NCBI GenBank assembly: GCA_003220265.1
Contig: QHRW01000110.1
Location: 30,395 to 94,394 of the forward strand
DNA length: 64,000 nt
Source of the DNA: Candidatus Rokuibacteriota bacterium
Lineage (GTDB): Bacteria; Methylomirabilota; Methylomirabilia; Rokubacteriales; CSP1-6
Direction of reading: 5' to 3'
Both the position numbers and the translations under genes were made by a program. A model generated the notes under the pieces. It worked only from the letters and a program-made list of their open reading frames with translations. It made no database searches and was not told where the DNA came from. Positions within the stretch are counted from its first letter, which is position 1, and each line of letters opens with the position of its first letter. Positions 1 to 64,000 of the stretch are shown here, piece after piece.

Positions 1-165
1 CCAGAGCGAGCGCACGTAGTAGGCGTCACGGCCGAACTCGACGAAGTTCGCGACGGTGAATCCCCCGGCCTCGTCGGTGAACGCGTCGTAGAAGATGCGC
101 AGCAGCGGATAGACGAGGAAGACCAGCAGGAAGAGCCAGATCGCGCCGTAGCCGAGGCGCCTCAC
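1..165 (-). CDS. ABC transporter permease, N-terminal part (gene runs off the window start)
   Basis: The minus-strand translation begins with a GTG that overlaps the ATPase stop (GTGA) and reads [29 protein letters not shown]..., a hydrophobic N-terminus typical of Fe3+/polyamine-type ABC permeases. It is co-directional with the upstream ATPase. Confidence 0.55.
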   Translation of the reverse strand, partial: MRRLGYGAIWLFLLVFLVYPLLRIFYDAFTDEAGGFTVANFVEFGRDAYYVRSLW

Positions 166-1223
166 TCGTCCGGCAGCGTGAGCGCGACGGAGGCCGGGAA
201 GCCGACGCGCACGGGCGCACCGACGGGGAGCGGCTGGTGATGCCAGGGATCGCCCACGTCCACCTTGAGGACCAGCCCGGCGGCCGTCTCCACGTCGTAG
301 CGCAGCGTGTTGCCGAGGTAGGACGCCAGCGTCACGCGGCCCGCGAAGACGTTGTCGCCGCCGCCGAGCGCCACGTTCTCCGGGCGCACGGCCAGCACGC
401 AGCGCGCGCCGGGCGCCACGCCGGCGGCCGGGCGCGCTCGCACGAGGCCGAGCGCGGTCTCCACCAGCGCGCGGTCCCCCGCGCGCTCCGTGCAGCGGCC
501 GGGGATGAAGTTGTTGGTCCCCACGAAGTCGGCCACGAACCGGTTGACCGGGCGCTCGTAGAGCGTTTTCGGCTCCGCCACCTGCTGGACGCGGCCGTCG
601 CGCATCACCGCCACGCGGTCGGAGAGCGAGAGCGCTTCCTCCTGATCGTGGGTGACGTAGATCGTCGTGATACCCAGAGACTGCTGAAGCTTGCGGATCT
701 CGGCCCGCACCTGGACGCGGATCTTGGCATCCAGGTTGGACAAGGGCTCGTCGAGCAGCAGGATGTCGGGATTGAGGACGAGCGCGCGGGCCAATGCCAC
801 CCGCTGCTGCTGGCCGCCCGAGAGCTGGCCGGGATAGCGATCCTCGAGACCGGTGAGATTGACCTGCGCCAACCCGCGCGCCAGGCGCTGCGCGATCTCG
901 GCGGCGGGCAGCTTGCGCAGGCGCAGGCCGTACGTGATGTTCGCGCGCACGGTCATGTGCGGCCACAGCGCGTAGTTCTGGAACACCATGCCGATGTTGC
1001 GCGCGTAGGACGGCAGCGTGTCCACCCGACGGGTGCCGAAGTGGATCTCGCCCGCGTCGGGCGGCCGGTAGAAGCCGGCGATCAGCCGCAGCAGCGTCGT
1101 CTTGCCGCAGCCCGACGGCCCCAGCAACGTGAACAGCTCGCCGTCGGCCACCTCCAGCGTGGTGTCGTCCACGGCGATGACGCCGCCGAAGCGCTTGACG
1201 ACGCCGCGCAGGACGATCTCCAC
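162..1223 (-). CDS. ABC transporter ATP-binding protein (PotA/FbpC/MalK-type with C-terminal TOBE-like domain)
   Basis: Walker [10 protein letters not shown], signature [15 protein letters not shown], Walker B ILLLDEP and H-loop VTHD are all present. The 353-aa length is consistent with an added C-terminal regulatory domain. Confidence 0.9.
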
Positions 1224-1224
1224 C

Positions 1225-2340
1225 CTAGTTCGGCTTCTTCCACACGGACTCGATGTCGGAGCGGAACCGGGTCTTGAGCGCCTCCGAGCGCCTGGCCGCC
1301 ACGCCCTCGTCGTAGATGTTGGCGATCTCGCCGTCGAAGTACGAGCGCACGCCGCCGGTGAACTGCACGGCCAGCTCGGCCGTGGAGCCGGGCGCGCCCT
1401 GCACCTTGTACTTCGGCGTGATCGGGAAGAGGCCGCGCTCCATGAAGACCTTCTGGCCGCGCTCGCTCAGCAGGAACTCGACGAAGGCCCGCGCGGCCCT
1501 GGGGCTGCGCGAGCCGGCCAGGATGGCCATCGGCTCCGGCGTGACGAAGGCGTTCTTCGGCGCCACGAACTTGATATCGAAGCCGGCCAGCTTCTCCTCG
1601 AAGGCCATGTAGGACGGCACCGCGAAGCCGGCGGCGTACTCGCCCTTGGCCACGACGGTCGGCACGTCACGGCTGCGCGCGGTGAAGTGACCGGTGTTGT
1701 CGGCCAGCTTCTTGAGCCACTGCCAGCCCTTGTCCTCGCCGTGCATCGACAGCATCACCTCGTACGTCGCGTTGGACGACGACGAGCGCGTGGGCGCGCA
1801 CTGGGCGACCTCGCCCCTGAGCTTGGGGTTGAGCAGGTCCTCCCAGTCCTTCGGCTCGGCGATCCCCAGCCGCTTGATCTTGACGGGGTGATAGACAAGC
1901 CCGTACGGCTCCAGCGCGGTGCCGATCCAGTAGCCGTCCTTGTCCTTGAGCGGGATGGGCTTGGGCTTGCCGATCGAGGCGGGGATCGAGTCCCAGACCT
2001 CCTTGCTGATCTCCACCTTCTGCAGGAGCTTCTGCTCGGCCAGCTTCTCGAACAGTGCGGATTCGCCGCCCCAGAAGATGTCGGCGTCCGGCTTGCCCTT
2101 CCACTCCACGATGCGGCCGTACGCGACCGGCGTGCCGGCCGGGATCGCGTTGGTCTTCACCGTGACGTTCCACTTCTCCTTCGCGTACTCCGCGAACGCC
2201 TTCAGCGCGGCGTCGTGGATGAACTTCGACACCGGCGTGATCAGCGTCAGCTCGCTCTCGATCGGCGCCTGGGCCAGCGCGCCCCCGGCCAGGGCGGCGA
2301 GGAGCGCCGGGAACAGCGCGACGGCGACGAGTCGTCTCAT
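1225..2340 (-). CDS. ABC transporter periplasmic substrate-binding protein (Fe3+/polyamine/phosphonate-type SBP family)
   Basis: The internal Met of the track ORF gives [23 protein letters not shown], a signal peptide. The fold resembles family-1 solute-binding proteins. Its ATG overlaps the glpK stop (ATGA). Confidence 0.8.
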
Positions 2341-3848
2341 GCGGAGGTCTCCTTTTCGGGGGGTTCCCAGCGGCGGGCCCGCTCGACCGCGCGGCGCCAG
2401 CTCTCGTAGCCGCGGGCACGCCGGGTCGGGTCCATCGTGGGCGTGAAGGTGCGCTCGACGGGATGGCGCGCGGCCAGCGCGTCGAGGGAGCGCCACACGC
2501 CGCTGCCCAGGCCCGCGAGATAGGCTGCGCCGAGGGCGGTCGTCTCGATCACCTTCGGGCGCATGACGGCGGTGTCGAGCACGTCGGCCTGGAACTGACA
2601 GAGGAAGTCGTTGGCGACGGCGCCGCCGTCAACCTTGAGCGCCGGCAGCCGCAGCTTGGCGTCGGCCGCCATGGCTTCCAGCACGTCGCGGCTCTGCCAG
2701 GCGATGGCCTCGAGCGTGGCCCGCACGAGGTGCGCGCGCGTGGTCCCGCGCGTGACGCCGACGATCGTGCCACGCGCGTAGGGGTCCCAGTACGGCGCGC
2801 CGAGCCCGACGAACGCGGGCACGAAGTAGACGCCGCCCGTGTCGTCCACCGACTCCGCCAGCGCCTGGGTCTCCGCGGCCTGGCGCACGAGGCCGAGCCC
2901 GTCGCGGAGCCACTGCACGGCGGCGCCGGCGATGAACACGCTGCCCTCGAGCGCGTACGTCGTGCGGCCGCCGATGCGCCAGGCCAGCGTCGTCAGCAGG
3001 CCGTGGCCGGAGACGACGGGGGTCGCGCCGGTGTTGAGCAGCGCGAAGCAGCCGGTGCCGTACGTGTTCTTGGCGCTGCCGGCCTCGTAGCACGCCTGCC
3101 CGAAGAGCGCGGCCTGCTGGTCGCCCGCGATGCCGGCGATCGGCACGCCGGCCGGCAGCCAGCCGACGTCGCTCGTCTCCGCGCAGACGCCGGACGAGTC
3201 GACGATCGCCGGCAGCACCTCGTACGGCACGTCGAGCAGCGCCAGCATCTCCGCGTCCCAGTCCACGGACTTCAGATCCAGGCAGAGCGTGCGCGAGGCG
3301 TTGGTGACGTCGGTGGCGTGCACGCGGCCGCCCGTGAGCTTCCAGACGAGCCAGGTGTCGACGGTGCCGAAGGCCAGCTCGCCGCGGGCGGCGCGCGCCC
3401 GCGCGCCGGGCACGTGATCGAGCAGCCAGCGGATCTTGGTGCCGGAGAAGTAGGCGTCGAGCACGAGGCCGGTGCGCGCCCGCACGAGCGGCTCGGCGCC
3501 GCGCGCCCGCAGCTCGTCGCAGTGCGCGGCGGTGCGCCGGCACTGCCAGACGATCGCGCGCTGGATCGGCGCGCCGCTGGCGCGGTCCCACACGAGCGTC
3601 GTCTCACGCTGGTTCGTGATGCCCACGGCGGCGATCTCGGTCGGCGCGACGCCGGCCGAGGCGAGCGCCTGCGAGGCGGCGCGTCCCATCGTGAGCCAGA
3701 TCTCCTCGGGATCGTGCTCGACCCAGCCCGGCTGCGGATAGTGCTGCGTCAGCTCGGCATAGCCGCGCGCGCGGACGGCGCCCTCGGCGTCCACCACGAG
3801 CGCGGTCGAGCCGGACGTGCCCTGGTCGAGGGCGAGGACATACCTCAC
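2337..3848 (-). CDS. glpK: glycerol kinase
   Basis: The FGGY kinase motifs [17 protein letters not shown] and [11 protein letters not shown] are present. Strong overall similarity to GlpK. The GTG start ([10 protein letters not shown]) overlaps the upstream stop (GTGA). Confidence 0.9.
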
Positions 3849-4750
3849 GGAGTTCGCGGCGGCCGGCCGGCCAGCCGCAGCGCGAGGTCGGGCCGATCCG
3901 AGATGACGACGTCCACCCCGAGCTCGACGAGGCGCTTGATGTCCGCCTCCCCGTTGGCCGTCCACGCGGCCACCTGGAGTCCGGCGCCGCGGGCGGCGGC
4001 CAGCAGCGCGGCGTCCACGACGGGATGCTCGACGCCGAGATGCGTCGCGCCGGCGTCGCGCGCCCACGCCACCAGGTCGCCCGCGACCGCCCGCTCGCGG
4101 CTCACCCGCGTCTTGCTCACCAGCAGCGCCATGCGGATCTTCGGATCGAGCGCGCGCACACGCTTGAGCGTCGGCGCCTCGAAGGCCATCACGATGACCC
4201 GATCACGCAGGCCGCGCGCCTCCACCAGCGCCAGCGCCTTGCGCTCGATGTCCGGGTACGCCTTCCTCGCGGTGTCCACCTTGATCTCCAGCAGGAGCTG
4301 GGCGGTGGACGGCGCGAGGGTGTCGAGCACCTGGGCCAGCGTGGGCACGACGTCGTCGGTGACACGGCCGTCGCGCGCCTTCAGCCGCGCGGCGGCGAGA
4401 TCCGCGCGGCGCGCCGCCGAGATCGCTCCGTGCCCCGTCGTCGTGCGCTCGAGCGTGGGGTCGTGGATCACCACGACCTCGCCGTCGGCCGTGAGGTGCG
4501 TGTCGAGCTCGAGGTAGTCGGCGCCGAGCGCCAGCGCGTTGCGGAACGCCGTCAGCCCATTCTCGGCCCACAGCTGCGCGCCTCCGCGGTGCGCGGCGAC
4601 CCGGACGTCCGGGCCCGCGGCGCTCATGCCAACCACCGCAAGAAGGGCGCAGACGAGCGCTCCCGCCAGACGAACCAGCCGGCCACGGCTCGCGCCATAG
4701 AGCTTGGCCCGGTAGCTTACAGCGTCGTGGGCGCGGATCGCATGCGGCAT
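3845..4750 (-). CDS. glpQ: glycerophosphodiester phosphodiesterase, secreted (GlpQ-like)
   Basis: The GDPD motifs HRGG and E(L)D(T)H are present. A signal peptide lies after MPHAIRAHD.... The start overlaps the upstream stop (TGATG). Confidence 0.85.
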
Positions 4751-5343
4751 CACGGGTCGCGCCCATAGCGCTCGGCCCACGCACGCTGCACGTTCCGGAT
4801 GATGGCCGGATAGACGAAGAGGCGCCGGAACGGCGCGATGGCCATCATGTACAACCCGGTGCCACGGTGCACGGGCCGCACGTAGACCGCCAGGTAGACC
4901 AGGTACCCGCCCGGCGTCGGCCGCATCGAGAGCGACGAGAAGGCATGCACCGTCCCGTTACGGCGCTCGCTCAGCTGCTCGTCCTCGAACCGGTAGAGGA
5001 GGCTGAGCCGTCCGTCGGGTGTCCCCGGCACGGCCAGTGACCGGGCACGGTCGGCGGCGCTGAGACGATCCGCGTACGATTCTGTTTTCCACTCCGGGCG
5101 TTCGCGATCCCACCCGAGCCAGGCTCCAATCAGGCCGCGCACGCGGAACAGTGCCTTGATCAGCGGGGGCGCCGCTCCGACCCCCGCAACGAATGCGGCC
5201 CGCACGTCCTGGATCGTGCGGCCGGCGCCGCCGCCACGGAGGCGGATCGCCCACACGTCCTCCAACGGCACGTCGTGCAGCACGGCGTGCACGCGAAGCG
5301 AACGCTCGCGAAATTCACGGGGATCGATGCGCGCTCGACTCAT
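4750..5343 (-). CDS. conserved hypothetical protein (197 aa)
   Basis: The sequence is in frame with the C-terminal part of track ORF 4750..6099 and starts MSRARIDPREF. Its ATG overlaps the GDPD stop (ATGA). The Arg-rich N-terminal extension in the track is a wrong-frame artefact. Confidence 0.55.
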   Translation of the reverse strand: MSRARIDPREFRERSLRVHAVLHDVPLEDVWAIRLRGGGAGRTIQDVRAAFVAGVGAAPPLIKALFRVRGLIGAWLGWDRERPEWKTESYADRLSAADRARSLAVPGTPDGRLSLLYRFEDEQLSERRNGTVHAFSSLSMRPTPGGYLVYLAVYVRPVHRGTGLYMMAIAPFRRLFVYPAIIRNVQRAWAERYGRDP

Positions 5344-6140
5344 GCTTCCGCCTGCAGGCGCGCCACGAGGTCCGCGCGGTCGCTGATGATGACGTCCACG
5401 CCCCAGCCGGCCAGGCGGCGCATCGTGGCCTCGTCGTTCACGGTGAAGACGCCGAGCGCGATCCCGGCGGCGTGGGCCGCCTCGGCGACAGCCGCGTCGC
5501 AGAGCGTGTAGTGCACACCGAGGAAGTTGGCGCCGGCCTCGCGCGCCCAGGTCACCGTCTCGACCGCCGGCGCGCCGGCCTCCTCGACGTGGTGACGGTC
5601 CACCAGCAGCGCCAGCGGCTGCTTGGGCGACAGCGCGCGCACTTCGGCCAGCACGGCCGGGTTGAACGCGAGGAGGAACGTGCGCTCGGCGATGCCCGCC
5701 TCGCGAAGAAGCTCGAGGATCTTGCGCTCCAGGCCCTCGTAGCGGGCGCCGGGCACGGGCACGAACCGGTCGCCGCGGCGTTCGTAACGCACCGCCGGAC
5801 CCGGCGTCTTTATCTCGACGAGGAGCGCGAGGACCGCCGGCGCCGCCAGCGCCAGCACCTCGCCCAGCGTGGGCACGCAGTCCTCCGTCAGCGCACCGCC
5901 GGGACCACGGAGGCGCGCGCGCCGGAGATCGGCGAGCGTGCAGCGGGCGAGCGGCCCCGTGCCGCTGCTGGTGCGATCCAGCGTGGGATCGTGCATGACG
6001 GCCACCTCGCCGTCGGCCGTGAGGTGGACGTCGCACTCGAGGATCTGGGCGCCGCCGGCGATGGCGTTGCGGAACGCGGTGAGGCTGTTCTCCGGCCATT
6101 GCGCGGCGCCGCCGCGGTGGGCGACGTAGCGGCTGGGCAC
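5340..6140 (-). CDS. ugpQ: glycerophosphodiester phosphodiesterase, cytoplasmic (UgpQ-like)
   Basis: A GDPD domain is present ([21 protein letters not shown]). There is no signal peptide. The GTG start lies 2 nt after the ugpE stop. Confidence 0.8.
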   Translation of the reverse strand: MPSRYVAHRGGAAQWPENSLTAFRNAIAGGAQILECDVHLTADGEVAVMHDPTLDRTSSGTGPLARCTLADLRRARLRGPGGALTEDCVPTLGEVLALAAPAVLALLVEIKTPGPAVRYERRGDRFVPVPGARYEGLERKILELLREAGIAERTFLLAFNPAVLAEVRALSPKQPLALLVDRHHVEEAGAPAVETVTWAREAGANFLGVHYTLCDAAVAEAAHAAGIALGVFTVNDEATMRRLAGWGVDVIISDRADLVARLQAEA

Positions 6141-6142
6141 GC

Positions 6143-7075
6143 TTACTTCTCGCTCTCGATGAGCCCCTTCACGAACCAGCGCTGCATGAACAGGATCACG
6201 GCCACCGGCGGCACCAGCGCCATCATGGCGCCGGCCATGATGAGGTTCCACGTGGGCAGCTCGGTCCCCGAGCGCGGGATGAGGCGCTCGAGCCCGATCA
6301 CGACCGTGCGCATCTCCTCCGTGTTGGTGATCAGCAGCGGCCAGAAGTACTCGTTCCAGCCGTAGATGAAGAGGACGACGAAGAGCGCGGCGATGTTGGC
6401 CCAGGACAGCGGCAGCAGGAACGACCACAGGAAGCGCAGCGGGCCGGCGCCGTCCATCTGGGCCGCCTCGGCCAGCTCGTTGGGAACCGTCATGTAGAAC
6501 TGGCGAAACAGGAAGGTGGCGGTGGCCGAGGCCATCAGCGGCACCGTGAGCCCGGCGTAGGTGTCGAGCCAGCCGATGTTGCCGACGACCTCGTAGGTCG
6601 GCAGGATGCGCACCGGGATCGGCAGCATCAGCGTGAGGAAGATCAGCCAGAAGACGACGGAGGCGCCGCGGAAGCGGAAGTAGACGATCGCGAACGCCGA
6701 CAGCATCGAGATGGCGATCTTGCCGACAGCCACGCCGACGGCGACGACCGCGGAGTTCAGCAGCAGCCGCGCCATTCCCGAGCGCCGCCACGCCTCCACG
6801 TAATTCTCCAGCGCGTACGCGGAGGGCAGCAGCCGGGGCGGCTTCTGGATCACCTCGTCGAGGGCCTGGGTGGAGATCACGAAGGCGTAGTAGAGCGGGA
6901 ACGCCACCAGCGCCACCGCCACGATGAGCGCGGCGTGGACGAGGATCGTGTTCCAGTCCACGCGCCGGCGCGGGCGCTCCGTCTCGGCTTGGAGCACGGT
7001 CACCGTCGGCCGCGGCCGCACGGCGACGGCGCCGCCGTCGATGACCGTCGTGGTCGTCGTGCGCGCGTCGCTCAA
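6143..7075 (-). CDS. ugpE: sn-glycerol-3-phosphate ABC transporter permease UgpE
   Basis: The protein aligns to E. coli UgpE along its whole length (WNTILVHAALIV...FPLYYAFV... ending FVKGLIESEK). The start is uncertain: a TTG overlaps the ugpA stop, and GTG alternatives exist near 7000-7024. Confidence 0.8.
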   Translation of the reverse strand: MSDARTTTTTVIDGGAVAVRPRPTVTVLQAETERPRRRVDWNTILVHAALIVAVALVAFPLYYAFVISTQALDEVIQKPPRLLPSAYALENYVEAWRRSGMARLLLNSAVVAVGVAVGKIAISMLSAFAIVYFRFRGASVVFWLIFLTLMLPIPVRILPTYEVVGNIGWLDTYAGLTVPLMASATATFLFRQFYMTVPNELAEAAQMDGAGPLRFLWSFLLPLSWANIAALFVVLFIYGWNEYFWPLLITNTEEMRTVVIGLERLIPRSGTELPTWNLIMAGAMMALVPPVAVILFMQRWFVKGLIESEK

Positions 7076-7953
7076 TACGTGACCCTCTTCTCGGCGACGC
7101 GGAACTGCAGCATGGTGAGCCCGATCACCACCGCCATCAGGATCACCGACTGGGCGGCCGAGGACCCCAGGTTGAGGCCGATGAAGCCGTCCTTCCACAG
7201 CTTGAACACCATGATCTCGGTGGCGTTGCCGGGGCCGCCGTGGGTGACGGCGTGGATCACGCCGAACGACGAGAAGAACGCGAAGACCATGTTGACCACG
7301 ACCAGGTAGAACGTCACCGGCGAGATCAGCGGCACCGTGATGGCCGTGAACTTCTTGAGCGGCGGGGCGCCGTCGACGCTGGCCGCCTCCATCACGGAGG
7401 CCGGGATGGCCTGCAGGCCGGCCAGGAAGAAGGCGATGTTGTACCCCAGGTGCGTCCACGAGGTGGCCAGGATGACCAGCGTCATGGCCACCCAGCCCTT
7501 GAGCAGCCAGTTGAACTCGTAGGCCGTCACGAACGACAGGAAGTACGGCAGGATCCCGTAAGCCGGGTGGAAGATGAACAGGAAGATGATGCCGGCCACC
7601 GCCGGCGCGATGCCGTACGGCCACAGCAGCGCGGTGCGGTAGAAGGCGAGGCCGCGGATCTTCTGGTTGGCCAGCACTGCGATCACCAGCCCGCCGACCA
7701 CGCTGAGCCCGGTGACGCCGAGCGCGAAGACGAAGGAGTTCAGCACGCTCTCGTAGTACTCGCGATCGCGCAGGAGCGCCGTGAAGTTGTCGAGCCCCAC
7801 GAACACGTCGCGGCCGCCGAAGGGCGGCGACTTGAAGACCGACAGGTAGAGGGACTTCGCGGCCGGCCAGAAGAAGAAGACGATCGTCACCGCCAGCTGC
7901 GGCAGCACCAGCAGGTAGGGCAGCCACCGATTCGGGAAGACCGTCCGCTTCAA
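7072..7953 (-). CDS. ugpA: sn-glycerol-3-phosphate ABC transporter permease UgpA
   Basis: MalF/UgpA-type permease with the EAA motif region. TTG start with a GGAGGG ribosome-binding site about 8 nt upstream. Confidence 0.85.
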   Translation of the reverse strand: MKRTVFPNRWLPYLLVLPQLAVTIVFFFWPAAKSLYLSVFKSPPFGGRDVFVGLDNFTALLRDREYYESVLNSFVFALGVTGLSVVGGLVIAVLANQKIRGLAFYRTALLWPYGIAPAVAGIIFLFIFHPAYGILPYFLSFVTAYEFNWLLKGWVAMTLVILATSWTHLGYNIAFFLAGLQAIPASVMEAASVDGAPPLKKFTAITVPLISPVTFYLVVVNMVFAFFSSFGVIHAVTHGGPGNATEIMVFKLWKDGFIGLNLGSSAAQSVILMAVVIGLTMLQFRVAEKRVTY

Positions 7954-7975
7954 GCGAAGCCCTCCGGCCGGCGGC

Positions 7976-9346
7976 CTACTGCTTGTAGGTCGCCGCGAAC
8001 TCCTTCAGCAGCGCGTTCGATTTCGCCACGGCGTCGTCGAGCCCCTGCTTCACGGGCTTCTTGCCGTTGAAGACGTTCTCCAGCTCGCTCTCGATGACGT
8101 CGCGGATCTGGACGAAGTTGCCCAGCCGCAGCCCCGAGCTGTTCGGCGTGGCCACTCGCTCGGGCTTGGGCGGCGCCGCCTTCTTCGCGTCCTTCAGCGC
8201 CGCCGGCGCCGTGGGCGGCAGGCCGGTGAGCTGGGCGAACGCGGTGTACTGCTTGGGGTTCTTCACGAAGTGGTAGCCCTGCTCGAGGTTGCGCACGGCG
8301 GTGTTGGAGATCGCCAGGTAGCCCGTGTTGACGTGCCACCACATCTGCTGCTCGGGCTTGGCCAGGTACTCCAGGAACTTCGCGGCGCCGCGGTACTCCG
8401 CCTGCGGCTTGCCCTTGAGCACCCACAGCGTGGCGCCGCCGATGATCGAGGTGGCCTTCGGGTAACGGCCGCCCCAGTGCGGCAGCTCGCCCGTGCCCCA
8501 GTCGAACTTGATCGACTTGCTGAAGCCGGAGATGAGCGCGGAGGACTGGATGTACATCGCGCAGTCGCCGTTGACGAACTTGGGGTCCGCCGTGCCCTGG
8601 CGTCCGCCGTAGGAGTAGACGTTGTCCTTCTGCCAGCCGTTGAGGGCGCCGACGTGCTTGAGGCCGAACTCGCGGTTGATCAGCAGCTCCACGCCCTCGA
8701 CCGCGTCGAAGCCGTTGTGCTTGCTGGCAAACGGCTGGTCGTGCGTGGCGTGCATGTTCTCGACCATCGTCCACGACGGCCAGCCCGTCGAGAAGCCGCA
8801 CTTGGCGCCACCCGCCGCGATGATCTTCTTCGCGTAGGCCTCCACCTCTGGCCAGGTCCGGGGCGGCTTCTCGGGATCGAGCCCGGCCTTCTTGAAGGCG
8901 TCCTTGTTGTAGTAGAAGATCGGCGTCGACGAGTTGTACGGCATCGAGTAGAGCTTGCCGTCCTTCGTGTAGTAGCCGACCACGGGCTTGATGAAGTCGT
9001 TCCAGTCGATCTTGATCTCGTTGTGCTGCATCAGCTCGTACACGGGATAGACCGCGCCCGACAGCATCATCGTCTGCGTGCCGACCTCGAACACCTGCAC
9101 CAGGTGCGGCGGGTTCTTCTGCCGGTAGGCCGCGATGGCGGCGGTGAGCGTCTCCGGGTAGGTGCCCTTGCGGAGCGGCTTCACCTCGTACTCGCCCTGG
9201 CTCTCGTTGAACTGCTTCACCTGCGTCTCCAGCGCGTCGCCCAGCGCGCCCGTCATGGCGTGCCAGAAGTGGATCTCCGTCCTGGCGAGCGCGGCGCCGG
9301 GCCACGCAAGGACGAGCGCGGCGCAGAGCGACATGAACACCTTCAT
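7976..9346 (-). CDS. ugpB: sn-glycerol-3-phosphate ABC transporter substrate-binding protein UgpB
   Basis: Signal peptide MKVFMSLCAALVLAWPGAALA. Family-1 SBP with strong UgpB similarity. An AGGAGGA ribosome-binding site lies upstream. Confidence 0.9.
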   Translation of the reverse strand: MKVFMSLCAALVLAWPGAALARTEIHFWHAMTGALGDALETQVKQFNESQGEYEVKPLRKGTYPETLTAAIAAYRQKNPPHLVQVFEVGTQTMMLSGAVYPVYELMQHNEIKIDWNDFIKPVVGYYTKDGKLYSMPYNSSTPIFYYNKDAFKKAGLDPEKPPRTWPEVEAYAKKIIAAGGAKCGFSTGWPSWTMVENMHATHDQPFASKHNGFDAVEGVELLINREFGLKHVGALNGWQKDNVYSYGGRQGTADPKFVNGDCAMYIQSSALISGFSKSIKFDWGTGELPHWGGRYPKATSIIGGATLWVLKGKPQAEYRGAAKFLEYLAKPEQQMWWHVNTGYLAISNTAVRNLEQGYHFVKNPKQYTAFAQLTGLPPTAPAALKDAKKAAPPKPERVATPNSSGLRLGNFVQIRDVIESELENVFNGKKPVKQGLDDAVAKSNALLKEFAATYKQ

Positions 9347-9423
9347 CGGTGTCCTCCTGGTGTCGAGGAACGCAGTCGGGGCGATTCGAGCGGGACTATA
9401 ACACAGGGCTCGCGACGGCCCGG

Positions 9424-10215
9424 TTACGGGCGCGGCGTGGCGACGATCCAGTCGGCGATGGCTTTCACGACGGCGGCGTCGAGGCCGAGATAGCCGTGGG
9501 CCGCGCGCGCCTCGCAGGGCTTGGACTGCGCCGGGGCGCCGCCCTCGAAGGTCAGCAGCTCGCGCCGCGGCGTCCTGGAGAGGTCGCGCAGGAGGCCGGG
9601 GACGTCGGCGTACGGCGTGAACGGGCACGCGTCCTCGCGATGGTGGACGACGAGCGTCGGCACCCGGATGTCGCCGAGCCGAACGTCGCCCACCGACTCG
9701 CCCTCGCCCCGGTTCCAGCGGGTGATCGTGGAGGTCAGCACGACGCCGTCCGGGCCGCTCTCCCCTCGCAGGCGCGCGGCGGCGCTCGCGGCGGACACCG
9801 TGCCCATGCTGGTCCCGATGAGCCACACCGGGGCCGGCGCCGCCTGCCGCAGCGTCGCGATGAGGGCCCCGATGTCCGCCGCGTGCTCGGCGCTGGCGCG
9901 GAAGCGGCTGAGCCCGTCCGCGTGATCGGACGGCGCGTCGGGCACCGCCACCATGAAGCCGTGCTCGGCAAAGCGCCCGCGGTTGCGCACCAGGAAGTTG
10001 CCGCCGAGGCCGGCCAGCCGGCCGGAAGCCAGGTCGAGGGCGCCGTTGCCGCCGGAGAAGAGGATCACCGTGGCCACCGGTGTCTCGGTGCGGCGCAGGA
10101 GCAGGTACGACTGCGTCACGCCGGTCCGCGTGGGGATCGTCTTGATCTCCTCGGCGGCGGGCACGCCGGCGCCGAGGAGGAGCAGCGCCAGGGCGGGCAG
10201 GAGCCGGCGGCTCAC
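9424..10215 (-). CDS. secreted alpha/beta hydrolase (dienelactone-hydrolase-like esterase)
   Basis: GTG start overlapping the glpD stop (GTGA). Signal-like N-terminus SRRLLPALALLLLGAGVPAAEE. A GTSMG nucleophile-elbow motif is present. Confidence 0.7.
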   Translation of the reverse strand: MSRRLLPALALLLLGAGVPAAEEIKTIPTRTGVTQSYLLLRRTETPVATVILFSGGNGALDLASGRLAGLGGNFLVRNRGRFAEHGFMVAVPDAPSDHADGLSRFRASAEHAADIGALIATLRQAAPAPVWLIGTSMGTVSAASAAARLRGESGPDGVVLTSTITRWNRGEGESVGDVRLGDIRVPTLVVHHREDACPFTPYADVPGLLRDLSRTPRRELLTFEGGAPAQSKPCEARAAHGYLGLDAAVVKAIADWIVATPRP

Positions 10216-11849
10216 GCGCGGAAGCGGTGCGAGCGCGCCACCTGCGCCTGGTAGGCCTCCAGCTCCGCCTCGGCGCGGCGGGCGCTCCAGCCCGCCAGCG
10301 GGGCCATGCGGCGCGCGATCGCCTCGCTGCAGTCGCGCCCCTGGCAGCGGCTGGTGCCGATGCCCGTGCGGCGCAGCAGGAAATCCTGCAGCGACACGGT
10401 GAGCTCGTCCTGCACGGCGTGATGGAGCTGGGCGACGATGTCGGGATTCGACGGGCACAGCCGCTCGCTGCCGCCCGGCACCTTGCCGGCCAGCTCGACG
10501 ACGTGCCGGTAGTTGCGCCCGTAGAGCACGACCAGCGTCTCCAGCGTCTCGCGCGCGAGCCCGCTGGCGGCGACGTCGTCGGAGACGTCGAGCCACGTAT
10601 GCGCCTCCAGCCGCCCCGTCTCCTCGTCGGCGCCGTCCAGCGTGAGCGCCGCCGTGCGCCCGTGGGCGCGGCGGCCGAGCGCGCGCGTGACGCGGTCGCC
10701 GAGCTGCTCGGCGAGGCTGCGAAAGCACGTGAGCTTGGTGCCGGTGATCGAGAGCAGCCGACCGTCGGCCTCCTCCACGATCTTGTGCGCGCGCGACACG
10801 TCGGAGGCGCGGTTCCCGTCCTCGAAGGACAGCGGCCGCACGCCCGCGTAGGTGTAGAGCACCTCGTCGAAGGCCACGCGCGGGTCGGGCACGGCCTGGC
10901 GCACCTCGCCCAGGAGATAGCGCACCTCGTCGCCCGTGGCGTACACGCGATCGAGATCGCCGTCGAAGTCCGTGTCGGTCGTGCCCACCAGCGAGAAGTC
11001 GCGCCACGGGATCACGAAGATCATCCGGTCGTCGCGCGTCGAGTGATAGATCGCGCGGTCCGTCATGCGCGGCAGCAGGCAGTGGATGCCCTTCGTGCGG
11101 CGCAGGATGTGCTTGCCGCGCTCCTGCACGGAGGCGAGCGCCCGGAAGTCGTCCACCCACGGCCCCGTCGCGTTCACCAGCACGCGCGCGCGCAGCGTGG
11201 CCACGCCGCCCGTGAGGAGATCGCGCACGCTCACGCCGGCGAGCGCGCCGGCGGCGTCGCGCTGCACCGACTCCACCTGCGCGTAGTTGAACGCGCGGGC
11301 GCCGTGACGGCAGGCCGAGAGCACGTTCTCCAGGCACAACCGCTCGGGGTAGAGCAGCAGGTCGTCGAAGTAGTAGCCGGCGCCGCGCAGGTCGTCGGGA
11401 CGGATGGCCGGCTCCAGGCTGAGCGCGTCCACCGCGGGCAGCACGCGGTAACGCTCGCGGTCGCGACCCGGCGTGAGCCAGTCGTAGAGCTTGAGGCCGA
11501 TGCGCACCTTGATGAGGCTGCGCGAGGAGGCGCGGTAGATGGGCACCAGGAACGGCAGCGGCCGCACCAGGTGCGGGGCCAGCCGTCCCAGCCGCTCGCG
11601 CTCGCTCAGCGACTCGCGCACGAGGCCGACGTCGAAGAGCTCGAGATAGCGCAGCCCGCCGTGGATCAGCTTGGAGGAGCGCGCAGTGGTGGCCGAGGCG
11701 AAGTCGCCCTTGTCCACGAGCGCGACCGCCAGCCCCCGCAGCGCGAGGTCACGCACGACCCCGGCGCCCGCCATCCCGCCGCCGACGACGACGACGTCGT
11801 AGTCGCCGTCGGTCAGCGGCCACGGCCGCCCGGCGATCTCAGGCCCCAA
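10212..11849 (-). CDS. glpD: FAD-dependent glycerol-3-phosphate dehydrogenase (aerobic GlpD type)
   Basis: The Rossmann motif DVVVVGGGMAG is present, with strong GlpD blocks (LVNATGPWV, IFVIPW, GTTDTD, YAGVRPL). The exact start is uncertain: the track gives a TTG. Confidence 0.9.
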   Translation of the reverse strand: MGPEIAGRPWPLTDGDYDVVVVGGGMAGAGVVRDLALRGLAVALVDKGDFASATTARSSKLIHGGLRYLELFDVGLVRESLSERERLGRLAPHLVRPLPFLVPIYRASSRSLIKVRIGLKLYDWLTPGRDRERYRVLPAVDALSLEPAIRPDDLRGAGYYFDDLLLYPERLCLENVLSACRHGARAFNYAQVESVQRDAAGALAGVSVRDLLTGGVATLRARVLVNATGPWVDDFRALASVQERGKHILRRTKGIHCLLPRMTDRAIYHSTRDDRMIFVIPWRDFSLVGTTDTDFDGDLDRVYATGDEVRYLLGEVRQAVPDPRVAFDEVLYTYAGVRPLSFEDGNRASDVSRAHKIVEEADGRLLSITGTKLTCFRSLAEQLGDRVTRALGRRAHGRTAALTLDGADEETGRLEAHTWLDVSDDVAASGLARETLETLVVLYGRNYRHVVELAGKVPGGSERLCPSNPDIVAQLHHAVQDELTVSLQDFLLRRTGIGTSRCQGRDCSEAIARRMAPLAGWSARRAEAELEAYQAQVARSHRFRA

Positions 11850-13038
11850 GCGCGTTGAGCATGACGGTGAGCCCCAGACGCAGGCCGACCGGCAGGCCGC
11901 CCTCGTGCATCTCGAACTCGGGGGCGTGGTGCGGATGCGGGCGGTCGTCCCCCGGTGCGATGCCGACGCGGAAGTAGCAGCCGGGCCGCGCCCTGAGGAA
12001 GAGGCTCATGTCGTCGCTGGCCATCACCGGCGGGCTGTCGGCCAGCGCCGCCGCGCCCAGCTCGCCGGCGGCGCACGCGTGGACGAAGGCCGACTCCTTG
12101 TCGGTGTTGATCACCACCGGACAGCCGTCGGCCTGGAAGCTCAGGGCGGCCTCGGTGCGATAGGCGCGGGCCATGTGGGCCGCGTAGTCGCGCAGCCGCT
12201 GCTTGATCTGCGCCCGCACCTTCTCGTCGAAGGTCCGCAGCGAGCCGCGCAGCACGGCGCTGGCCGGGATGATGTTGTGCTTGGTGCCGCCCACGAACTG
12301 GCCGACGGTGAGCACGGCCGGCGCGTGCGCGGAGATCTCGCGCGAGACCAGGTTCTGCATGCCGAGCAGGATGTTCGCGGCCGCCGTGATCGGATCCATC
12401 GAGAGGTGCGGGTAGGCGCCGTGGCCGCCCTGCCCCTTGACCTCGACGTCGAAGAAGTCCGCGGAGGCCATCGACGGCCCCGCCTTGACGTCCACCTTGC
12501 CGACGGCCGTCTGCGTGGTGAGGTGGAGACCGTAGATCTCCTCCACGCGCGGGTTGTCGAGCACGCCGGCCGCGATCATCGGCTCGGCGCCGCCGAAGAC
12601 TTCCTCGGCGGGCTGGAAGATGAAGACCGCGGTGCCCGCCATCTGCGCGCGCCGCGCCGACAGGATCTCGGCCAGCGTGAGCGCGACGGCCGTGTGGCCG
12701 TCGTGGCCGCAGGCGTGCATCACGCCGCGCGTGCCGGAGGTGAAGGGCGCGTCCAGCGCCTCGATCAGCGGCAGCGCGTCGATGTCGGCGCGCCAGGCGA
12801 TCGTGCGCCCCGGCCGGTCGCCGCGCAGGACGCCCACCACGCCGGTGCGCCCCACGCCCGTGCGCACGTCCAGCTTGGCCGCGTGCAAGCGGTCGGCGAT
12901 GATGCCGGCGGTGCGCTGCTCCTCGAACGACAGCTCGGGGTGGCGATGGAAGTCGCGGCGCAGCGTCACCAGGCTCTCGCGACGGCGGTCGATCTCCTGC
13001 GTCCACTCGGGCGTCAGCGTCTTCATGTCATTCACCAT
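11839..13038 (-). CDS. M20-family amidohydrolase (hippurate hydrolase/aminoacylase-like)
   Basis: The metal-binding motifs HACGHDGH and GGHGA are present. Typical M20D architecture. Confidence 0.85.
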   Translation of the reverse strand: MVNDMKTLTPEWTQEIDRRRESLVTLRRDFHRHPELSFEEQRTAGIIADRLHAAKLDVRTGVGRTGVVGVLRGDRPGRTIAWRADIDALPLIEALDAPFTSGTRGVMHACGHDGHTAVALTLAEILSARRAQMAGTAVFIFQPAEEVFGGAEPMIAAGVLDNPRVEEIYGLHLTTQTAVGKVDVKAGPSMASADFFDVEVKGQGGHGAYPHLSMDPITAAANILLGMQNLVSREISAHAPAVLTVGQFVGGTKHNIIPASAVLRGSLRTFDEKVRAQIKQRLRDYAAHMARAYRTEAALSFQADGCPVVINTDKESAFVHACAAGELGAAALADSPPVMASDDMSLFLRARPGCYFRVGIAPGDDRPHPHHAPEFEMHEGGLPVGLRLGLTVMLNALGA

Positions 13039-13703
13039 AGTCTCTGGCCGCCGGGGTTGCCAAGAGCCAATCCCGGACTAGTTCGTGACGAACGGCGGGC
13101 GGCGGCCAGCGAGGCATAGGACACGCCGTAGAGATTGATGGTGGCGTAGCCCAGCGCGGCGCGGACGTCGTCGACGTCGTCCATGGCGATCGGCGTGGTG
13201 TAGAGCCTGAGGTCGGCGATCTTCTCCAGCGTCTCCCGGCACGCGCGGATGCGATCGGGCGGCAGCAGGTCGCCGAAGGTTGCCTGGGCGCCCGAGCCCG
13301 TGGTGAGCCGGCACGACAGCCGATGCGAGCCGCCCGTGCCGCGCTGGTCGATGAACACGACGTCACGCCGGGCCCGCATGCCCTCGAAGAACCCGGCGTC
13401 GGCGTCACGCATAGCGCTCGCGGCGCCGAGGCCGGGGCCACCGGCGAGAACGAAGATGGGATCGCGCGCCCGCTCCTCGCCGAGCGCCGGCAGCACGAGA
13501 ACCTTGATGGGGATGACGCGGCCCGAGCGGGCGGCGCGATCCTCGAAGACCTCGAGCGCGCCGCAGCGGGCCTCGACGCTGGACTTCGGAATCTCGCACG
13601 GCGAGAGCGCGAGCCGGGGCGCCATGGCGACCGCGCGCGGCGGCGGCGTGCAGGCGACGGTCGAGGCCACGACGAGCAGGCCCAGCCAGGCGGCGCGCGT
13701 CAC
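13032..13703 (-). pseudogene. truncated S33-type alpha/beta-hydrolase (prolyl aminopeptidase/TAP-like) N-terminal fragment
   Basis: Lipoprotein-like signal (LLVVASTVAC). The GGPG..S and DQRGTGGS motifs are present. The nucleophile motif is degenerate (GVSYA rather than GxSxG). The ORF stops about 20 aa later, inside the start of the M20 gene, so the whole C-terminal half, including the Asp and His of the catalytic triad, is absent. Confidence 0.5.
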
Positions 13704-14485
13704 GACACCAGCGCCCGGATCGAGTCCACCACGAGGTCGGGGCGGAGCTCGGCGATGCGCGGATCGTCCGCGCGCGTGATCCCGCTCAGCACCAGCACCG
13801 TGGCCAGCCCCAGCCGCTTGCCCATGACGATGTCCGTCTCGATGCGATCGCCCACCATCACGCAGTCGCGGGCCTCGACGCCCAGCGTCTGCAGGGCGAC
13901 CTCCAGGATGATCGGCGAGGGCTTGCCGACCACGACCTCGACGGTCTTGCCGGTCACCGCCTCCACCGCCGCCATCATACCGGCGCAGTCCGGGATCTCG
14001 CCTTCCGCCGTCGGGCACGTGCGGTCGGGATTGGTGGCAATCAGCCGGGCGTCGTGGCGCCGCACCGCCTGCAGCGCCGTGTTGAGCTTGGCGTAGTCGA
14101 ACGTGCGGTCGAACGCGATGACCACCCAGCGCACGTCGGCGTCGGCGCGTACCTCGAAGCCGTGCGCGCGCAGCTCGCCGATCAGCGGCGGCTCGCCGAT
14201 GACGAACACCGGCGCGCCGGCATCAAGCCGCCGCAGGTGCCGGGCGAGCACGATCGAGGAGTTCACGACCTCGTCGGGCCGCGTGGGCACGCCGAGCCGC
14301 GTGAGCTTGTCGGCGTAGTCCTCGCGCGTGTAGAGCGGCTTGTTGGACAGGAACGCCACGCGGCGGCCGGCGGCGCGCAGGGCGGCGATCGTGTCCGCGG
14401 CGCCGGGAATGAGCGCCTCCCCGAGATAGACGGTGCCGTCGAGATCGAAGAGCCAGCCGCGCTGCGGGAGCCTGATGGCGCTCAC
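13700..14485 (-). CDS. HAD-IIA family phosphatase (NagD-like)
   Basis: HAD motif I FDLDGTV, a motif II Ser/Thr, and the GD motif VMVGDRIETD are present. Confidence 0.8.
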   Translation of the reverse strand: MSAIRLPQRGWLFDLDGTVYLGEALIPGAADTIAALRAAGRRVAFLSNKPLYTREDYADKLTRLGVPTRPDEVVNSSIVLARHLRRLDAGAPVFVIGEPPLIGELRAHGFEVRADADVRWVVIAFDRTFDYAKLNTALQAVRRHDARLIATNPDRTCPTAEGEIPDCAGMMAAVEAVTGKTVEVVVGKPSPIILEVALQTLGVEARDCVMVGDRIETDIVMGKRLGLATVLVLSGITRADDPRIAELRPDLVVDSIRALVS

Positions 14486-14507
14486 GCCGCGGCCGCCTCG
14501 GCGCCCC

Positions 14508-15965
14508 TCAGCGCAGGAGCGGGGCGACGGCGACCTGGGCGAGGTCGGCGAAGGGCGCGGGCATGAGGCCCAGGATCACGATGCCGGCGACCGCCAGCGT
14601 CAGCGCGAGGCCACCGGCCAGCGAGGGGGCGACGGCCACGGGCTCGCCGTCGGGCTCGCGCATGTACATGTAGACGATGACGCGCAGGTAGTAGTACGCG
14701 GCCACCGCGGAGTTGAGCACGGCGATCACCGTCAGCCAGATGTAGCCGGCGCGCACGGCGGCGCCGAAGAGGTAGAACTTGGCGACGAAGCCGGCCAGCG
14801 GCGGGATGCCGATCAGCGAGAGGAAGAACAGCGCCAGCGTCGCCGCCAGCACGGGATGCCGCCGCGCCAGACCCGCGTAGTCGCTGACCTCGACGGCTTC
14901 CTCGCCTGCTCGCGCGCACAGCGCGATGGCGCCGAAGGCGCCCACCGTCGTGAACGTGTAGGCGAGCAGATAGAAGAGGACGGCGCCGGGGCCCGGCCCG
15001 CCGCCCGCCACCAACCCCATCAGCATGTAGCCGACGTGGGCGATCGACGAGTACGCGAGCAAGCGCTTGAGGTTCGACTGGGCCAGCGCGACGACGTTGC
15101 CGACCGTCATGGTAAGGGCGGCCAGCGCCCACAGGAGCGCGCTCCAGTCGGGCTGGGCTCCGCGCAGGGCCACCACCAGCACGCGGATCATGGCGGCGAA
15201 GGCGGCGGCCTTGGAGCCGGTGGCGATGAACGCGGTCACCGAGGTGGGCGCGCCCTCGTAGACGTCGGGCGCCCACATGTGGAACGGCACCGAGGAGATC
15301 TTGAAGCCGAAGCCGACCAGCATCATGGCGAGGCCGATCAGCACCATCGGCTCGGCGTTGCGGGTGGCCGCGGCGGCGGCGATCCGGTCGAGGTTGGTGG
15401 AGCCGGTGGCGCCGTAGATCAGCGCGATGCCATAGAGCAGGAACGACGAGGCGAAGGCACCCAGCAGGAAGTACTTCATCGACGCCTCGCCCGAGGTGAG
15501 CCGCTGCTTGAAGAAGCCGGCCAGCACGTAGAGCGACAGCGACATGAGCTCGAGCGCGAGGAACACGACGATGAGGTCGCCGGCCGAGGCCATCAGCATC
15601 ATGCCGGCCGTGGAGAAGAGCAGCAGGCTGTAGTACTCGCCGGACTCGCTGCCGGTGCGCCCGAGGTAGTCCATCGAGAACATCACGATGAGCGCCGCCG
15701 CGTAGCAGATCACCAGGTCGAAGTAGAGCGCGTAGGTGTCGAGCAGGACCATGTCACGGAACGCGCGGGCGTCGGTCCCCCAGCGCATCACGATCGCCAG
15801 CAGGGCGCCGATGATGCCGGCCAACGCCACGCCGCCCAGGTGGGCCTTGCTGTCCCGCGGCGGCAGCACGTCGAGCACGAGCACGACGGCAGCGGCCGCC
15901 AGCACGACGAGCACGGGCAGCAGCACGCCGAGGGCGACGGCCGGCGGCGGCACCACGGGGCTCAT
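14508..15965 (-). CDS. nuoN: NADH-quinone oxidoreductase subunit N
   Basis: About 14 predicted TM helices. NuoN/ND2 family similarity. The ATG overlaps the nuoM stop (TGATG). Confidence 0.9.
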   Translation of the reverse strand: MSPVVPPPAVALGVLLPVLVVLAAAAVVLVLDVLPPRDSKAHLGGVALAGIIGALLAIVMRWGTDARAFRDMVLLDTYALYFDLVICYAAALIVMFSMDYLGRTGSESGEYYSLLLFSTAGMMLMASAGDLIVVFLALELMSLSLYVLAGFFKQRLTSGEASMKYFLLGAFASSFLLYGIALIYGATGSTNLDRIAAAAATRNAEPMVLIGLAMMLVGFGFKISSVPFHMWAPDVYEGAPTSVTAFIATGSKAAAFAAMIRVLVVALRGAQPDWSALLWALAALTMTVGNVVALAQSNLKRLLAYSSIAHVGYMLMGLVAGGGPGPGAVLFYLLAYTFTTVGAFGAIALCARAGEEAVEVSDYAGLARRHPVLAATLALFFLSLIGIPPLAGFVAKFYLFGAAVRAGYIWLTVIAVLNSAVAAYYYLRVIVYMYMREPDGEPVAVAPSLAGGLALTLAVAGIVILGLMPAPFADLAQVAVAPLLR

Positions 15966-17473
15966 CACCTGACCAGGGCCACGGCGGCCTTGCTCTCCAC
16001 CTGGGCGAGGAGCGCGGCGATCGTGGCTTCGGTCTTGCCCGTGAACACGCTCGGGTACACGCCGATCCACACGATGAAGACGAGCACGGGCACCAGCACC
16101 GCCCACTCGCGCGGGGTGAGATCGCTGAGGCGGCGGTTCTCCTCGTGCGCGATCTCGCCGAAGGCGACGCGCTGGTACATCCAGAGGAGATAGACGGCGG
16201 CGAAGATGATGCCGGTGGTGGCGACGGCCGCCAGCACGCCGCTCACCTGGAAGGCGCCCACCAGCACCAGGAACTCGCCGACGAACCCGTTGAGCCCGGG
16301 CAGGCCCACCGAGGACAGGGTCACCACCAGGAACATCGCGGAGAAGGCCGGGACCACCTTCCACAGGCCACCGAAATCGGCGATGAGCCGCGTGTGGCGG
16401 CGCTCGTAGATCATGCCGACCATGAGGAACAGCGCGCCCGTGGACAGCCCGTGGTTGATCATCTGGATCACCCCGCCCACCACGCCCTGCTGGTTCAGCG
16501 TGAAGAGGCCGAGCATGACGAAGCCCAGGTGGCTCACGCTCGAGTAGGCCACCAGCTTCTTGAGGTCGGGCTGCACCGTCGAGACGAAGGCGCCGTAGAC
16601 GATGCCGATCACGGCCAGCGCGAAGACGAGCGGCGCGAACGCCACGCTGGCGTCGGGGAACAGCGGCAGGCAGAAGCGCAGGAAGCCGTACGTCCCCATC
16701 TTCAGCAGCACGCCGGCCAGGATCACCGAGCCCGCGGTGGGCGCCTCCACGTGCGCGTCGGGCAGCCAGGTGTGGAACGGAAACAGCGGCACCTTGATGG
16801 CGAAGGCCAGCGCGAAGGCCAGGAACATCAGGCTCTGGCCCGCGCCGGGCGGCATCACCCAGCGCACCAGGGTGGTGAGGTCGAACGTGTAGATGCCGGT
16901 GGCCGCGCCGTGCTGATAGTAGAGGGCGAGGATGGCCACCAGCATCAGGGCCGAGCCCACCATCGTGTACAGCACGAACTTGACCGCGGCGTAGATGCGG
17001 TTGCCCCCGCCCCACACGCCGATGACCAGGTACATCGGGATCAGCATCGCCTCCCAGAAGACGAAGAAGAGGAAGAGGTCGAGGCTCACGAAGACCCCGA
17101 GCATCCCCGTCTCCAGCAGCAGCATCGTGATGACGAACTCCTTCGTGCGGTCCTCGATGGCGTGCCACGCGGAGGCGAGCGCGAGCGGCGTGAGGAAGGT
17201 CGTCAGCAGGACCAGCAGGAGGCTGATGCCGTCGATGCCCACGTGATAGCCGGCGCCCAGCGAGGGCAGCCAGCGGTGCAGCTCCTCGAACTGCATGTCG
17301 GCGCTGTCGCCGTCGAAGCGGAACCACAGCGGCAGCGAGACGGCCAGCGTGAGCAGCGTGACACCCAGGCCGGCCGCGCGGTGGGCCTCGACCAGGCGGC
17401 GCGGCACCGCTGTCAGCGCGAGCGCGCCGAGCGCCGGCAGGAACGTGACTGCGGTGAGGAGCCCGATGCTCAT
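15965..17473 (-). CDS. nuoM: NADH-quinone oxidoreductase subunit M
   Basis: NuoM/ND4 family similarity (WLPDAHVEAPTAGSVILAG). The ATG overlaps the nuoL stop (ATGA). Confidence 0.9.
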   Translation of the reverse strand: MSIGLLTAVTFLPALGALALTAVPRRLVEAHRAAGLGVTLLTLAVSLPLWFRFDGDSADMQFEELHRWLPSLGAGYHVGIDGISLLLVLLTTFLTPLALASAWHAIEDRTKEFVITMLLLETGMLGVFVSLDLFLFFVFWEAMLIPMYLVIGVWGGGNRIYAAVKFVLYTMVGSALMLVAILALYYQHGAATGIYTFDLTTLVRWVMPPGAGQSLMFLAFALAFAIKVPLFPFHTWLPDAHVEAPTAGSVILAGVLLKMGTYGFLRFCLPLFPDASVAFAPLVFALAVIGIVYGAFVSTVQPDLKKLVAYSSVSHLGFVMLGLFTLNQQGVVGGVIQMINHGLSTGALFLMVGMIYERRHTRLIADFGGLWKVVPAFSAMFLVVTLSSVGLPGLNGFVGEFLVLVGAFQVSGVLAAVATTGIIFAAVYLLWMYQRVAFGEIAHEENRRLSDLTPREWAVLVPVLVFIVWIGVYPSVFTGKTEATIAALLAQVESKAAVALVR

Positions 17474-19326
17474 CGGGCCAGGAAGAACGCGACCACGACC
17501 ACGGCCCCCGCCAGCATCGTCAGCGCGTAGTTGACGACGTAGCCGGTCTGCAGCCGGCGCAGGCCCGCCCCCCACGCGCTCACGGCCCGCCCCAGCCCGT
17601 TGACGATGCCGTCGATCACGCCGACGTCGAACACCTGGGCCAGCGCCACCGACAGCACGTAGATCGGCTGCACGATGAGGCGGTCGTAGATCCAGTCGAC
17701 GTACCAGGCGTTGAGCAGGAGGGCGTGCACCCAGGTGCGCGGCTGCCCGATCGCCTCGGGCTTCACCGCGCTCTGCCGGTACATGTAGAAGGCCAGCAGA
17801 CCGCCGGCGCCGAAGACGACGAGCGAGAGCAGCACCACCACGCTCGCGTGCTCGCCCTCGTGCGGATGGAACACGGAGGCCAGCAGGTGCGCGAAGCGGC
17901 TGCCGTCCAGCGGCAACCCGAGCGCGAAGCCCGCCACCACCGTCAGCACCGAGAGCATCAGCAACGGCCCCGTCATCACCCACGGCGACTCGTGCGCCTG
18001 CTGCAGGACGTCCCGGGGCATGCGCGGCGCCCCGCTGAAGGCCAGGAACAGCAGGCGGAAGGTGTAAAAGGCCGTCATGAAGGCGCCGGCCAGCAACAGC
18101 GTGAAGATCCCCAGGTGCTCGGTGCCGAGCGCCGCGCCCAGGATCTCGTCCTTGGAGAAGAAGCCCGCCAGCAGCGGCGCGCCGGCCAGCCCGAGGCCGC
18201 CGATCCACATCGTCGTGGCCGTGATCGGCATCTTGGAGGCGAGGCCGCCCATCTTGCGCAAGTCCTGCTCGCCGTGCAGGCCGTGGATGACGCTGCCGGC
18301 GCCGAGGAAGAGCAGCGCCTTGAAGAAGGCGTGCGTCACCAGGTGGAAGATGCCCGCCACGTAGGCGCCCACGCCGACGGCGGCGAACATGTAGCCGAGC
18401 TGGCTGATGGTGGAGTAGGCCAGCACGCGCTTGATGTCGGTCTGCACGAGGCCGATGGTGGCCGCGAACACCGCGGTGGCGGTGCCGACCCAGGCCACCA
18501 CCTCCAGCGCCGAGCCGGAGCGCTCGAACAGCGCGTGGCTGCGCGCGACCATGTAGACGCCCGCCGTCACCATGGTGGCGGCGTGAATCAGCGCGGAGAC
18601 CGGCGTGGGGCCTTCCATCGCGTCGGGCAGCCAGGTGTGGAGAGGGAGCTGCGCCGACTTGCCGCAGGCGCCCATGAACAGCAGCAGCGCGATCCCCGTG
18701 GCCGTGGCCGGCGACAGCGTCGCCGCGCCCTTGAACACGGCGGCGTAGTCGAGCGTGCCGAGCTCCGTCCACAGCCACATGACGCCCAGCCCGAAACCGA
18801 AGTCGCCCACGCGGTTGACGATGAACGCCTTCTTGCCCGCGTTGGCCGCCGAGTCACGCGTGTACCAGAACCCGATCAAGAGGTAGGAGCAGAGGCCGAC
18901 GGCTTCCCAGAACACGTAGAGGAGGAGGAAGTTGCCGGCCAGCACCAGCATCGTCATCGAGAACACGAAGAGATTGAGGTACGCGAAGAAGCGCGCGTAG
19001 CCCGGGTCGCCGTGCATGTAGCCGACGGAGTAGAGGTGGATGAGGAACCCGACGCCGGTGACGACCAGCAGCATGACCGCGCTGAGGTTGTCCACGTAGG
19101 CGGTGATGCCGGTCTCGAAGTCGCCGGCCACGATCCACGCGCCCAGCGTCGTGGTGAACGGCGCGCCCGACCACACGCGCGCGGCCACGGCGCACGCGAA
19201 CAGGAACGAGGCGCCCAGCGCCGGCACGGCGATCCAGTGAGCCCGATGGCCGGTCGAGCGGCCGAAGAAGATGTTGGTGAGGGCGCCGGCGAGGGGGAAG
19301 GCTGGAATCAGCCAGACGGTGGACAC
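17470..19326 (-). CDS. nuoL: NADH-quinone oxidoreductase subunit L
   Basis: NuoL/ND5 family similarity (WLPDAMEGPTPVSALIHAATMVTAG). 618 aa with a long C-terminal extension. GTG start. Confidence 0.9.
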   Translation of the reverse strand: MSTVWLIPAFPLAGALTNIFFGRSTGHRAHWIAVPALGASFLFACAVAARVWSGAPFTTTLGAWIVAGDFETGITAYVDNLSAVMLLVVTGVGFLIHLYSVGYMHGDPGYARFFAYLNLFVFSMTMLVLAGNFLLLYVFWEAVGLCSYLLIGFWYTRDSAANAGKKAFIVNRVGDFGFGLGVMWLWTELGTLDYAAVFKGAATLSPATATGIALLLFMGACGKSAQLPLHTWLPDAMEGPTPVSALIHAATMVTAGVYMVARSHALFERSGSALEVVAWVGTATAVFAATIGLVQTDIKRVLAYSTISQLGYMFAAVGVGAYVAGIFHLVTHAFFKALLFLGAGSVIHGLHGEQDLRKMGGLASKMPITATTMWIGGLGLAGAPLLAGFFSKDEILGAALGTEHLGIFTLLLAGAFMTAFYTFRLLFLAFSGAPRMPRDVLQQAHESPWVMTGPLLMLSVLTVVAGFALGLPLDGSRFAHLLASVFHPHEGEHASVVVLLSLVVFGAGGLLAFYMYRQSAVKPEAIGQPRTWVHALLLNAWYVDWIYDRLIVQPIYVLSVALAQVFDVGVIDGIVNGLGRAVSAWGAGLRRLQTGYVVNYALTMLAGAVVVVAFFLAR

Positions 19327-19393
19327 CGCGTCAATCTAGTCGCCGGTCCAGGGGGTGTCAAGCAACGCTCTCGGCTTCGCGCATGCGTCTGCT

Positions 19394-20824
19394 ATGATCG
19401 CCGTCGTGCCTCAGCGGTCCCGGACGAAATCGTGGCTGCTCCTCGTGCTGCTGCTCCTCTTCGTCGTCGTCGGCGGCGTCTCCTATCTCGGCTGGCGCCA
19501 GTCGGTGCCGCCCGTGCGCGCCACGCTGCAGGCGCCGCGCTTCCTCGGCCACACCACGTCGCTGCCGGTGGCATTCGAGGCGGCGCGCGGCAACGTGAAG
19601 CGCGCCGAGGTGCGCGTGGTGCAGGCCGGTCGTTCGGTCACGGTGGCCCGGGCCGAGACCCCGCTGGGCGCGCGCGTGCAGCTTCCGGTCACCATCGAGA
19701 GCACGGCGCTCGGTCTGAAGGAAGGCGCCGCCACGCTGGAGCTGTGGGGTAGCGACGATTTCTGGCGGCCGCTGCGGCCGCACGACCGCGCGATCGTCAG
19801 CCACCCCGTCACCGTCGACCTCACGCCGCCGCGGCTGGAGGTCCTCGCCTCCACCCGCTACGTCTCGCCGGGCGGCGCGGTCCTCGTCGCCTTCAAGGCC
19901 GGCGACGCCAGCCACGTGGACGTCACCGTGGGACGGCGCGCGTTCCCCAGCTTCGCGTACGGCCCCGCCGATCGCGGCGCCCGCGTGGCGCTGATCGCGC
20001 TGCCCTACGATTACACCTCCGGCACGCCGCTCGGCGTGACCGCGCGGGACGAGGCAGGCAACACGGCCAGCCGCAGCGTGCCCACCGAGCTCAAGCCGCG
20101 CGCCTTTCCGCACGACACCATCAAGCTCAGCGAGGCGTTCCTGCAGGCCAAGGTGCCGGAGCTCCTGCCGCAGCGGCCGCCCACCCAGTCGCTGATCGAG
20201 GGCTTCCTGGTCATCAACCGTGACCAGCGCAAGCAGGCCGAGGAGGAGAAGATCAAGATCGGCGCGAAGACGGCCGACAAGCCGCTGTGGAGCGGGCCGT
20301 TCGTGCAGCCGCGCAACACGAAGGTGTTCTCCAACTTCGCCGAGGCGCGCACCTACGTCTACGAGGGCCAGACGGTGGACACGCAGGTCCACGTCGGCTT
20401 CGATCTCGCCTCCACCAAGCACTCACCGGTGCCGGCCGCCAACAGCGGGCAGGTCGCCTTCACGGGCGCGCTGACGATCTACGGCAACACGGTCATCGTC
20501 GATCACGGCCTCGGCCTGCAGACGCTCTACGCGCACCTGTCGTCCATCGACGTCAAGCCCGGCGACACCGTCGAGAAGGGCCACGTGCTCGGCCGCAGCG
20601 GCACCACCGGGCTCGCCGTCGGCGACCACGTGCACTTCGAAGTGCTCGTCTCCGGCGTGTCGGTGACCCCCGTCGAGTGGTGGGACGGCAAGTGGATCCG
20701 CGACCGCGTCAACAAGCCGCTGAAGGAGGCGGGCCTGCCCGAGATCGCCGGCGTCGGCGAAGTGCCGGACGAGCCCGTCGCGCGCCCGGCCGCCGCTCCG
20801 CGTCCCACCCGCCGCCGCCGCTAG
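19394..20824 (+). CDS. M23/LytM-family metallopeptidase with N-terminal membrane anchor
   Basis: LytM motifs HxGxD (HVGFD) and HxH (HVHFE) are present. The N-terminus is hydrophobic (WLLLVLLLLFVVVGG). Start taken at the in-frame ATG at 19394. Confidence 0.8.
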   Translation: MIAVVPQRSRTKSWLLLVLLLLFVVVGGVSYLGWRQSVPPVRATLQAPRFLGHTTSLPVAFEAARGNVKRAEVRVVQAGRSVTVARAETPLGARVQLPVTIESTALGLKEGAATLELWGSDDFWRPLRPHDRAIVSHPVTVDLTPPRLEVLASTRYVSPGGAVLVAFKAGDASHVDVTVGRRAFPSFAYGPADRGARVALIALPYDYTSGTPLGVTARDEAGNTASRSVPTELKPRAFPHDTIKLSEAFLQAKVPELLPQRPPTQSLIEGFLVINRDQRKQAEEEKIKIGAKTADKPLWSGPFVQPRNTKVFSNFAEARTYVYEGQTVDTQVHVGFDLASTKHSPVPAANSGQVAFTGALTIYGNTVIVDHGLGLQTLYAHLSSIDVKPGDTVEKGHVLGRSGTTGLAVGDHVHFEVLVSGVSVTPVEWWDGKWIRDRVNKPLKEAGLPEIAGVGEVPDEPVARPAAAPRPTRRRR

Positions 20825-20853
20825 TTCCGCCGCCGATCGGAATCGGAGGCCGT

Positions 20854-21519
20854 TCAGAACGCGCCGAACTTCTGGTAGGCCTCCAGCGGCGTCATCCCGC
20901 GCTTGACGGCCGTGCGCACCTTGTTCTCGGTGCCGAGCAACCGCTCGCAGCGCTGCAGGACCTCGGCGGCCGCGCGCCGCGGGACCACCACGACGCCGTC
21001 GAGGTCGCCCACCACGATGTCGCCCAGGCTCACCCGCACGCCGCCGATCGTCAGGGGCTGGCCCCAGTCGCTCACCCGCCAGCGGGGCACCGAGTCCTGC
21101 GGCGTGCGGTAGCGCACGAACGTGGGGAACTTCACGCGGGCGATGGAGGCGGCGTCGCGCGTGCTGCCGTCGATCACAGCGCCGCGGACGCGGCGGGCGC
21201 GAAAGCATTCGGCCGACAGCTCGCCGAAATGCGCGGCCTCGTTGTCGTTGGCCGCCAGCACCAGCACGGAGTCCGCCGGCACTGCGCCCAGCATGCCGAG
21301 GAAGCGCCGCAGCGTGGCGTCGCGCTCGCGCGGCTTGCCCCGATGCGGGCGGCCGCGCGCGGTGAAGGCGTAGCCGGCCAGCCGCATCTCCGGCGTCAGC
21401 GGCTGGATGGCGTGGGGCAGCGTCTGGCGCAGGAGCCCCATTTCGTCCATCACGTCGGTGATCGCAGCAGTATAAATACGGGCGAAGCGCCGCGGAAGGT
21501 TGTCGGATCGCGTGGCCAT
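20854..21519 (-). CDS. RraA-family protein (RNase E regulator / 4-hydroxy-4-methyl-2-oxoglutarate aldolase family)
   Basis: RraA/MenG-like fold with similarity from MATRSDNLPRRFARIYTAAITDVMDEMGL onward. GGGGG ribosome-binding site. Confidence 0.8.
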   Translation of the reverse strand: MATRSDNLPRRFARIYTAAITDVMDEMGLLRQTLPHAIQPLTPEMRLAGYAFTARGRPHRGKPRERDATLRRFLGMLGAVPADSVLVLAANDNEAAHFGELSAECFRARRVRGAVIDGSTRDAASIARVKFPTFVRYRTPQDSVPRWRVSDWGQPLTIGGVRVSLGDIVVGDLDGVVVVPRRAAAEVLQRCERLLGTENKVRTAVKRGMTPLEAYQKFGAF

Positions 21520-21595
21520 TACGCCCCCTTGGGTCTGAGGTGACCGCGCCCTAACACCTACACCGGCGGTCACGGCCGCGACAAGGCCCCCCCCG

Positions 21596-22765
21596 ATGAC
21601 GAGGGCCGCCGCCCTTTCGGAATTCGGCGGTATGCGTCTTGCTCCCCAGCGGCTTGACCGACCTCTCGGGGAAACGTGGATGTCAATCGGATCGCTGGTG
21701 CTCGCCGTCCTCTGCGCCGCGGGGGCGGGCTTGCTCTGGCGACGGCGCGCCGACGATCCGCCGACCGACTGGCCCCTGCGGGCCGCCAGAACTATCGGTC
21801 CCATCCAAGGCGAGCCCGCCGGCCCCGCCTCGCCACGCTTCTCGGTCATCGTGCCCACCTATAACCGGGGCCGCGTCCTGATGGAGGCGATCGAGAGCGT
21901 GCTGGCCCAGCGGGCCGGCGACTTCGAGCTCATCGTGGTGGACGACGGCTCGATCGACGACACCGGGGAGCGCCTGAGGCGGATCCACGACCGCCGGCTG
22001 CGCCGCCTGGGTCTGCCGCACCGCGGCGTGGCGGCGGCGCGCAACGCCGGGATCGCCGCCAGCTCCGGGGCGCTGGTGTCGTTTCTCGACTCCGACGACC
22101 TCTGGAAGCCGGACAAGCTCGAGCGCGAGGCGGACTTCCTGGCCCGCCACCCGGGAGTCGGGGCGGTCTTCAGCGACCTCGAAAAGCACGACGGCCCCCG
22201 CTTCGCACCGTCCTTCATGCGGACGACGGAGGTCTTCTCGCCGCGGCTGCGCGAGGGCGGGCCGGCCGAGATGGTGCTGGGCGCCCGAGAGATGTACCTC
22301 TGGCTGCTCCAGGAGGCCATCGTCAAGACGCCGGCGCTCACGGTGCGCCGCCGGCTGCTCGAGTCGGTGGGCGGATTCGACGTGCGCTGGCGCAGCTCCG
22401 AAGACTGGGAGCTCCTGCTCCGGCTGGCCCAGGCGACGCCGTTCGGCTACATCGATCGCCCCCTGGCGGTCATCCGCGTCTCGCCCGATTCGCTCCACCG
22501 CGTCGAGCAGGCGCGCGGCGACCGGCTCATGCTGCAACTCCTTGCAGCCTACCGCCGGGCCGCCGGCGACCGAGAGGTTCGCGCGGCAGCGCGCCGGGGA
22601 ATCTTCAACCGTGCGCGACACCTGTCGTGGCACCACCTCGACGCGGGCCGCCGGGGGGCGGCGGCCGCCGCCTGCTTGCGCTGGGGACTGGCGCTGCCGA
22701 GCTCCGGGCTCTTGCTGCGCGCCGCCGCCGGCCTGGTGCGGCCCTCCTCCCGGCGCGCGGCGTGA
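21596..22765 (+). CDS. family-2 glycosyltransferase
   Basis: The GT-A signatures FSVIVPTYNR and DDGSxD are present, with a DxD-like region. The N-terminal start could instead be the internal MSIGSLVLAV (TM helix). Confidence 0.75.
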   Translation: MTRAAALSEFGGMRLAPQRLDRPLGETWMSIGSLVLAVLCAAGAGLLWRRRADDPPTDWPLRAARTIGPIQGEPAGPASPRFSVIVPTYNRGRVLMEAIESVLAQRAGDFELIVVDDGSIDDTGERLRRIHDRRLRRLGLPHRGVAAARNAGIAASSGALVSFLDSDDLWKPDKLEREADFLARHPGVGAVFSDLEKHDGPRFAPSFMRTTEVFSPRLREGGPAEMVLGAREMYLWLLQEAIVKTPALTVRRRLLESVGGFDVRWRSSEDWELLLRLAQATPFGYIDRPLAVIRVSPDSLHRVEQARGDRLMLQLLAAYRRAAGDREVRAAARRGIFNRARHLSWHHLDAGRRGAAAAACLRWGLALPSSGLLLRAAAGLVRPSSRRAA

Positions 22766-23610
22766 GCCTGCTGTCACGGCTGCTGCGCCTCGCCTACGGG
22801 CGGTACGTGCCGGAGCCCGTCCGCAACGCGCTCCGCCTGAATCTCGTGCTCGTGCAGCGCGACCGCGAGCCGATCCGCACGGCCCCGCCCACCGGACGCA
22901 TCGTCGTCCTGGCCCCGCACATGGACGACGAGGTCTTCGGCTGCGGCGGCACCCTGGCGAAGACGGCGGCGGCCGGTGGCGACGTCACCGTGATCTTCAT
23001 GACGGACGGCCGCAAGGGCTACGCCGCCGATGCCGTGCGCGGCCGCTCCGGCGCCGAGATCGAGGCCTGGGAAGCCCGGTTGAGTGAAACCCGCAAGGAG
23101 GAGTCTCGCCGCGCGGCCAAGTTCCTCGGCTATCGCGACGCCCTGTACCTGGATCTGCCCGACGGCGCGCTCGCCTGCACGCCCGGCGCCGTCGGCCGTC
23201 TCGCCAGCGCGCTACGGACCCTGCAACCCGACGCGATCTTCCTGCCGTTCCTGACCGACATCCACCACGATCACTGGCTGACCAACGTGGTGTTCGCGGA
23301 AGCGGCGGCGGCCGCCGCGCTGCGCTCCGACATCACGTGCTGGGGCTACGAGGTCTGGATCCCGGCGCCGGCCAATGTCGTCGTCGACGTCACCGACGTG
23401 TTCGACCGGAAGGAGCGCGCCATGCGGGAGTTCGCCAGCCAGAGCGAGTACGAGTACCAGCGCGCGATGGTGGCGCTGAACACGTACCGCTCGCTCTTCA
23501 CGGCGCGCGGCGCCGGCTTCGCCGAGGGGTTCTACACCGCCTCGCTCCCGATCTACCTCGGCCTCTATCGCGCCGCCGCCGTGGGTCACCGCCGCGCGGC
23601 CGAGCGTTGA
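22762..23610 (+). CDS. PIG-L/LmbE-family N-acetylglucosaminyl deacetylase
   Basis: The hallmark motif LAPHMDDEVFGCGGT is present. The GTG start overlaps the GT2 stop (GTGA). Confidence 0.8.
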   Translation: MSLLSRLLRLAYGRYVPEPVRNALRLNLVLVQRDREPIRTAPPTGRIVVLAPHMDDEVFGCGGTLAKTAAAGGDVTVIFMTDGRKGYAADAVRGRSGAEIEAWEARLSETRKEESRRAAKFLGYRDALYLDLPDGALACTPGAVGRLASALRTLQPDAIFLPFLTDIHHDHWLTNVVFAEAAAAAALRSDITCWGYEVWIPAPANVVVDVTDVFDRKERAMREFASQSEYEYQRAMVALNTYRSLFTARGAGFAEGFYTASLPIYLGLYRAAAVGHRRAAER

Positions 23611-23642
23611 CCCTGACCGCCCGGCGCTGTTACGGTCGGCTC

Positions 23643-24449
23643 ATGCGAAATCTCTGCTCCACCTGTGTGCTCGCGCTGCTGCTGCTCGTGACGCCGGCGG
23701 TCGAGGCCGGCTGGATCATCGTCGACGAGGGCGGTCATCAGACCTCGCTCTCGCGCGGACGAATGAAGATGTCGCCCAAGGAAGCGCAGGGCGTGTCGAT
23801 GGTGCTCGACATCGGCCGCGCGCGCATGTGGGTGGCCGACGCCGGGCGCCGCACCTACTGGGAGGGCACCGTCGAGGAGTATTGCCAGGCGATGCGCACC
23901 ACCATGGCCGGCGCCATGGCCGACATGGAAAAGCAGATGGCCGAGTCGATGAAGGACATGCCGCCGGCCCAGCGCGAGCAGATGCAGCAGATGATGAAGA
24001 ACATGCGCGGCGGCGGCGCGCCGGCAGGGCCGCCGCCGGCCGTCACGATCGAGAAGACCGGCGAGACGGAGAAGATCGCCGGCCTCACGGCGCGCAAGTT
24101 CCGCGTGCTCAGCAACGGCAAGCTCTACGAGGAGATGTGGCTGACGACGGACCCGGCGCTCCTGCGCGAGCTGGAGATGACGAAGGCCCCCGACACGTTC
24201 GGCCGGATGTCAGGCTGCATGGCGGCCATGGCCGGCGGGCCGCGGCCCGAGGCGAGCGACGAGTTTCGCAAGCTCTACGCCGAGGGCTGGCCGCTCAAGG
24301 TCATCTATCACGGCGAGACCGGCGGGGGCCCCGCCGGCACCACGGTCACGAAGGTCGAGCAGCGCAACATCTCCGAAGCGGAGTTCACGCCGCCGACGGG
24401 CTACAAGAGCGCGCCGCTCAGCGAGGTGTTCGGAACCCAGCGCCGCTGA
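23643..24449 (+). CDS. secreted hypothetical protein with Met-rich segment
   Basis: Signal peptide MRNLCSTCVLALLLLVTPAVEA. A Met-rich stretch (MAGAMADMEKQMAESMKDMPPAQREQMQQMMKNM) is reminiscent of periplasmic Cu/metal-binding proteins. No confident family assignment. Confidence 0.6.
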   Translation: MRNLCSTCVLALLLLVTPAVEAGWIIVDEGGHQTSLSRGRMKMSPKEAQGVSMVLDIGRARMWVADAGRRTYWEGTVEEYCQAMRTTMAGAMADMEKQMAESMKDMPPAQREQMQQMMKNMRGGGAPAGPPPAVTIEKTGETEKIAGLTARKFRVLSNGKLYEEMWLTTDPALLRELEMTKAPDTFGRMSGCMAAMAGGPRPEASDEFRKLYAEGWPLKVIYHGETGGGPAGTTVTKVEQRNISEAEFTPPTGYKSAPLSEVFGTQRR

Positions 24450-25719
24450 CGGCGCTCGCCAGCGCGCGCGGCGGCACGTAGTCGCCGAAGACGCCGAGCA
24501 GCGCGTCGAGCGCGCCCGGCCGGCGCGCGAGCGCGCGGCACGTCCAGTTCGCCAGCCGGCGGTGGGCGATCACCGTTTGCAGCGCGCGCGTCACCCGCTG
24601 CTTGCCGGCGAAGGCGGCGCGGCGCGCCCGCTCGTAGGCGGCCAGCGCCGCCGCCGACACGTCGCCCGCGCGCAGCGCGCGTACGACGGTCTCCGCCGCC
24701 AGCTCGGCCGACCGCAGCGCGGTGAACACCCCCTCGCCCGTGAACGGATCGTAGAAGCCGGCCGCGTCGCCCACCAGCAGCACGCCGCCGGCCCGCGGCG
24801 GCGTCACGCGGTGGGCCAGCGGGCCCAGCGCGCGCACCGGCGCCACGCGCTCGGCGCCCGCCAGGCGGCGCGCGAGGTGCGGAAGCTGGCGCACGCGCGC
24901 GGTCATGAAATCCTCGAGCCGCCGGCTCCACGGCGCCGCGTGGGCGAGCGGCACCACCACCGAGAGGTTCACGCGCTCGGGGCCGAGCGGGTTCAGGATC
25001 GCGTAGTCCGGCGGGTCCACGAAGATCTCGCCGAGCTCGCGGCACTCGGGCACGCCGCGCACGTACGTGGCCAGCGCCAGGCGCTGGAGCGCGTGCGGGC
25101 TGCGGCAGCCCAGTCGCTGCGCCACGATCGAGTGGCGGCCATCGGCGCCGACCACGACCGGCGCGCGGACCTCCAGCGGGCGCTGCTCGCGGTCCTCGGC
25201 GCGCACGCCCACCACCTGGCCGCCCTCGACGAGGACGTCCGTCACGCGCGTCTCCTCGCGCAGGTCCAGCGGCAGGCTGCGCACGCGATCCACCAGCGCG
25301 CCGTCGAGCGTCTCGCGCGCCACGCCCATCGCGTGCTGGCGGTACGGACGGAACTCGCCGAACGGCCGGTAGCGGCCGACCACGCTGGTGCCGTCGGGCG
25401 CGGTGATACGCATGCCGGCCAGCGCCGCCGCCCCGGCCGCGTCCAGCGCCTTGAGCACGCCGAGCCGGTCGAGCACGCGCGCGGCCTCGGGGCTCAGGTA
25501 CTCGCCGCAGATCTTTTCGCGCGGCAGCGCGGCGCGGTCGAGGACGACCACGTCGAGCCCGTGCTCTGCGAGCAGGATCGCGATCGCAGCGCCGGCGGGC
25601 CCGGCGCCGACGACGACCACGTCCGCATGACGGGGGGCCCCGACATGGCCCCCCGGACCCCCCAATGCTCGGAGCGCCCCGGGGAACCCGTGGCGCTCCT
25701 CGGTCACCCGGCCGCTCAT
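24418..25719 (-). CDS. FAD-dependent oxidoreductase (geranylgeranyl-reductase/flavin monooxygenase-like)
   Basis: The motifs DVVVVGAGPAG, GADGRHS and GDAAGF are present. The N-terminal 30 aa overlap a palindromic repeat element, so the true start may be the downstream GTG at the VVVVG motif. Confidence 0.8.
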   Translation of the reverse strand: MSGRVTEERHGFPGALRALGGPGGHVGAPRHADVVVVGAGPAGAAIAILLAEHGLDVVVLDRAALPREKICGEYLSPEAARVLDRLGVLKALDAAGAAALAGMRITAPDGTSVVGRYRPFGEFRPYRQHAMGVARETLDGALVDRVRSLPLDLREETRVTDVLVEGGQVVGVRAEDREQRPLEVRAPVVVGADGRHSIVAQRLGCRSPHALQRLALATYVRGVPECRELGEIFVDPPDYAILNPLGPERVNLSVVVPLAHAAPWSRRLEDFMTARVRQLPHLARRLAGAERVAPVRALGPLAHRVTPPRAGGVLLVGDAAGFYDPFTGEGVFTALRSAELAAETVVRALRAGDVSAAALAAYERARRAAFAGKQRVTRALQTVIAHRRLANWTCRALARRPGALDALLGVFGDYVPPRALASAVSGAGFRTPR

Positions 25720-26411
25720 CGGATCTCCGCCACCAGGCGGCCGAGCCCCGGGTAGCGCGTGATGACGGCACGGCGGCCGGCCTTCTCGGCGAGCACGGCC
25801 AGCTCGCCGGGCGACCAGGCGCGACGGACGGACACGGGACCGTCGTGGCGCGACACGGGGTGCAAACGCAGGACGCGCGTGGCCAGCCACACGAGCGCGA
25901 GCGTCAGCGGCGTGCGCAGCAGGTCGTTCACCAGCACGAGCGGGGCGGCCGCCGCCATCTGCGCCAGGCACGCCACCACGGCGTCGCGGTCGAGGTGGTG
26001 CAGCGTCAGCGCGCTCACGGCCACCTCCGCGCTGCACTCGCGCAGCGGCAGCGCGGCGGCGTCGGCCTGCACGAGGACGATCTCGGGATAGGCCGACGTG
26101 CGGCGGCGGGCCACCGCGAGCGTGGCGGCGTCGCTGTCGACGACGACGACGCGCACGGGCCGCCCGGCCCGCCGCGCCCAGCGCACGACGTTGACGGCGA
26201 AATCGCCGCGCCCGCCGCCGACGTCCACCACACGCAGGCGCGCCCCGCGCGGCAGCGCGGCCGCGACGCGGCGCAGCCGCCGCAGCGTGAGGGCGTAGCC
26301 GCCGAACCACGCGTTGAGGAAGTCGAGATCGTCGAGCGTGGCGTCCAGCTCGGCCGGCGCCAGCGGCCCGTCCATCCGCTCCCGCGCGTCCGCATCGCGC
26401 TGAATCACCAT
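25716..26411 (-). CDS. class I SAM-dependent methyltransferase
   Basis: SAM-binding motif I VVDVGGGRGDF. The stop overlaps the oxidoreductase ATG (ATGA). Confidence 0.8.
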   Translation of the reverse strand: MVIQRDADARERMDGPLAPAELDATLDDLDFLNAWFGGYALTLRRLRRVAAALPRGARLRVVDVGGGRGDFAVNVVRWARRAGRPVRVVVVDSDAATLAVARRRTSAYPEIVLVQADAAALPLRECSAEVAVSALTLHHLDRDAVVACLAQMAAAAPLVLVNDLLRTPLTLALVWLATRVLRLHPVSRHDGPVSVRRAWSPGELAVLAEKAGRRAVITRYPGLGRLVAEIR

Positions 26412-26417
26412 CTCAGG

Positions 26418-26488
26418 CTCGCCTCGCCTGCGGCTGCGGCTCGCACGACTCTTCGCAGACTCGCCTCGCCTGCGGCTGCGGCTCGCAC
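26418..26488. repeat. perfect 29-bp direct repeat (ctcgcctcgcctgcggctgcggctcgcac) x2, 13-bp spacer, in the type III PKS to methyltransferase intergenic region
   Basis: Read directly from the sequence at 26418-26446 and 26460-26488. The second copy ends at the PKS stop codon. Confidence 0.7.
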
Positions 26489-27513
26489 TACCATCTCAGC
26501 AGCGCCCCCTCGGCCGCGAAGCCGGGGCCGAGGCCGACGAGCAGGCCCCACTCGCCGGGCACGGGCGTTTCGTGCTGGAGCATGTGCTCGAGCACGAACA
26601 GGATGGTGGCGGACGACATGTTGCCGAACTCCTTGAGCACGGCGCGCGCGTGGGTCAGCGCGGACTCGTCCACGCCCAGCAGCACGCGCGCTCGATCGAG
26701 CACGCGGCGGCCGGCGGAGTGCAAGACGAAGTAGCGGATGTCCTCGCGCTTGAGCCCCTGCGCGTCCATGAGCGCGCGCGCCATCTCGGCCATCATGCCG
26801 GCACCGATACGGCGGACGTCCTTGGACAGGGTCACGCGCGGACGGCCGCCCGGGTACTCGAAGCCCATGGCGTCGAGGTGCTCGGACCGGAAGCGCGTGC
26901 GGTGCTCGAGAATGGCCGGCCCGTGGCCGTCGCCCGCCAGCGCGAGCGCGCCGGCGCCGTCGGCGAAGATCGCGTGAGCGACCGCGCTCTCCAGCCGGTC
27001 GTCGAGGAAGTACGCGGCCGAGCAGATCTCCACGGCCACCACCAGCGCGCGGTGGCCGGGAAACGCGCGCACGTGGTTCCACGCCTGTTGCAGCGCGACG
27101 ACGGCCGAGGCGCACCCGGTGTCGCCCACGTGCACGCGCTGCACGTCGGGCCGGCAGCCGAGGCGCGCGATGAGATGGGCATCCAGGCTCGGCGTCATGC
27201 GGCCCGTGCACGTGGTGGTGGCGAGGAAATCGACGGCGTCCACGTCCCAGCCCGCGCGGGCCAGCGCCGCGCGCGCGGCCCGCTCGCCCAGCTCGAGGGC
27301 CCCGCGCCGGAAGCGCGCGCTCAGCTCGTCGACGGACTCGTCCGGATGAAACGTTTCGCGGTCGATGAACAGATGCCGGCCCGCGATGTCGCTGGCCTCG
27401 AAGAAGCCCCGCCGGCGCGTGTCGTCGTAGCCGGCCATCCGCAGCAGCTCCGACTGCGTGAAGCGCTGGGCGGGCGTGGCGGTCGCGACGGCCGCGATCC
27501 GGGGCAGCTCCAT
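26488..27513 (-). CDS. type III polyketide synthase (chalcone/stilbene synthase family)
   Basis: The Cys-His-Asn triad context is present (TTTCTGRMTPS, VLHSAGRRVLD, KEFGNMSSATILFVL). Strong AAGGAGA ribosome-binding site. 341 aa. Confidence 0.85.
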   Translation of the reverse strand: MELPRIAAVATATPAQRFTQSELLRMAGYDDTRRRGFFEASDIAGRHLFIDRETFHPDESVDELSARFRRGALELGERAARAALARAGWDVDAVDFLATTTCTGRMTPSLDAHLIARLGCRPDVQRVHVGDTGCASAVVALQQAWNHVRAFPGHRALVVAVEICSAAYFLDDRLESAVAHAIFADGAGALALAGDGHGPAILEHRTRFRSEHLDAMGFEYPGGRPRVTLSKDVRRIGAGMMAEMARALMDAQGLKREDIRYFVLHSAGRRVLDRARVLLGVDESALTHARAVLKEFGNMSSATILFVLEHMLQHETPVPGEWGLLVGLGPGFAAEGALLRW

Positions 27514-27578
27514 CAGGTCTCCTTGGTCGGCTTCGCGTAAGATGAGCGCACTTCGAGGATACTGCGAGGGTCCCACCC

Positions 27579-28106
27579 ATGCCACTGTTCAGCTTCGAGG
27601 GCAAACATCCGCGCGTGCACCCCTCCGCGTTCATCGCGCCGACGGCCGTCGTCGTCGGCGACGTGACGATCGAGGAGCGCGCCTCCGTCTGGTACAACGC
27701 CGTCGTGCGCGCGGACTTCCAGCCGATCGTCGTGCGGCGCGGCGCCAACGTGCAGGACTGCGCGGTCGTGCACGTCAACGGCGCCCAGGGCGTCGAGGTG
27801 GGGCCGGGCGCCACCATCGGCCACAACTGCACGGTGCACGCGGCGTGGCTGGGCGAGGAATGCCTTGTCGGGAACGGCTCCACCGTGCTCGACGGCGCCC
27901 GCATCGGCGTGCGCGCGATGGTGGCGGGCGGCGCGCTGGTGACGCCGGGCACGGAGGTGCCCGACGGCATGCTGGCCATGGGCGCGCCCGCGAAGGTGCG
28001 CGGGCCGCTCGCGGGCACGCCGGCCGAGCGCTGGGTGCAGGTGAACCCGGAGGCGTACCAGGCCCTGGCGCAGCGTCACAAGGCCGGCATCGCCCTGATC
28101 GGGTAG
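27579..28106 (+). CDS. gamma-class carbonic anhydrase family protein (hexapeptide-repeat, YrdA/PaaY-like)
   Basis: Left-handed beta-helix hexapeptide repeats. Typical gamma-CA N-terminus MPLFSFEGKHPRVHPSAFIAPTAVVVGDVTIEE. Confidence 0.85.
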   Translation: MPLFSFEGKHPRVHPSAFIAPTAVVVGDVTIEERASVWYNAVVRADFQPIVVRRGANVQDCAVVHVNGAQGVEVGPGATIGHNCTVHAAWLGEECLVGNGSTVLDGARIGVRAMVAGGALVTPGTEVPDGMLAMGAPAKVRGPLAGTPAERWVQVNPEAYQALAQRHKAGIALIG

Positions 28107-28110
28107 CGCC

Positions 28111-28893
28111 TCAGGCGCCGCGGAATTTCGCGGGCCGCTTCTCCTTGAACGCCGCCACGCCCTCGGCGTGATCGGCGGTCTGACGCACGATCGACATGTG
28201 CGAGCTCACGAGGTCCAGATGCGTGCGCAGGTCGAGCTTGAGGCTCTGGTAGACGAGCCGCTTGATCATGCGGATGGGGACCTGCGGGCCGTCGGCGATC
28301 TGGCGGGCCAGCGCGTACGTCTCGTCCTGGAGCTTGGCGTCCGGCACCACGCGCTGCACGATGCCGAGCCGGTGCGCCTCCGGCGCCTCGATGAAGTCCG
28401 CCGTCCACAAGAGCTCGAGCGCCTTGGCCGGGCCGACCAGGCGAGGCAGGAAGAAGGTGTCGCCGTCGCCGGGCACGAGGCCGACGCGCACGTAGCCCGT
28501 GGAGAAGCGCGCGCTCTCGGCGGCGATACGCATGTCGCACATCACGCACATGCCCATGCCGGCTCCGACGGCGAGGCCGTTGACCATGGCGATCACCGGC
28601 TTGTCCATCTGCTCGAGCTGCTTGGGCACGCGGTGCACGCCCTCCCATAGCGAGTTCTTGCCGTCGAGCGCCGTCGGCTCCCCCGAGCGCATGCGGCCCA
28701 CGTCGCCGCCGGAGCAGAAGGCGCGCCCGGCGCCGGTGACGATCACGACGTTGACATTGTCGTCGCGCTGGGCCTCGGCCAGCGACTTTTGCCAGGCGTC
28801 GATCATGTCGCCCGTGAACGCGTTGAGCTTGTCGGGGCGGTTCAGCGTGATGGTCGCGATCTTGTCCTTCACCTCGTAGAGCAGGTCAGCCAT
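28111..28893 (-). CDS. enoyl-CoA hydratase/isomerase family protein
   Basis: Crotonase fold with the oxyanion-hole region AFCSGGD and MVNGLAVGAG. Confidence 0.85.
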   Translation of the reverse strand: MADLLYEVKDKIATITLNRPDKLNAFTGDMIDAWQKSLAEAQRDDNVNVVIVTGAGRAFCSGGDVGRMRSGEPTALDGKNSLWEGVHRVPKQLEQMDKPVIAMVNGLAVGAGMGMCVMCDMRIAAESARFSTGYVRVGLVPGDGDTFFLPRLVGPAKALELLWTADFIEAPEAHRLGIVQRVVPDAKLQDETYALARQIADGPQVPIRMIKRLVYQSLKLDLRTHLDLVSSHMSIVRQTADHAEGVAAFKEKRPAKFRGA

Positions 28894-28903
28894 GGGGTCC
28901 TCG

Positions 28904-30079
28904 TCAGTCTTTCGGCAGGCCGAGCACGCGCTCGCCGAGGATGTTCTTGAGAATCTCCGTCGTGCCGGCACGGATGCCGCTCGCGCGCGCGAGCAGCTCG
29001 TAGAACTGCCACTGGCCCTCGTCGGGCGCCCACGGCCCGCCCGCGACCTGCGAGTACGGCCCGATCACCTGCGTGGCCGTCAGCGCCAGCTCCTGGTCGA
29101 GATGGCTCCAGAAGAGCTTGGACGTCGAGCCCTCCGGTCCCGGCGCGCCGCCTTTCAAGATCTTGGTGAGGCTGCGGTAGCCGTTGAGCTGCAGCGCCTG
29201 CTCGCCGATCCACAGCTCGGCGATCTTCTGGCGGACGACGGGGTCGGTGTTGCGCCCGCGGCTCTGCGTCAGCTTGACCAGGCGCTGGAGCGCGTTACGC
29301 AGCGAGATCGAGCGGATGAAGGTGAGCAGGTCGCGCTCGTAGGCGAGCGTGGTGATGGCGACACCCCAGCCCTCGTTGAGCCTGCCGACCAGGTTCTCCT
29401 TCGGCACCCGCACGTTGTCGAAGAACGTCTCGTTGAACTCGGCCTCGCCGGTGATCTGGCGCAGCGGCCGCACCGTGATGCCGGGCGTCTTCATGTCGAC
29501 GAGCAGGAACGAGATGCCCTTGTGCTTGGCCGCGCTGGGATCGGTGCGCACGAGGAGGAAGCACCAGTCGGCCACGTGGCCCATGCTGGTCCACACCTTC
29601 TGGCCGTTGACTATGAAGGCCTCGCCGTCCAGCACCGCTCTCGTCTGCAAGTTCGCCAGGTCCGATCCTGCATTCGGTTCTGAGAATCCCTGACACCAAA
29701 GCTCTTCCGCGGTCAAAATCTTCTGCAGGTGGCGCGTCTGCTGGGCCGGCGTGCCGTGCTTCATGAGCGTGGGGCCCAGCATCGACACGCCGCCGCGATT
29801 GACGATCTGCGGCGACTCGGCCCGCGCCATCTCCTGGTACAGGATCACCATCTCGGTGATCGGCGCCCCGCGCCCGCCGAACTCGCGGGGCCAGTCCATC
29901 CCGACGTACCCCGCCTCGGCCATCGTCTTCTGCCACGCCCGCAGCCGCCGCACCTCCTCCACATCCGCCCGCGACGCCGCAAACGCCCTCCCCTTCAAAT
30001 CCTCCGGCAGATTGCGCTCCAGCCACGCCCTGACTTCCTTCCGAAACGCCTCTTCGCTCTCTGTGAACTCGAAATTCAT
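28904..30079 (-). CDS. acyl-CoA dehydrogenase
   Basis: ACAD N-terminal, middle and C-terminal domains. Similarity across the full 391 aa. Confidence 0.9.
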   Translation of the reverse strand: MNFEFTESEEAFRKEVRAWLERNLPEDLKGRAFAASRADVEEVRRLRAWQKTMAEAGYVGMDWPREFGGRGAPITEMVILYQEMARAESPQIVNRGGVSMLGPTLMKHGTPAQQTRHLQKILTAEELWCQGFSEPNAGSDLANLQTRAVLDGEAFIVNGQKVWTSMGHVADWCFLLVRTDPSAAKHKGISFLLVDMKTPGITVRPLRQITGEAEFNETFFDNVRVPKENLVGRLNEGWGVAITTLAYERDLLTFIRSISLRNALQRLVKLTQSRGRNTDPVVRQKIAELWIGEQALQLNGYRSLTKILKGGAPGPEGSTSKLFWSHLDQELALTATQVIGPYSQVAGGPWAPDEGQWQFYELLARASGIRAGTTEILKNILGERVLGLPKD

Positions 30080-30172
30080 CCCTCTACCTCATGGGTGACC
30101 CACGAGCAGCAAGCGCTCGCACGGGCGACGAGAAGGGTCCAGACGGGCCCTTATCGCCGCCCGTCGCCGAGC

Positions 30173-30970
30173 TCAGTACATCACGCATCCACCATCCACC
30201 ATCAGCGCCTGGCCGGTGATGTACCGCGCTTCATCCGACGCGAGGAACACGGCGGCGTTGCCGATGTCCGCCGGCTCCTGCTCGCACTTCATGGGCACGA
30301 TGTCATTCACCCGCTTGTCGAACACCTGGCGCGGCGTCATGCCCTTGAAGGCGGGGTTGGTTTCGGCGATGTGCGCGGCCAGCTTCTGCCAGAAGTCCGT
30401 GTAGAGCACGCCGGGGCAGATCGCGTTCACGGTGATCTTGTGCGCGGCCAGCTCTTTGGCCACCACGCGGGTGAACGTGATGACGCCCTGCTTGGCCACG
30501 CTGTAGGCCGGCATGGTGGGCGCGCTCAGCGGCCCCGCGATGGAGGCGATGTTGATGATGCGGCCGGCCTTGCGCTCGATGAAGTAGGGCGCCACGGTTT
30601 TGCACGTCAGGAACACGGACTTGGTGTTCACGGCGAAGGCGCGATCCCAGTCTTCTTCCGTATTGTTCGTGAACGGCATGCCGGGCGGCGCCGCCATGCC
30701 GGCGTTGTTCACGAGGATGTCGATCTTGCCCAGCGCGTCGCGCGTGCGATCCACCATGACCTTGACGTCGGCGGAGCTGGTGACGTCGGTCTTCATCGCG
30801 AGGACCTTGCGCCCGAGCCCCTTCACCTCGTCGGCGACCTTCTCCGCGTTCAGCACCTGGATGTCGGGGATCGCGATGTCGGCGCCCTCGCGCGCGAGCG
30901 CCAGCACGATGCCGCGCCCGATGCCGCTGCCTCCGCCCGTGACGACGGCAACCTTGCCGGCAAGCCGCAT
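30173..30970 (-). CDS. SDR-family oxidoreductase
   Basis: The Rossmann motif TGGGSGIG, the NNAG motif and the YxxxK catalytic motif are present. GGAG ribosome-binding site. Confidence 0.85.
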   Translation of the reverse strand: MRLAGKVAVVTGGGSGIGRGIVLALAREGADIAIPDIQVLNAEKVADEVKGLGRKVLAMKTDVTSSADVKVMVDRTRDALGKIDILVNNAGMAAPPGMPFTNNTEEDWDRAFAVNTKSVFLTCKTVAPYFIERKAGRIINIASIAGPLSAPTMPAYSVAKQGVITFTRVVAKELAAHKITVNAICPGVLYTDFWQKLAAHIAETNPAFKGMTPRQVFDKRVNDIVPMKCEQEPADIGNAAVFLASDEARYITGQALMVDGGCVMY

Positions 30971-31013
30971 GGGATCTCCTTCCTCTATAATCGGATGCTT
31001 CCGGAGGGTCCCC

Positions 31014-33155
31014 ATGACATCACACCCGCTCAGGAGCCGCAACTGGTTCGGCCGTCAGGACCTCGACGGCTTCGTGCATCGCTCGTGGCTGAAGAGCGAG
31101 GGCTTCAGCGATCACGTCTTCGACGGCCGCCCCGTGATCGGCATCGCCAACTCGTGGTCCGAGCTCACGAACTGCAACGCGCACCTGCGCCAGGTGGCCG
31201 ACGCCGTCAAGCGCGGCGTGTGGTCGGCCGGCGGCTTTCCGCTGGAGTTCCCGACGATCTCGCTCGGCGAAGTCCTGATGAAGCCGACGACCATGATGTT
31301 CCGCAACCTGATGGCGATGGACGTCGAGGAGTGCATCCGCGCCTATCCGCTCGACGCCGTCGTGCTCCTCTCCGGCTGCGACAAGACCACGCCGGCCATG
31401 CTGATGGGGTCGGTGTGGCTGGCGCCGAAGCTGGCGCAGGCATCACGCGGTGACGCGGCGTGGCCGCTGCCGAGCGTCAAGCAACTACAGCAGAAAGAGT
31501 AGTCCGCCCTCGGGGTCGTGACGGCGCGCGAGCCTGATGTTAAACTGCCGCGGGTGGCCCGGACGCCCGGAAGAGGTCGCGGTAATGACGAAGTCGCTCA
31601 CGGGCGTTCGTATCCTGGTCGTCGAGGATGACGATGACAGTCGCTACTTTCTAGAGCATTCCCTGGCCGACGAGGGCGCCACGGTCATCGTGGCCGCCAC
31701 GGCCAAGGACGCCTTGCGCGACGTCACCGGTGCGGAAGTCGTCGTGACGGATCTCGCCATGCCGAACAACGACGGGATCTGGCTTCTGAACGAGATCAAC
31801 GGCCTGTCGCGGCCGGTGCCGGTCATCGTCCTGAGCGGCTATCATGAAAGCCAGCACTCGCAGCTTCGCGCGGCTCCCTTCATCCGCAAACTGCTGAAGC
31901 CGGTCAGCACTCGCGAACTAAGTCGGATCATCCGCGAGGTGCTCCACGGCGTGGTGACGGTGTCGGAGCACGGACGACTCCTTCTGGGATTGCTCAATCC
32001 TTTGGATGGCGGACTCTGCACCAAGTGCGTCGCCGACGCGCTGGAGTGCAGTCCTGAGGAGTCGTTGAAAGCGACGAAGAACCTGATCTCGAACGGTCTC
32101 GCGCTCGCCAAGCAAGACCTCTGCGCGCGGTGCGGGGAGGTGCAGCCGGTCACGCGCCTCCGTCCCTCACGGTAGGTTCCGACCGGCGACCTGGGGGGTG
32201 TGCCTGACGTCTGACTTCGACTAGAGGCGTTCGACAACGCGATCCGCGCGCTGATGGCGATCGGCGGGTCCACAAACGCGGTCATCCACCTCGTGGCCAT
32301 CGCCCGCGAGCCGGTCTTCCACTGGCGCTGTCGCGCTTCGACGAGCTGTCGCGCACGACACCCTTCCTGCTCAACGTGCGCCCGTCCGGCAAGTACCTGA
32401 TGGAGGACTTCTTCTACGCGGGCGGGCTGCCGGTCGTCCTCAAGGCGCTGCTGCCACTGCTGCTGGCCGACAACGTGCGCGACGCGAGCTGCTGGAACGA
32501 CGACGTCATCCGCCCGCTCGAGGTCCCGCTGGCCGCGGAAGGCGGCCTGGCCATCCTGCACGGCAATCTCTGTCTGGGCGGCGCCGTCATCAAGGTGTCG
32601 GCGGCGTCCGGTCATCTGCTCATGCACCGTGGTCGCGCCGTCGTGTTCGAGGACCACGCGGACCTGCACCGCCGCATCGACGATCCCGACCTGCCGATCG
32701 ACGCCTCCTCCGTGCTGGTGCTCAAGCACGTCGGGCCCAAGGGCGCGCCGGGCATGCCGGAGTGGGGCGCCGCGCCGGTGCCGGCCCGCCTGCTGAAGCA
32801 GGGTGTGAAAGACATGGTACGGATCTCCGATGCACGCATGAGCGGAACGTCATACGGCACCGTGGTGCTGCACGTGGCGCCGGAGTCGGCGGTGGGCGGG
32901 CCGCTGGCGCTGGTGCGCGACGGGGACGAGATCGAGCTGAACGTGCCTGCACGAACGCTGACGTTGAATGTGCCGGAGGGCGAGCTCGCGCGCCGGCGGG
33001 CCGCGTGGACGCCGCGCCCGCCGCACTTCACACGCGGCTACGGCAGCCTCTTCCTCGACCACGTGCTGCAGGCCGATGAGGGCTGCGACTTCGACTTCCT
33101 CCGCGGCCGTACCCCCGTTCGCCACGAGGACACTGCCGGCCCGTCGCATAGTTGA
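31014..33155 (+). pseudogene. IlvD/EDD-family dehydratase (sugar-acid dehydratase type) disrupted by an inserted cassette and a frameshift
   Basis: The N-terminal fragment (31014-31410) matches IlvD/EDD up to GCDKTTPAMLMG. The C-terminal homology resumes near 32213 ([31 protein letters not shown]) and needs a +1 frame change near 32300 to continue ([14 protein letters not shown]...[11 protein letters not shown]...GCDFDFL). About 135 aa of the middle are missing and are replaced by roughly 800 bp of lower-GC DNA. Confidence 0.7.
31585..32175 (+). CDS. single-domain response regulator with C-terminal Cys-rich (CxxC...CxxC zinc-ribbon-like) domain
   Basis: Receiver-domain motifs are present (VVEDDDD acidic pocket, phospho-acceptor Asp in VVVTDLAMP, conserved Lys in IRKLLKP). 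The C-terminal 70 aa carry CTKC and CARC pairs. GC content is visibly lower than the flanks. The gene sits inside the disrupted dehydratase gene. Confidence 0.7.
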   Translation: MTKSLTGVRILVVEDDDDSRYFLEHSLADEGATVIVAATAKDALRDVTGAEVVVTDLAMPNNDGIWLLNEINGLSRPVPVIVLSGYHESQHSQLRAAPFIRKLLKPVSTRELSRIIREVLHGVVTVSEHGRLLLGLLNPLDGGLCTKCVADALECSPEESLKATKNLISNGLALAKQDLCARCGEVQPVTRLRPSR

Positions 33156-33158
33156 AAT

Positions 33159-33179
33159 GGGGGCCCCGAAATGGCCCCC
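33159..33179. repeat. GGGGGCC-loop-GGCCCCC palindromic element, copy A (terminator-like hairpin after the dehydratase fragment)
   Basis: gggggccccgaaatggccccc: a 7-bp GC stem with a 7-nt loop. Related copies occur at 25633, 36038 and 54482. Confidence 0.6.
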
Positions 33180-33242
33180 AAACCCCCAACGCGCGTCGCG
33201 CGGCCGGCCAAGCCGTGGCGCTCCTCGATCACTCGAGGGCGA

Positions 33243-33824
33243 TCAGGGCGACTGGACGCTGTCGCGGAGGACGGGGACGCGCCGAGTGGGGACGCGACGA
33301 GCGACGTAGCGGGTCGAGACGGGCACCGCGACGTGAGTCAGCGTCGAAGAGCGGGACCAGTTGACGGAGGCCGTCTCGGCCACGACGAGCGGACGCGTTA
33401 CCTCGGGCGGAGTGGGCCGCGGATGAACGACACGCGGCGCCGCGTCCGGCGAGGCCGGCGGAGCCTCCGCGATGCTGGCGGACTCCTCGGCGGCCGGTGG
33501 TAAGACCGCGACGGCCGCCGGGACCGGGGGAAGCTCGTGCGTCGGCCGGGCGATGAGTACCAGGGCGACCATGGTGGCCAGCGAGGCGACCGCGAGCCCG
33601 GGCACCCACGCCGCCCCGCGACGGTCGGCGGACGCCCCGCGGTCGAACCGGGCCCGCAGGTGATCGGCCCGCACCCGCGCTGCACACTTGCTGCAGATTC
33701 CGTCCGTGACGCTGACATTCAGACCCTGCCAGCTGCCGATCCCGAGGATCTTGGTGTAGCCGTGATACCGGCGATGCCATGCACAACGTGAAATAAGCAC
33801 GATCCTCGATAGAGCAAACCCCAT
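33243..33824 (-). CDS. hypothetical membrane-anchored protein with N-terminal Cys/His cluster and Pro-rich periplasmic tail
   Basis: The ATG start lies 27 nt after the murQ stop. The features are C..H...H and CSKC residues, one TM helix (AAWVPGLAVASLATMVALVLIA) and a Pro/Ala-rich C-terminus. This anti-sigma-factor-like topology is not confirmed. Confidence 0.45.
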   Translation of the reverse strand: MGFALSRIVLISRCAWHRRYHGYTKILGIGSWQGLNVSVTDGICSKCAARVRADHLRARFDRGASADRRGAAWVPGLAVASLATMVALVLIARPTHELPPVPAAVAVLPPAAEESASIAEAPPASPDAAPRVVHPRPTPPEVTRPLVVAETASVNWSRSSTLTHVAVPVSTRYVARRVPTRRVPVLRDSVQSP

Positions 33825-33851
33825 GCCGCAGGTGGCGGGCGTGCGGGAACG

Positions 33852-34760
33852 TCAGCGGGCGGACGGCCGTTCTAGGACCGAGCGCAGGGACCCGTCGGCC
33901 GCCCGCAAGGCGCGGGCAGCGGCATCGGCTGGCAGGTTCCTGCGCGCCATCACGATCGCCACGCGCACGTTGCCGCGCGCGCCACGCAGCACTCGGCGCG
34001 CGCGTGCGCTCCCGACGCCCGCGATCTCGGCCACCAGCCGCTCGGCGCGCGCGCGCAGCTTCGCCGAGCGCGGTTGCAGATCTACCATCCGGTTGCCGTA
34101 AACCTTTCCCAGGCGCGTCATGCTCGCCGTCGTCAGCGTGTTGAGCACCAGCTTGGTGGCGGTGCCGGCCTTGAGACGGGTGGAGCCGGCGAGGACTTCG
34201 GGACCGGGCGCGGGCGCGATCAGCAAGGCGCGGCCCTCGGCACGAGCGGCGTTGCACGCCACCAGGATCGTGGCGGCCCCCCGGACGGAGGCCGCCGCCA
34301 GCGCCGCGCGCACGAACGGCGTCACGCCGCTGGCCGAGACGCCCACCACGACGTCACCGCGGCGGACACGCGCGCGCACCGCGCGGCGGGCCGCGCGCGC
34401 GTCGTCCTCCGCGCCCTCGCGCGAGCGGAAGACGGACGCGCGGCCGCCCGCCATGATGGCCTGCACGAGGGTGCGCGGCGTGCCGAAGGTCGGCGGGCAC
34501 TCGGCGGCTTCCAGCACGCCGAGGCGGCCGCTGGTGCCGGCGCCGACGAAGAAGAGGCGCCCGCCGTTGGCGAGCGAGGCGACGATGCGCTCGACGCCGG
34601 CCGCGATGGCCGGGGCCACGCGCCCCACCGCAGCCACCGCGCGGCGATCCTCGCGGTTCATCAGCGTGGCGATCGCGCGTGGGCCGAGGCGATCGAGGCT
34701 GCGGCTGCGGGGATTGACACGCTCGGTGGCGAGGCGCTCGTAGCGCACGCGCGACGGCAT
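33852..34760 (-). CDS. murQ: N-acetylmuramic acid 6-phosphate etherase
   Basis: SIS domain with MurQ-like blocks (GGRLFFVGAGTSGRLG, STRLKAGTATKLVLN). Confidence 0.85.
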   Translation of the reverse strand: MPSRVRYERLATERVNPRSRSLDRLGPRAIATLMNREDRRAVAAVGRVAPAIAAGVERIVASLANGGRLFFVGAGTSGRLGVLEAAECPPTFGTPRTLVQAIMAGGRASVFRSREGAEDDARAARRAVRARVRRGDVVVGVSASGVTPFVRAALAAASVRGAATILVACNAARAEGRALLIAPAPGPEVLAGSTRLKAGTATKLVLNTLTTASMTRLGKVYGNRMVDLQPRSAKLRARAERLVAEIAGVGSARARRVLRGARGNVRVAIVMARRNLPADAAARALRAADGSLRSVLERPSAR

Positions 34761-34802
34761 CGCGCGCATGGTAACACCCCGCTTGCGTTACACTCGGCGC
34801 CA

Positions 34803-35984
34803 GTGTCGAGCGTCCCGCGCGTCCAGTCCGGCCTCGACGTCCTCCTCCATCACCGCCTCGGACTCCTGCGCGGCCGCCGCTTCGGCATCCTTGCTCATCA
34901 GGCGTCCGTCGATGCGCGGCTCGAGCACGCCGTCGCGCTCCTGTCGGCCGTGCGCGGCGCCCGGCTCGCGGCGCTCTTCGCGCCCGAGCACGGCGTGTGG
35001 GGCGCGCCCCAGGACCTGATCTTCGTCGGCAACGAGCGCGATCCCGTCACCAGGCTGCGCGTGACGAGCCTCTACGGCGAGCGGCGCGAGCCGACGGCGG
35101 CGATGCTGCGCGGCCTCGACGTGCTGGTGATCGACCTGCAGGATGTCGGCGCGCGCTACTACACCTACCAGTGGACGATGGCGCTGGCGATGCGCGCGTG
35201 CGCGCGCGCCGGCGTGCGCGTGCTCGTGCTCGATCGCCCCAATCCGCTCGGCGGCGAGCTCGTCGAGGGCAACGTCCCCGATCCGGCCTTCGCCTCGTTC
35301 GTGGGGCTCTACCCGCTGCCCGCGCGCCCCGGGCTGACGATCGGCGAGGCCGCCCGCTACGTGAACGTGCGCCACGGTCTCGGCGCGGACCTCGACGTGG
35401 TGACCATGCGCGGCTGGCGCCGCCGCATGCTCTGGGAGGACACGGGGCTCGGCTGGGTGCCACCGTCGCCGAACATGCCGACCCCGGACACCGCGCGCGT
35501 CTATCCGGGAGGCTGCTTGATCGAGGGGACGAATCTTTCCGAGGGACGCGGCACCACGCGGCCGTTCGAGTGGGTGGGCGCACCGTGGCTCGACGCCCAC
35601 GCGTACGCGGCGGCGCTGGAGGCGGAGGGCCTGCCCGGCGTCGCCTTCCGTCCCGCGCGCTTCCGGCCCACGTTCCAGAAGCACGCCGGGCGTCTCTGCG
35701 GCGGCGTACAGATCCACGTGACCGACCGCGCGCGCTTCAAGCCGTTTCTCGCCGGCCTCGCCGTGATCGCCGTCGCGCGCCGCCAGGCACCGCGCGCGTT
35801 CCGCTGGCGTCGGCCGCCTTACGAGTTCGAACGGCGAAAGCTGCCCATCGACATCCTGCTCGGGACCGACACCATCCGCCGTGCGCTCACACGGGGCGCC
35901 ACGCTACGCGCGATCGAGCGAAGCTGGCAGCGCGACCTCGCCGCCTGGAAGCGCCGCCGACGTCCGTTTCTGGAATACCAATGA
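34803..35984 (+). CDS. namZ: DUF1343-family protein (exo-beta-N-acetylmuramidase NamZ-like)
   Basis: DUF1343 blocks are present (ALFAPEHG, LDVLVIDLQDVGARYYTYQWTM). GTG start, divergent from murQ. Confidence 0.8.
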   Translation: MSSVPRVQSGLDVLLHHRLGLLRGRRFGILAHQASVDARLEHAVALLSAVRGARLAALFAPEHGVWGAPQDLIFVGNERDPVTRLRVTSLYGERREPTAAMLRGLDVLVIDLQDVGARYYTYQWTMALAMRACARAGVRVLVLDRPNPLGGELVEGNVPDPAFASFVGLYPLPARPGLTIGEAARYVNVRHGLGADLDVVTMRGWRRRMLWEDTGLGWVPPSPNMPTPDTARVYPGGCLIEGTNLSEGRGTTRPFEWVGAPWLDAHAYAAALEAEGLPGVAFRPARFRPTFQKHAGRLCGGVQIHVTDRARFKPFLAGLAVIAVARRQAPRAFRWRRPPYEFERRKLPIDILLGTDTIRRALTRGATLRAIERSWQRDLAAWKRRRRPFLEYQ

Positions 35985-36037
35985 TCGGCCGAGGAGCGCC
36001 CCGGCTCCGGCGGGGCGCGACGAGCGACTGGGGGCGA

Positions 36038-36057
36038 GGGGGCCCTTCGAGGCCCCC
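36038..36057. repeat. GGGGGCC-loop-GGCCCCC palindromic element, copy C (between convergent genes; likely bidirectional terminator)
   Basis: gggggcccttcgaggccccc, followed by the AT-rich ttaattaaac that contains the stop of the minus-strand gene. Confidence 0.55.
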
Positions 36058-36060
36058 TAC

Positions 36061-36396
36061 TTAATTAAACAATCTGGTGAAGAAGTTCTTCACGCTGGCG
36101 CCGAAGGAGTTCGCGGTCTCCTTCAGGTTCTGCCACGTGCTCTTGGCCTCCGGCTCGGCGGCCTTGCCCGACTCCTTGAGCTTCTCGCCGGTGTACTTGC
36201 CGCCCTCGACGACGGTCTTGCCGATGCCCTTGGCCGTCTCTTCGATGCCGTCGCCGACCTTGCCCTGACCGATCTTCTTGGCGCCGGACTCGACCTGCCC
36301 GGTCGCCGACTTGACCTTGGAATCGTCGGCCGCGCCGGCCGGCGCCGTCGGCGCCAGCAACGCCACGAGGCTGAGTGCGAGGACGATGCGCTTCAT
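36061..36396 (-). CDS. small secreted Lys/Gly/Glu-rich hypothetical protein
   Basis: Signal peptide MKRIVLALSLVALLAPTAPAGA. The remainder is low-complexity. Confidence 0.5.
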   Translation of the reverse strand: MKRIVLALSLVALLAPTAPAGAADDSKVKSATGQVESGAKKIGQGKVGDGIEETAKGIGKTVVEGGKYTGEKLKESGKAAEPEAKSTWQNLKETANSFGASVKNFFTRLFN

Positions 36397-36454
36397 GGGT
36401 GACCTCCCGGCCCGCCGCGGGCCTGTCTTCAATGCTACCGCGTGCTGCCGAAGA

Positions 36455-36664
36455 TCACGACATCCGGTCGGAGGGCGGACGCAGACGAGCCAGCGGGTGG
36501 GACGGCGGCAGGTCGTGACTGGGGAGGCCGGTGGAGCGAGTCGAGGATTCCCACCACCACACGTCGCCGGCGACGGTATCGCGCGGCACCTCGCGATTGC
36601 CGTGCACGGTGCCGACCACGATCCAGAGCGCGGTCAGGATGAGCACGGCGACGAAGATCCACAT
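36455..36664 (-). CDS. small hypothetical membrane protein
   Basis: An ATG start followed by one predicted TM helix (MWIFVAVLILTALWIVVGTV) and a WWW motif. Weak call. Confidence 0.3.
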   Translation of the reverse strand: MWIFVAVLILTALWIVVGTVHGNREVPRDTVAGDVWWWESSTRSTGLPSHDLPPSHPLARLRPPSDRMS

Positions 36665-36701
36665 CGCGTCGTTCCTGCCTGTCGTGACTCGCGCGCGACG
36701 G

Positions 36702-37103
36702 TTACTTGGTCGTGCGCGTGGCGGCCGTGGTGACGGCGCCGCTCGAGCTGCGCTCCTGCTGCTGCTGGTAGCGGCTGACCACCTGGCCGAGGTTCTTTTC
36801 GGCCAGCAGGCCCTGGGACTTCATCGTCTGGAAGACCTTGCCCCAGCTCTGACCGTTCTGCTTCATGGCCGCGATCTGATCGATCGTGAGCGCCTTGGGC
36901 GCGGCGGCCGTCGTGGCGCCGCCGGTCTTCGTCATCGGCATCGCGGTGGTCAGCTGTGCCTCGAACAGCGCGCGGGCGACCTTGGCGTTGCCGGGCGACA
37001 GCTTCGCGTAGGCGCCGTCGACCGTGGCCTGGGCGCCGGCCGGCGACGCGGACACCGCGCCGAAGAGCAGCAGGAGACCTGCGAGTGCGGATGCGTTGCC
37101 CAT
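36702..37103 (-). CDS. secreted hypothetical protein
   Basis: Signal peptide MGNASALAGLLLLFGAVSASPAGAQA. Start taken at the internal Met of the track ORF. Confidence 0.5.
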   Translation of the reverse strand: MGNASALAGLLLLFGAVSASPAGAQATVDGAYAKLSPGNAKVARALFEAQLTTAMPMTKTGGATTAAAPKALTIDQIAAMKQNGQSWGKVFQTMKSQGLLAEKNLGQVVSRYQQQQERSSSGAVTTAATRTTK

Positions 37104-37117
37104 GGTCGCGATTCCCC

Positions 37118-37567
37118 CTATTTGGCGCGGCGCGACATCGCGGGCATGCCGTCGAGCGTGCGCTCGGTCTGGACGATGATCTCGCCCGCCGTCGCCCGAT
37201 CCCGCCATGCCCAGGCGTGCTTCGCGGTGATCCGCATGCGCGTCGTGCGCTCGGTGATCTGTTCGAGTTCCACGTAAACCATCCGGTCGCCGGCGGCGGC
37301 CACCATCGCCCGGCAGCCGTCTTCCTTGATCTTGTCGCTCTTGAGCGTGATCTCCATGCGCTTGAAGGTCGTCAGCGTGGCGCGGCGCAGGTGCTCGACG
37401 GGTGCGCTGAACGTGCGATACGCGATGCCGTCGAGCGTGAAGTTCACGCTCTGGGCGGGCGCCTTGCCCGTGCCGTTGACGGTCAAAGGAAAGCCCATCG
37501 CGGCGCAGCCCTGGCCGGCCAGCGCTGCCGCCACGATCAACGCGATGCCTCGAATGCGACGCACCAT
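37118..37567 (-). CDS. hypothetical lipoprotein
   Basis: Lipobox LAGQGC after a short positively charged N-terminus. Confidence 0.55.
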   Translation of the reverse strand: MVRRIRGIALIVAAALAGQGCAAMGFPLTVNGTGKAPAQSVNFTLDGIAYRTFSAPVEHLRRATLTTFKRMEITLKSDKIKEDGCRAMVAAAGDRMVYVELEQITERTTRMRITAKHAWAWRDRATAGEIIVQTERTLDGMPAMSRRAK

Positions 37568-37787
37568 GTCATGGCTCCCCGGGGGGTCCCATACGCAGTG
37601 GTCATGCCATACCCGGGCGAATTACCCGAAAGCCTGCTACGGAAGGTAGTTACGGGCTTGTTCAGAGGGGGAGGGAGCCGCTCGAGTCAGCACGGCGCGC
37701 CCTTCTAGCACGCCAATCTGTCACCCATGGCCGGATTCCGTCCTGGGTCCGCGACGCTGCGGGGGTGGTGCCGCTAGAATCGAGCGC

Positions 37788-39302
37788 GTGACCATCGAGG
37801 ACCTCGTCGGCGAACGGCTCATGATCGGCCTCAGCGGCGCCACGCTCTCCGATGCCGACGTGCGCGTGTTCCAGGACACCCGCGCGGCCGGCCTCATCCT
37901 CTATCGGCGCAACTACGAGGGGCCGGCTGCGCTGGCCACGCTCCTCGACGCGCTGGAGTCCGCGCTCGGTCGGCGGCTGCTCGTCGCCACCGATCACGAG
38001 GGCGGGCGCATCGTCATGCTCGGCGCGGGCACGACGATCTTTCCGGACAACCTCGCAATGGGGACCGCGGGCGAGGAGGCCTTCGCGTTTCGCCAGGGAC
38101 AGTTCGAGGCGCGCGAGCTGCGGCGGCTCGGGATCGATCTCAACCTGGGGCCGTGCCTGGACGTGCTGACCGAGCGCTACAGCCCCAACATCGGCATCCG
38201 CTCGTACGGCAAGGACCCGCGCATCGTGTCGCGTTACGGCGTGGCGCGCATCCGCGGCATGGCGCGCGGCGGCCTCTCGGCGTGCGCCAAGCATTTCCCC
38301 GGCAAGGGGCACTCGCCGCTCGACGCGCATCTCAAGCTGCCCACGATCGACTCCACGCCGGAGGAGATGCGCGCCACGCACCTGCCGCCGTTCCTCGAGG
38401 CGATGGCCGCCGGCGTGGCCGCCGTCATGACCTCGCACCCGGTCTATCCCAAGCTCGACCCGAGCGGCGTGCCGGCCACGTTCTCGCGGCGGCTGGTGGG
38501 GGACTGGCTGCGCGGCGAGCTGAATTTCGCCGGCGTCATCGCGTCCGACGACCTCGAGATGGGCGCGGTGAGCGAGACGTGTCCCATCGGCGAGGCCGCC
38601 GTCCGCACGGCCGCCGCCGGCCACGACCTGCTCCTGGTCTGCCACACCGCGCCCGCGCAGCGCGCCGCGGCCGTGGCGCTCGTGGAGGCGTATCGCAGCG
38701 GGCGACTTCCGCTGGCCGAGGGCGAGGCCGCGGCCGAGCGGGTGCGCCGCCTGCGGCTGCTGCGCGCGGCGCGCCGCGAAGGCGGCCCGCCCGCCCCCGA
38801 GCCCGACGCCCGGCCGCTCGCGCAGGCCATCGCCACGCGCGCCGTCACCGAGGTCGGCCACGGCGCCGTCGATTTACGCCGCGCGCTCAACGGCCGCGTG
38901 GCCGTCGTCTTCCCGCGGTTCTCCGACCTGGCGCCGCGGATCACCATCGAGCCGGAGATCGCCGACGAGCGCGGCTGGGTCGCGGGCGCCTTCGGCAGCG
39001 CCGGCATCACGCCGGAGACGCTGGTGGTGGGCATCGAGCCGACCGCGGACGAGATTGCCGCGGCCGCCAAGCGCGCGGCGGCGGCGGACGCCACCGTGCT
39101 GTTCCTCTTCGACGCGCACCTCTACGCGTCGAACCGCGCGCTGCTGGAGGCCGTGCAGGCGCAGGCGCGCCGGCTGGCCGTGGTGCTGCTGCGCGACCCC
39201 TACGACGCCGCGCTGCTGGCGCCCGGCGTGCGCGGGCTCACGGCTTACGGGTTTCGGAAGTGCCAGCTCGACGCAGTCGTGGCGAGGCTGACGCACCCCT
39301 GA
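37788..39302 (+). CDS. nagZ: beta-N-acetylhexosaminidase (GH3, NagZ-like)
   Basis: GH3 N-terminal domain with the KHFPG/GKGHSPLDAH region and DDLEMGA. 504 aa. Confidence 0.9.
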   Translation: MTIEDLVGERLMIGLSGATLSDADVRVFQDTRAAGLILYRRNYEGPAALATLLDALESALGRRLLVATDHEGGRIVMLGAGTTIFPDNLAMGTAGEEAFAFRQGQFEARELRRLGIDLNLGPCLDVLTERYSPNIGIRSYGKDPRIVSRYGVARIRGMARGGLSACAKHFPGKGHSPLDAHLKLPTIDSTPEEMRATHLPPFLEAMAAGVAAVMTSHPVYPKLDPSGVPATFSRRLVGDWLRGELNFAGVIASDDLEMGAVSETCPIGEAAVRTAAAGHDLLLVCHTAPAQRAAAVALVEAYRSGRLPLAEGEAAAERVRRLRLLRAARREGGPPAPEPDARPLAQAIATRAVTEVGHGAVDLRRALNGRVAVVFPRFSDLAPRITIEPEIADERGWVAGAFGSAGITPETLVVGIEPTADEIAAAAKRAAAADATVLFLFDAHLYASNRALLEAVQAQARRLAVVLLRDPYDAALLAPGVRGLTAYGFRKCQLDAVVARLTHP

Positions 39303-40770
39303 GCCGGCTGGCGGCGAGGGCGATCGCGATCGTCCCCACCGTGCCCACGATCACCAGCCACGACCACGCGAAGGGCAGCACACCGGTCTCCGACAGCACC
39401 AGCAGCACGAGATTCACGAGGGCCATGGCGATCATGGCCAGCACGTTGGCGCTGTCGGCCACCGGGCGGCGTGTGAGCAGGCCGAGCAGGAACACGCCGA
39501 GCAGCGAGCCGAACGTCACGCCCGCAATCTTGAAGGCCAGCCACAGGATCTTGTCGAAGAACGAGAACGCGTAGGCGATCACGCCCAGCAGGACGCCGAA
39601 GGCCACCACGCTGATCCGCGAGATCAGCAGATAGTGCCGCTCGGAGCGGTTGCGCGCCAGCAGCGGCCGGTAGATGTCGGTGACGAACGACGCGGCCAGC
39701 GAGCCGAGCGGCGAGTCGATCGAGGCCAGCACGATGGCGCTCAGCATGAGACCGCGCAGCACCGCGGGCATCATCTGCTGCACGTAGTGCGGCAGGATCT
39801 CGTCGGGCCGTGATACCGGCAGCTCGGGATGCTGCGTGTAGAAGGTGAAGAGCGCGGCGCCGAGGCCCAGGTAGATGGCCAGCGTCAGCAGCGTGCCGAT
39901 CGGCGTCAGGGCCAGTGTCCGCTGACTTTCCTGGCGTGTCTCCACCGTCAGCAACCGCTGCATGAGGTCGTGGTCGGTCCCGAAGGCGGCCATGGACCCG
40001 ACGAGGCCGTTGAGCACCGCCACCCACACGATGTTCGGCTCGGTGAGCACGCGCCGCCAGAAGTCCGGCTCGCTCGGCGACGGACCCCAGTTGATGACGT
40101 TGAGCCGGCCCGCCTCGCCCGCCAGCTGGACGATGGCGGCAGCGCCGCCCTCGATGTGCGACAGGAGGTAGGCCAGCGTGATGCCGCCAGCCAGCAGGAA
40201 CGTCAGCGCCTGGAACACGTTGGTCCACACCACCGCCTTCACGCCGCCGGTGACGATGTAGAGGATCGACACCACGCTGAACACGACCAGCGTCGGCACC
40301 AGCGGCCAGCCCATCAGGATCGCCACGGCCAGCGCAGCCGCCATGAGCCGTACCCCCGAGCCGGCCAGACGGGTGATGAAGAAGAAGATCGACGCCGTGA
40401 CCTGCGTGGCGCGGCCGAAGCGATGCGCCAGGAACTCGTAGATGGTCGTGACGTCGTGACGGTAGAAGGCCGGGATGAACAGGAAGGCCACCGCGAACTT
40501 GGCCAGGCTGGAGCCGACGAAGAACTGCGCGTACTCCCAGTTCTCGCTGTAGGCGGTGGCCGGCACCGAGATGATCGTGACCGCGCTGATCTCGGTGGCC
40601 AGGAAGCTGAGGCAGGCCGCCCACCAGGGCACGCGGCGGCGCGCCAGGAAGAAGTCGACGGTGTCGTGCTGCTCGCGGCTGAGGGCGAAGCCGATGGCCA
40701 GGAGGACCCCGAGGGCGACGGCAAGGACGGCATAATCGGGCCAGGTGAGCGACGAGGACGTGACGGGCAC
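39238..40770 (-). CDS. sodium:solute symporter family transporter
   Basis: About 13 TM helices with SSF-family similarity. Convergent with nagZ and overlaps it by 65 nt. Confidence 0.85.
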   Translation of the reverse strand: MPVTSSSLTWPDYAVLAVALGVLLAIGFALSREQHDTVDFFLARRRVPWWAACLSFLATEISAVTIISVPATAYSENWEYAQFFVGSSLAKFAVAFLFIPAFYRHDVTTIYEFLAHRFGRATQVTASIFFFITRLAGSGVRLMAAALAVAILMGWPLVPTLVVFSVVSILYIVTGGVKAVVWTNVFQALTFLLAGGITLAYLLSHIEGGAAAIVQLAGEAGRLNVINWGPSPSEPDFWRRVLTEPNIVWVAVLNGLVGSMAAFGTDHDLMQRLLTVETRQESQRTLALTPIGTLLTLAIYLGLGAALFTFYTQHPELPVSRPDEILPHYVQQMMPAVLRGLMLSAIVLASIDSPLGSLAASFVTDIYRPLLARNRSERHYLLISRISVVAFGVLLGVIAYAFSFFDKILWLAFKIAGVTFGSLLGVFLLGLLTRRPVADSANVLAMIAMALVNLVLLVLSETGVLPFAWSWLVIVGTVGTIAIALAASRLRGASASPRLRRAGTSETRKP

Positions 40771-40801
40771 GCCCCATCTTATTACAGGGCGCGTCCTGGA
40801 C

Positions 40802-41428
40802 TCAGTAACGCGGCGTGCGGATGAGGGCGGCGCCCTCCGAGGTCTGCTTGCGCAGGCGCTCCACCAGCGCGGCGTACGACTCGCGCTGCAGGATGCGCGA
40901 GAACTCGCTGCGGTAGGTGGAGACGAAGCTCACGTTGTCGATCAGGATGTCGTAGACCTTCCAGCGGCCGTCCTTGAGCTGCAGGCGATAGTCGAGCGGC
41001 GTCTCCGTGTTGCGCCGGGTGATGACCTTGGAGCGCACCGTGGCGAAGGGCCCATCGACGATCTCGCCCAGGTAGACGATCTTCTCCCCGGAGTAGGCCT
41101 CGATGCGGCCGATATAGCTGCGCTCGAGCAGGTCCGTGAACAGGCGGGTGAACTCGGCCTGCTCTTCCGGCGTCCGGCTCGTCCACTGCCGCGAGAGCGC
41201 GCGGCGGGAGATCTCGTCGAAGTCGAAGAGGTCGGTCGCCACGCGGCGGATCTCGATCCGGCGCTGTTCGGCGACGAGGCGCCGGTTGGGCTCGGGCGTG
41301 TCGACGTCGGCCTTCTGGAGGGCGAGGATCACGCGGGACACGGCGGACTGGACGACGTCGCGCGGGCCCACCGCCGATCCGCTCACGGCACCCGCCACCA
41401 GCAGCCAGGCCACGAGAGCCTTTCCCAT
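40802..41428 (-). CDS. MlaC/Ttg2D-family periplasmic binding protein
   Basis: Signal peptide MGKALVAWLLVAGAVSGSAVG. MlaC-like blocks are present (WKVYDILIDNVSFVSTYRSEF). Lies 31 nt upstream of the SSS transporter on the same strand. Confidence 0.75.
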   Translation of the reverse strand: MGKALVAWLLVAGAVSGSAVGPRDVVQSAVSRVILALQKADVDTPEPNRRLVAEQRRIEIRRVATDLFDFDEISRRALSRQWTSRTPEEQAEFTRLFTDLLERSYIGRIEAYSGEKIVYLGEIVDGPFATVRSKVITRRNTETPLDYRLQLKDGRWKVYDILIDNVSFVSTYRSEFSRILQRESYAALVERLRKQTSEGAALIRTPRY

Positions 41429-41552
41429 GTGCACGCTCTCCCGGATGACAAGGAGAAGCATGCCCTGTGCCACCCCCGGCTCTCTTCTAAGGCGGCGATT
41501 TCCCACCTCGGCCGCTGGCCCTTGCGCCCGCATAATGACAACACTGTCAGCC

Positions 41553-42374
41553 ATGTCTCACACCGGACAGCGGCCTGCGCCGCTCGCCGTCGGGATCGAC
41601 CTCGGCGGCACCTGGCTCCGCCTCGTGGCCCTGCGCGACGGGCACGTGGTCCGCGGTGCGCACCGGGCGATTCCACTGTCGAAACTCTCCAAGTTTTTAC
41701 CCACCCGTTCAGGGGGGGGCCGGATCGCCTCGCTGGTGGTGGCCTCGCGCGGCGTGTGGACGCCCGCCGAGCGCCGCGCCGCGCGGCGGCGGCTGCGCGG
41801 CGCGGCCGCGCGCGTGGAGGTGATCTCCGACGCGGAGGCGGCGCTGCTGGGCGCGCTCGATGCGCAGCCCGGCGTGCTCGTGCTGGCCGGCACCGGCTCG
41901 ATCGTGCTCGGACGCGACGCGGGCGGACGGCTCGCGCGCGCCGGTGGGCTCGGTCCGCTGCTCGGCGACGAGGGCTCGGCGTTCTGGCTCGGCCGCGAAT
42001 GGCTGCGCGTGACGGCCACGACCGCGCGGGCACGCGCGCTGGCGCGGCATCCCGACGCCGTCGCGCGCGTCGCCGCGCTCGCGCCGCGCGTGCTCGCGCG
42101 CGCGCGGCGCGGCGATCGTCGCGCGCGCGCCATCGTCGCGGCCGGACAGGCCGAGCTCGCCGCGCTCGCCGTCGACGTCATCCGGCGCCTGGGCCTGCGC
42201 GCGCCGGTGCGCGTCTCGTGGAGCGGCGGCCTGCTGGGCCACGCGTGGTATCGCGCCGGCGTGCAGCGCGCGCTCGCGCGTCGCATCGCCTGCCGGTGGA
42301 CGGCGCCCGCCGCCGACGCGGCGCTGGCGGCGGCGCGGCTGGCCGCGCGACGCGCGCCGCGGGGAGGCCGCTGA
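41553..42374 (+). CDS. BadF/BadG/BcrA/BcrD-type ATPase (N-acetylglucosamine/N-acetylmuramate kinase-like)
   Basis: ASKHA-fold motifs LAVGIDLGGT and VLAGTGSIVLG are present. The cell-wall-recycling context suggests a MurK/NagK-type kinase. Confidence 0.75.
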   Translation: MSHTGQRPAPLAVGIDLGGTWLRLVALRDGHVVRGAHRAIPLSKLSKFLPTRSGGGRIASLVVASRGVWTPAERRAARRRLRGAAARVEVISDAEAALLGALDAQPGVLVLAGTGSIVLGRDAGGRLARAGGLGPLLGDEGSAFWLGREWLRVTATTARARALARHPDAVARVAALAPRVLARARRGDRRARAIVAAGQAELAALAVDVIRRLGLRAPVRVSWSGGLLGHAWYRAGVQRALARRIACRWTAPAADAALAAARLAARRAPRGGR

Positions 42375-42376
42375 GC

Positions 42377-42751
42377 GTGCGGCGTCTCGTGGTCACCGTC
42401 TGCCTGCGCGAGCCCGGCGTGGTCCTGCTGCCGGTGGAGCGCGGCGGCCGCGCGCGCCGCCTCGACGCGGCCGCCGTGCTCGCCGAGCTCGAGCGCGTGG
42501 CGGCCAGGCGCGGGCTCGGCGGGCACGTGCAGTTCCGCGAGGGCTGCGCGGGCGGCTGCGGCGCCGAGGGACCCAACGTGGACGTGACGATCTATCCGGA
42601 GCCGCCGCCCGACGGACGGCCCGATCACGTGGCCGTCGGCTGGAAGACGTACGTCTACTCGCTGGCGACCCTCGACTGCCTGGCCACGGTCATCGACGAG
42701 AACCTGGACGCGCCCCGCGCGAAAACACGACGTAGGCGGCGGGGCCGGTGA
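42377..42751 (+). CDS. small thioredoxin-like [2Fe-2S] ferredoxin-like protein (hypothetical)
   Basis: GTG start 2 nt after the kinase stop. Four Cys (VTVC, GCAGGC, DC) arranged as in Trx-like ferredoxins. 124 aa. Confidence 0.45.
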   Translation: MRRLVVTVCLREPGVVLLPVERGGRARRLDAAAVLAELERVAARRGLGGHVQFREGCAGGCGAEGPNVDVTIYPEPPPDGRPDHVAVGWKTYVYSLATLDCLATVIDENLDAPRAKTRRRRRGR

Positions 42752-43988
42752 GCGCGGCCACCACGCCGGCCAGCGTGTTGAGCCAGCCGGCGGTCGCCAT
42801 CGCCACCAGCGACAGCGCCGCCGGCACGACGGCGACCGTGACGGCCGCGCCGAGCCCGCCCGGCACGCGCCACGGCCGCGCCAGCGACGGCTCGCGCAGG
42901 CGCAGCCACACGAACGCGGCCAGCTCCACGAGCAGGCTCAGCGAGTAGAGCCACACGTTGAGGACGATCAGCTCCTTGAACGAGAAGGCGGCGAACGCCG
43001 CGTAGAGCGTCGCCGACACCACCACCGCCGTCCACGGCGTGCCGAAGCGCGGGTGCACGGCGGCCAGCCCCGCGGGCATGAGGCCATCGCGCGCGAGCAC
43101 GTAGGGCAGCCGCGAGTTCGTCAGCAGCAGCGTCAGGAAGAGTCCCGCCGCGCTCAGTACGGCGCCCAGCGCCACCGCGTCGCCGAGGCGCGGCCCGCCC
43201 ATCGCGCGCGCCAGCGCGGGCAGCGCGCCGGTCTGCCACGTCGTCCAGTCGGCGCTCCCGCTGGCCAGCACGGCGCCGACCGGCAAGAGGTACGCCGCCG
43301 TGATGACGGGCAGCGCCACGAACAGCGCACGCCGGAAGCCGTGCTCCGGCGTCTTGGCTTCGCCGAGGCACGTCGAGGGTGTGTCCCAGCCCGAGTAGTT
43401 CCACATCACCACGGCCAGCCCCAGGCCGAGCCCGGCGCCGAGTGATTGCTGCGGCCCGACGAACGGACGCCACGGCACCTGGTTCATGCCGGCCAGGCCG
43501 ACCACGACGAGCGCGGCCACCGGCGCCAGGGCGATCACCGCCAGCGCGACGGCTGCGCGGCCGGTGGGCCGCACGCCCACGACGTTCAGCGCGGTGAGGA
43601 CGACGATGAAGGCGACCGCCAGCAGCCAGCGCTCGAGCGACGTCATGCCCGGATACCAGAATTTCAGGTACTCGACGAAGAGCGCGGGATAGACGGCGAC
43701 GTCCACGAAGCTGTCGATCCACGACCACCAGCCGACCTGGAACGACCAGAAGCGACCGAACGCGCGGCGCACCCAGGTGACGTAGCCGCCCTCGTCCGGC
43801 ATCGCCGCCGCCAGCTCGGCCATGGCCAGCGCCACGGGCAGGCTCCACACGAGCGGCGTGACGGCGAGCAGGACCAAGGCGAGCCCGGGACCAAAGGACG
43901 CCACGACGTCCTCGAGCCCATACGGGCCGCCGCTGACATTGAAGAAGACGATCGCCGCGAGCGGGAGGATCCCCAGCTCGCGCTTCAC
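42690..43988 (-). CDS. APC-family amino acid permease
   Basis: Twelve TM helices with APC similarity. The likely GTG start (VKRELGILPLAAIVFFNVSGGPYG) overlaps the upstream stop (GTGA). Confidence 0.85.
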   Translation of the reverse strand: MKRELGILPLAAIVFFNVSGGPYGLEDVVASFGPGLALVLLAVTPLVWSLPVALAMAELAAAMPDEGGYVTWVRRAFGRFWSFQVGWWSWIDSFVDVAVYPALFVEYLKFWYPGMTSLERWLLAVAFIVVLTALNVVGVRPTGRAAVALAVIALAPVAALVVVGLAGMNQVPWRPFVGPQQSLGAGLGLGLAVVMWNYSGWDTPSTCLGEAKTPEHGFRRALFVALPVITAAYLLPVGAVLASGSADWTTWQTGALPALARAMGGPRLGDAVALGAVLSAAGLFLTLLLTNSRLPYVLARDGLMPAGLAAVHPRFGTPWTAVVVSATLYAAFAAFSFKELIVLNVWLYSLSLLVELAAFVWLRLREPSLARPWRVPGGLGAAVTVAVVPAALSLVAMATAGWLNTLAGVVAALTGPAAYVVFSRGARPGSRR

Positions 43989-44206
43989 CGCTGGACGGCG
44001 GCGATCAGCGCGGGCAACTCCTTGACCCACTCGTCGATCGGGCGCCCGGCATCGACGGTGATCTCCAGCTTGCCGCTGGGCAGCTTGCGCACCTTGCCGG
44101 GCGTGGCCGGCCCCAGCGGGATCACCAGCATCTCGCGGTGGATGTTGAGCGCGTCGGTCACCGCGAAGATGGCGTCGATCTCCTTCATGGTCACGACCTC
44201 AAGCAT
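43985..44206 (-). CDS. small hypothetical protein (73 aa)
   Basis: In frame with the C-terminal part of track ORF 43985..44467 (MLEVVTMKEIDAIFAVTD...). The upstream Arg/Ser-rich part of that track ORF is a wrong-frame artefact over the Ldh_2 gene. Confidence 0.4.
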   Translation of the reverse strand: MLEVVTMKEIDAIFAVTDALNIHREMLVIPLGPATPGKVRKLPSGKLEITVDAGRPIDEWVKELPALIAAVQR

Positions 44207-45233
44207 GCAGGCCCACCTCCTGCGCCACCTCGCGGATCTGCTTCCACGTCGCGTCGTCGATGGGAATCCCGTTGGCGGTCCGCTCGCGCTCCATGCGCGC
44301 CTCCGGCTCGCCCGGCACCAGGATCTCCTTGGCGCCGGCGGCGAGTGGCGCCGAGCGCACCCACTCGACGAGCGACGCCACCTGTGCGTGGAACGCCGCG
44401 GGCTCGACGAAGCGCGCCGGATCGAGGCACACGATGAGCGTGCCGTTGCGGAAGACGGACGGCTCACCGCTGGCCGCGCCGGCGCCGGAGAGGATCCCCG
44501 CCAGGATCTCGACGGCCAGCGACAGCCCGTAACCCTTGTGCCCGCCGGCGGTCAGCAGCGAGCCGACGGGATCGGTGTAGTACTCGCGCGGATCGGTCGA
44601 CGGCTCGCCGCGGCCGTTGAGCATGATGCCGGGCGGCGCGGGCTCGCCGCGGTTGAACTTCACGCGGAGCTTGCCCTCGGCCCACACGCTGGTGGCGAAG
44701 TCGTGCGACATCGCCACGCTGCCGCGCGGCCCCGGAATCGCGACGGCGTGCGGGTTGGTGCCGAGCCGCCGGGCGGCGCCGCCCCACGGCGCCACGTTGA
44801 GGCCGCCGCGGGCGTTGGCCCACACGAGCCCGATCAATCCCTCGCGCGCCGCCGTCTCCGAGTAGTCGGCCAGCCTCCCGACGTGGTTGGCCCCGCGCAG
44901 CGCCACCGCCGCCAGCCCGTGCACCCGCGCCCGCTCGATCGCCAGTGCGATGCCCCGCCGCGCGACGACCTGGCCGAAGCCGCCGTCTCCCTCCAGCACC
45001 GCGATGGTCGGCGTGTCGACCACCAGACGCAGCGTCGGTCGCGGGTTGAGCGTGCCGGCCTTGAGGTTGGCGACGTACTGGGGCACGCGGATCACGCCGT
45101 GCGAGTCGTGTCCACGCAGGTTCGCGCGCACCAGCATCGAGGCGATCCAGGCGGCGTCTTCCGAGGGGACGCCGCGCGCGACGAAGATGTCCTGGGTGAG
45201 GCGCTCCAGCGTGGCGGGGTCGACGGTCGGCAT
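44199..45233 (-). CDS. Ldh_2-family (malate/L-lactate dehydrogenase family 2) oxidoreductase
   Basis: Full-length similarity to the YbiC / ureidoglycolate / delta1-piperideine-2-carboxylate reductase family (HDSHGV, GTNP, GHKGYGL). Confidence 0.85.
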   Translation of the reverse strand: MPTVDPATLERLTQDIFVARGVPSEDAAWIASMLVRANLRGHDSHGVIRVPQYVANLKAGTLNPRPTLRLVVDTPTIAVLEGDGGFGQVVARRGIALAIERARVHGLAAVALRGANHVGRLADYSETAAREGLIGLVWANARGGLNVAPWGGAARRLGTNPHAVAIPGPRGSVAMSHDFATSVWAEGKLRVKFNRGEPAPPGIMLNGRGEPSTDPREYYTDPVGSLLTAGGHKGYGLSLAVEILAGILSGAGAASGEPSVFRNGTLIVCLDPARFVEPAAFHAQVASLVEWVRSAPLAAGAKEILVPGEPEARMERERTANGIPIDDATWKQIREVAQEVGLHA

Positions 45234-45669
45234 GGCGTAACACTACCCCGGCCCATGCGCCGGGAACCCGAAAAGATCCGCCTCGGCGCGTCGTCGTGTC
45301 TGCTCGGTCACACAGTCCGTCACGACGGCGGCCACGAGCGCGACGCGTTCCTCGTGGACACGCTGGCGTCATCGTGGCCGCGACGGATCAAAGACCTCAC
45401 CGCGCATGAACGGCTGGGCCGCGCTGCGCGTGGGCGCGCTCGCGCCTGCACGACCACGTGCTACAGCGCGGGCCGCCGTCGTGCGGCCTCGCGCGCGTGC
45501 TCATGCGGCGCGCGGACGGCGTTCAGTTCGCGGCGCCCCTTGCGCCTTCCCCCACGATTTCGCTAACTGCCGGAAACTTCGCGCCGAAAAGATCATCGTC
45601 CCCGCCCTGCGGGACCACGAAACCATTTCTGTCCGAACGGGCCGATTTCGTATAGTGCAGAAGTTACGT

Positions 45670-45697
45670 CGCACTGTGAAATCGATTACCCAGTGCG
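45670..45697. promoter_or_regulatory. inverted repeat cgcactg-N14-cagtgcg in an AT-richer divergent intergenic region
   Basis: Read from the sequence. It lies in the roughly 500-bp gap between the divergent Ldh_2 and lipoprotein/giant-protein genes. Candidate operator. Confidence 0.25.
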
Positions 45698-45737
45698 GCA
45701 CACGAGCCTGGCGTGGTCCTAGGCCAAAGCAGATGCC

Positions 45738-46145
45738 GTGGATTCCCGAATGTCGCGAGCCGTGATGGTCGCCGTCCTCGCCGCTGGCGCATGCGGCCCA
45801 TCCTTCCCTTCGCCGGGGCGCACTGCCAGTCAGCCGTTGCCGCCCCGCGGCGCGCAGCCCGGCCCTGGCCCGGCGCGCGGCGTCTTTCCGCCGAACGCCA
45901 CCCGTGTGATTGCGACCGTGCAGAAGGTCAGCGGCGACACGCTCACGCTCGAGATCCTCGAGGCCCGCCAGGCACGCCCCGACGTGGCCATCGGCCCGGC
46001 GGTGGGCACCATCGAAGCCGTGTCGCGCGGCCTGCTCGACCCTGCGCTGGCCGGCCGGCGCATCGAGGCCGTCATTTCGATCGTCGGCGACACGCTGGCG
46101 AGCCGGTGGCTGATTTCCGAGATACGGCCCCTCCCCGACCGATGA
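45738..46145 (+). CDS. small hypothetical lipoprotein translationally coupled to the giant protein gene
   Basis: Lipobox AVLAAGAC. The stop overlaps the ATG of the downstream gene (ATGA). Confidence 0.55.
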   Translation: MDSRMSRAVMVAVLAAGACGPSFPSPGRTASQPLPPRGAQPGPGPARGVFPPNATRVIATVQKVSGDTLTLEILEARQARPDVAIGPAVGTIEAVSRGLLDPALAGRRIEAVISIVGDTLASRWLISEIRPLPDR

Positions 46146-49100
46146 CCGGCACGAGGAGATCCAGGCTCCTCGCCCTCGTGGCCCTCGCGATGCTCGCCGC
46201 GACGCCGGCGATCGCCGCGACACCGACGACCGTCCGCGTGCACGGGACCGAGACCTGGACACCGACGATGGAGGTGGCCCTCGACGAGGTCGCGATGCTG
46301 TGGACCGGCGAGCCGCGCGGGACGAATACGCCGCCGACGCTGGTGGACGGCACCTCCGTCCTCCGGGCCGGCCGCGAGGCCGCGGCGATCCGGCTCACGG
46401 GCGTGACGACGGTCGCCGACCTGGTGACGCGGGCGCGCGCGCTGCGGGAGGCGAATCCGCGGTGGGAGACGCGGCTCGTGCTCTATGCCTCCGGCGAGAC
46501 GCGCAACGCCCGCAGTCGCCGGCTGCTGACCGAGGAGGTCGCGGTGGTGGCCGAGGACGGCACGGTCACGCGCGAGCACGTCACCGATCCGCTGACAACG
46601 CTGCAGGTGGCGGAGACGATCGCGGCGCGCGGCGGCGTGCAGCGCGTCGAGCCGGTGGCCCAGGCCTCGGACTACTTGCAGGCGCGCCTCACGCGCAAGG
46701 TCGCCAAGCTCAAGCGCCAGGACCAGCCCAGCGAGCGCCAGGAGTTCTTCGCGCTGAAGCGTGTCCCGCCGGGAGAGAGCCGGATTCCCGTCGAGCGCTA
46801 CCTGCAGGCACGCGAGCAGATGAAGCGCATGCCGCTCCACTCGACGGCGGGCGGCGCCGTTCGCCATCCCTCGGCCGCCGAGCTCGGGATCAATTTCGAC
46901 ACCGCCGCCGCGTTCCTCGGGCCGTGGACGCCGCTGGGCCCCGGCAACATCGGCGGCCGCACGCGCGCGCTCGTGGTCGATCCCGCGAATCCCAACACGC
47001 TCTATGCGGGTGGCGTGGCCGGCGGCGTGTGGAAGACGACCAACGGCGGCGGCGCGTGGGTGGCGCTGACCGACACGCTCCTGCCCAACCTGGCCGTGGC
47101 CTCGCTCGACATCGATCCCACGAGCTCCAACATCCTGTACGCCGGCACGGGCGAGGGCGTGTTCAACGGCGACGCGGTCCGGGGCGCCGGCATCTTCAAG
47201 ACCACCGACGGCGGGGTGACCTGGAATCAGCTCGCCACGACCGCCAATGCCGACTTCAACTTCGTGAACAAGCTCAAGGTGCTGTCGACTGGCACCTCGG
47301 TCCTCGCGGCCACGCGGACGGGCCTGTGGCGCTCGATGGACAGCGGCGGCACGTGGACGCAGGTCATCGACGCTTCCAGCATCAACGGCTGCTTCGACAT
47401 CGCGCTGGGCAACACCTACGTGCTCGCCTCGTGTGGCACGTTCGCCCAGGCGATCGTCTCCCGCAGCACCGACGGCGGCGCCAGTTTCGCCACAGCATTC
47501 ACGCCACCCGCCGGCGGCCGCACGTCGCTCGCCATCGCACCGTCGGACGAGAACATCGTCTATGCGCTCGCCTCGAGCATCGAAGGCGGCACGTACAACC
47601 TCGGCCTCAGCGCCGTCTACAAGTCGATCGACGGTGGTATTGAGTGGACACCCACCGTCACCAACACCAGTGCCAACAAGCTGAACACGCTGCTGCTCAC
47701 GAACCCGGTGTACGCGAACTACGCCGAATGCGGCTTCGGCCCATCTGACTCCATCTTCAACCAGGGCTGGTACGACAACGTCATCGCCGTCGATCCCACG
47801 AATCCCAACCGCGTGTGGGCCGGCGGCATCGATTTGTTCCGCTCCAACGACGGCGGTACCACCTGGGCGCTGGCGTCGTTCTGGTGGACGGGCTCGAGCC
47901 CGGGGCCCTTCGCCCATGCCGACCAGCACGCGATCGTCTTCGCGCCGGACTTCGCCACGAGCGGCAAGATGTACGTGGGCAATGACGGCGGTATCTTCCG
48001 GACGCTCAACGGGGCCACCGGCGCCACCACGAGCAACGTCTGCAATCCGGCCGGCGTCGGCATCGTGTGGACGGAGCTGAACAACAACTACGGGGTCACG
48101 CAGTTCTATCACGGCCTGCCCTACCCCGGTCCGAGCGGCGGCGACACCTTCTTCGGCGGCACGCAGGACAACGGCACGATTCGCGGCTCGGTCGGCCTCG
48201 GCATCGACGGCTGGCGCCAGATCCAGGGCGGCGACGGCGGCTACGTGGCGGTCAACCCCACCAACACGAACGTCCTCTACGCGGAGACCACCGGGCTGTC
48301 GATCACGAAGTCGGTCGACGGCGGCGCGCACTTTGTCGACGCCATCGCCGGCATCCTCGACCAGGGCTTCCTGTTCATCACCCCGTTCGTCATGTCGCCG
48401 AACAACCCGCAGATCCTGTGGACGGGTGGCGACCGCATGTGGCGCACCACGAACGGCGCCGCGAGCTGGACGGCGGCCGGCAGCAGTTTCGACTGCGGCT
48501 CGGTGAGCGCCATCGCCGTCGCGCCCCGCGCGGGCACGCTCGAGGACAGCCGCCTCGATCAGGTGGTCCTGGCCGGTACCAGCGGCGGCTGCGTGTTCCG
48601 CACCGCCACCGCGCTCACCGGCACCGCCACGACCAGCTGGACACCGATTCTGTCCGCCGGCGACGGCTACGTCTCCTCGATCGCCTTCGATCCCACCAAT
48701 GCCAGCAACGTCTACGTGACGCACTCGCAGTTCGGCGTCGGCCACGTCTATCGCTCGATCGACGGCGGCCTGACGTTCAGCAACATCGACGGCAGCGGCA
48801 GCGTGCTGCCCGACGTGCCGACCCACACGATCGTGGTGGCCCCCGGCAACCCCAACATCCTCTACGTGGGCACCGACCTCGGCGTGTTCTCGTCCGACGA
48901 CGGCGGCGACAACTGGTCGGTGGAGAACACGGGCTTCGCCAACGTCATCACCGAGGCGCTGGCCGTCGGCCAGGTGGGCAGCGTGGATCACGTGTTCGCG
49001 TTCACCCACGGCCGCGGCGTCTTCCGCGTGGCGCTGCCGCCGTCGATGGCCGACATCGCCGCGACGCAGGCCAGTGTTCCCGCCGGCGCCATCGTGGCGG

Positions 49101-52100
49101 CGGGCGGCTCCGTGATGGTCACCGACACTGTCAAGAACGTCGGCGACGCGACGGCCACCGCGGGCTTCGTGGTGGGCTACGCGCTCGTGCCCGTGAACGG
49201 CGACGGCAGCCTGGGCAGCGACATCCCGCTGAGCGTGACCCGCGCCGTCGGCGTGCTCAGCGCCCAGGGCAGCAGCCAGTCCACCACGGCCGTCGGCCTC
49301 CCCGACACCGTCGCGGTCGGTCCCTACAAGATCCGCGTGCGCGCCGACGTCCTCGGCCAGGTGGTCGAGGATCCGAGCGTCGTCAACAACGAGCGGCTGA
49401 CGAACACGTTCACGGTCACGCGGGTCGATCTCACCGTGACGGCGGCCTCGGCCACGCCGGTCGTGGTGGGCACCGGCCTTCGGGTGTCGGTCGCCAACAC
49501 CGTGAAGAATCTGAGCGCGACGCCGGCGCCCAAGCCGTTCAGCGTCACCTTCCTGCTGTCGCCCGGCACCGGCACCACGCTGGCGGGCGCCGAGATCCCG
49601 CTGGACGTCACCCGCACGGTGACGACACTCGGCGCGAACGCGACGAATGCCGCGACGACCCCCGTCACGATTCCCGACGGCACCACGCCCGGGACGTACC
49701 GCATCTTCGTGATCGTCGATCCCGAGAACGCGATCGTCGAGAGCAACGAGAGCAACAACGCCCTGGCGAGCAACACCCTCACGATCGGCCGGGCCGACCT
49801 GGCGCCGCAGGCGGTGACGTTCACGCCGGCGGCGACCGGCAGCGCGACGGCGATCAGCGTGACGCACACCGTCCGCAACGTGGCGGCGGGGCCGACAGCG
49901 GGCACCGCGCCGCCGTCCGTCTCCGGCGTCTACCTCTCGACCGACACGACGCTGGCCTCGGCGGTGGCGCAGCTCGGCACCGTGAACATTCCGGCGCTCG
50001 CCGTGGGCGCCTCCAGCACGCAGACCAAGACGTTCACGATCCCGGCGGGGCCGCCGGGCGCGTTCTTCGTCGTCGTCAGGGCCGACGACGCGGGCGCCAT
50101 CACGGAGGCGGGCGAGGCCAACAACGTCGCGGCCAGTGCGACGCGGCTGCTGGTCGGTCCCGACTTGCTGGTGACGGCGGCCACCGCCACGCCGGCCTTC
50201 GTGACACCGGGCAGCACCGTGGCCGTCGCCAGCACGGTGAAGAACCAGGGCATCGCCGCCCCGACGAGCTTCGGCGTCTCGTTCGCGCTGGTCCCGACGA
50301 CCGATCTCAGTGGCGCCTCCGACATCCCGCTCGCCGTCACGCGCACGGTGGCGGGCCTGGGCGCCGGCGCATCGAGCTCGACCCCCGCGAACGTCGTGAT
50401 CCCCACGAGCGTCGGCCTCGGCCAGTACCGGATCCGTGTGATCGTCGATTCCGGCAACGCCGTCAACGAGGCGGACGAGACGAACAACCAGCGCCTCACG
50501 ACGTCGGTCGTGACGGTCACGCGGCCGGACCTGATCGTGCCGACCGTCACCGCGCCCGTGGCCGCCGCCCCCGGCACGCCGTTCGCGGTCACCAACACCG
50601 TCAAGAACAACAGCAGCGTCGCGGCCGGCCCCTTCAAGGTGGCGTTCTATCTGTCGACCGACACGCTCTTCGACGGCGCCGATATCCCGATCAGTGTCAG
50701 CCGCACCGTCACCACGCTGGCCGCCAACGGCGTCAGCACGGCCACGAACATGGTGACGATCCCGCCCGGCACGCCGATCGGCGTCTATCGGATCCTCGTC
50801 GTCGCCGACCCGCTCAACCAGGTCGTGGAGCTGGACGAGAACAACAACACCGGAGTCAGCGGGCCGGTCGTCCTCGGCCCCGATCTCGTCGTCACCGCGG
50901 CCACCGTGACGCCGACCACCGTGGCGCCCGGCGGCAGGATTTCCGTCGCGAACACCATCAAGAACCAGGGCGTCACGGCGGCCACCGCGTCGTCGCTCGT
51001 CGGCTTCTTCCTGTCGACTGATGCGGTCCTGGACGTCGCCGATGTCCCCCTCGGCCCCAGCCGGACCGTCGTGCCACTGGGCGCCGGCCTCAGCAGCGCC
51101 GGCACGAGCCCGCTGACGATTCCGCCAGGCACCGTGCCCGGCAGCTATCGCATCCTGGTCGTGGCGGACGTCGGTAACACGGTCACCGAAGGCAACGAAG
51201 CCAACAACGTGCTCGCGACGGTGCCGATCACGGTGGTGCTCCCGGATCTGATCGTCACCACCGTCACCGCGCCGGCTGCCGTCGCCGCGGGCACGCCGTT
51301 CGCCGTCACCAACACCGTCAAGAACAACAGCGGCGTGCTGGCCCCCGGGCCGTTCAGCGTGGCGTTCTTCCTGTCGACCGACACGACCTTCGATGGCGGA
51401 GACATCCCGCTCGGTGCCACGCGGACGGTCGCGTCGCTCGGGCCCAACGCGCTGAACACCGCCTCCACCCCGCTGACCATCCCGGTCGGCACGCCGCCCG
51501 GCGTCTATCGCATCCTGGTAGCGGCCGACGCGACCAACATCGTCGTGGAGACCAGCAACCTCAACAACGTCGGGACCAGCGCGGCCGTCACCGTCGGACC
51601 CGATCTCGTCATCTCGCCGCTGACCGTGCCCGCGCTCATCGCCGGACGCACGGGCGTCGGCATCGCGAACACCGTGAAGAACAACGGGGCGGCGGCCGCC
51701 ACGGCCGGCGCCTTCGGCGTCGGCTTGTACTTCTCCAGCACCAGCACAACGAATACGACGGGCGACACGCTGGTGGGCAACCGCCCGGTGACCGGCCTGG
51801 CCGGCGGCGGCACCTCCTCGGTGCCGGTCACGATCACCGTGCCGTCCACGCCGGGGAACTTCTTCCTCAAGGCGTTCGCGGACCACACCAACCTGGTGGT
51901 CGAGGCCGACGAGAGCAACAACGTGACGGTGAAGCCGGTCGCCGTCGTGCCCGACCTGGTGCGGACGAACGTCCTCGCGAACGCCACGTTCAAGATCACG
52001 CCGGACTCGCCGACCTGCCTGGTGGGGTCCACCGGCGGCGGCCAGGCGATCGAGACGATCACGACCCAGACCGGCGGCTCCTTCAGCGGCGGCAAGATCA

Positions 52101-53170
52101 CGTTCCACGACGCCGAGGGCGGCTCGGACACCATCAACTTCAGCGGCACGATCACCCCGGCCGGGACCGTCAGCGGCACGTTCACCCTCAGCCGCGTGGG
52201 CGGCGGCGGCGGCAGCGCGGGCGGCACCTTCACGGGAAGCGCGGGCGTCGATGCTTCACGCTCGGCGGGCTCTCTGTCGCTCGAGTTCACGGGGAGGTCC
52301 ACGGCCGGCATCGGCAGCTGCGCCGTGACCGCCCTGGTCACTGACGGGACCGGATCGCTGACGAACCCCAGCGTCGTGCCGGCCTCGCTCACGGTCGACG
52401 AGCGCAGCAGCGTGACGGTCACCTTCGGCACGAGCACGCCGTGGCCGGCTGACGGCCTTCTGAGGATCACGTTCCCCGCCGGCTTCGGCCTCGTCGGCGG
52501 CTCCGACGTCTTCAGCGCCACCGGTCCCGACGGTTCGTTCTTCACCTCCACGTCCGGCCAGACGCTGACGCTTCTGCGGCTCGGCGACGGCACCACGTTC
52601 AGCGGAAACGCGTCGTTCACGTTCGACGGAAGTTTTGGGGGAATCCTCAATCCCGTCGCCTTCGGTCCCACCGGAACCTTCCTGCTCAGGACGACCACGG
52701 CGGAGGGCATCGTCGTCGACTCGGAGCGCTTCCTCATCGACTCCGGAACGGCCCCATCCGTCACGCTCGAGCCCGGCGCGATCACGAGCGCCGGCGTGAC
52801 GCCGGCCTCGCTCGTGGCGGGTGCGGTCGGCAACGTCACCGTCAACTTCACCACCACGCACATCTGGCCCCCTGACGGCACGCTTCGGATCGACTTCCCC
52901 GCCGGCTTCGACGTCTCGAGCGCCTCGTTCGTTGGCACCTCGTTCGGTCCGATCGGGACGTTCTCCCTCGCCGTTTCCGGCCAGACCGTGACCCTGACGC
53001 GAATCGGCGGCGGCGACTTGCCGTTCGGGGGAAGCGCCTCCCTCACCCTGGACGGAGTCCAGAATCCCGCGACCTCCGGGACGACTGGCAGCTTCTCGCT
53101 GACGACGGCAACGGCCACCGCCGGCGCGATCGACATCGGGACGGCCCCGGGAGTCACGATCGTCCCCTGA
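46142..53170 (+). CDS. giant secreted protein (2342 aa): BNR/Asp-box beta-propeller region + 8 tandem CARDB domains + 2 C-terminal repeats
   Basis: Signal peptide MTGTRRSRLLALVALAMLAATPAIA. At least ten Asp-box motifs (S/T-x-D-G-G-x-T/S-W/F, e.g. WKTTNGGGAW, FKTTDGGVTW, YRSIDGGLTF). Repeated units of about 120 aa carry the CARDB signature (PDLVVTA.T..P..V.PG....V..TVKNQG...A..F.V.F.LSTD.....D..L...R.V..L......S.....TIP..T..G.YRI.V.AD..N.V.E..E.NN). The C-terminal repeats are of the LRITFPAGFG / LRIDFPAGFD type. Confidence 0.9.
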   Translation: MTGTRRSRLLALVALAMLAATPAIAATPTTVRVHGTETWTPTMEVALDEVAMLWTGEPRGTNTPPTLVDGTSVLRAGREAAAIRLTGVTTVADLVTRARALREANPRWETRLVLYASGETRNARSRRLLTEEVAVVAEDGTVTREHVTDPLTTLQVAETIAARGGVQRVEPVAQASDYLQARLTRKVAKLKRQDQPSERQEFFALKRVPPGESRIPVERYLQAREQMKRMPLHSTAGGAVRHPSAAELGINFDTAAAFLGPWTPLGPGNIGGRTRALVVDPANPNTLYAGGVAGGVWKTTNGGGAWVALTDTLLPNLAVASLDIDPTSSNILYAGTGEGVFNGDAVRGAGIFKTTDGGVTWNQLATTANADFNFVNKLKVLSTGTSVLAATRTGLWRSMDSGGTWTQVIDASSINGCFDIALGNTYVLASCGTFAQAIVSRSTDGGASFATAFTPPAGGRTSLAIAPSDENIVYALASSIEGGTYNLGLSAVYKSIDGGIEWTPTVTNTSANKLNTLLLTNPVYANYAECGFGPSDSIFNQGWYDNVIAVDPTNPNRVWAGGIDLFRSNDGGTTWALASFWWTGSSPGPFAHADQHAIVFAPDFATSGKMYVGNDGGIFRTLNGATGATTSNVCNPAGVGIVWTELNNNYGVTQFYHGLPYPGPSGGDTFFGGTQDNGTIRGSVGLGIDGWRQIQGGDGGYVAVNPTNTNVLYAETTGLSITKSVDGGAHFVDAIAGILDQGFLFITPFVMSPNNPQILWTGGDRMWRTTNGAASWTAAGSSFDCGSVSAIAVAPRAGTLEDSRLDQVVLAGTSGGCVFRTATALTGTATTSWTPILSAGDGYVSSIAFDPTNASNVYVTHSQFGVGHVYRSIDGGLTFSNIDGSGSVLPDVPTHTIVVAPGNPNILYVGTDLGVFSSDDGGDNWSVENTGFANVITEALAVGQVGSVDHVFAFTHGRGVFRVALPPSMADIAATQASVPAGAIVAAGGSVMVTDTVKNVGDATATAGFVVGYALVPVNGDGSLGSDIPLSVTRAVGVLSAQGSSQSTTAVGLPDTVAVGPYKIRVRADVLGQVVEDPSVVNNERLTNTFTVTRVDLTVTAASATPVVVGTGLRVSVANTVKNLSATPAPKPFSVTFLLSPGTGTTLAGAEIPLDVTRTVTTLGANATNAATTPVTIPDGTTPGTYRIFVIVDPENAIVESNESNNALASNTLTIGRADLAPQAVTFTPAATGSATAISVTHTVRNVAAGPTAGTAPPSVSGVYLSTDTTLASAVAQLGTVNIPALAVGASSTQTKTFTIPAGPPGAFFVVVRADDAGAITEAGEANNVAASATRLLVGPDLLVTAATATPAFVTPGSTVAVASTVKNQGIAAPTSFGVSFALVPTTDLSGASDIPLAVTRTVAGLGAGASSSTPANVVIPTSVGLGQYRIRVIVDSGNAVNEADETNNQRLTTSVVTVTRPDLIVPTVTAPVAAAPGTPFAVTNTVKNNSSVAAGPFKVAFYLSTDTLFDGADIPISVSRTVTTLAANGVSTATNMVTIPPGTPIGVYRILVVADPLNQVVELDENNNTGVSGPVVLGPDLVVTAATVTPTTVAPGGRISVANTIKNQGVTAATASSLVGFFLSTDAVLDVADVPLGPSRTVVPLGAGLSSAGTSPLTIPPGTVPGSYRILVVADVGNTVTEGNEANNVLATVPITVVLPDLIVTTVTAPAAVAAGTPFAVTNTVKNNSGVLAPGPFSVAFFLSTDTTFDGGDIPLGATRTVASLGPNALNTASTPLTIPVGTPPGVYRILVAADATNIVVETSNLNNVGTSAAVTVGPDLVISPLTVPALIAGRTGVGIANTVKNNGAAAATAGAFGVGLYFSSTSTTNTTGDTLVGNRPVTGLAGGGTSSVPVTITVPSTPGNFFLKAFADHTNLVVEADESNNVTVKPVAVVPDLVRTNVLANATFKITPDSPTCLVGSTGGGQAIETITTQTGGSFSGGKITFHDAEGGSDTINFSGTITPAGTVSGTFTLSRVGGGGGSAGGTFTGSAGVDASRSAGSLSLEFTGRSTAGIGSCAVTALVTDGTGSLTNPSVVPASLTVDERSSVTVTFGTSTPWPADGLLRITFPAGFGLVGGSDVFSATGPDGSFFTSTSGQTLTLLRLGDGTTFSGNASFTFDGSFGGILNPVAFGPTGTFLLRTTTAEGIVVDSERFLIDSGTAPSVTLEPGAITSAGVTPASLVAGAVGNVTVNFTTTHIWPPDGTLRIDFPAGFDVSSASFVGTSFGPIGTFSLAVSGQTVTLTRIGGGDLPFGGSASLTLDGVQNPATSGTTGSFSLTTATATAGAIDIGTAPGVTIVP
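49040..51960 (+). repeat. coding tandem repeat array: 8 CARDB-domain units, period about 360-370 bp
   Basis: The PDL(V/I)V anchors recur at about 49423, 49795, 50158, 50527, 50878, 51244, 51601 and 51952. Confidence 0.8.
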
Positions 53171-53181
53171 GAAAATCGCGT

Positions 53182-53214
53182 ATCCTCCTGGGCGGCTCAA
53201 CCCGCTCAGGAGGA
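53182..53214 (+). promoter_or_regulatory. imperfect 14-bp-stem hairpin (atcctcctgggcgg-ctcaac-ccgctcaggaggat) between the giant gene stop and the CoA-transferase start; its 3' arm contains the AGGAGGA ribosome-binding site
   Basis: Read from the sequence. One mismatch in the stem. The GTG start at 53223 lies 9 nt downstream. Confidence 0.4.
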
Positions 53215-53222
53215 TCGCGCCC

Positions 53223-54434
53223 GTGACTGACTCGTCCCGGCTGCTCGACGGTCTCACCGTCCTCGACTTCACCCGCGTGCTGGCAGGGCCCTACTGCACA
53301 CGCCTGCTGGCCGACCTCGGCGCGCGCGTGCTCAAGATCGAGCGGCCCGGCGAAGGGGACGAAACGCGCCGGGGGTACGTCCAGCTCGAGGAGGGTCGGC
53401 TCGACCAGGCCACGTACTTCGTGCGCATCAACGTGGGCAAGGAGAGCGTCGGGCTCGATCTCGGCCACCCGCGCGGGCGCGAGGTGGCGCTGGACCTCGC
53501 GCGCAAGGCCGACGTGGCGATCGAGAACTTCGTGCCCGGCGTGGCCGCGCGGCTGGGCATCGATCACGCCGCGCTCGCGCGCGTGAAGCCCGACATCGTC
53601 TACTGCTCGATCTCCGGCTTCGGCCAGACCGGCCCGCTGCGCGATTCGCCCGCGTTCCACCACATCATCAACGCGGTGTCCGGCATCATGCACATGGAGA
53701 AGCAGACGAGCCCGACGGCGCCGGTGAGCTACCTGCAGGCGGCCGACGTGCTGGCCGGCACGCACGCCTTCGGCGCCATCCTGGCCGCGCTGTTCCGCCA
53801 CGGGCGCACCGGCCGCGGGGCGCACCTGGACGTGTCGATGCTGGAGACGATGATCGCCGCCGAGGACATCACCTACGGCGCCATTATCAACGGCGGCGAC
53901 GCCTATCCCGGGCCGCGCGCCGGCATGGTGGTCCACACGCTCCCGGGCGGGGACTTCGCGATGCAGACCGTCGGCGGGCCGCAGCTCTGGCCCAGGCTGC
54001 TGCAGGCCATGAAGCGGCCCGACCTCGAGCACGACCCGCGCTTCGCCACGCCGCTGGCCCGGCGCCAGAACTGGCCGGCGCTGCTGCCGATCATCAGCGA
54101 GTGGCTCGACACCTTCGGCACGCGCGAGCGCGCCATGGACGCGCTGCGCGCCGCCCGCCTGCCGACCGCGCCGGTGCTGTCGCCGGCGGAGGTCGCCGCG
54201 CATCCGCACCTCGAGGCGCGCCGCGCGTTCCCCGAGGTGCCGCACCCCACGCGCGGCAAGGTGCGCGTCACCGCGATTCCCTTCCACGTGGACGGCGCGC
54301 CGACTCCACCCACGGCCGGCGCGCCCTATCGCATCGGCGAGCACACGCGCCACGTGCTGGGCGGGCTGCTCGGCTACTCGGCGGCGCGCATCGACGAGCT
54401 CGCCAGGGCCGGCGCGATCAGCGTCGCGGGTTGA
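53223..54434 (+). CDS. family III CoA-transferase (CaiB/BaiF family)
   Basis: CoA-transferase III N-terminal region LDGLTVLDFTRVLAGPYCTRLLADLGARVLKIERP and a conserved Asp region. Confidence 0.85.
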   Translation: MTDSSRLLDGLTVLDFTRVLAGPYCTRLLADLGARVLKIERPGEGDETRRGYVQLEEGRLDQATYFVRINVGKESVGLDLGHPRGREVALDLARKADVAIENFVPGVAARLGIDHAALARVKPDIVYCSISGFGQTGPLRDSPAFHHIINAVSGIMHMEKQTSPTAPVSYLQAADVLAGTHAFGAILAALFRHGRTGRGAHLDVSMLETMIAAEDITYGAIINGGDAYPGPRAGMVVHTLPGGDFAMQTVGGPQLWPRLLQAMKRPDLEHDPRFATPLARRQNWPALLPIISEWLDTFGTRERAMDALRAARLPTAPVLSPAEVAAHPHLEARRAFPEVPHPTRGKVRVTAIPFHVDGAPTPPTAGAPYRIGEHTRHVLGGLLGYSAARIDELARAGAISVAG

Positions 54435-54481
54435 CGAGGAGTGCCGCGGCTTCGCCGCGGCGCTCCGAACGTTGGGGGTGT

Positions 54482-54501
54482 GGGGGCCATTTCGGGCCCC
54501 C
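54482..54501. repeat. GGGGGCC-loop-GGCCCCC palindromic element, copy D (in the 5' leader of the DUF3303-like gene)
   Basis: gggggccatttcgggccccc. This is the reverse-complement orientation of copy A. It sits 17 nt upstream of the ATG, immediately before AGGAGG. Confidence 0.55.
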
Positions 54502-54518
54502 ACTCAGGAGGCTCCGGA

Positions 54519-54788
54519 ATGCTGTTCATGGTGGTCGAGCGCTTCCGCAACCAGGACGCCAGATCGATCTATCGCCGGCTGCGCGACCAGGGCCGGATGA
54601 TGCCGGACGGGCTGAAGTTCGTCAGCTCCTCGGTCTCGGCCGACGTCTCTCGCTGCTTTCAGCTCATGGAGTGTGACGACGTCACGCTCTTCCAGCGCTG
54701 GGTGGCCGAGTGGTCGGATCTGATGGAGTTCGAGATCGTGCCGGTCGTGGCCGGCAAGGACACGGGCGCCGCGCTGGCCTCTACGTGA
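54519..54788 (+). CDS. DUF3303-like small protein (89 aa)
   Basis: MLFMVVERFRNQDARSIYRRLRDQGRMMPDGLKFVSS...CFQLMECDD...FEIVPVV matches my recollection of the DUF3303 family. AGGAGG ribosome-binding site. Confidence 0.6.
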   Translation: MLFMVVERFRNQDARSIYRRLRDQGRMMPDGLKFVSSSVSADVSRCFQLMECDDVTLFQRWVAEWSDLMEFEIVPVVAGKDTGAALAST

Positions 54789-56193
54789 AGGCGCGCTCGG
54801 CAGCGGCCTCGCCCGAATGCACGCAGTCGGCGATGCCGACGCCGCGATAGGCCGCACCCGCCAGCGCCAGGCCCGGCAACGCCTGCACCGCGCGCTCGAT
54901 GGCGTCGACGCGGGCCAGGTGGCCCACGCGGTACTGCGGCATCGAGGCGGGCCAGCGATGCAGGCGTGTCAGCACCGGCTCGGCCGTGATGCCGAGCGCC
55001 TCCCGCAGCTCGGCCCGCGCGCGGGCGACGAGCGCGCCGTCCTCCTCGCTCAAGATCTCGGCGTTCAGCGTGCCGCCCAGGAAGCCCCGGATCAGCACAT
55101 GGCCCTCGGGCGCGCGGCCGGAATACTTCACGCTGGAGAACGTGCCGGCCAGCAGCGCCTTCCTCTCGGTGCGCGGCACCACGAAGCCGAAGCCGTCCAG
55201 CGGATGCGGCACGTCGGCCCGGCGGTAGCCGAGCGACACGGTCGCCGCCGACGAGTACGGGATCTCCGCCACGAGGTTCGCCAGACCCGGATCGAGATAG
55301 CGCGCGAGCCGCGCCGTCGCGTGCGCCTCGGTCGCCAGGATCACGCGGTCGGCGTCGAAGCTCGCGCCCTCGGCCGTCCTCACCTGCCAGCGCGCGCCCG
55401 TGCGCTCCAGCGCGCTCGCGCGCTGCTTGAGCACGGCGGCGCCGGCCGGCAGTCGCGCGGCCAGCGTGGAGACCAGCTCCTCCATGCCGTCGGCGAAGGT
55501 GACGAACAGCGACCACCGCGCGCCGCTGGTGCCCGGCAGCGGTGCCGCGGCCAGCGCCCGGCGCAGGCCGAGGATGATCGAGCGGTCGCGCTTCTCCACG
55601 TCGAGGAAGCGCGGCATCGTCGCGGCCAGGCTGAGGTCGTCGGGATCGGCCGTATAGATGCCGGCCACCAGCGGCTGGGCCACGCGCTCGAGCGCCTCGG
55701 CGCCGAGGCGGCGGCGCACGAAGGCACCGAGGCTCTCGTCGTCCCCGCTCCCGCGAGACGTGGAAGAGATCCCCCGCGGCAGCACGAGGTCGAGGGCCAT
55801 CCGCAGCTTGCCCCGCAGCGTGAACAGCGACGACGTCGCGAACGGGCGCATCGCCGTCGGCGCCAGGAGCTGGAAGCCGTCGGGCAGCGGATGCAGCCGG
55901 CCGCCGTGCCAGACGAAGACCTTGCGGAAACGATCGTCGGTGCGCACCAGCCGGTGCTCGACGCCGAGGCGGCGGCACAGCGCGAGCGCCCACGGCTTCT
56001 CCGACAGGAAGGAGTCGGGCCCCGCCTCGACGAGAAAGCCGTCCACGCGCTCGCTGACGATGGTGCCGCCGAGCCGCTCGCGCGCCTCGATCAGCGTGAG
56101 CTCGAGCGGCGTCTGCCGCTCGCGCGCCACCTCCACCGCGCGGTGCGCCGCCGCCAGCCCCGTGATGCCGCCGCCGACGACGACGAGCTTCAC
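54781..56193 (-). CDS. hemY: protoporphyrinogen/coproporphyrinogen III oxidase (HemY family)
   Basis: The FAD motif VVVGGGITGLAAA is present, with HemY-family similarity throughout. The GTG start overlaps the hemH stop (GTGA). Confidence 0.85.
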   Translation of the reverse strand: MKLVVVGGGITGLAAAHRAVEVARERQTPLELTLIEARERLGGTIVSERVDGFLVEAGPDSFLSEKPWALALCRRLGVEHRLVRTDDRFRKVFVWHGGRLHPLPDGFQLLAPTAMRPFATSSLFTLRGKLRMALDLVLPRGISSTSRGSGDDESLGAFVRRRLGAEALERVAQPLVAGIYTADPDDLSLAATMPRFLDVEKRDRSIILGLRRALAAAPLPGTSGARWSLFVTFADGMEELVSTLAARLPAGAAVLKQRASALERTGARWQVRTAEGASFDADRVILATEAHATARLARYLDPGLANLVAEIPYSSAATVSLGYRRADVPHPLDGFGFVVPRTERKALLAGTFSSVKYSGRAPEGHVLIRGFLGGTLNAEILSEEDGALVARARAELREALGITAEPVLTRLHRWPASMPQYRVGHLARVDAIERAVQALPGLALAGAAYRGVGIADCVHSGEAAAERAFT

Positions 56194-57110
56194 GCGTGGC
56201 TCCGCACGATCTCGGCCAGCATGGCGACGAACTCGGGATGGGCGTTGACCGCCGGCGCGCGGTGGAGCGCGATGCCGTGGGCGTCGGCGATGGAGCGCGC
56301 CTCGACGTCGAGATCGTAGAGCACCTCCACGTGATCGCAGACGAAGCCGATGGGCGAGACCACCACGTGACGCGCGCCTTCTTTCGCCGCCGCCTTGATC
56401 ACGTCGCCCACGTCGGGCTCCAGCCACCGATCGCGCGGACTGCCACTGCGGCTCTGATAGGCGAGCGACCAGCGCGCGTGACCGGCCTTCGCCGCCACCG
56501 CACGGGCGGTCGCGGTGAAGTCCGCCACGTACGGCGAGGCCTCCGCCATCGCCACCGGCACGCTGTGCGCGGTGAAGACCAGCGGCGTCTCCTGGCGCTC
56601 CGCGGGTGGCAGGGCCCCGAGGGCGCGCGTGACGCCCTCGGCGGAGGCGGCGACGAAGCGCGGGTGCTCGAACCACGGTGCCGCGAGCACGATCGCCGGC
56701 GCGCCGGCCGTGCGCTCGCGCGCGGCGCTGACGTCGCCGACGTAGCGCTCCCACGAGGCCTCCGTGCGGAACGTCGAGAGGATGATGGCCAGCGTTCGAC
56801 GGTGGCCGCGCGCCGCCATCGCGGCCAGGGTCTCGTGCAGGAACGGATGCCAGTTGCGCATGCCCACGAACACCGGGAGCGCACGGCCGCCGGTGCCGAG
56901 CGCACGGCGGAGCCCCTCGGCCTGGGCCTCCGTCAGCTCGTTGAGGGGCGAGCGGCCGCCCGGCATCCGCTCGTAGTGGTGGGCGACCTCCTCCAGACGC
57001 TCGGGCGGAATGCGGCGCCCGCGCGCGACGATCTCGAGGAACGGCCGGATCTCCGAGGGTCGCGTGGGCCCGCCGAAGGCGACCAGCAGGACGCTGTCGA
57101 TGGCGCTCAT
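56190..57110 (-). CDS. hemH: ferrochelatase
   Basis: Full-length ferrochelatase similarity (LLVAFGGP, HSVP, conserved His/Glu regions). The ATG overlaps the hemE stop (ATGA). Confidence 0.9.
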   Translation of the reverse strand: MSAIDSVLLVAFGGPTRPSEIRPFLEIVARGRRIPPERLEEVAHHYERMPGGRSPLNELTEAQAEGLRRALGTGGRALPVFVGMRNWHPFLHETLAAMAARGHRRTLAIILSTFRTEASWERYVGDVSAARERTAGAPAIVLAAPWFEHPRFVAASAEGVTRALGALPPAERQETPLVFTAHSVPVAMAEASPYVADFTATARAVAAKAGHARWSLAYQSRSGSPRDRWLEPDVGDVIKAAAKEGARHVVVSPIGFVCDHVEVLYDLDVEARSIADAHGIALHRAPAVNAHPEFVAMLAEIVRSHA

Positions 57111-58180
57111 CGAGCGCTCAGCTCGTGGACCATCTCCACCAGCGCCTGCACGTGCTCGACCGGCGTCTGCTGATGCACGCCGTGGCCCAGGTTGAAGATG
57201 TGGCCCGGCCGCCCGCCGGCGCGCGCCAGGATCGCCTTCACCCGCTCGCGGAACACCGCGGGCCTGGCCAGCAGCGCGGCGGGATCGAGGTTGCCCTGCA
57301 CGCCGACGTCGTGGCCGACCGCGCTCCAGCCCGCGTCCAGCGGCACGCGCCAGTCGAGGCCGATCACGTCGCCGCCCGCCTCGCGCATCAGCGGCAGCAG
57401 CGTGGCGGTGCCGGTGCCGAAGTGGATCACGGGCACGCCGGGCCGCAGCGCGCGGATCACGGTGCGCGTGTGCGGCAGCACATACGTCCGGTAGTCGTCG
57501 GGGGCGAGCGTGCCGATCCAGGAGTCGAAGAGCTGCACGGCCTGGGCGCCCGCGTCGATCTGCCCGTTGAGATACGTCGCGGTGGCCTCCGCGAGGATCT
57601 CCAGCAGGCGATGCCAGGAGCCCGGCGCCTCGTACATCAGGCGCTTCGTGTGCAGGTAGTCACGCGAGGCGCCGCCCTCGACGACGTAGGAGGCCACGGT
57701 GAACGGCGCGCCGGCGAAGCCGATGAGCGCGACCTTGGCCGGCAGCGCGCGACGCACCACGCGCACCGTCTCGAACACGAAGCCCACGCTGGAGGCCACG
57801 TCGATCGGCTTGAGCCGCGCCACGTCGGCCTCGCCGCGCACGGGCCGGTGGATCACCGGGCCCTCGCCGCGCGCGAACTCCAGTCCCACGCCGAGCGGCT
57901 CCAGGATCAACAGGATGTCGGCGAAGAGGATGGCCGCATCCAGCGGGAAGCGCCGCACCGGCTGCAGCGTGACCTCGGCGGCGGCCTCCGCGTTGCGGCA
58001 AAGATCGAGGAAGGAATGACGCTCGCGCATGGCGCGGTACTCGGGCAGGTAGCGCCCCGCCTGTCGCATCAGCCACACCGGCGTGACCGGCGTCGGCTGG
58101 CGACGCGCGGCCCTCAGCAGCAGGGGCGAATCGGCGTCTGGCACGCGGAAAAGCGTCTCATTCCGCTCCGCTGGAATCAA
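57107..58180 (-). CDS. hemE: uroporphyrinogen decarboxylase
   Basis: The conserved N-terminus PVWLMRQAGRYLPEY is present, with full-length HemE similarity. The start is uncertain: an in-frame TTG at 58180 or a GTG at 58144 (giving 345 aa). No ATG is available. Confidence 0.85.
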   Translation of the reverse strand: MIPAERNETLFRVPDADSPLLLRAARRQPTPVTPVWLMRQAGRYLPEYRAMRERHSFLDLCRNAEAAAEVTLQPVRRFPLDAAILFADILLILEPLGVGLEFARGEGPVIHRPVRGEADVARLKPIDVASSVGFVFETVRVVRRALPAKVALIGFAGAPFTVASYVVEGGASRDYLHTKRLMYEAPGSWHRLLEILAEATATYLNGQIDAGAQAVQLFDSWIGTLAPDDYRTYVLPHTRTVIRALRPGVPVIHFGTGTATLLPLMREAGGDVIGLDWRVPLDAGWSAVGHDVGVQGNLDPAALLARPAVFRERVKAILARAGGRPGHIFNLGHGVHQQTPVEHVQALVEMVHELSAR

Positions 58181-58210
58181 GCATGGTTGCGGTTTATCAT
58201 CGCCGCCACT

Positions 58211-59881
58211 ATGCCATTCATCTCCGGGAAACAAGCGTTCCTCCAGATCCTGAAGCAGGAAGGCGTCTCCGTCATGTTCGGCAACCCGGGCACCACCGAG
58301 CTGCCGCTCATGGACGGCCTGGCCCGCGAGCCCGGCATCCGCTACGTGCTCGCCCTGCAGGAGGCCGTGGCCATCTCGATGGCCGACGGCTACGCGCAGG
58401 CCAGCGGCGGGCTCGCCGCCGTGAACGTCCACGTCTCCCCCGGCCTCGGCAACGCGATGGGCATGCTCTACGACGCCTACAAGTCGGGCGCGCCGATGCT
58501 GCTCACCGCGGGCCAGCACGACCAGTGCTTCACGGTGACGGAGCCGATCCTCTGGTCGGATCTGCCGCCGGTGGCGCGGCCGTACACGAAGTGGTCGACG
58601 GAGGCGCATCGCCTGGAGGACCTGCCGCGCATCGTGCGCCGCGCGGTGAAGACCGCGCTCGCTCACCCCACCGGTCCGGTATTCCTCTCGCTGCCCGTGG
58701 ACGTGCTCAACGCCGAGCGCGACATCGACCTCGGCGCCTCCACGCGCGTGGCCCCGCGCATCGTCGGCGATCGCACGGCGATCGACGAGGCGGCCCGGCG
58801 TCTCGCCCGGGCCGACAAGCCGCTGCTCGTGGCCGGCGACGCCGTCGCGCATTCCGGCGCGATCCCCGAGCTGATCGAGCTGGCCGAGCTGCTGGGGGCG
58901 CCCGTCGTGACCGAGGGCGTGGCCTCGACGTGCAGCTTCCCCTTCACGCACCCGCTCTACATCGGCTCGTTCCCGCGGCTGGCGCCGCCGATCCGCGCCT
59001 TCCTCATGCAGTACGACCTGCTCTGCTCCGTCGGCGGCGATCTCTTCACCCTCTCGCTGCCCTCCGACGTGGAGCCGATGCCGCACGGCCTCGACGTGAT
59101 CCACATCGACACCGACCCGTGGGAGATCGGCAAGAACTACGCCGCGGTCGTCGGGATCCAGGGCGATCCCAAGGCCACGCTGCCCGAGCTGAGCGAAGCG
59201 GTGCGGCGCCACACGAGCAAGAGCGGTCATCCGCAGGCGGCCAGGCGGCGCGAGGCGGTGGCGGCGGCGTTCGCGGCCGAGCGCAAGGAGATGGAGCAGA
59301 AGGCGCGCGACGCCGCGAACACGAGCCCGATGGGCTCCCTGGCGCTCGTGCACGCGGTCGCGCAGGCGACGCCGGCCGGCGCCACCATCGTGGACGAGGC
59401 GATCTCGTCGTCCGCAGGCATCCGGCACTTCTTCAAGTGCGAGGACAGCAAGAGCTTCTTCGGCCTGCGGGGCGGCGGCATCGGCTGGGGCTTGCCGGCC
59501 GCGCTCGGCATCAAGCTGGCGCTGCCCCAGCGTCCGGTGATCGCGCTGGTCGGCGACGGCAGCGCCATGTACACGTGCCAGGCGCTGTGGACGGCCGCGC
59601 ACGACTCGATCGCCGTCGTCTACGTCATCTTCAACAACGCGTCGTATCGCATCCTCAAGCAGCGCACCCTGGGGCTGAAGGGCTTCTCGGCCGAGGACGA
59701 CGTCTACGTCGGCATGGACATCGAGCGTCCGTACGTGGACTACGTCGGGCTCGCCAAGTCGCTGGGCGTGCCGGGCGAGCGCGTGGAGAAGGCCGGTGAG
59801 GTGAGCGGCGCGATGGGCCGCGCGCTGGCGAGCGGCGGGCCGTACCTGATCGACGTCCGCATCGACCCGCACTTCAAATAG
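58211..59881 (+). CDS. thiamine-diphosphate-dependent enzyme (benzoylformate decarboxylase/acetolactate-synthase-like)
   Basis: ThDP N-terminal PYR domain (FGNPGTTELP). The ThDP-binding motif GDGSAMYTCQALWTAA...VIFNNASY is present. 556 aa. Confidence 0.85.
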   Translation: MPFISGKQAFLQILKQEGVSVMFGNPGTTELPLMDGLAREPGIRYVLALQEAVAISMADGYAQASGGLAAVNVHVSPGLGNAMGMLYDAYKSGAPMLLTAGQHDQCFTVTEPILWSDLPPVARPYTKWSTEAHRLEDLPRIVRRAVKTALAHPTGPVFLSLPVDVLNAERDIDLGASTRVAPRIVGDRTAIDEAARRLARADKPLLVAGDAVAHSGAIPELIELAELLGAPVVTEGVASTCSFPFTHPLYIGSFPRLAPPIRAFLMQYDLLCSVGGDLFTLSLPSDVEPMPHGLDVIHIDTDPWEIGKNYAAVVGIQGDPKATLPELSEAVRRHTSKSGHPQAARRREAVAAAFAAERKEMEQKARDAANTSPMGSLALVHAVAQATPAGATIVDEAISSSAGIRHFFKCEDSKSFFGLRGGGIGWGLPAALGIKLALPQRPVIALVGDGSAMYTCQALWTAAHDSIAVVYVIFNNASYRILKQRTLGLKGFSAEDDVYVGMDIERPYVDYVGLAKSLGVPGERVEKAGEVSGAMGRALASGGPYLIDVRIDPHFK

Positions 59882-60273
59882 TGACCGGGCCGCGATCGCC
59901 CTGGCCGTTCGCCGAGCTGCTCGGCATGCGCGCGAAGTCCGTCGGGGACGGCCGCGCGCGCTTCGAGCTGGCCGTCGAGCCCAGGCATCTGAACCCCGAC
60001 GGCACGCTGCACGGCGGCGTGGCGTACAGCCTGGCCGATTCGGCGATGGGCGCCGCGCTGTTCGCACAGCTCGGCCCCGGCGAGATGTGCGTGACGCTGG
60101 AGATCAAGATGCAGTACCTGGCCGTCGTCACCGGCGGCGCCCTCGCCGTCGAGGCCGCGGTGGCCAGTCGCACGAAGCGCATCGGCGTGACGGAGGCCAG
60201 GGTGTTCGGCGACGGCGACCGGCTGGTAGCGCTCGCCACCGGGACGTTCTACATCCAGAGCGCGAGGACCTGA
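59881..60273 (+). CDS. PaaI/hotdog-fold thioesterase
   Basis: The hotdog thioesterase motif HGGVAYSLADSAMGAA is present. The GTG start overlaps the upstream TAG by 1 nt. Confidence 0.75.
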   Translation: MTGPRSPWPFAELLGMRAKSVGDGRARFELAVEPRHLNPDGTLHGGVAYSLADSAMGAALFAQLGPGEMCVTLEIKMQYLAVVTGGALAVEAAVASRTKRIGVTEARVFGDGDRLVALATGTFYIQSART

Positions 60274-60277
60274 ATCG

Positions 60278-61234
60278 ATGGCGATGACCTTCGGGATCCA
60301 CATCGGGCACATGGGCGGCCCGCTCGACGAGATGCGCAAGCTGTGGAAGTTCGCCGACACGATGGGCTTCGACTGGTTCTCGGTCTCCGACCACTTCCAG
60401 GAGTCGCCCCCGCGCGGTGGCGACATCGACTGCTACGAGGCGATCGCCACCCTCACCGCCGCCGCCATGGAGACGCGGCGCGTGCGGCTGGGCGCCCTCG
60501 TCTACTGCGTGGTCTATCGCAACCCGGGGCTGCACGCCAAGTCGCTCACCACTATCGACCACCTCTCCGGCGGCCGGGTGGACTGCGGCATCGGCGCCGG
60601 CTGGCACGAGGTGGAGGCCAAGGCCTTTGGTTACGAGTTCCCGCGCATCGGCGTGCGCGAGGACATGCTGGAGGAATACGCGCAGATCATGCGCATGCTC
60701 TTCGACCGCGAGCAGCGCCGCACGACGTTCGCCGGCAAGCACTACCGGATGGAGAACGCGCCCAACAATCCCAAGCCCCTGCAGCCGCGCGTGCCGATCT
60801 GGATCGGCGGCCGCGGCGAGAAGCGCACGCTGCGCGCGGCGGCGAAGTACGCCGACGGCTGGAACGCGCCCTACATCGGCCCCGAGGAGTGGATCCACAA
60901 GAGCAACGTGCTGACGGAGTGGTGCGAGAAGGAAGGCCGCGACCCGAAGTCCATCTTGCGCACCGTCAACCTGGGCTTCTACGCCGGCGCCGACGCGCGG
61001 GGCGTCGAGCGCGGCGAGAAGATCTTCCGCGAGCACTGGGGGCCGCAGGGCGACGAGCGCACCGGCTGGCTGCGCGGGACGCCCAAGCAGAACCTCGAGA
61101 TGCTGAGCCGCTTCCGCGACGCCGGCTGCACGCGCGTGAACATCGCCTTCCGCGAGGGCCCGTACGACTGGGACGCCCTGCAGGCCTTCGCCGGCGAGGT
61201 CATGCCGGTGTTCGGCGCGCGGCGGCCCGAATAG
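60278..61234 (+). CDS. LLM-class (luciferase-like) flavin-dependent oxidoreductase
   Basis: Bacterial luciferase-like TIM-barrel family similarity. 318 aa. Confidence 0.85.
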   Translation: MAMTFGIHIGHMGGPLDEMRKLWKFADTMGFDWFSVSDHFQESPPRGGDIDCYEAIATLTAAAMETRRVRLGALVYCVVYRNPGLHAKSLTTIDHLSGGRVDCGIGAGWHEVEAKAFGYEFPRIGVREDMLEEYAQIMRMLFDREQRRTTFAGKHYRMENAPNNPKPLQPRVPIWIGGRGEKRTLRAAAKYADGWNAPYIGPEEWIHKSNVLTEWCEKEGRDPKSILRTVNLGFYAGADARGVERGEKIFREHWGPQGDERTGWLRGTPKQNLEMLSRFRDAGCTRVNIAFREGPYDWDALQAFAGEVMPVFGARRPE

Positions 61235-61274
61235 AGCCGCCCGGATGACCGTCAGACGTGTAGGAGATCAGTGG

Positions 61275-61559
61275 ATGAAGCGCGTGGTGCCGCTCCTGCT
61301 CGCCTCGATCGCCCTCACCGCCCTGCCCGCCGTGGCCCAGCCGAACGACTGCGGCGCGCTGCCGAGCTCCGCCCAGAAGGCCCGCACCTGCAACCCGCAG
61401 CAGCAGTGCCTGGCCCAGGTGGAGGGCAAGCTCAAGGGCGCCGCGCTCGACTCCGCCCGCAAGGACTGCCAGCGCCTGCCCGCCAGCGGCACCTGCTATG
61501 GCCCGGACACCTTCAACCCGCAGGCCGACTGCAAGGAGCAGCAGGGCAAGCGCAAGTAG
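61275..61559 (+). CDS. small secreted Cys-rich hypothetical protein (94 aa, 6 Cys)
   Basis: Signal peptide MKRVVPLLLASIALTALPAVA. Six Cys, probably forming three disulfides. Confidence 0.5.
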   Translation: MKRVVPLLLASIALTALPAVAQPNDCGALPSSAQKARTCNPQQQCLAQVEGKLKGAALDSARKDCQRLPASGTCYGPDTFNPQADCKEQQGKRK

Positions 61560-61575
61560 GCCGGGTGCGCCCGGC
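61560..61575 (+). terminator. GC-rich stem-loop gccggg-tgcg-cccggc immediately after the stop codon
   Basis: Read from the sequence. No U-tract follows, which is common in high-GC bacteria. Confidence 0.3.
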
Positions 61576-61635
61576 CGGTTGGTCTCCGTGCGCTTCCGGG
61601 GCTAGACTCTCCCTGCAACTCCACAGCGTGAGGGC

Positions 61636-62730
61636 ATGGCCATGAGCGAAGGCTCCGGACTCATCCGCGGGCTCGAGGGCGTCGTCGCCGCCGAGACCCA
61701 GCTCTGCGATCTGGACGGCCTCAACGGCCGTCTCGCCTATCGCGGCTACGACATCGCCGACCTGGCCCGCAAGGCGACGTTCGAGGAGGTCACCTACCTG
61801 CTGCTCAACGGCGAGCTGCCGAAGGCGGCCCAGCTCGACACACTCGTGGTGGGCCTCACCGCGGCCCGCGAGATCCCGCGCGAGATGCTGCAGGTGTTTC
61901 GCCTGGCGCCGAAGGGCACCGATCCCATGCGCGTGCTGCAGGCCACCGTGGCGATGCTCGGCATGTCGGATCCCGAGGCCACCGACAACTCGCACGCCGC
62001 CAACGTGCGCAAGTCCGTACGGCTGACCAGCCAGTTTGCCGTCGCGATCTGCGCGCACCAGCTCTCGCACGCCGCCAACTTCCTCTACATGCTCACCGGC
62101 GAGCGGCCGGGCCCCGCCGCGGTCAAGGCGTTCGACGCGAGCCTCACGCTCTATGCCGAGCACGAGCTGAACGCCTCCACCTTCACCACGCGCGTGATCA
62201 CCTCCACGCTGTCGGACATGCACTCGGCGGTGGCCGGCGGCGTGGGCGCGCTCAAGGGCACGCTGCACGGGGGCGCCGGCGAGGCCGTGATGCGCACGCT
62301 GATGGAGATCGGCGAGGTCGCCAACGTGGACGCCTTCACGGAGCGCTCGCTGGCCGCCAAGCGCCGCTTCATGGGCATGGGCCACCGCGTGTACAAGGCC
62401 GGGGATCCGCGCGCGGCGATCCTGCGCGGCATGGCCGAGGAGGCGTGCAAGCAGTCGGGCCAGTTCAAGTGGTACGAGATGGCCGTCAAGCTCCACGAGC
62501 GCATCGCCAAGGAGAAGGGATTGATCCCCAACGTGGACTTCTACTCGGCGCCGCTCTTCTACTCGCTCGGCATCCCGGTCGATCTGTTCACGCCCGTGAT
62601 CGCGGCCGGGCGGATCGCCGGCTGGTGCGCCAATATCATCGAGCAGCACGACGACAACCGGCTGATCCGCCCGCGCGCGGATTACGTGGGCCCCAAGCGC
62701 CGCGAGTTCGTGCCGCGCGACAAGCGCTAG
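61636..62730 (+). CDS. citrate synthase / 2-methylcitrate synthase family (small type)
   Basis: The catalytic His/Asp region (GHRVYKAGDPRA) is present, with full-length citrate synthase similarity. Confidence 0.9.
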   Translation: MAMSEGSGLIRGLEGVVAAETQLCDLDGLNGRLAYRGYDIADLARKATFEEVTYLLLNGELPKAAQLDTLVVGLTAAREIPREMLQVFRLAPKGTDPMRVLQATVAMLGMSDPEATDNSHAANVRKSVRLTSQFAVAICAHQLSHAANFLYMLTGERPGPAAVKAFDASLTLYAEHELNASTFTTRVITSTLSDMHSAVAGGVGALKGTLHGGAGEAVMRTLMEIGEVANVDAFTERSLAAKRRFMGMGHRVYKAGDPRAAILRGMAEEACKQSGQFKWYEMAVKLHERIAKEKGLIPNVDFYSAPLFYSLGIPVDLFTPVIAAGRIAGWCANIIEQHDDNRLIRPRADYVGPKRREFVPRDKR

Positions 62731-62734
62731 CCCC

Positions 62735-64000
62735 ATGGGCCGGAGCCTCACGCACAAGCTGATCGACGCGCACCTGGCCGCCGGCAAGGCGGTGGCGGGC
62801 GAGGAGATCGGCCTGGCCATCGACCAGGTGCTGCTGACCGACACCAACGGCATCCAGTCGTGGCTGCAGTTCGAGGCGCTCGGCTTCCAGCGCGTGATGC
62901 CGGCGCGCGCCGTGACCTATATCGACCACAACGTCTACCAGGTGGACTCGCGCAACACGGACGATCATCGCTACCTGCAGTCCGTCGCGCGGAAGTACGG
63001 CAGCCTGTTCTCCAAGCCGGGCAACGGAATCTGCCACCAGGTCCACATGGAGTCGTTCTCCATTCCCGGCCAGACCCTGCTCGGCACCGACAGCCACACG
63101 CCGCTCTGCGGCGCTGCCGGCATGCTGGCCATCGGCGCCGGCGGCCTCGACGTGGCGGTGGCCATGGGCGGCGCGCCGTACTTCTTCACGATGCCCTCGG
63201 TCACGCGCGTCTGGCTCACCGGCCAGCTCCAGCCGTGGGTGACGGCCAAGGACGTCATCCTCGATTTGCTGCGCCGGCTCAGCGTGCGCGGCGGCACCGG
63301 CAAGATCTTCGAGTACGGCGGCCCGGGCCTGAAATCGCTGCTGGCCGCGCAGCGCATGACGATCGCCAACATGGGCGCCGAGCTCGGCCTCACCACCAGC
63401 GTCTTCCCGAGCGACGACGTCACGCGCTCGTTCCTGACGCGGCTGGGGCGCGGCGAGCAGTGGCGGCCGGCCGCGCCCGACGAGGACGCGACGTACGACG
63501 ACCAGCTCGAGCTGGACCTGGGCGCGATCGTCCCCCTCGTGGCGCTGCCGGGCTCGCCGGATCGCGTGGTGCCCGTGAACGAGGTGGCGGGCACCGCGGT
63601 CGAGCAGGTGATGGTGGGCTCGTGCACCAACGGCTCGTGGCACGACATGGCCTCGGTGGCCGGCGTGCTGCGCGGCCAGCGCGTGCACGGCTCCGTCTCC
63701 TTCGTCCTGTTCCCCGGCAGCCATCGCATCCTCGAGACGATGGCGCGCGAGGGATTGCTGGCCGACCTGCTGGCGGCCGGCGCGCTCGTCTCCGAGCCCA
63801 GCTGCGGCTCGTGCGCGGGCATCGGCCACGTGCCGGCCAGCGGAGGCAAGAGCCTGCGCGCCTTCAACCGCAATTTCTCGGGGCGCAGCGGCGTGAAGGG
63901 CGACGCCGTGTACCTGTGCTCCTCGCTGGTGGCGGCGGCCTCGGCGCTCACCGGCGTCATCACCGATCCGCGCACGCTGGGCGCGCCGCAGCCGGTGGGG
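62735..64000 (+). CDS. aconitase-family large-subunit-like protein (3-isopropylmalate dehydratase/homoaconitase-like), 3'-partial
   Basis: The motifs GTDSHT, MLAIGAGG and SCTNGS are present. The ORF runs to the window end without a stop, so it is absent from the supplied track. Confidence 0.85.
   Translation, partial: MGRSLTHKLIDAHLAAGKAVAGEEIGLAIDQVLLTDTNGIQSWLQFEALGFQRVMPARAVTYIDHNVYQVDSRNTDDHRYLQSVARKYGSLFSKPGNGICHQVHMESFSIPGQTLLGTDSHTPLCGAAGMLAIGAGGLDVAVAMGGAPYFFTMPSVTRVWLTGQLQPWVTAKDVILDLLRRLSVRGGTGKIFEYGGPGLKSLLAAQRMTIANMGAELGLTTSVFPSDDVTRSFLTRLGRGEQWRPAAPDEDATYDDQLELDLGAIVPLVALPGSPDRVVPVNEVAGTAVEQVMVGSCTNGSWHDMASVAGVLRGQRVHGSVSFVLFPGSHRILETMAREGLLADLLAAGALVSEPSCGSCAGIGHVPASGGKSLRAFNRNFSGRSGVKGDAVYLCSSLVAAASALTGVITDPRTLGAPQPVG

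Follow-up and report, generated by a model that had tools for sequence, protein, structure and literature searches.

What do three tightly packed genes for a type III polyketide synthase (PKS), a methyltransferase (MT) and an FAD-dependent oxidoreductase (FAD) make in a Candidatus Rokuibacteriota bacterium, and does the carbonic-anhydrase-like gene beside them belong to the same pathway? We analyzed a stretch of 64,000 nucleotides (GCA_003220265.1 QHRW01000110.1:30395-94394), hereafter the window, in which the locus is laid out as follows.

24418-25719, minus strand: FAD-dependent oxidoreductase (FAD) gene, 433 aa
25716-26411, minus strand: class I SAM methyltransferase (MT) gene, 231 aa
26412-26487, minus strand: PKS-MT spacer, 76 nt
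26488-27513, minus strand: type III PKS gene, 341 aa
27514-27578, no strand: divergent intergenic region between the PKS and gamma-CA genes, 65 nt
27579-28106, plus strand: gamma-carbonic-anhydrase-family (gamma-CA) gene, 175 aa

The PKS call, from the ORF list and start-codon inspection, begins at an ATG after AAGGAGA and has homologues of equal length. An earlier note on this DNA had described a PKS gene followed co-directionally by MT and FAD genes with a stop/start overlap, and a gamma-CA-family gene diverging 65 bp away. The reading frames agree on both counts, with ATGA at 25716-25719 joining the FAD start codon to the MT stop codon TGA, and with a gap of just that length at 27514-27578. 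The three genes together make a tight operon of 3.1 kb. The ATGA-type MT/FAD overlap recurs in one relative (locus L002) and, again as 4 nt, in the operon of the planctomycete Polystyrenella longa (L083).

Two exact direct repeats of 28 nt (26418-26445 and 26460-26487; two matches in a repeat search, against none expected) make up the PKS-MT spacer, and a duplicated CTGAGATGGT flanks it (26412-26487). One relative (L003) has GTGA in place of the spacer, the PKS stop overlapping the MT start, and another (L004) carries a copy related to the spacer repeat upstream of the PKS gene. In the PKS/gamma-CA intergenic region, 41 of which were compared, a block reading CCCTCGCAGTAT(C/G)CTCGA ... CATCTTACGCGA in PKS orientation is kept in about 25 related loci; TATCCT and TAAGAT are candidate -10 elements for the PKS and gamma-CA genes, respectively. 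A consensus scan of 24000-28400 gave no sigma-70 promoter and no intrinsic terminator, and an Rfam search of 23000-29500 gave no RNA family.

The operon reading of the earlier note had turned on the three genes being co-conserved in related genomes, and they are. Among related loci found by a genome scan with a 12-sequence PKS alignment, the order PKS > MT > FAD and the strand are kept for MT in 59/60 loci and for FAD in 43/46 at PKS identity of at least 52%. Retention is complete at identities of at least 66% (MT 38/38, FAD 29/29) and slightly lower at 52-66% (MT 21/22, FAD 14/17); none of the 16 more distant PKS relatives has an MT or FAD neighbor (below 52% identity, MT 0/16, FAD 0/14). The trio occurs in Rokubacteria (within which PKS identity is 66-95%), in NC10/Methylomirabilis and in Bryobacterales, and its co-conservation is strict across Methylomirabilota and Bryobacterales. 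A fortuitous adjacency of three unrelated genes, for which nothing speaks except that methyltransferase and flavoprotein genes are frequent in genomes generally, is refuted by the order and strand conserved in these informative loci of at least two phyla; the 4-nt MT/FAD overlap and the presence of the trio in Planctomycetota and cyanobacteria as well (PMC10896814, PMC8086630) likewise speak against it, and its probability is practically negligible.

What belongs to the conserved core can be read from the same comparison. NC10-type operons have a secreted YceI-like lipid-binding gene inserted between MT and FAD, and the core of the related loci compared contains neither an acyl-activating enzyme nor an ACP. 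We rejected the SDR-ACAD-ECH, RraA-like, DUF4412, PIG-L and GT2 genes as operon parts, each being confined either to close relatives or to this window. A literature search returned nothing relevant on type III PKSs of Methylomirabilis or Methylomirabilota and no paper on this operon lineage, and a paper on Rokubacteria biosynthesis makes no mention of type III PKS.

The gamma-CA gene lies outside that core. Its product has the hexapeptide repeats of a left-handed beta-helix and a PF00132 match, with NF050158 as best model, and its zinc-ligand histidines H65/H82/H87 align with those of Pyrococcus Cap (PDB 1v3w, E 3e-42); it belongs to the gamma-class carbonic anhydrase family and is a putative enzyme. 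The gene adjoins the operon in 39/41 Rokubacteria loci and in 0/19 NC10/Bryobacterales loci, a lineage-restricted syntenic feature, and only there does it share the 65-bp control region of the operon. We read it as probably a neighbor by synteny, which may be co-regulated, and not as an enzyme of the pathway.

The PKS itself scores above the cut-offs for PF00195, PF02797, PF08392 and PF08541, covering the N- and C-terminal CHS/STS thiolase-fold domains. Alignment, the check that the earlier note had named for its claim of a Cys-His-Asn triad, places the intact catalytic residues at C134/H265/N298; among 36 aligned sequences, H265 and N298 never vary and C134 is at least 90% conserved. The gatekeeper F183 is equivalent to CHS F215, and the GLGPGF loop is present. 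The nearest solved homologue is Mycobacterium tuberculosis Pks11 (PDB 4jao), aligned end to end with E 2e-44 and 155 bits, which resembles the window PKS in length (353 versus 341 aa), in a C-terminal LLRW and in the active-site E(I/L)CSxxY, yet is only ~35% identical and falls in another clade of an NJ tree. Pks11 belongs to a cluster of type I and type III PKS genes in which this MT/FAD pair is missing (PMC5916927). Over the core region, identity is 38.8% to DpgA (3,5-dihydroxyphenylacetyl-CoA synthase), the highest among our references, 35% to Pks11, 32% to the Hid-type PKS and 29% to RppA. The enzyme is a lineage by itself, with identities of 29-39% to DpgA, Pks11, RppA, PKS18 and the Hid-type PKS, and in the NJ tree, which carries no bootstrap support and left out SrsA, ArsB, PhlD and BpsA, it stands outside all characterized clades. 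Because the lineage is separate, its product is not assignable by orthology. Many close homologues are labeled alkylresorcinol/alkylpyrone synthase by JGI. The window PKS has the local motifs VExCSAAY and HS(A/G)G in common with the malonyl-starter enzyme DpgA, a counterpoint to a lipid product.

That resemblance raises an alternative, in which the PKS would start, like DpgA or PhlD, from malonyl-CoA or some other short unit, and the operon would yield a small dihydroxyphenyl- or phloroglucinol-type compound, methylated and oxygenated, instead of a lipid. The match with DpgA in core identity is joined by the longer motif VExCSAAYxxDD alongside HS(G/A)G, and by NCBIfam, where DpgA is the top model and aligns end to end; among plasmid sequences the PKS has no matches other than DpgA-type enzymes and unrelated type III PKSs, at identities of 27-35%, with the Streptomyces DpgA proteins at 35%. 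However, its score of 236 bits is far below the equivalog cut-off of 425, DpgA falls in a different NJ clade, and the conserved core has none of the obligatory partners, dpgB/C/D and the aminotransferase, that a real dpg cluster (L084) contains. The one ECH gene nearby is part of the separate SDR-ACAD-ECH unit, which NC10/Bryobacterales relatives lack; moreover, the family of the partner MT is active on alkylresorcinols (PMC10896814) and NC10 versions of the operon include the YceI-like lipid binder. We rejected a DpgA pathway proper on the score and the missing dpgB/C/D partners, and consider a short-starter product unlikely.

The MT points to a more specific kinship. Its Pfam matches are to class I Rossmann families alone (PF13649, PF08241, PF01209), and it has no hydrophobic segment outside the Rossmann core and no membrane-spanning profile. 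The SAM motif VDVGGGRG lies at residue 62, and the family motifs LHHL, VNDLxR and DGPVSVRRA are present. Its top NCBIfam model is NF004851 (PRK06202) at 137 bits, the next family reaching ~31 bits. The same model is the top one for Gimesia maris Mtr, at 218 bits from an approximate sequence whose reading frames were stitched from OCR text (the P. longa operon serves as the authentic planctomycete reference), and neither score reaches the curated cut-off of 243 bits. The window and P. longa MTs share 31% identity over the full length (224 aa), and an HMM of the window MT and its orthologues finds planctomycetal MTs at E 7e-54; a tblastn search of plasmids with the window MT gave no match. By these comparisons the MT is specifically related to the HidA/Mtr family of planctomycetal and hid-type operons. 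When expressed in C. glutamicum, the Mtr of G. maris added methyl groups to C15/C17 alkylresorcinols (PMC10896814).

The earlier note had likened the locus to srsABC of Streptomyces griseus. The logic of PKS, methylation and oxygenation is the reading with the best support, and the locus has the order PKS > methyltransferase > oxygenase found in srsABC and in pkqABC of Mycobacterium smegmatis, whose chemistry runs from a resorcinol through methylation to hydroxylation to a quinone (PMC9927152, PMC6669644). But the likeness to srsABC is no more than analogy: SrsB is described as an isoprenylcysteine-carboxyl-methyltransferase-type enzyme (PMC6669644), whereas the window MT is class I Rossmann. 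The caveat then attached to the parallel, a class I MT and a geranylgeranyl reductase (GGR)-like flavoprotein, agrees with our Pfam and NCBIfam matches and names precisely the traits of the described hidABC type. That operon type, with class I MT and GGR-like flavoprotein, is represented by hidABC in cyanobacteria and by MT-FAD-PKS in 58/96 planctomycetal type III PKS loci (PMC8086630, PMC10896814); PMC10896814 credits the hidABC hierridin operon of picocyanobacteria to Costa et al. 2019. Among known systems, the window operon is closest to this hidABC (hierridin)/planctomycetal alkylresorcinol type and not to srsABC, with the MT alone appearing specifically related. Both have a type III PKS, a class I SAM MT and an FAD oxidoreductase in a tight operon, NF004851 tops the MTs and TIGR02032 the flavoproteins in both, and a PKS-first order, hidC > hidA > hidB, has been described in some cyanobacteria. 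In contrast, the window PKS lies outside the HidC clade (28% identical to the P. longa PKS over the full length, 32% over the core, and apart from it in the NJ tree), with GDTGCASA and HSAG where the Hid type has GFMGCHGA and HPGG. The window flavoprotein is 28% identical to the Hid-type one and equally close to halogenases. The host (Methylomirabilota), the gamma-CA neighbor (Rokubacteria) and the YceI-like insertion (NC10) also set the operon apart.

The flavoprotein belongs to a GGR/halogenase-like group. It matches PF01494 (111 bits) and narrowly misses its top model, the geranylgeranyl reductase family TIGR02032 (156.8 bits, cut-off 158.8). Its motifs include GAGPAG (38), KICGEY (69), GADGRHS (191), YAILNP (239) and GDAAGFYDPFTGEG (317). 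All five of its best solved homologues are flavin halogenases (CmlS, 8zop, ChlB4, Bmp2 and a Bmp2 triple mutant; E 1e-22 to 3e-24), which score 84-89 bits against 73 for P. longa Fdo and 53 for a solved GGR; an HMM comparison with the Hid-type Fdo gives E 2e-45, with higher scores going to halogenases. Chlorination or bromination of the polyketide ring would also have a parallel in hierridin C, whose chlorinating enzyme is not known. However, the flavoprotein lacks WxWxIP, present in 4/4 aligned halogenases, and has YAILNP at the aligned position, kept among 48 orthologues; it has A/L where CmlS has lysines, of which we take the catalytic one from our own reading of the numbering; and no flavin reductase partner lies nearby. 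Since the halogenase motifs are absent, we rejected this identity, and halogenation is very improbable.

In a further alternative, the product would be an alkylpyrone or an unsaturated alkyl compound, with the GGR-like flavoprotein reducing a side-chain double bond and not hydroxylating the ring. The score only 2 bits under the TIGR02032 cut-off and the motifs CG(E) and GDAAGxxxPxTGEG, both of GGR type, fit this reading, as does the deposition of Pks11 as an alpha-pyrone synthesis enzyme. The aromatic motif with which GGRs hold the isoprenoid, YxWxFP, is, however, replaced in the orthologues by a conserved YxIxNP, and the solved GGR scores lower than halogenases or monooxygenases, true monooxygenases such as QhpG (116 bits) being members of the superfamily. 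In the sole experiment on this operon type, the G. maris flavoprotein caused no detectable change of product and no hydroxylated product was seen (PMC10896814), which speaks for a reductase and against ring hydroxylation. Against a reductase, hierridin B needs ring hydroxylation, and its homologous operon has no other enzyme to provide it (PMC10896814, PMC8086630). We regard the alkylpyrone or reductase alternative as doubtful, to about the same degree as the short starter.

We favor ring hydroxylation within a single pathway: the operon probably serves to make and tailor a type III polyketide, for which a phenolic lipid of the membrane is the likeliest identity. The PKS would condense an acyl starter, presumably a long-chain fatty acyl-CoA or acyl-ACP, with malonyl-CoA units on Cys134 and cyclize the chain to a resorcinol or a pyrone. 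The MT would then methylate the ring, by O- or C-methylation, and the flavoprotein would most likely hydroxylate it, giving a methoxy/methyl alkyl-hydroquinone or quinone by analogy to HidB and SrsC; the starter length, the ring type, the methylation site and the flavoprotein reaction are the parts that we infer. A lipophilic product is supported by the YceI-like gene of NC10, by the long-chain enzyme Pks11 as nearest solved PKS and by the JGI names.

The kind of operon is already known, a relative of bacterial phenolic-lipid operons and no new type of system; what is new is an unstudied lineage of it, conserved across Methylomirabilota and some Acidobacteriota. Phenolic lipids from type III PKS/MT/flavoenzyme operons elsewhere harden cysts, alter antibiotic tolerance or carry electrons in hypoxia. 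A bolder view, which we hold to be improbable, is that the operon encodes a phylum-wide, vertically inherited pathway to a hydroquinone/quinone or phenolic membrane lipid that is central to the physiology of Methylomirabilota, the nitrite-dependent methanotroph Methylomirabilis among them, and not a sporadic secondary-metabolite cluster, the divergently controlled gamma-CA of Rokubacteria recapturing CO2 from the decarboxylative condensations. If so, the product might serve, for example, as an alternative respiratory electron carrier, like mycobacterial polyketide quinones. The operon is a concrete and compact target for heterologous expression, and its product a candidate lipid biomarker for abundant uncultured soil bacteria.

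The window has ~71% G+C. The coordinates of the operon and its divergent neighbour, taken from the ORF list with inspection of start codons, are as follows.

24418-25719, minus strand: flavoprotein gene (FAD), 433 aa; its ATG overlaps the TGA of the methyltransferase gene as ATGA
25716-26411, minus strand: methyltransferase gene (MT), 231 aa
26488-27513, minus strand: type III polyketide synthase gene (PKS), 341 aa; ATG seven bases after AAGGAGA
27579-28106, plus strand: gamma-carbonic anhydrase (gamma-CA) hexapeptide-repeat gene, divergent from the PKS gene

PKS, MT, and FAD are co-directional, and the PKS and gamma-CA start codons are exactly 65 nt apart (27514-27578). The earlier note had described this gene content, the MT/FAD overlap, the Cys-His-Asn triad, and the divergent neighbour at 65 nt, and each of these is correct. 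Pfam and NCBIfam place the PKS among chalcone/stilbene synthase domains and the divergent gene in the gamma-CA group. The MT matches class I SAM methyltransferase families (top NCBIfam model NF004851/PRK06202, 137 bits), and the flavoprotein matches FAD_binding_3, as well as TIGR02032 (geranylgeranyl reductase [GGR] family) with 156.8 bits, just short of the cut-off (158.8). Alignments and a residue check find the PKS catalytic residues intact (C134/H265/N298, F183, and the GLGPGF loop), and its length is that of almost all close homologues. The gamma-CA protein keeps histidines H65/H82/H87, whose positions match the histidines of Pyrococcus Cap (PDB 1v3w) in an alignment. In plants and protists, gamma-CA proteins serve as subunits of complex I, and such proteins are among the PDB matches; here, the connection is one of neighbourhood only, with a NuoL/MrpA-type antiporter-like subunit gene (17470-19326, minus strand) ~5 kb from the operon. 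In relatives L001 and L002, three Proton_antipo_M genes lie beyond an M23 peptidase gene in conserved synteny, consistent with nuoL/M/N.

Soil metagenomes are rich in homologues of the PKS at 78-95% identity, of which the few named ones come from Rokuibacteriota or Binatia. A locus scan using one genome per species returned 80 loci, the best all from Candidatus Rokubacteria/Methylomirabilota, followed by NC10/Methylomirabilis (54-62% PKS identity) and Bryobacterales (53-54%), and lastly by Terriglobia and others (38-46%). We placed the window proteins in the related loci by tblastn and binned the counts by PKS identity. At identities of at least 66%, MT is directly downstream in 38/38 loci, FAD is downstream in 29/29, and the divergent gamma-CA gene is present in 39 of 41; at 52-66% the corresponding counts are 21/22, 14/17, and 0/19, and below 52% they are 0/16, 0/14, and 0/16. 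The three genes thus pass the test of co-conservation in related genomes that the earlier note had proposed, and the conserved core is PKS, MT, and FAD; their adjacency by chance is extremely improbable. Syntenic in Rokubacteria only are the gamma-CA gene, an upstream SDR-ACAD-ECH unit, and a downstream RraA-like gene. The last directly follows the flavoprotein gene in many relatives and is separated from it in the window by genes for a GT2 glycosyltransferase, a PIG-L deacetylase, and a secreted DUF4412 protein (21596-24449, plus strand); DUF4412 occurs besides only in the three closest relatives, and GT2 and PIG-L only in the window. Five NC10/Methylomirabilis-type loci carry, between MT and FAD, a gene for a secreted (possibly lipoprotein) protein resembling YceI, which has a lipid-binding role (L050, 1985-2632; also L048, L051, L060, and L071).

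The operon also occurs, with 54-68% PKS identity, in bins labelled Acidoferrum, Verrucomicrobiia, Dormiibacterota, Patescibacteria, and Actinomycetota (L029, L035, L040, L051, and L053), the first three loci also having the gamma-CA neighbour typical of Rokubacteria. These labels point to mis-binning, or possibly to lateral transfer. Distant type III PKS loci of Acidobacteriota (38-46% identity) have neither MT nor FAD. Ten of the 16 such loci encode a small secreted cupredoxin-like protein directly 3' of the PKS, and in an eleventh (L082) its gene lies ~5 kb downstream (L064, 7123-7500; L067, 7147-7512; nine further loci within L068-L082); the two look like a separate conserved gene pair. Elsewhere in the window, an ilvD/edd-type dehydratase gene (30600-33155, plus strand) appears broken, one ORF covering N-domain profile positions 1-101 and another positions 271-303 plus the C-domain; the parts are separated by a response-regulator receiver gene (31537-32175) in DNA whose G+C drops to 0.65. 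L002 has the dehydratase gene whole (577 aa), and the break in the window may reflect insertion, replacement, or chimeric assembly. A very long ORF (45713-53170, plus strand; 2485 aa) has coding-like codon composition.

The 76-nt spacer between PKS and MT (26412-26487, minus strand) is made up of two identical 28-nt direct repeats, TGCGAGCCGCAGCCGCAGGCGAGGCGAG, bounded by duplicated CTGAGATGGT. L001 has a single diverged copy, L004 has a related, near-identical copy upstream of its PKS start (852-879), and in L003 the PKS and MT genes overlap (GTGA) in place of a spacer; the repeat resembles a small, GC-rich intergenic element prone to duplication. Comparison of the gamma-CA/PKS intergenic region across 41 related loci found two non-coding blocks, CCCTCGCAGTAT(C/G)CTCGA ... 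CATCTTACGCGA, strongly conserved in ~25 Rokubacteria loci; in a second subclade their place is taken by a canonical TAGACA-N17-TATCCT immediately before the PKS start. A consensus promoter scan and Rfam found nothing in the divergent region; these conserved elements are candidate promoters, probably overlapping and divergent.

The best solved homologue of the PKS is Pks11 of Mycobacterium tuberculosis (155 bits), followed by Ectocarpus PKS1, PKS18, and RppA/THNS. In a neighbour-joining tree built from residues 79-338 of 140 sequences (those of the loci, representatives at 50% identity, and six reference PKSs), the Methylomirabilota/Bryobacterales PKSs form their own clade, with DpgA, Pks11, RppA, PKS18/EsPKS1, and the Hid-type PKS elsewhere; computed without support values and without SrsA, ArsB, PhlD, BpsA, or HidC itself, the tree indicates separateness, not function. 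Core identity to the window PKS is 38.8% for DpgA, 34.7% for Pks11, 33.5% for EsPKS1, 32.0% for the Hid-type enzyme, 29.2% for RppA, and 28.5% for PKS18. Local motifs are DpgA-like (VEICSAAYFLDD; HSAG), the DpgA equivalog score is 236 against a cut-off of 425, and the dpgB/C/D partners present in a genuine dpg cluster are absent around the window PKS. A predicted protein of 4818 aa (P0121) has 12 separate type III PKS-like stretches; gene calling may have joined a tandem array into one product, or the multi-domain protein may be real.

The same trio of genes has been published. An MT-FAD-PKS operon houses 58 of 96 planctomycetal type III PKS genes; planctomycetal PKSs produce C15/C17 alkylresorcinols in C. 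glutamicum, and co-expression of the Gimesia maris MT and FAD leads to a single methylation, probably at carbon, and the study did not settle what the flavoprotein does (PMC10896814). Hierridin B is made by hidABC in Cyanobium, and cyanobacteria hold 47 hierridin-like clusters, some in PKS-first order (PMC8086630). For comparison we used the G. maris genes from the PMC10896814 supplement, whose OCR-damaged text required stitching reading frames by hand, and the authentic Polystyrenella longa operon (L083). Full-length identity between the window and P. longa MTs is 31% (E 2e-16), and an HMM of window MT orthologues matches the P. longa protein with E 7e-54. NF004851 is the top NCBIfam model, far above other families, of both the window MT and the hand-stitched G. 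maris Mtr; the best solved structure scores only 23 bits. Judged by these comparisons, the window MT is specifically related to the planctomycetal/hid-type MT family.

The flavoprotein is 28% identical to P. longa Fdo (73 bits), scoring higher against flavin halogenases (84-89 bits) and lower against archaeal GGR (53 bits); Fdo's own best solved match is GGR. A halogenase, as those scores might suggest, is nonetheless very improbable: WxWxIP, the signature found in 4/4 aligned halogenases, is replaced in the window protein by a conserved YxIxNP, and there is no conservation at the position of the aligned lysine. GxGxxG, CG(E), GADGxxS, and GDAAGxxDPFTGEG are conserved across a 48-sequence alignment of the window protein and its orthologues. 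Motifs and scores together point to a group-A flavoenzyme of the GGR/halogenase-like kind. Its most economical candidate reaction is ring hydroxylation; a reductase role, or an alkylpyrone product, is unlikely.

We consider it fairly probable that the operon yields a methylated/oxygenated phenolic lipid by the successive action of PKS, MT, and flavoprotein. The PKS would extend an acyl starter with malonyl-CoA and cyclise the resulting polyketide, the MT would methylate the ring, and the flavoprotein would oxygenate it; the product would be a phenolic lipid of the alkyl-(hydro)quinone type, methylated or methoxylated. Four observations suggest a lipid: the homologous MT acts on alkylresorcinols, NC10 versions of the operon contain the YceI-like gene, the nearest solved PKS is specific for long chains, and source annotations of PKS homologues point the same way. 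A short-starter aromatic product is unlikely.

The earlier note had likened the locus to srsABC. As phenolic-lipid operon logic this holds, the locus working like srsABC/pkqABC and hidABC; it falls outside the srs family because its MT is not of the SrsB type (PMC6669644). Its membership of the hid type is partial: the MT belongs to the hid family, the flavoprotein shares its top model (TIGR02032) with the planctomycetal enzymes yet scores higher against halogenases than against P. longa Fdo, and the PKS lies outside the HidC clade. We found no paper on Methylomirabilota type III PKSs. It is quite doubtful that throughout Methylomirabilota the product serves as a core quinone or phenolic lipid of the membrane, and the locus is best filed as an uncharacterised operon of the type III PKS, methyltransferase, and flavoenzyme phenolic-lipid kind.

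Follow-up and report, generated by a model that had tools for sequence, protein, structure and literature searches.

An IlvD/EDD-family dehydratase gene in soil Rokubacteria (Methylomirabilota) has lost its middle, and unrelated DNA bearing a complete response-regulator gene stands in its place. Nucleotide alignment to the intact syntenic genes of two related contigs, L016 and L014 (ungapped comparison and blastn), placed the breakpoints at 31408|31409 and 32225|32226 of the window (the whole 64-kb stretch of DNA analyzed), with 375 bp (125 codons, residues 133 to 257) out and 817 bp in. A prior sequence-only reading had recognized two dehydratase halves around an insert of ~800 bp; both halves and the insert were confirmed, with sizes now set at 132 aa for the first half, 125 codons for the missing middle, and 817 bp for the insert, while the proposed split gave way to a replacement. 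A recent Rokubacteria pseudogene, made by replacement of the dehydratase middle with regulator-bearing DNA, is very probably the best explanation of the whole arrangement. Its features are as follows.

31014..31408, + strand: N-terminal dehydratase remnant, codons 1-132, through GCDKTTPAMLMG
31409..32225, + strand: replacement segment, 817 bp, instead of codons 133-257
31409..31584, + strand: left non-coding part of the insert
31585..32175, + strand: predicted orphan response-regulator gene, 196 aa, intact
32176..32225, + strand: right end of the insert, 50 bp downstream of the regulator stop codon
32226..33155, + strand: C-terminal dehydratase remnant, codons 258-577, with two additional lesions inside
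32300..32310, + strand: frameshift, a 1-nt deletion in ...ATCGCCCG-CGAGCCGG... (three-way alignment with L016 and L014)
32456..32467, + strand: 33-bp in-frame deletion between 32461 and 32462, codons 337-347

Profile searches identified both remnants. The N-terminal one corresponds to positions 1 to 101 of PF00920 (E = 8e-32) and 7 to 138 of the 576-position model NF004784 (PRK06131), is 92% identical in DNA to L016 (1595-2835) in a blastn alignment that ends at 31408, and keeps Cys54 and Cys122; its open reading frame continues into the insert as far as a stop codon at 31500-31502, giving 162 aa with an unrelated tail of 30 aa. The C-terminal remnant (open reading frame of 259 aa) corresponds to PF00920 positions 220 to 303 and NF004784 positions 260 to 567, is 84% identical in DNA to L016 (3211-4161), and, once the frameshift is corrected, contains all of PF24877 (positions 1 to 191 of 191, 210 bits). 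Homology on this side begins at AFDNAIR (32227), the preceding “LE” of LEAFDNAIR being fortuitous. The mapping of the breakpoints with PF00920 that had been suggested earlier thus recovered only positions 1 to 101 and 220 to 303 of 316, without a continuous N-terminal domain. Positions 102 to 219 (residues 133 to 257) were found in no frame of the 64-kb window, nor was any continuous IlvD/EDD alignment across the insert, the result that had been named as refuting the disruption; neither a second dehydratase nor the missing middle was found elsewhere in the window. No single reading frame of ~577 aa exists, given the stop codon at 31500-31502, the separate gene inside, and the 1-nt deletion near 32306, where the window reads GCCCG-CGAGCC and L016 reads GCGCGCCGCGCC, a frameshift that had been correctly noticed from the sequence. 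The 33-bp stretch lost further downstream is flanked by GCT(GCT)/GCT in the intact sequence. Only two of three Fe-S-ligand cysteines remain: Cys195 of GHCMVMGTAST, which falls in the deleted residues, would, from the homology with PDB 5J84, be the third ligand of the [2Fe-2S] cluster, and we take Cys59/127/200 in 5J84 numbering to be Cys54/122/195 here, at a constant offset of 5. Because 375 bp including the Cys195 codon are lost and an unrelated 817 bp lie in their place, the dehydratase is dead.

The intact dehydratase loci that the earlier reading had proposed to look for in related genomes were found in L016 and L014, both related Rokubacteria/Methylomirabilota contigs, which have the same neighbors as the window and an uninterrupted dehydratase gene. 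The ancestral order is acyl-CoA dehydrogenase, SDR (reading leftward), dehydratase (reading rightward), a small unknown gene, and a SIS-domain (MurQ-like) gene. Among the dehydratase homologues listed, the best 120 were 78 to 86% identical over the query stretch covered by the best local alignment, and no intact allele above 86% identity was among them; 117 of these 120 were exactly 577 aa long, none of the 117 carrying an insert. The intact syntenic orthologues scored 898 to 904 bits against NF004784 (cut-off 539) and matched 8EJ0 (E = 1e-224) and 5J83 (1e-212); solved relatives comprise 8EJ0 and the Rhizobium leguminosarum L-arabinonate dehydratase (5J83/5J84/9EVV). They fell below the cut-off of 882 for the L-arabinonate dehydratase equivalog NF009559 (P0042, 865.7 bits; P0041, 863.9 bits) and, with 459 to 465 bits, below the cut-off of 618 for canonical IlvD. 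The enzyme is of the IlvD/EDD family and the PRK06131 subfamily, nearest L-arabinonate dehydratase and not a canonical IlvD. Whereas the remnants align to this family of sugar-acid dehydratases, the window copy lacks residues 133 to 257 and 337 to 347 and is frameshifted; it is therefore a pseudogene and not a working member of the family.

The same arrangement, frameshift included, was found in five other metagenome contigs at 99.75 to 100% identity. These (L001, L002, L003, L013/L099, and L098) were assembled separately from other samples, among them SAMN08902887 (L001), SAMN08902884 (L002), and JGI 3300009012 (L013), and have the same junctions wherever covered; L001 is 100% identical to the window over all 5,219 bases. 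The contigs differ by 0.14 to 0.25% scattered SNPs and are therefore separate reconstructions. Both junctions and the 1-nt and 33-bp deletions recur across scaffold-type, k141-type, and JGI records, where covered, and the 1-nt deletion is in every independent contig covering the site (L001, L002, L003, L013, and L098). The rearrangement is real and not an artefact. An apparent 35-bp deletion in the regulator of L002 was rejected, being a run of N (scaffold gap). In L013, a sister strain, the remnants carry three additional 1-nt indels and the regulator is free of them; in principle these could be consensus errors in the assembly of L013, although none lies in a long homopolymer. All four indels separating L013 from the window sit in the remnants or the upstream spacer, with none in the four flanking genes or the regulator, a pattern that points to relaxed constraint confined to the remnants. 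Together with the missing catalytic middle, the frameshift, and the additional deletion, these indels bear out the earlier view that a metabolic gene was inactivated. Against L016, dN/dS was 0.012 for the N-terminal remnant and 0.13 for the C-terminal one, equal to that of L016 against L014, and the single change (P385L) among 280 near-invariant residues is no more than intact orthologues show. The pseudogene appears to be recent, within a soil Rokubacteria (Methylomirabilota) population, and its recency would account for the low dN/dS of the remnants.

The response-regulator gene was complete, as first read, with a receiver domain at 53.9 bits against the PF00072 cut-off of 30.2. The receiver (approximately residues 9 to 120) has a predicted (b/a)5 secondary structure, and its Asp56 (TDLAMP), Ser84, and Lys105-Pro106 do not vary across 13 members of the family; the small winged-helix domain that follows, at approximately residues 125 to 196, is Cys-rich. 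An AlphaFold model of the C-terminal domain alone (pLDDT 89) has H-b-H-H-b-b topology and finds its best PDB matches in ArsR/MarR-type winged helices (TM ~0.7); the fold search with the full-length protein, dominated by the receiver, gave matches that include FixJ, NarL, and PhoP. Beyond PF00072, the only Pfam hit to the protein at E up to 0.1 was FleQ; the output domain matched no Pfam or NCBIfam family, and the absence of a PF00486 (Trans_reg_C) match together with the ArsR/MarR-like fold places it outside the OmpR/PhoB type. Like OmpR/PhoB and NarL/FixJ regulators, the protein combines a receiver having conserved Asp, Ser, and Lys with a small helix-turn-helix-type domain, but its output domain, 70 aa long, is an ArsR/MarR-like winged helix in which five cysteines (C-x2-C, C, C-x2-C) are invariant. 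Screening of neighboring genes turned up no histidine kinase, so the protein is a predicted orphan DNA-binding regulator. GAGG lies 9 nt before its ATG; the start at 31585 was fixed by family alignment, and a 212-aa reading frame from 31537 was rejected. Among strains the regulator differs by substitutions only (L11L, E14D, and L57V), dN/dS within the family is 0.26 to 0.61, and the reading frame is intact in every copy seen. Simple consensus scans of 30900-33400 found no sigma-70-like promoter or terminator; the gene probably remains expressed, driven either by the sequence that precedes it or by transcription running on from the dehydratase promoter.

The ends of the insert bore none of the mobile-element signatures looked for. 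Homology to regulator loci L005 to L012 starts at 31552, and positions 31552-31584 are homologous to DNA just upstream of the regulator homologue in L005; apart from these, 31409-31584 had no similarity to the deleted dehydratase segment or the other fetched loci, and the 50-bp right end had no match in the deleted segment, the window, or the fetched loci. The non-coding parts as a rearranged dehydratase segment or as copies from the window or a fetched locus were ruled out on these grounds. Short similar sequences at the two junctions had been read as possible remnants of a recombination site. This did not hold: the best local alignment of the ±40-nt regions scored 9.0, against 8.1 ± 1.6 for random window pairs, 29 to 32% of which reach the junction score (p ~0.3, chance level), and the copy on the right sits 19 nt within the insert instead of at the junction. 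No terminal inverted or direct repeats were found at the insert ends. In agreement with the earlier reading, a Pfam screen of the called locus genes and ten further open reading frames turned up no transposase, integrase, or recombinase gene; all were metabolic, transport, or unknown, and the insert holds the regulator gene only. Neither the insert nor the C-terminal domain had a match in plasmid and phage collections. Without end repeats or a target-site duplication, and with 375 bp also removed by the event, the segment does not resemble a transposon, insertion sequence, or MITE. Nor does it resemble an integron cassette: attC (an imperfect palindrome with a GTTRRRY core) was judged by repeat and motif comparison, and there was no inverted repeat reported in the 50 bp after the stop codon and no shared downstream motif. 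Conserved motifs were absent from the ends of the regulator loci, and no Rfam family reached its gathering score in the 64-kb window.

Two readings would make the arrangement something other than a pseudogene. An assembly chimera combined with a sequencing error at the frameshift is highly improbable: the window does come from a metagenome-type assembly, the contig L001 is identical to it throughout, and some related contigs have a chimeric appearance (L098 at its 5′ end, and the mosaics L017/L100), yet both junctions and both deletions recur in separately reconstructed contigs from several samples. A functional arrangement, in which the split dehydratase halves assemble or the dehydratase naturally hosts a receiver, deserves scarcely any credence. 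It would be in keeping with the open frames of both remnants (162 and 259 aa) and their low dN/dS against orthologues, but the recency of the event accounts for the latter, and no frame of the window encodes residues 133 to 257, among which, by homology, is the third cluster cysteine. The regulator, moreover, has its own start and stop and a frame different from that of the following remnant, the C-terminal remnant cannot be read through without a frame change, and the sister strain has three more frameshifts in its remnants. A receiver naturally inserted in homologous dehydratases, which had been held out as a refutation of gene disruption, was absent from all 117 of the closest orthologues that are exactly 577 aa long.

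Where the regulator came from is a separate matter. Its deviating composition, noted at the outset, was borne out: at 63.3% GC, against a mean of 71.1% for the window, it ranks among the lowest 0.2% of 591-nt segments, with a GC3 of 0.81 against 0.92 to 0.94 in neighboring genes. These values would suit the acquisition of the regulator from an unrelated lineage, perhaps on a since-lost mobile element, as would the similarly low GC of the homologue in L005 (a 70%-GC Rokubacteria locus) relative to its neighbors, the occurrence of the family in at least five different, unrelated gene contexts, and the confinement of DNA homology among regulator loci to the reading frame plus ~33 bp upstream, ending at the stop codon. 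We nevertheless consider such an origin unlikely. Full-length homologues of the 196-aa family all come from soil metagenome contigs, at the L005-type locus the regulator is flanked by genes sharing 90% identity or more with a “Candidatus Rokubacteria” MAG, and it is Rokubacteria/Methylomirabilota MAGs that contain the closest receiver-only relatives (GTDB species representatives yielded no full-length family member, only receiver-domain relatives at up to 48% identity). The regulator's 63% GC is just below the 64 to 71% reported for the phylum (PMC5712423) and on a par with the surroundings of the L004 homologue, whose GC matches its 66%-GC locus; the lack of plasmid or phage matches, terminal repeats, and a recombinase gene among the called and screened neighbors also speaks against it. 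dS between the regulator and its homologues (0.35 to 0.70) was similar to that between the dehydratase and its orthologues (0.26 to 0.64). The closest regulators outside the dehydratase locus are 72 to 79% identical, those at 79% being mosaics; L017/L100 are possible recombinant alleles between regulator copies, although these mosaics look chimeric. No second copy was found in the 64-kb window and no donor locus in any collection searched. Movement within the phylum or within the genome fits at least as well as acquisition from outside, so the label “horizontally acquired” was not sustained. The number of contexts, the narrow extent of homology, a GC consistently below that of the hosts, and the possible L017/L100 recombinants would also fit a gene-sized unit relocating repeatedly among or within Rokubacteria without a recognizable recombinase, repeats, or att site. 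We regard this as a long shot; if true, the dehydratase would have been one of the sites where an unrecognized kind of mobile regulatory gene landed.

On the preferred reading, replacement by captured DNA, homology-independent (illegitimate) recombination would have exchanged the 375 bp. A stray DNA fragment may have been captured while a break was repaired by end joining, or it may have been inserted by double illegitimate recombination at microhomologies; no transposon, integron, or phage would have been involved. The donor may have been the same genome or a different Rokubacteria lineage, possibly of lower GC, and the fragment would have brought one complete regulator gene together with ~176 bp that precede it and 50 bp that follow it. 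The 1-nt and 33-bp deletions came afterwards, joined in the sister strain by three more 1-nt indels. As in illegitimate recombination generally, a resident stretch was exchanged for ectopic DNA with no target-site duplication, terminal repeats, or recombinase among the screened neighbors. The same class of recombination also covers homology-facilitated illegitimate recombination and the capture of DNA during end-joining. SPDIR, the short-patch form of double illegitimate recombination at microhomologies, is reported to yield microindel mutations (bioRxiv 10.1101/2023.11.22.568220), whereas the patch here is 817 bp with a whole gene.

This is ordinary pseudogenization, and the understanding of gene inactivation and of two-component signaling is unchanged by it. 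The locus does provide a clean example of a bacterial gene destroyed by deletion plus capture without a mobile-element signature, visible across natural strains with the intact ancestral state, exact breakpoints, and first steps of decay. For annotation and metabolic inference in uncultured soil bacteria, the 162-aa and 259-aa “dehydratase” reading frames should count as one pseudogene and not as two enzymes, and reads joining ...CTGATGGG to CGCCGC... would mark a surviving intact allele. The Cys-rich winged-helix output domain is rare (only 15 of 1.84 billion cluster representatives) and undescribed, and offers a minor lead for the classification of response regulators.

An accessory dehydratase gene has here become a pseudogene, recently and in strain-fixed form; events of this kind are ordinary. 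By six-frame translation and profile searches, two remnants of the IlvD/EDD-family gene were located, the second of which carries two further lesions:

31014-31408, plus strand: N-terminal remnant, 132 residues, the last ones GCDKTTPAMLMG; matches PF00920 positions 1-101 and NF004784 (NCBIfam) positions 7-138
32226-33155, plus strand: C-terminal remnant, frame-corrected; matches PF00920 positions 220-303, the whole of PF24877 and NF004784 positions 260-567
near 32306, plus strand: 1-nt deletion in the C-terminal remnant
after 32461, plus strand: 33-bp in-frame deletion in the C-terminal remnant, residues 337-347 lost

DNA homology to L016, a syntenic contig with an intact gene, held at 92% until 31408 and picked up again, at 84%, at 32226; thus, codons 133-257 (375 bp) are gone, replaced by 817 bp (31409-32225). 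The sequence-only reading had recognized both dehydratase halves, an insert of about 800 bp in place of the middle, and a 1-nt frame change, all of which were recovered here; the “LE” that it had read ahead of AFDNAIR is coincidence. The deleted middle holds the GHCMVMGTAST motif including Cys195; by a constant offset, this residue would be the equivalent of the third [2Fe-2S] ligand in the solved structure of L-arabinonate dehydratase (5J84).

Querying with the regulator and with the exact product of the C-terminal ORF brought up further contigs, from separate samples and assemblies: L001 was 100% identical to the window over 5.2 kb, L002 and L003 99.8-99.9%, L013 (= L099) 99.76%, and L098 99.75%. 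Junctions, frameshift, and 33-bp deletion were common to all of these wherever covered, and differences from the window were scattered SNPs. The disrupted structure is real, not an artefact, and as far as sampled it is fixed in this population, since no intact allele above 86% identity was among the homologues returned by a search with the joined remnants. A 35-bp deletion in L002 was only apparent, the gap being a run of N. The 5' end of L098 (Ga0066709_100050961, 1-268) is unlike the window: bases 1-63 are intact-type dehydratase extending 6 nt beyond the window’s left breakpoint (..AMLMGAA), an opposite-strand, class III nucleotidyl-cyclase-like fragment of ~205 bp follows, and from base 269 on the contig corresponds to the window from 31283 on. 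Most likely this end of the contig is chimeric, but it could be a further rearranged copy.

With the joined remnants as query, numerous homologues lacking any interruption were retrieved, exactly 577 aa long in 117 of the best 120 listed, with 78-86% identity over the query stretch covered by each one’s best local alignment; some were labelled Candidatus Rokubacteria or Methylomirabilota by their sources. Relatives do carry the intact orthologous locus: in L016 and L014, the uninterrupted gene has the same neighbors as in the window, following minus-strand genes for an enoyl-CoA hydratase, an acyl-CoA dehydrogenase, and an SDR. On its 3' side lie a gene for 179-190 aa without assigned function and then, in L016, a SIS-domain (MurQ-like) gene and, in L014, a gene truncated by the contig end. 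The closest solved relatives were 8EJ0 and 5J83/5J84. Intact orthologues scored above the PRK06131 subfamily cut-off and below those of both L-arabinonate dehydratase and canonical IlvD; the enzyme is of an accessory, sugar-acid type and not the one of branched-chain amino-acid synthesis.

The replacement is a young event: dN/dS against L016 (0.012 for the N-terminal remnant, 0.13 for the C-terminal) was not above the value between the two intact genes of L016 and L014, and only 1 of 280 near-invariant residues was altered (P385L), which lies inside the range for intact orthologues (0.9 on average, at most 4). Four 1-nt indels separate L013 from the window, three within the remnants (31088, 32412, and 33007) and one in the spacer 5' of the dehydratase; none sits in a long homopolymer, and flanking genes and regulator had zero. 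Remnant or intergenic sequence makes up ~28% of the stretch compared (our own estimate), and the chance of all four falling there is ~0.006 (our own arithmetic from coordinates). The earlier view that regulator-carrying DNA inactivated a metabolic gene is right.

Between the remnants stands one complete ORF, as had been noted, encoding a response regulator of 196 aa whose receiver domain scored 53.9 bits against PF00072; homologues fix its start at the ATG at 31585, and its stop is 32173-32175. The insert comprises this single gene plus about 176 bp 5' and 50 bp 3'. The receiver keeps Asp56 (phospho-acceptor), Ser84, and Lys105, invariant in 13 family members. The last 70 residues had zero Pfam or NCBIfam matches; they were predicted to form a winged helix (H-b-H-H-b-b; pLDDT, 89) folded like ArsR, ZitR/AdcR, MarR-type, and PerR-type domains, the best PDB matches (TM about 0.7). 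Five invariant cysteines, including two C-x2-C pairs, make a putative structural metal site a reasonable guess. This Cys-rich domain (31948-32172) had only 15 representatives among 1.84 billion clusters; most matches were free-standing proteins 63-160 aa long, whereas two large ones, P0242 (848 aa) and P0249 (1016 aa), gave 8-9 matched stretches. The regulator is an orphan at this locus, since Pfam screening revealed no histidine kinase gene among the called locus genes and ten further ORFs.

The compositional difference from the flanks, already seen by eye, was borne out: regulator GC was 63.3% versus a window mean of 71.1% (lowest 0.2% of same-size windows) and GC3 0.81 versus 0.92-0.94 in adjacent genes, a value inside the 0.75-0.97 spanned by a crude gene set of the window. 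Full-length homologues (62-79% aa identity) were found in soil metagenome contigs only, in at least four gene contexts besides the window’s. In one, the gene has a homocysteine S-methyltransferase gene on one side and a gene resembling DMSP lyase on the other, and the flanking proteins share 90% identity or more with their counterparts in a Candidatus Rokubacteria MAG; at that locus (70% GC) the regulator is likewise GC-poor (63%; GC3, 0.78), and at the L004 locus (66% GC) its GC equals that of its surroundings. GC in the phylum ranges from 64 to 71% (PMC5712423). Cross-context DNA homology was limited to the regulator ORF and about 33 bp upstream, and dS among regulator copies (0.34-0.70) was of the same order as that of the dehydratase versus its orthologues. 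Taken together, composition, contexts, Rokubacteria flanks, confined homology, and dS point to a relocated Rokubacteria gene, moved within one genome or between related genomes, rather than to DNA of unrelated origin; to call it “horizontally acquired” overreaches. The donor locus was not found in the collections searched.

A mosaic regulator gene occurs in two contigs of different assemblies (L017 1-2173 and L100 1-1212, ~ window 30140-32173): its first part, preceded by the N-terminal dehydratase remnant, is of the window type until about 31749-31801, and the rest is of the type of L103, another locus of the family, switching within a ~52-bp stretch nearly identical in both. Either two regulator loci truly recombined here or the same assembly chimera arose repeatedly. 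Loci of the regulator family that differ in context type have in common a 60-nt element (83-85% identity), at variable distance 3' of the regulator gene (L100 650-709, L105 1778-1837, L106 1754-1813, and L107 3534-3593).

Simple insertion is argued against by the 375 bp lost at the same time. Signs of a site-specific or transpositional event were absent: no terminal inverted or direct repeats were found at the insert ends, no recombinase gene was present among screened neighbors (in line with the reported lack of transposase or integrase), plasmid and phage collections had no match to the insert, and similarity between the two junctions was at chance level. The junction sequences once proposed as recombination-site remnants are the only part of that observation that was wrong; its main points were right. 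The non-coding insert ends were unlike the deleted dehydratase segment and all other sequences compared. Best supported, by exclusion, is a homology-independent replacement, which could have proceeded by break repair, losing 375 bp and capturing an 817-bp fragment, or by a fragment entering through double illegitimate recombination at microhomologies. This clean reconstruction, the rare output domain, and the several genomic contexts of the regulator family are points of mild interest.

A perfect TATAAT (30986-30991) lies 23 nt 5' of the dehydratase start codon, within the 43 bp that separate this gene from the divergent SDR gene; a promoter consensus scan called none there, a -35 match being absent, and L013 has a 1-nt insertion immediately 5' of it. 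One copy of a 70-80-nt intergenic repeat (four copies, 79-84% identity), which opens with the hairpin GGGGGCC-CCGAAAT-GGCCCCC, finishes ...GCCGTGGCGCTCCTCG, and had no match in Rfam, is immediately 3' of the pseudogene stop codon. Genes 3' of the pseudogene (33852-42371) appear to form a cluster for the recycling of cell-wall sugars, which presumably includes, by eye, an ORF within 34074-35984 resembling DUF1343/NamZ.

25633-25710, plus strand: intergenic repeat
33159-33235, plus strand: intergenic repeat
35990-36057, minus strand: intergenic repeat
54435-54501, minus strand: intergenic repeat
33852-34769, minus strand: SIS-domain protein, MurQ-like by our reading
37650-39299: glycoside hydrolase family 3 protein
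39241-40929, minus strand: sodium:solute symporter
41118-42371: BadF/BcrAD-type ATPase

Farther on, a very long plus-strand ORF (45680-53167, about 2,496 codons) has a coding-like GC3 of 0.92.

Follow-up and report, generated by a model that had tools for sequence, protein, structure and literature searches.

A secreted modular protein with a predicted GH74-like propeller head and a small OB-fold partner encoded in a Candidatus Rokuibacteriota contig

Large secreted proteins in which a BNR propeller is combined with Ig-like repeats occur commonly in soil metagenomes, where they routinely remain annotated as 'hypothetical'. The closest described structures for the propeller considered here are those of the GH74 xyloglucanases and OXG-RCBH, such as Xgh74A from C. 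thermocellum (CtXgh74A; 2CN2/2CN3) and PoGH74 from Paenibacillus odorifer (6MGJ), which are built from tandem seven-bladed Asp-box β-propellers with a cleft between them. Their catalytic base is an Asp of the first propeller (D70 of CtXgh74A and D60 of PoGH74), and the catalytic acid is an Asp of the second propeller, D480 of CtXgh74A and D465 of OXG-RCBH. Asp-box blades are also found in the sortilin/Vps10 receptors, with their ten-bladed propeller. A further family consists of secreted propeller proteins of about 840 residues, annotated as 'photosystem II stability/assembly factor-like' or Sortilin-Vps10, whose members carry variable C-terminal add-ons (BACON, Calx-β, PKD, CARDB); no demonstrated function was found for any member in the literature searched. 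Here, we describe a giant member of this family and the small gene upstream of it, both encoded in a stretch of 64,000 nucleotides of contig QHRW01000110.1, which is referred to below as the window.

The giant gene forms a single clean frame from 46142 to 53170, with an ATG at 46142, a stop codon at 53168–53170 and a product of 2342 amino acids. The frame is uninterrupted and its GC3 is 0.94, whereas the in-frame extension upstream to 45713 has a GC3 of just 0.60 and is therefore not coding; the coordinates and size given by a previous sequence-only reading are correct almost to the base. The N-terminus, MTGTRRSRLLALVALAMLAATPAIA/A, reads in translation as a Sec-type signal peptide, and an equivalent signal peptide, lacking the RR pair, is present in the orthologue P0023. 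The mature modules follow in the order N-domain, helical linker, GH74-like tandem 7+7 Asp-box propeller (the head), eight CARDB domains, β domain and two rare DUF2808-like repeats (Table 1). The signal peptide, the BNR/Sortilin-type propeller, the eight CARDB domains and the two C-terminal repeats that had been called from the sequence all hold. The N-terminal region of about 260 residues in that reading actually comprises a discrete undescribed domain and the helical linker. Together, the two genes may specify a modular exoprotein of about 235 kDa that is exported by Sec, along with a small partner in the envelope; this reading, with the roles proposed below for the parts, is tentative and falls a little short of probable.

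Table 1. Features of the two-gene unit (positions in the window)
Feature	Position	Strand	Residues	Remarks
Small partner gene	45750..46145	+	131 aa	GC3 0.86 in its own frame
Start of giant gene and Sec signal peptide	46142..46219	+	1–26	MTGTRRSRLLALVALAMLAATPAIA; from translation; GC3 shifts to the frame of the giant gene at about 46142
N-domain	46229..46711	+	30–190	α/β; AlphaFold2 strands and helices with pLDDT of about 85
Helical linker	46712..46921	+	191–260	AlphaFold2 helices at 196–207 and 217–229
Head	46922..49033	+	261–964	GH74-like tandem seven-bladed Asp-box β-propeller
Eight tandem CARDB (Ig-like) domains	49043..51937	+	968–1932	About 120 aa each; presumed stalk
Gly/Thr-rich β-type domain	51938..52333	+	1933–2064	Two Cys; conserved in P0144 and L001
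Two tandem C-terminal repeats	52334..53167	+	2065–2205 and 2206–2342	About 140 aa each

Focusing on the head, a motif scan located ten Asp-boxes (S/T-x-D/N-x-G-x-x-W/F) at residues 299, 354, 398, 442, 495, 568, 724, 769, 872 and 918, in keeping with the at least ten expected from the sequence. The AlphaFold2 model of the head has a mean pLDDT of 85. When it was compared with the PDB by Foldseek, GH74 xyloglucanases matched best and over its full length (about 700 residues, E of 6e-27, TM of 0.65–0.71 on the target), and 4LGN, 6MGJ, 2CN2 and others aligned over about 800 columns with E of around 1e-26. The GH74 enzymes are also the best PDB profile matches of the head (E of 2e-21), the first three blades being recognizably homologous in sequence. 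The comparison with the GH74 fold that had been proposed from the sequence thus gives a head modelled as a GH74-like 7+7 propeller. The Pfam family Sortilin-Vps10 (PF15902) matches the giant protein above its gathering score (46.5 bits versus a cut-off of 33, E of 3e-12), but the match is partial, covering profile positions 26–121 of 446, and a profile match to sortilin itself has an E of about 1e-4. A sortilin-type single ten-bladed propeller was rejected: the model aligns along its full length with 7+7 GH74 structures, and no sortilin structure is among the top 50 Foldseek matches. Unlike sortilin/Vps10, the head is predicted to form two seven-bladed propellers and is without a 10CC module.

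The structural matches over the whole head, together with the profile matches, are what would be expected if the giant protein were a canonical secreted GH74-type endo-β-1,4-glucanase/xyloglucanase fused to Ig-like spacers and a carbohydrate-binding tail. The NCBIfam model 'F510_1955 family glycosylhydrolase' also gives a weak match, although its score of 92 is far under the cut-off of 175. The position of the catalytic base, D70 of CtXgh74A, was located from the difference between 2cn2 and 2cn3 (D70A). The segments 'YARADIGG' of 2cn2 and 'YARAAIGG' of 2cn3 align with 'YAGGVAGG' of the head with high posterior probability, and the residue of the head in the Asp column is V292, which is kept in at least 90% of the family. 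Because the catalytic-base Asp is replaced by this conserved Val, the head is not a canonical GH74 domain. No sequence alignment extends to the catalytic-acid region of GH74; by motif analogy, N614 of 'GNDGG' would lie at the Asp position, with the invariant D615 adjacent. The identity to GH74 enzymes is 16–19%, the HMM alignment is confined to roughly the first three blades and to scattered Asp-boxes, the core that is most conserved in the family (HADQH, NDGG, GTQDNG) has no sequence counterpart in the PDB, and no neighbouring CAZyme genes form an operon with the giant gene. We therefore regard a canonical GH74 enzyme as improbable.

The head belongs to a family of more than 4800 homologues, most of which are about 840 residues long and have no stalk. 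Across Acidobacteriota, Binatia, Methylomirabilota and Gammaproteobacteria, the identity is 50–56% over about 80% of a 966-residue query, and the alignment contains more than 100 invariant columns, many of them occupied by polar residues. The motifs that are invariant in the family are GGRTR (271–275), GTGEG (335–339), HADQH (592–596), NDGG (with D615), GGTQDNGT (672–679) and THGRG (955–959). Since the head is so similar across phyla and retains so many invariant polar residues, its conservation is more suggestive of an enzyme, or of a ligand site under very tight constraint, than of an adhesin tip that evolves fast. HADQH, NDGG, GTQDNG, GGRTR and THGRG would contribute to a fixed active or ligand site, and this putative site probably differs from that of GH74, given the Val at the position of the catalytic base.

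The head is preceded by two modules of different distribution. The helical linker is common to the whole propeller family, with the consensus RYD.P.EAQEF.R.KR.P.G...VPVERYL.ALE.M (alignment A1), whereas the N-domain occurs in only a subset of the family, and its bearers cluster in basal branches of the propeller tree. The N-domain alignment (A3) has the invariant core LALDE..W ... ANP ... V.Y..G....RR, and profile searches with this domain gave no match to Inhibitor_I9 or any other Pfam family and no PDB sequence match. In locus L024, a homologue of the N-domain is encoded on its own, as a secreted protein with a separate signal peptide, and its gene immediately precedes an S8/P-domain (kexin) protease gene.

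The small partner gene starts with an ATG at 45750, with an alternative GTG at 45738, and its TGA overlaps the ATG of the giant gene as ATGA at 46142–46145. In its product, a signal peptide with a lipobox-like motif (Cys15) is followed by a Pro-rich tether (residues 16–44), which is predicted to be disordered, and then by an OB-fold (residues 45–128; nucleotides 45882–46133). The AlphaFold2 model contains five strands with pLDDT above 90 for residues 45–128. Its best Foldseek matches in the PDB are OB folds, namely RPA32/14, the C-terminal domain of SilB and PriB, and OB domains make up all of the first 30 or so matches (probability of 0.98–1.0, E of about 1e-2, TM of 0.4–0.66). The partner is predicted to be a secreted and usually lipid-anchored protein, in which about 30 residues form a flexible Pro-rich tether to a single OB-fold. 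It matches no Pfam or NCBIfam family, and its own family is a rare one (102 representatives in 1.84 billion); the residues conserved in the homologue alignment are N49, R52, T66, G113 and W120. The N-terminus, MSRAVMVAVLAAGA-C15, ends in the lipobox-like LAAGA-C, which we take to fit a permissive lipobox pattern. Of 21 close homologues, 16 have the lipobox Cys, as do five of the six distant ones examined (L014, L025, L027, L028 and L029); it is replaced in P0003, P0016, P0018, P0019 and P0022 and in the remaining distant one, L030. Because of these replacements, lipid anchoring appears to be a common but not a defining feature of the partner. The upstream lipoprotein gene reported from the sequence therefore stands as to the gene itself, its ATGA overlap and its lipobox-like Cys15, with a length of 131 residues from the ATG, but its lipoprotein character is not universal in the family.

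In at least seven distinct loci, an N-domain propeller gene is immediately preceded by the partner gene. This arrangement is seen in the syntenic group of the window (L001–L011, L016, L018, L019 and L021), and five of the loci lie outside this group. The non-syntenic loci with the partner upstream are L014/15, L027, L028, L029 and L030, as well as L025. Its recurrence in the first five, together with its absence beside family members without the N-domain (three of three controls), bears out the proposal of the small upstream (lipo)protein as a dedicated partner. The partner gene tracks the N-domain rather than the propeller. It is not obligatory for N-domain-bearing genes, since it is missing upstream of three of them (L017, L026 and L034) and also from the N-domain/S8 pair of L024. 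The pairing may in part reflect shared descent rather than repeated selection, given that genes with the N-domain cluster basally in the propeller tree. In relatives, the two genes are separated by a gap of 17–29 bp, and the ATGA overlap is specific to the lineage of the window. Of the co-expression deduced from this overlap, co-transcription is thus conserved, whereas coupling through the overlap is not.

Downstream of the head, the presumed stalk is recognized by Pfam CARDB (PF07705) with an E of 1.6e-82 and 272.6 bits versus a cut-off of 22.7. Self-BLAST and a self-built HMM resolve exactly eight units, confirming the array that had been placed at 49040–51960. The copy number varies among orthologues, with eight units in the window, 12 in L001 and L003 and at least 11 in L004, and the array probably acts as a spacer, the length of which changes between orthologues. 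A repetitive, high-GC sequence of metagenomic type might be suspected of being an assembly or annotation artefact, with collapsed or expanded repeats or a chimeric contig, and one related contig, L025, does look chimeric. However, the frame is unbroken with its high GC3, the CARDB units have diverged to 26–65% identity in protein and 43–74% in DNA, Tandem Repeats Finder detects no DNA tandem array in the giant gene, and the same module order recurs in independent assemblies and samples (L001/L003, P0144, L004 and L010), so that an artefact is hardly credible.

The β domain that follows has no internal repeat partner in self-BLAST and no Pfam match. The two C-terminal repeats, which had been noticed as further homologous repeats at about 52320–53165, are 46% identical in self-BLAST (residues 2065–2211 aligned with 2206–2342, E of 2e-25), and their consensus is V.PASL.AGA.GNVTV.FTT...WP..G.L.I.FPAGF ... 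GQTVTLTR ... NP..SGTTG.F.L.T ... ID.GTAPGVTI. They have no PDB match, and homologues were found in about nine proteins in 5.8 billion searched. One homologue, P0146, passes the Pfam model DUF2808 (PF10989; 29.3 versus 25.3 bits), but the C-terminal 414 residues of the giant protein give no match to it at E up to 5, and only two of 19 isolated repeat units match, with E of 0.0075 or weaker; judged from these scores, the kinship of the repeats to DUF2808 would be distant at best. The unit is present two to five times in P0145, P0146, P0150 and P0151, and it also forms stand-alone secreted proteins of almost nothing else (P0146, with four copies, and P0150). This occurrence, together with the variable copy number, would suit a structural envelope or S-layer-like component in which the DUF2808-like repeats would assemble with one another or attach to the envelope, the remainder decorating the surface. 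The very few homologous proteins, the lack of a match to any S-layer family and the minor share of the repeats in the giant protein give such a component little probability, and the repeats are more probably a module for binding or attachment that is restricted to a lineage.

Pfam and NCBIfam scans of the whole giant protein revealed no sorting or secretion tag of the PEP-CTERM, T9SS C-terminal domain, autotransporter barrel or LPXTG type; a PorU-related match within a CARDB unit is below threshold at 16.9 bits. The C-terminus, ...IDIGTAPGVTIVP, is without a hydrophobic or basic tail, and neither a route across the outer membrane nor a known anchor signal was found. These results bear on the possibility that the giant protein is a non-enzymatic surface adhesin or glycan-binding fibril, in which surface binding would fall to the propeller or the C-terminal repeats, with the CARDB array serving as a stalk and the lipoprotein as an anchor in the membrane. 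The signal peptide followed by a long Ig-like array of varying copy number, the partner with its Pro-rich tether and the lack of a catalytic family assignment in Pfam and NCBIfam are all consistent with a fibril of this kind. However, the sequence of the head varies far less between phyla than is usual for adhesin tips, most members of its family lack any stalk, the lipobox Cys of the supposed anchor is not universal and none of the above tags was detected. On balance, an adhesin is possible but somewhat unlikely.

We suggest instead that the propeller, which comes from a very widespread and strongly conserved family, would be the working head, and that the OB-fold partner may act on the N-domain, so that the head would be held, tethered or masked at the membrane, either while it is exported or afterwards. 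This action of the partner is proposed from gene neighbourhood, as the partner gene follows the N-domain and not the propeller, and as the N-domain also adjoins an S8 protease, in the manner of a pro-domain or an inhibitor-like unit. In its fullest form, the proposal joins two claims: that the N-domain and the OB-fold (lipo)protein constitute an undescribed two-part control or tethering module of Methylomirabilota- and Binatia-type soil bacteria, and that the propeller family of more than 4800 members, which this module would regulate, is a new enzyme class. The module would be a trans-acting pair of pro-domain and keeper, with the secreted enzyme held inactive or membrane-bound until release, and the enzyme would use a HADQH/NDGG/GTQDNG active site on the GH74-like scaffold. 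That both claims hold together is unlikely, and we offer the combination as a conjecture.

In conclusion, large surface or secreted proteins of this kind are common, and the giant protein is a real variant of modest novelty, with mostly ordinary parts. The findings on the giant protein and its partner overturn nothing in current understanding, and the biology drawn from them is inferential. A function for the head family would annotate thousands of proteins, this being a family with a GH74-like scaffold that has lost the GH74 catalytic base and kept an invariant polar core of its own. The rare OB-fold (lipo)protein and the undescribed N-domain, which are neighbours in several unrelated contexts, provide a concrete protein–protein hypothesis, and the stalks, which range from eight to 12 CARDB units, offer a natural experiment on what a spacer does.

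In comparison with known systems, the head and helical leader of the giant protein are those of a bona fide member of the family of about 840 residues, with all of its invariant motifs, whereas the giant protein belongs to a minority with the N-domain and the partner gene and has an unusually long extension. In comparison with the GH74 xyloglucanases, it adds the N-domain, the CARDB stalk and a novel tail. The N-domain resembles the pro-domains of S8 subtilases and kexins (I9-type intramolecular chaperone-inhibitors) in its compact α/β prediction, in its position directly after the signal peptide and in the homologue encoded immediately before an S8/P-domain protease gene, but here it is fused to a propeller and not to a protease; the analogy, drawn from the one locus L024, is a guarded one. 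Like the periplasmic OB-fold proteins (the CusF/SilB C-terminal domain and BOF/YgiW), the partner is predicted to be a small exported five-stranded OB barrel, and the SilB C-terminal domain is among its best fold matches (TM of 0.66 on the target). Unlike these proteins, the partner has no conserved Met, His or Cys metal site and no sequence similarity to either family, and in most cases it is a putative lipoprotein whose tether is rich in Pro, belonging to a rare family of its own.

Because long spurious open reading frames are common at the ~71% GC of the window, frames were judged by the GC content at third codon positions (GC3). The frame of the giant is uninterrupted, with a GC3 far above that of its in-frame upstream extension, and the coding signal changes frame at ~46142, from the +1 frame of the small upstream gene (values in the table); the giant therefore starts at the ATG at this position and encodes 2342 aa. 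Its N-terminus, MTGTRRSRLLALVALAMLAATPAIA with cleavage before the following A, is a typical Sec signal peptide. Export by the Tat route was rejected, as 'TRRSRLL' matches the motif only imperfectly and an RR pair is missing from the closest orthologue. A sequence-only reading of this DNA had proposed a signal-peptide protein of this length from a gene of ~7 kb, together with a lipoprotein gene overlapping its start, and the large gene and the overlap are both borne out, with coordinates off by no more than a few tens of bases; the TGA of the small gene overlaps the ATG of the giant. No Shine–Dalgarno-like purine run is seen before the ATG of the giant (…ccctccccgaccgATG; window 46142-46160) or that of the small gene, which is consistent with coupling by overlap in the window; in relatives, a spacer of 17-29 bp takes the place of the overlap. 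Around the two-gene unit, a scan for promoters and terminators revealed neither a sigma-70-like promoter nor a convincing terminator, and Pfam, NCBIfam and inspection of the end of the giant gave no recognisable C-terminal sorting signal.

Coordinates of the two-gene unit, the modules of the giant and features of related loci
Feature	Location	Remarks
Small OB-fold protein gene	window 45750-46145	131 aa; GC3 0.86
ATGA overlap	window 46142-46145	
Giant gene	window 46142-53170	GC3 0.94
Upstream in-frame extension of giant	window, to 45713	GC3 0.60
N49-A/G-T/S-R-V motif, small protein	window 45750-45900	alignment of homologues, A2
N-domain	giant aa 30-190	
Asp-box motifs (ten)	giant aa 299 to 925	
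GGRTR; GTGEG; HADQH	giant aa 271-275; 335-339; 592-596	invariant in family
N-D615-GG; GGTQDNGT; THGRG	giant aa 615 (D); 672-679; 955-959	invariant in family
GH74 catalytic-base position	giant aa 292	V
CARDB units (eight)	giant aa 968-1932	
C-terminal repeats (two)	giant aa 2065-2211; 2206-2342	46% identical
Ldh_2-family dehydrogenase and amino-acid permease genes	upstream of unit	opposite strand
Family III CoA-transferase gene	downstream, 53 bp past giant stop	
73-aa ORF	L001:1631-1852; L004:520-741; L007:2193-2414; L011:6095-6316	equivalent window stretch 44030-44200
N-domain ORF and S8 subtilase gene	L024:4842-8188 (JGI Ga0114945_10000184)	N-domain ORF ~217 aa, ending at 5495
Probably chimeric contig	L025:1-6809 (JGI Ga0209641_10011259)	
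Tandem propeller paralogues	L031:3001-8113; L033:387-5505	841+830 aa; 841+834 aa
P0146, repeat protein	L012:8001-9683	560 aa

The BNR propeller of the sequence-only reading stands, with its Asp-boxes and a Pfam Sortilin-Vps10 match above the cut-off (46.5 bits versus 33), and comparison of structures assigns it a GH74-like fold. An AlphaFold2 model of the head, built on a 58-member alignment of the propeller family (mean pLDDT 85), has as its best PDB folds GH74 xyloglucanases only, in alignments that span these enzymes from end to end (16-19% identity, E 6e-27 to 5e-21, TM on the target 0.61-0.71), and no sortilin structure is among the top 50 PDB fold matches. The head is thus modelled as a GH74-like tandem 7+7 propeller, and a 10-bladed Vps10 domain is rejected, the Pfam label notwithstanding. 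The family profile matches GH74 sequences (E 2e-21), chiefly over the first three blades, and the GH74 catalytic base could be located in a well-aligned stretch by comparing the wild-type (2cn2) and D70A (2cn3) sequences of Xgh74A; the corresponding residue of the giant is a valine that is conserved in at least 90% of the family. From the alignment and the predicted model we conclude that the head, although apparently built on a GH74-like scaffold, falls outside GH74.

The first 966 residues of the giant have more than 4800 homologues, which occur in Acidobacteriota, Binatia, Rokubacteria/Methylomirabilota and Gammaproteobacteria, among other groups; most are secreted, ~840 aa long and at best bear the annotation 'photosystem II stability/assembly factor-like'. 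Across the propeller and helical leader, their identity with the window protein is 50-56%, and many have variable C-terminal add-ons (BACON, Calx-beta, PKD, FN3 or CARDB). More than 100 columns are invariant in the 58-member alignment, and this very high conservation across phyla points to a fixed site, for catalysis or for a ligand, which we infer the head to carry. The HADQH–GTQDNG core, the strongest motifs of the family, gave no meaningful match in a PDB sequence search, and the literature on Sortilin-Vps10/CARDB, GH74/BNR/Vps10, COG4447, DUF2808 and Rokubacteria CARDB yielded no characterisation of the modules of the giant; PMC2716378 is a general review of Asp-box propellers. Adjacent paralogues of the ~840-aa form, without the N-domain, occur in tandem at L031 and L033, which suggests local gene duplication.

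Most family members lack the N-domain, which in the giant is modelled by AlphaFold2 as a compact alpha/beta unit (pLDDT ~85) with the invariant core LALDE..W, ANP and V.Y..G....RR. It has no Pfam or NCBIfam match even at E up to 5-10, its profile found nothing meaningful among PDB sequences, and a profile scan of metagenomes returned 13 loci. At one of these, L024, the N-domain is a stand-alone secreted ORF, and the gene directly after it codes for an S8 subtilase that has a signal peptide of its own, a proprotein-convertase P-domain and Y_Y_Y and FN3 domains. This is the placement expected of a pro-domain- or inhibitor-like unit, to which the N-domain may be likened by analogy of position. 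A second apparent case of an N-domain without a propeller, L025, was rejected: its first ~2 kb are high in GC and hold a small OB gene and an N-domain ORF that terminates early, after which GC falls sharply and RecA/RecX/RNase Y genes of the kind expected in a low-GC organism follow, so that the contig is probably chimeric. Separately, the family member P0025 (1043 aa, ENA) has a different N-terminal extension (…SLRVIVEVLP…REAIAQAQDRVLQEL…RVLRRFATIPFLGL) resembling classical subtilase pro-peptides, which suggests that pro-domain-like units were recruited to the propeller family more than once.

The small protein is rare, with only 22 homologues in an index of 5.8 billion proteins and 102 cluster representatives among 1.84 billion in a full profile search; it has no Pfam or NCBIfam match (E up to 5-10), and a PDB sequence search gave nothing meaningful. 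In its AlphaFold2 model, the signal peptide and the Pro-rich linker (together residues 1-44) are disordered, and residues 45-128 form a confident five-stranded barrel (pLDDT >90), the PDB fold neighbours of which are uniformly OB folds (probability ~1.0, E ~1e-2), among them RPA32/14, the SilB C-terminal domain and PriB. A CusF-like metal-chaperone role was rejected, since no Met, His or Cys is conserved and a CusF-type metal site is therefore unlikely. The small protein is a candidate lipoprotein: the window protein and most homologues have the lipobox Cys, whereas in five close homologues and that at L030 this Cys is replaced and an ordinary signal peptide remains. The N49 motif lies directly before the first OB strand; N49 is invariant, the N-x-S/T pattern is kept in close and distant homologues (NATRV, NGSRV, NASRV), and the motif may act as a structural cap or as a sequon for glycosylation.

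Wherever a contig carries a close homologue of the small gene and is long enough, the giant comes next, after 17-24 bp; all of these loci have the permease and Ldh_2 synteny in common and, taken alone, show only orthology. More informative are proteins of 1131-1138 aa, consisting of the N-domain, the propeller and one Ig-like domain, which are only ~49% identical to the window head and lie in quite different neighbourhoods: at L014/15 the neighbours are uvrB, uvrC and an HNH gene, at L029 they are genes for a TetR protein and a luciferase-like monooxygenase, and L027, L028 and L030 represent three other, separate contigs. In every case, a diverged member of the small family is encoded 20-30 bp upstream (HMM E 1e-18 to 1e-52). 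The upstream partner claimed from the sequence thus recurs in non-syntenic loci, but it is missing upstream of three N-domain-bearing genes (L017, L026 and L034). Nor does it accompany the N-domain/S8 pair at L024 or precede any of the three sampled family members that lack the N-domain (L031-L033). We read this distribution as a functional partnership that is probably real, though not obligatory, and that goes with the N-domain. A neighbour-joining tree of the propeller region places the proteins with an N-domain in three basal groups, so that the association may be ancient rather than repeatedly assembled; ancient or not, it has survived extensive genome rearrangement.

The eight tandem CARDB domains and two C-terminal repeats noted from the sequence were recovered by Pfam (CARDB, E 1.6e-82) and by self-comparison. 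The repeats are ancient and have diverged: identity between CARDB units is 26-65% at the protein level and 43-74% at the DNA level (closest pair, units 5 and 7), Tandem Repeats Finder detected no DNA tandem array and the module order is the same in independent assemblies, which makes an assembly artefact of the repeats very unlikely. Orthologues of otherwise identical architecture have eight units (window), at least 11 (L004, truncated at the contig end) or 12 (L001 and L003), consistent with a spacer that is free to vary in length. Between this array and the terminal repeats sits a ~130-aa Gly/Thr-rich domain with two Cys and no Pfam or NCBIfam match even at E up to 5-10. The terminal repeat is common to only nine proteins, in two to five copies, either after CARDB domains (P0144 and P0145) or as nearly the whole of a secreted protein (P0146 and P0150); PDB sequence searches with the C-terminal region and its repeat profile gave nothing meaningful. 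P0146, with four tandem copies of the ~135-aa repeat, is the sole homologue above the Pfam DUF2808 threshold, and only just; the window's own units fall below it, and no known function of DUF2808 was found in the literature. T2SSE/PilB-like ATPase genes lie ~5 kb from the P0146 gene on the opposite strand.

The genes flanking the unit are unrelated metabolic and transport genes, tRNA and Rfam scans of the whole window gave no matches, and, to judge from its MlaC gene, the window comes from a diderm. No identical entry for the window's exact proteins was present in the public collection searched. The closest relatives carry the labels Candidatus Binatia and Candidatus Methylomirabilota. The head of the Binatia relative, P0023 (HTO12128.1), is 68-70% identical to the window's, and its synteny reaches the GH3, SSF, MlaC, permease and Ldh_2 genes; those from Methylomirabilota comprise P0154 and the MAG contig JBKPRI010000371 (53% identical). 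A conserved 73-aa ORF without a Pfam match is called in every syntenic relative between the permease and Ldh_2 genes, overlapping each by a few bases.

In conclusion, this study establishes a co-oriented, overlapping two-gene unit with Sec signals on both products and a defined module order, to which we add the folds assigned from the predicted models. In decreasing order of confidence, the small gene and the giant would be co-expressed; the propeller would be the functional head, with a conserved non-GH74 site; the CARDB array would act as a spacer; the OB (lipo)protein might bind the N-domain and so hold the head at the membrane, chaperone it or mask it there; and the terminal repeats might fix the giant to a substrate or surface. 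Proteins that combine a BNR propeller with CARDB and other domains are commonplace, the main modules of the giant are ordinary and none of the findings contradicts current knowledge. The more distinctive claims of the sequence-only reading, an adhesin function and anchoring by the lipoprotein, are putative. What is new is that the N-domain and its OB partner, two families without a database description, travel together, that the GH74 catalytic base is lost in a huge conserved propeller family, and that a rare repeat ends the giant. The head is like the GH74 xyloglucanases in its predicted tandem 7+7 propeller fold; unlike them, it has Val292 at the position of the catalytic-base Asp.
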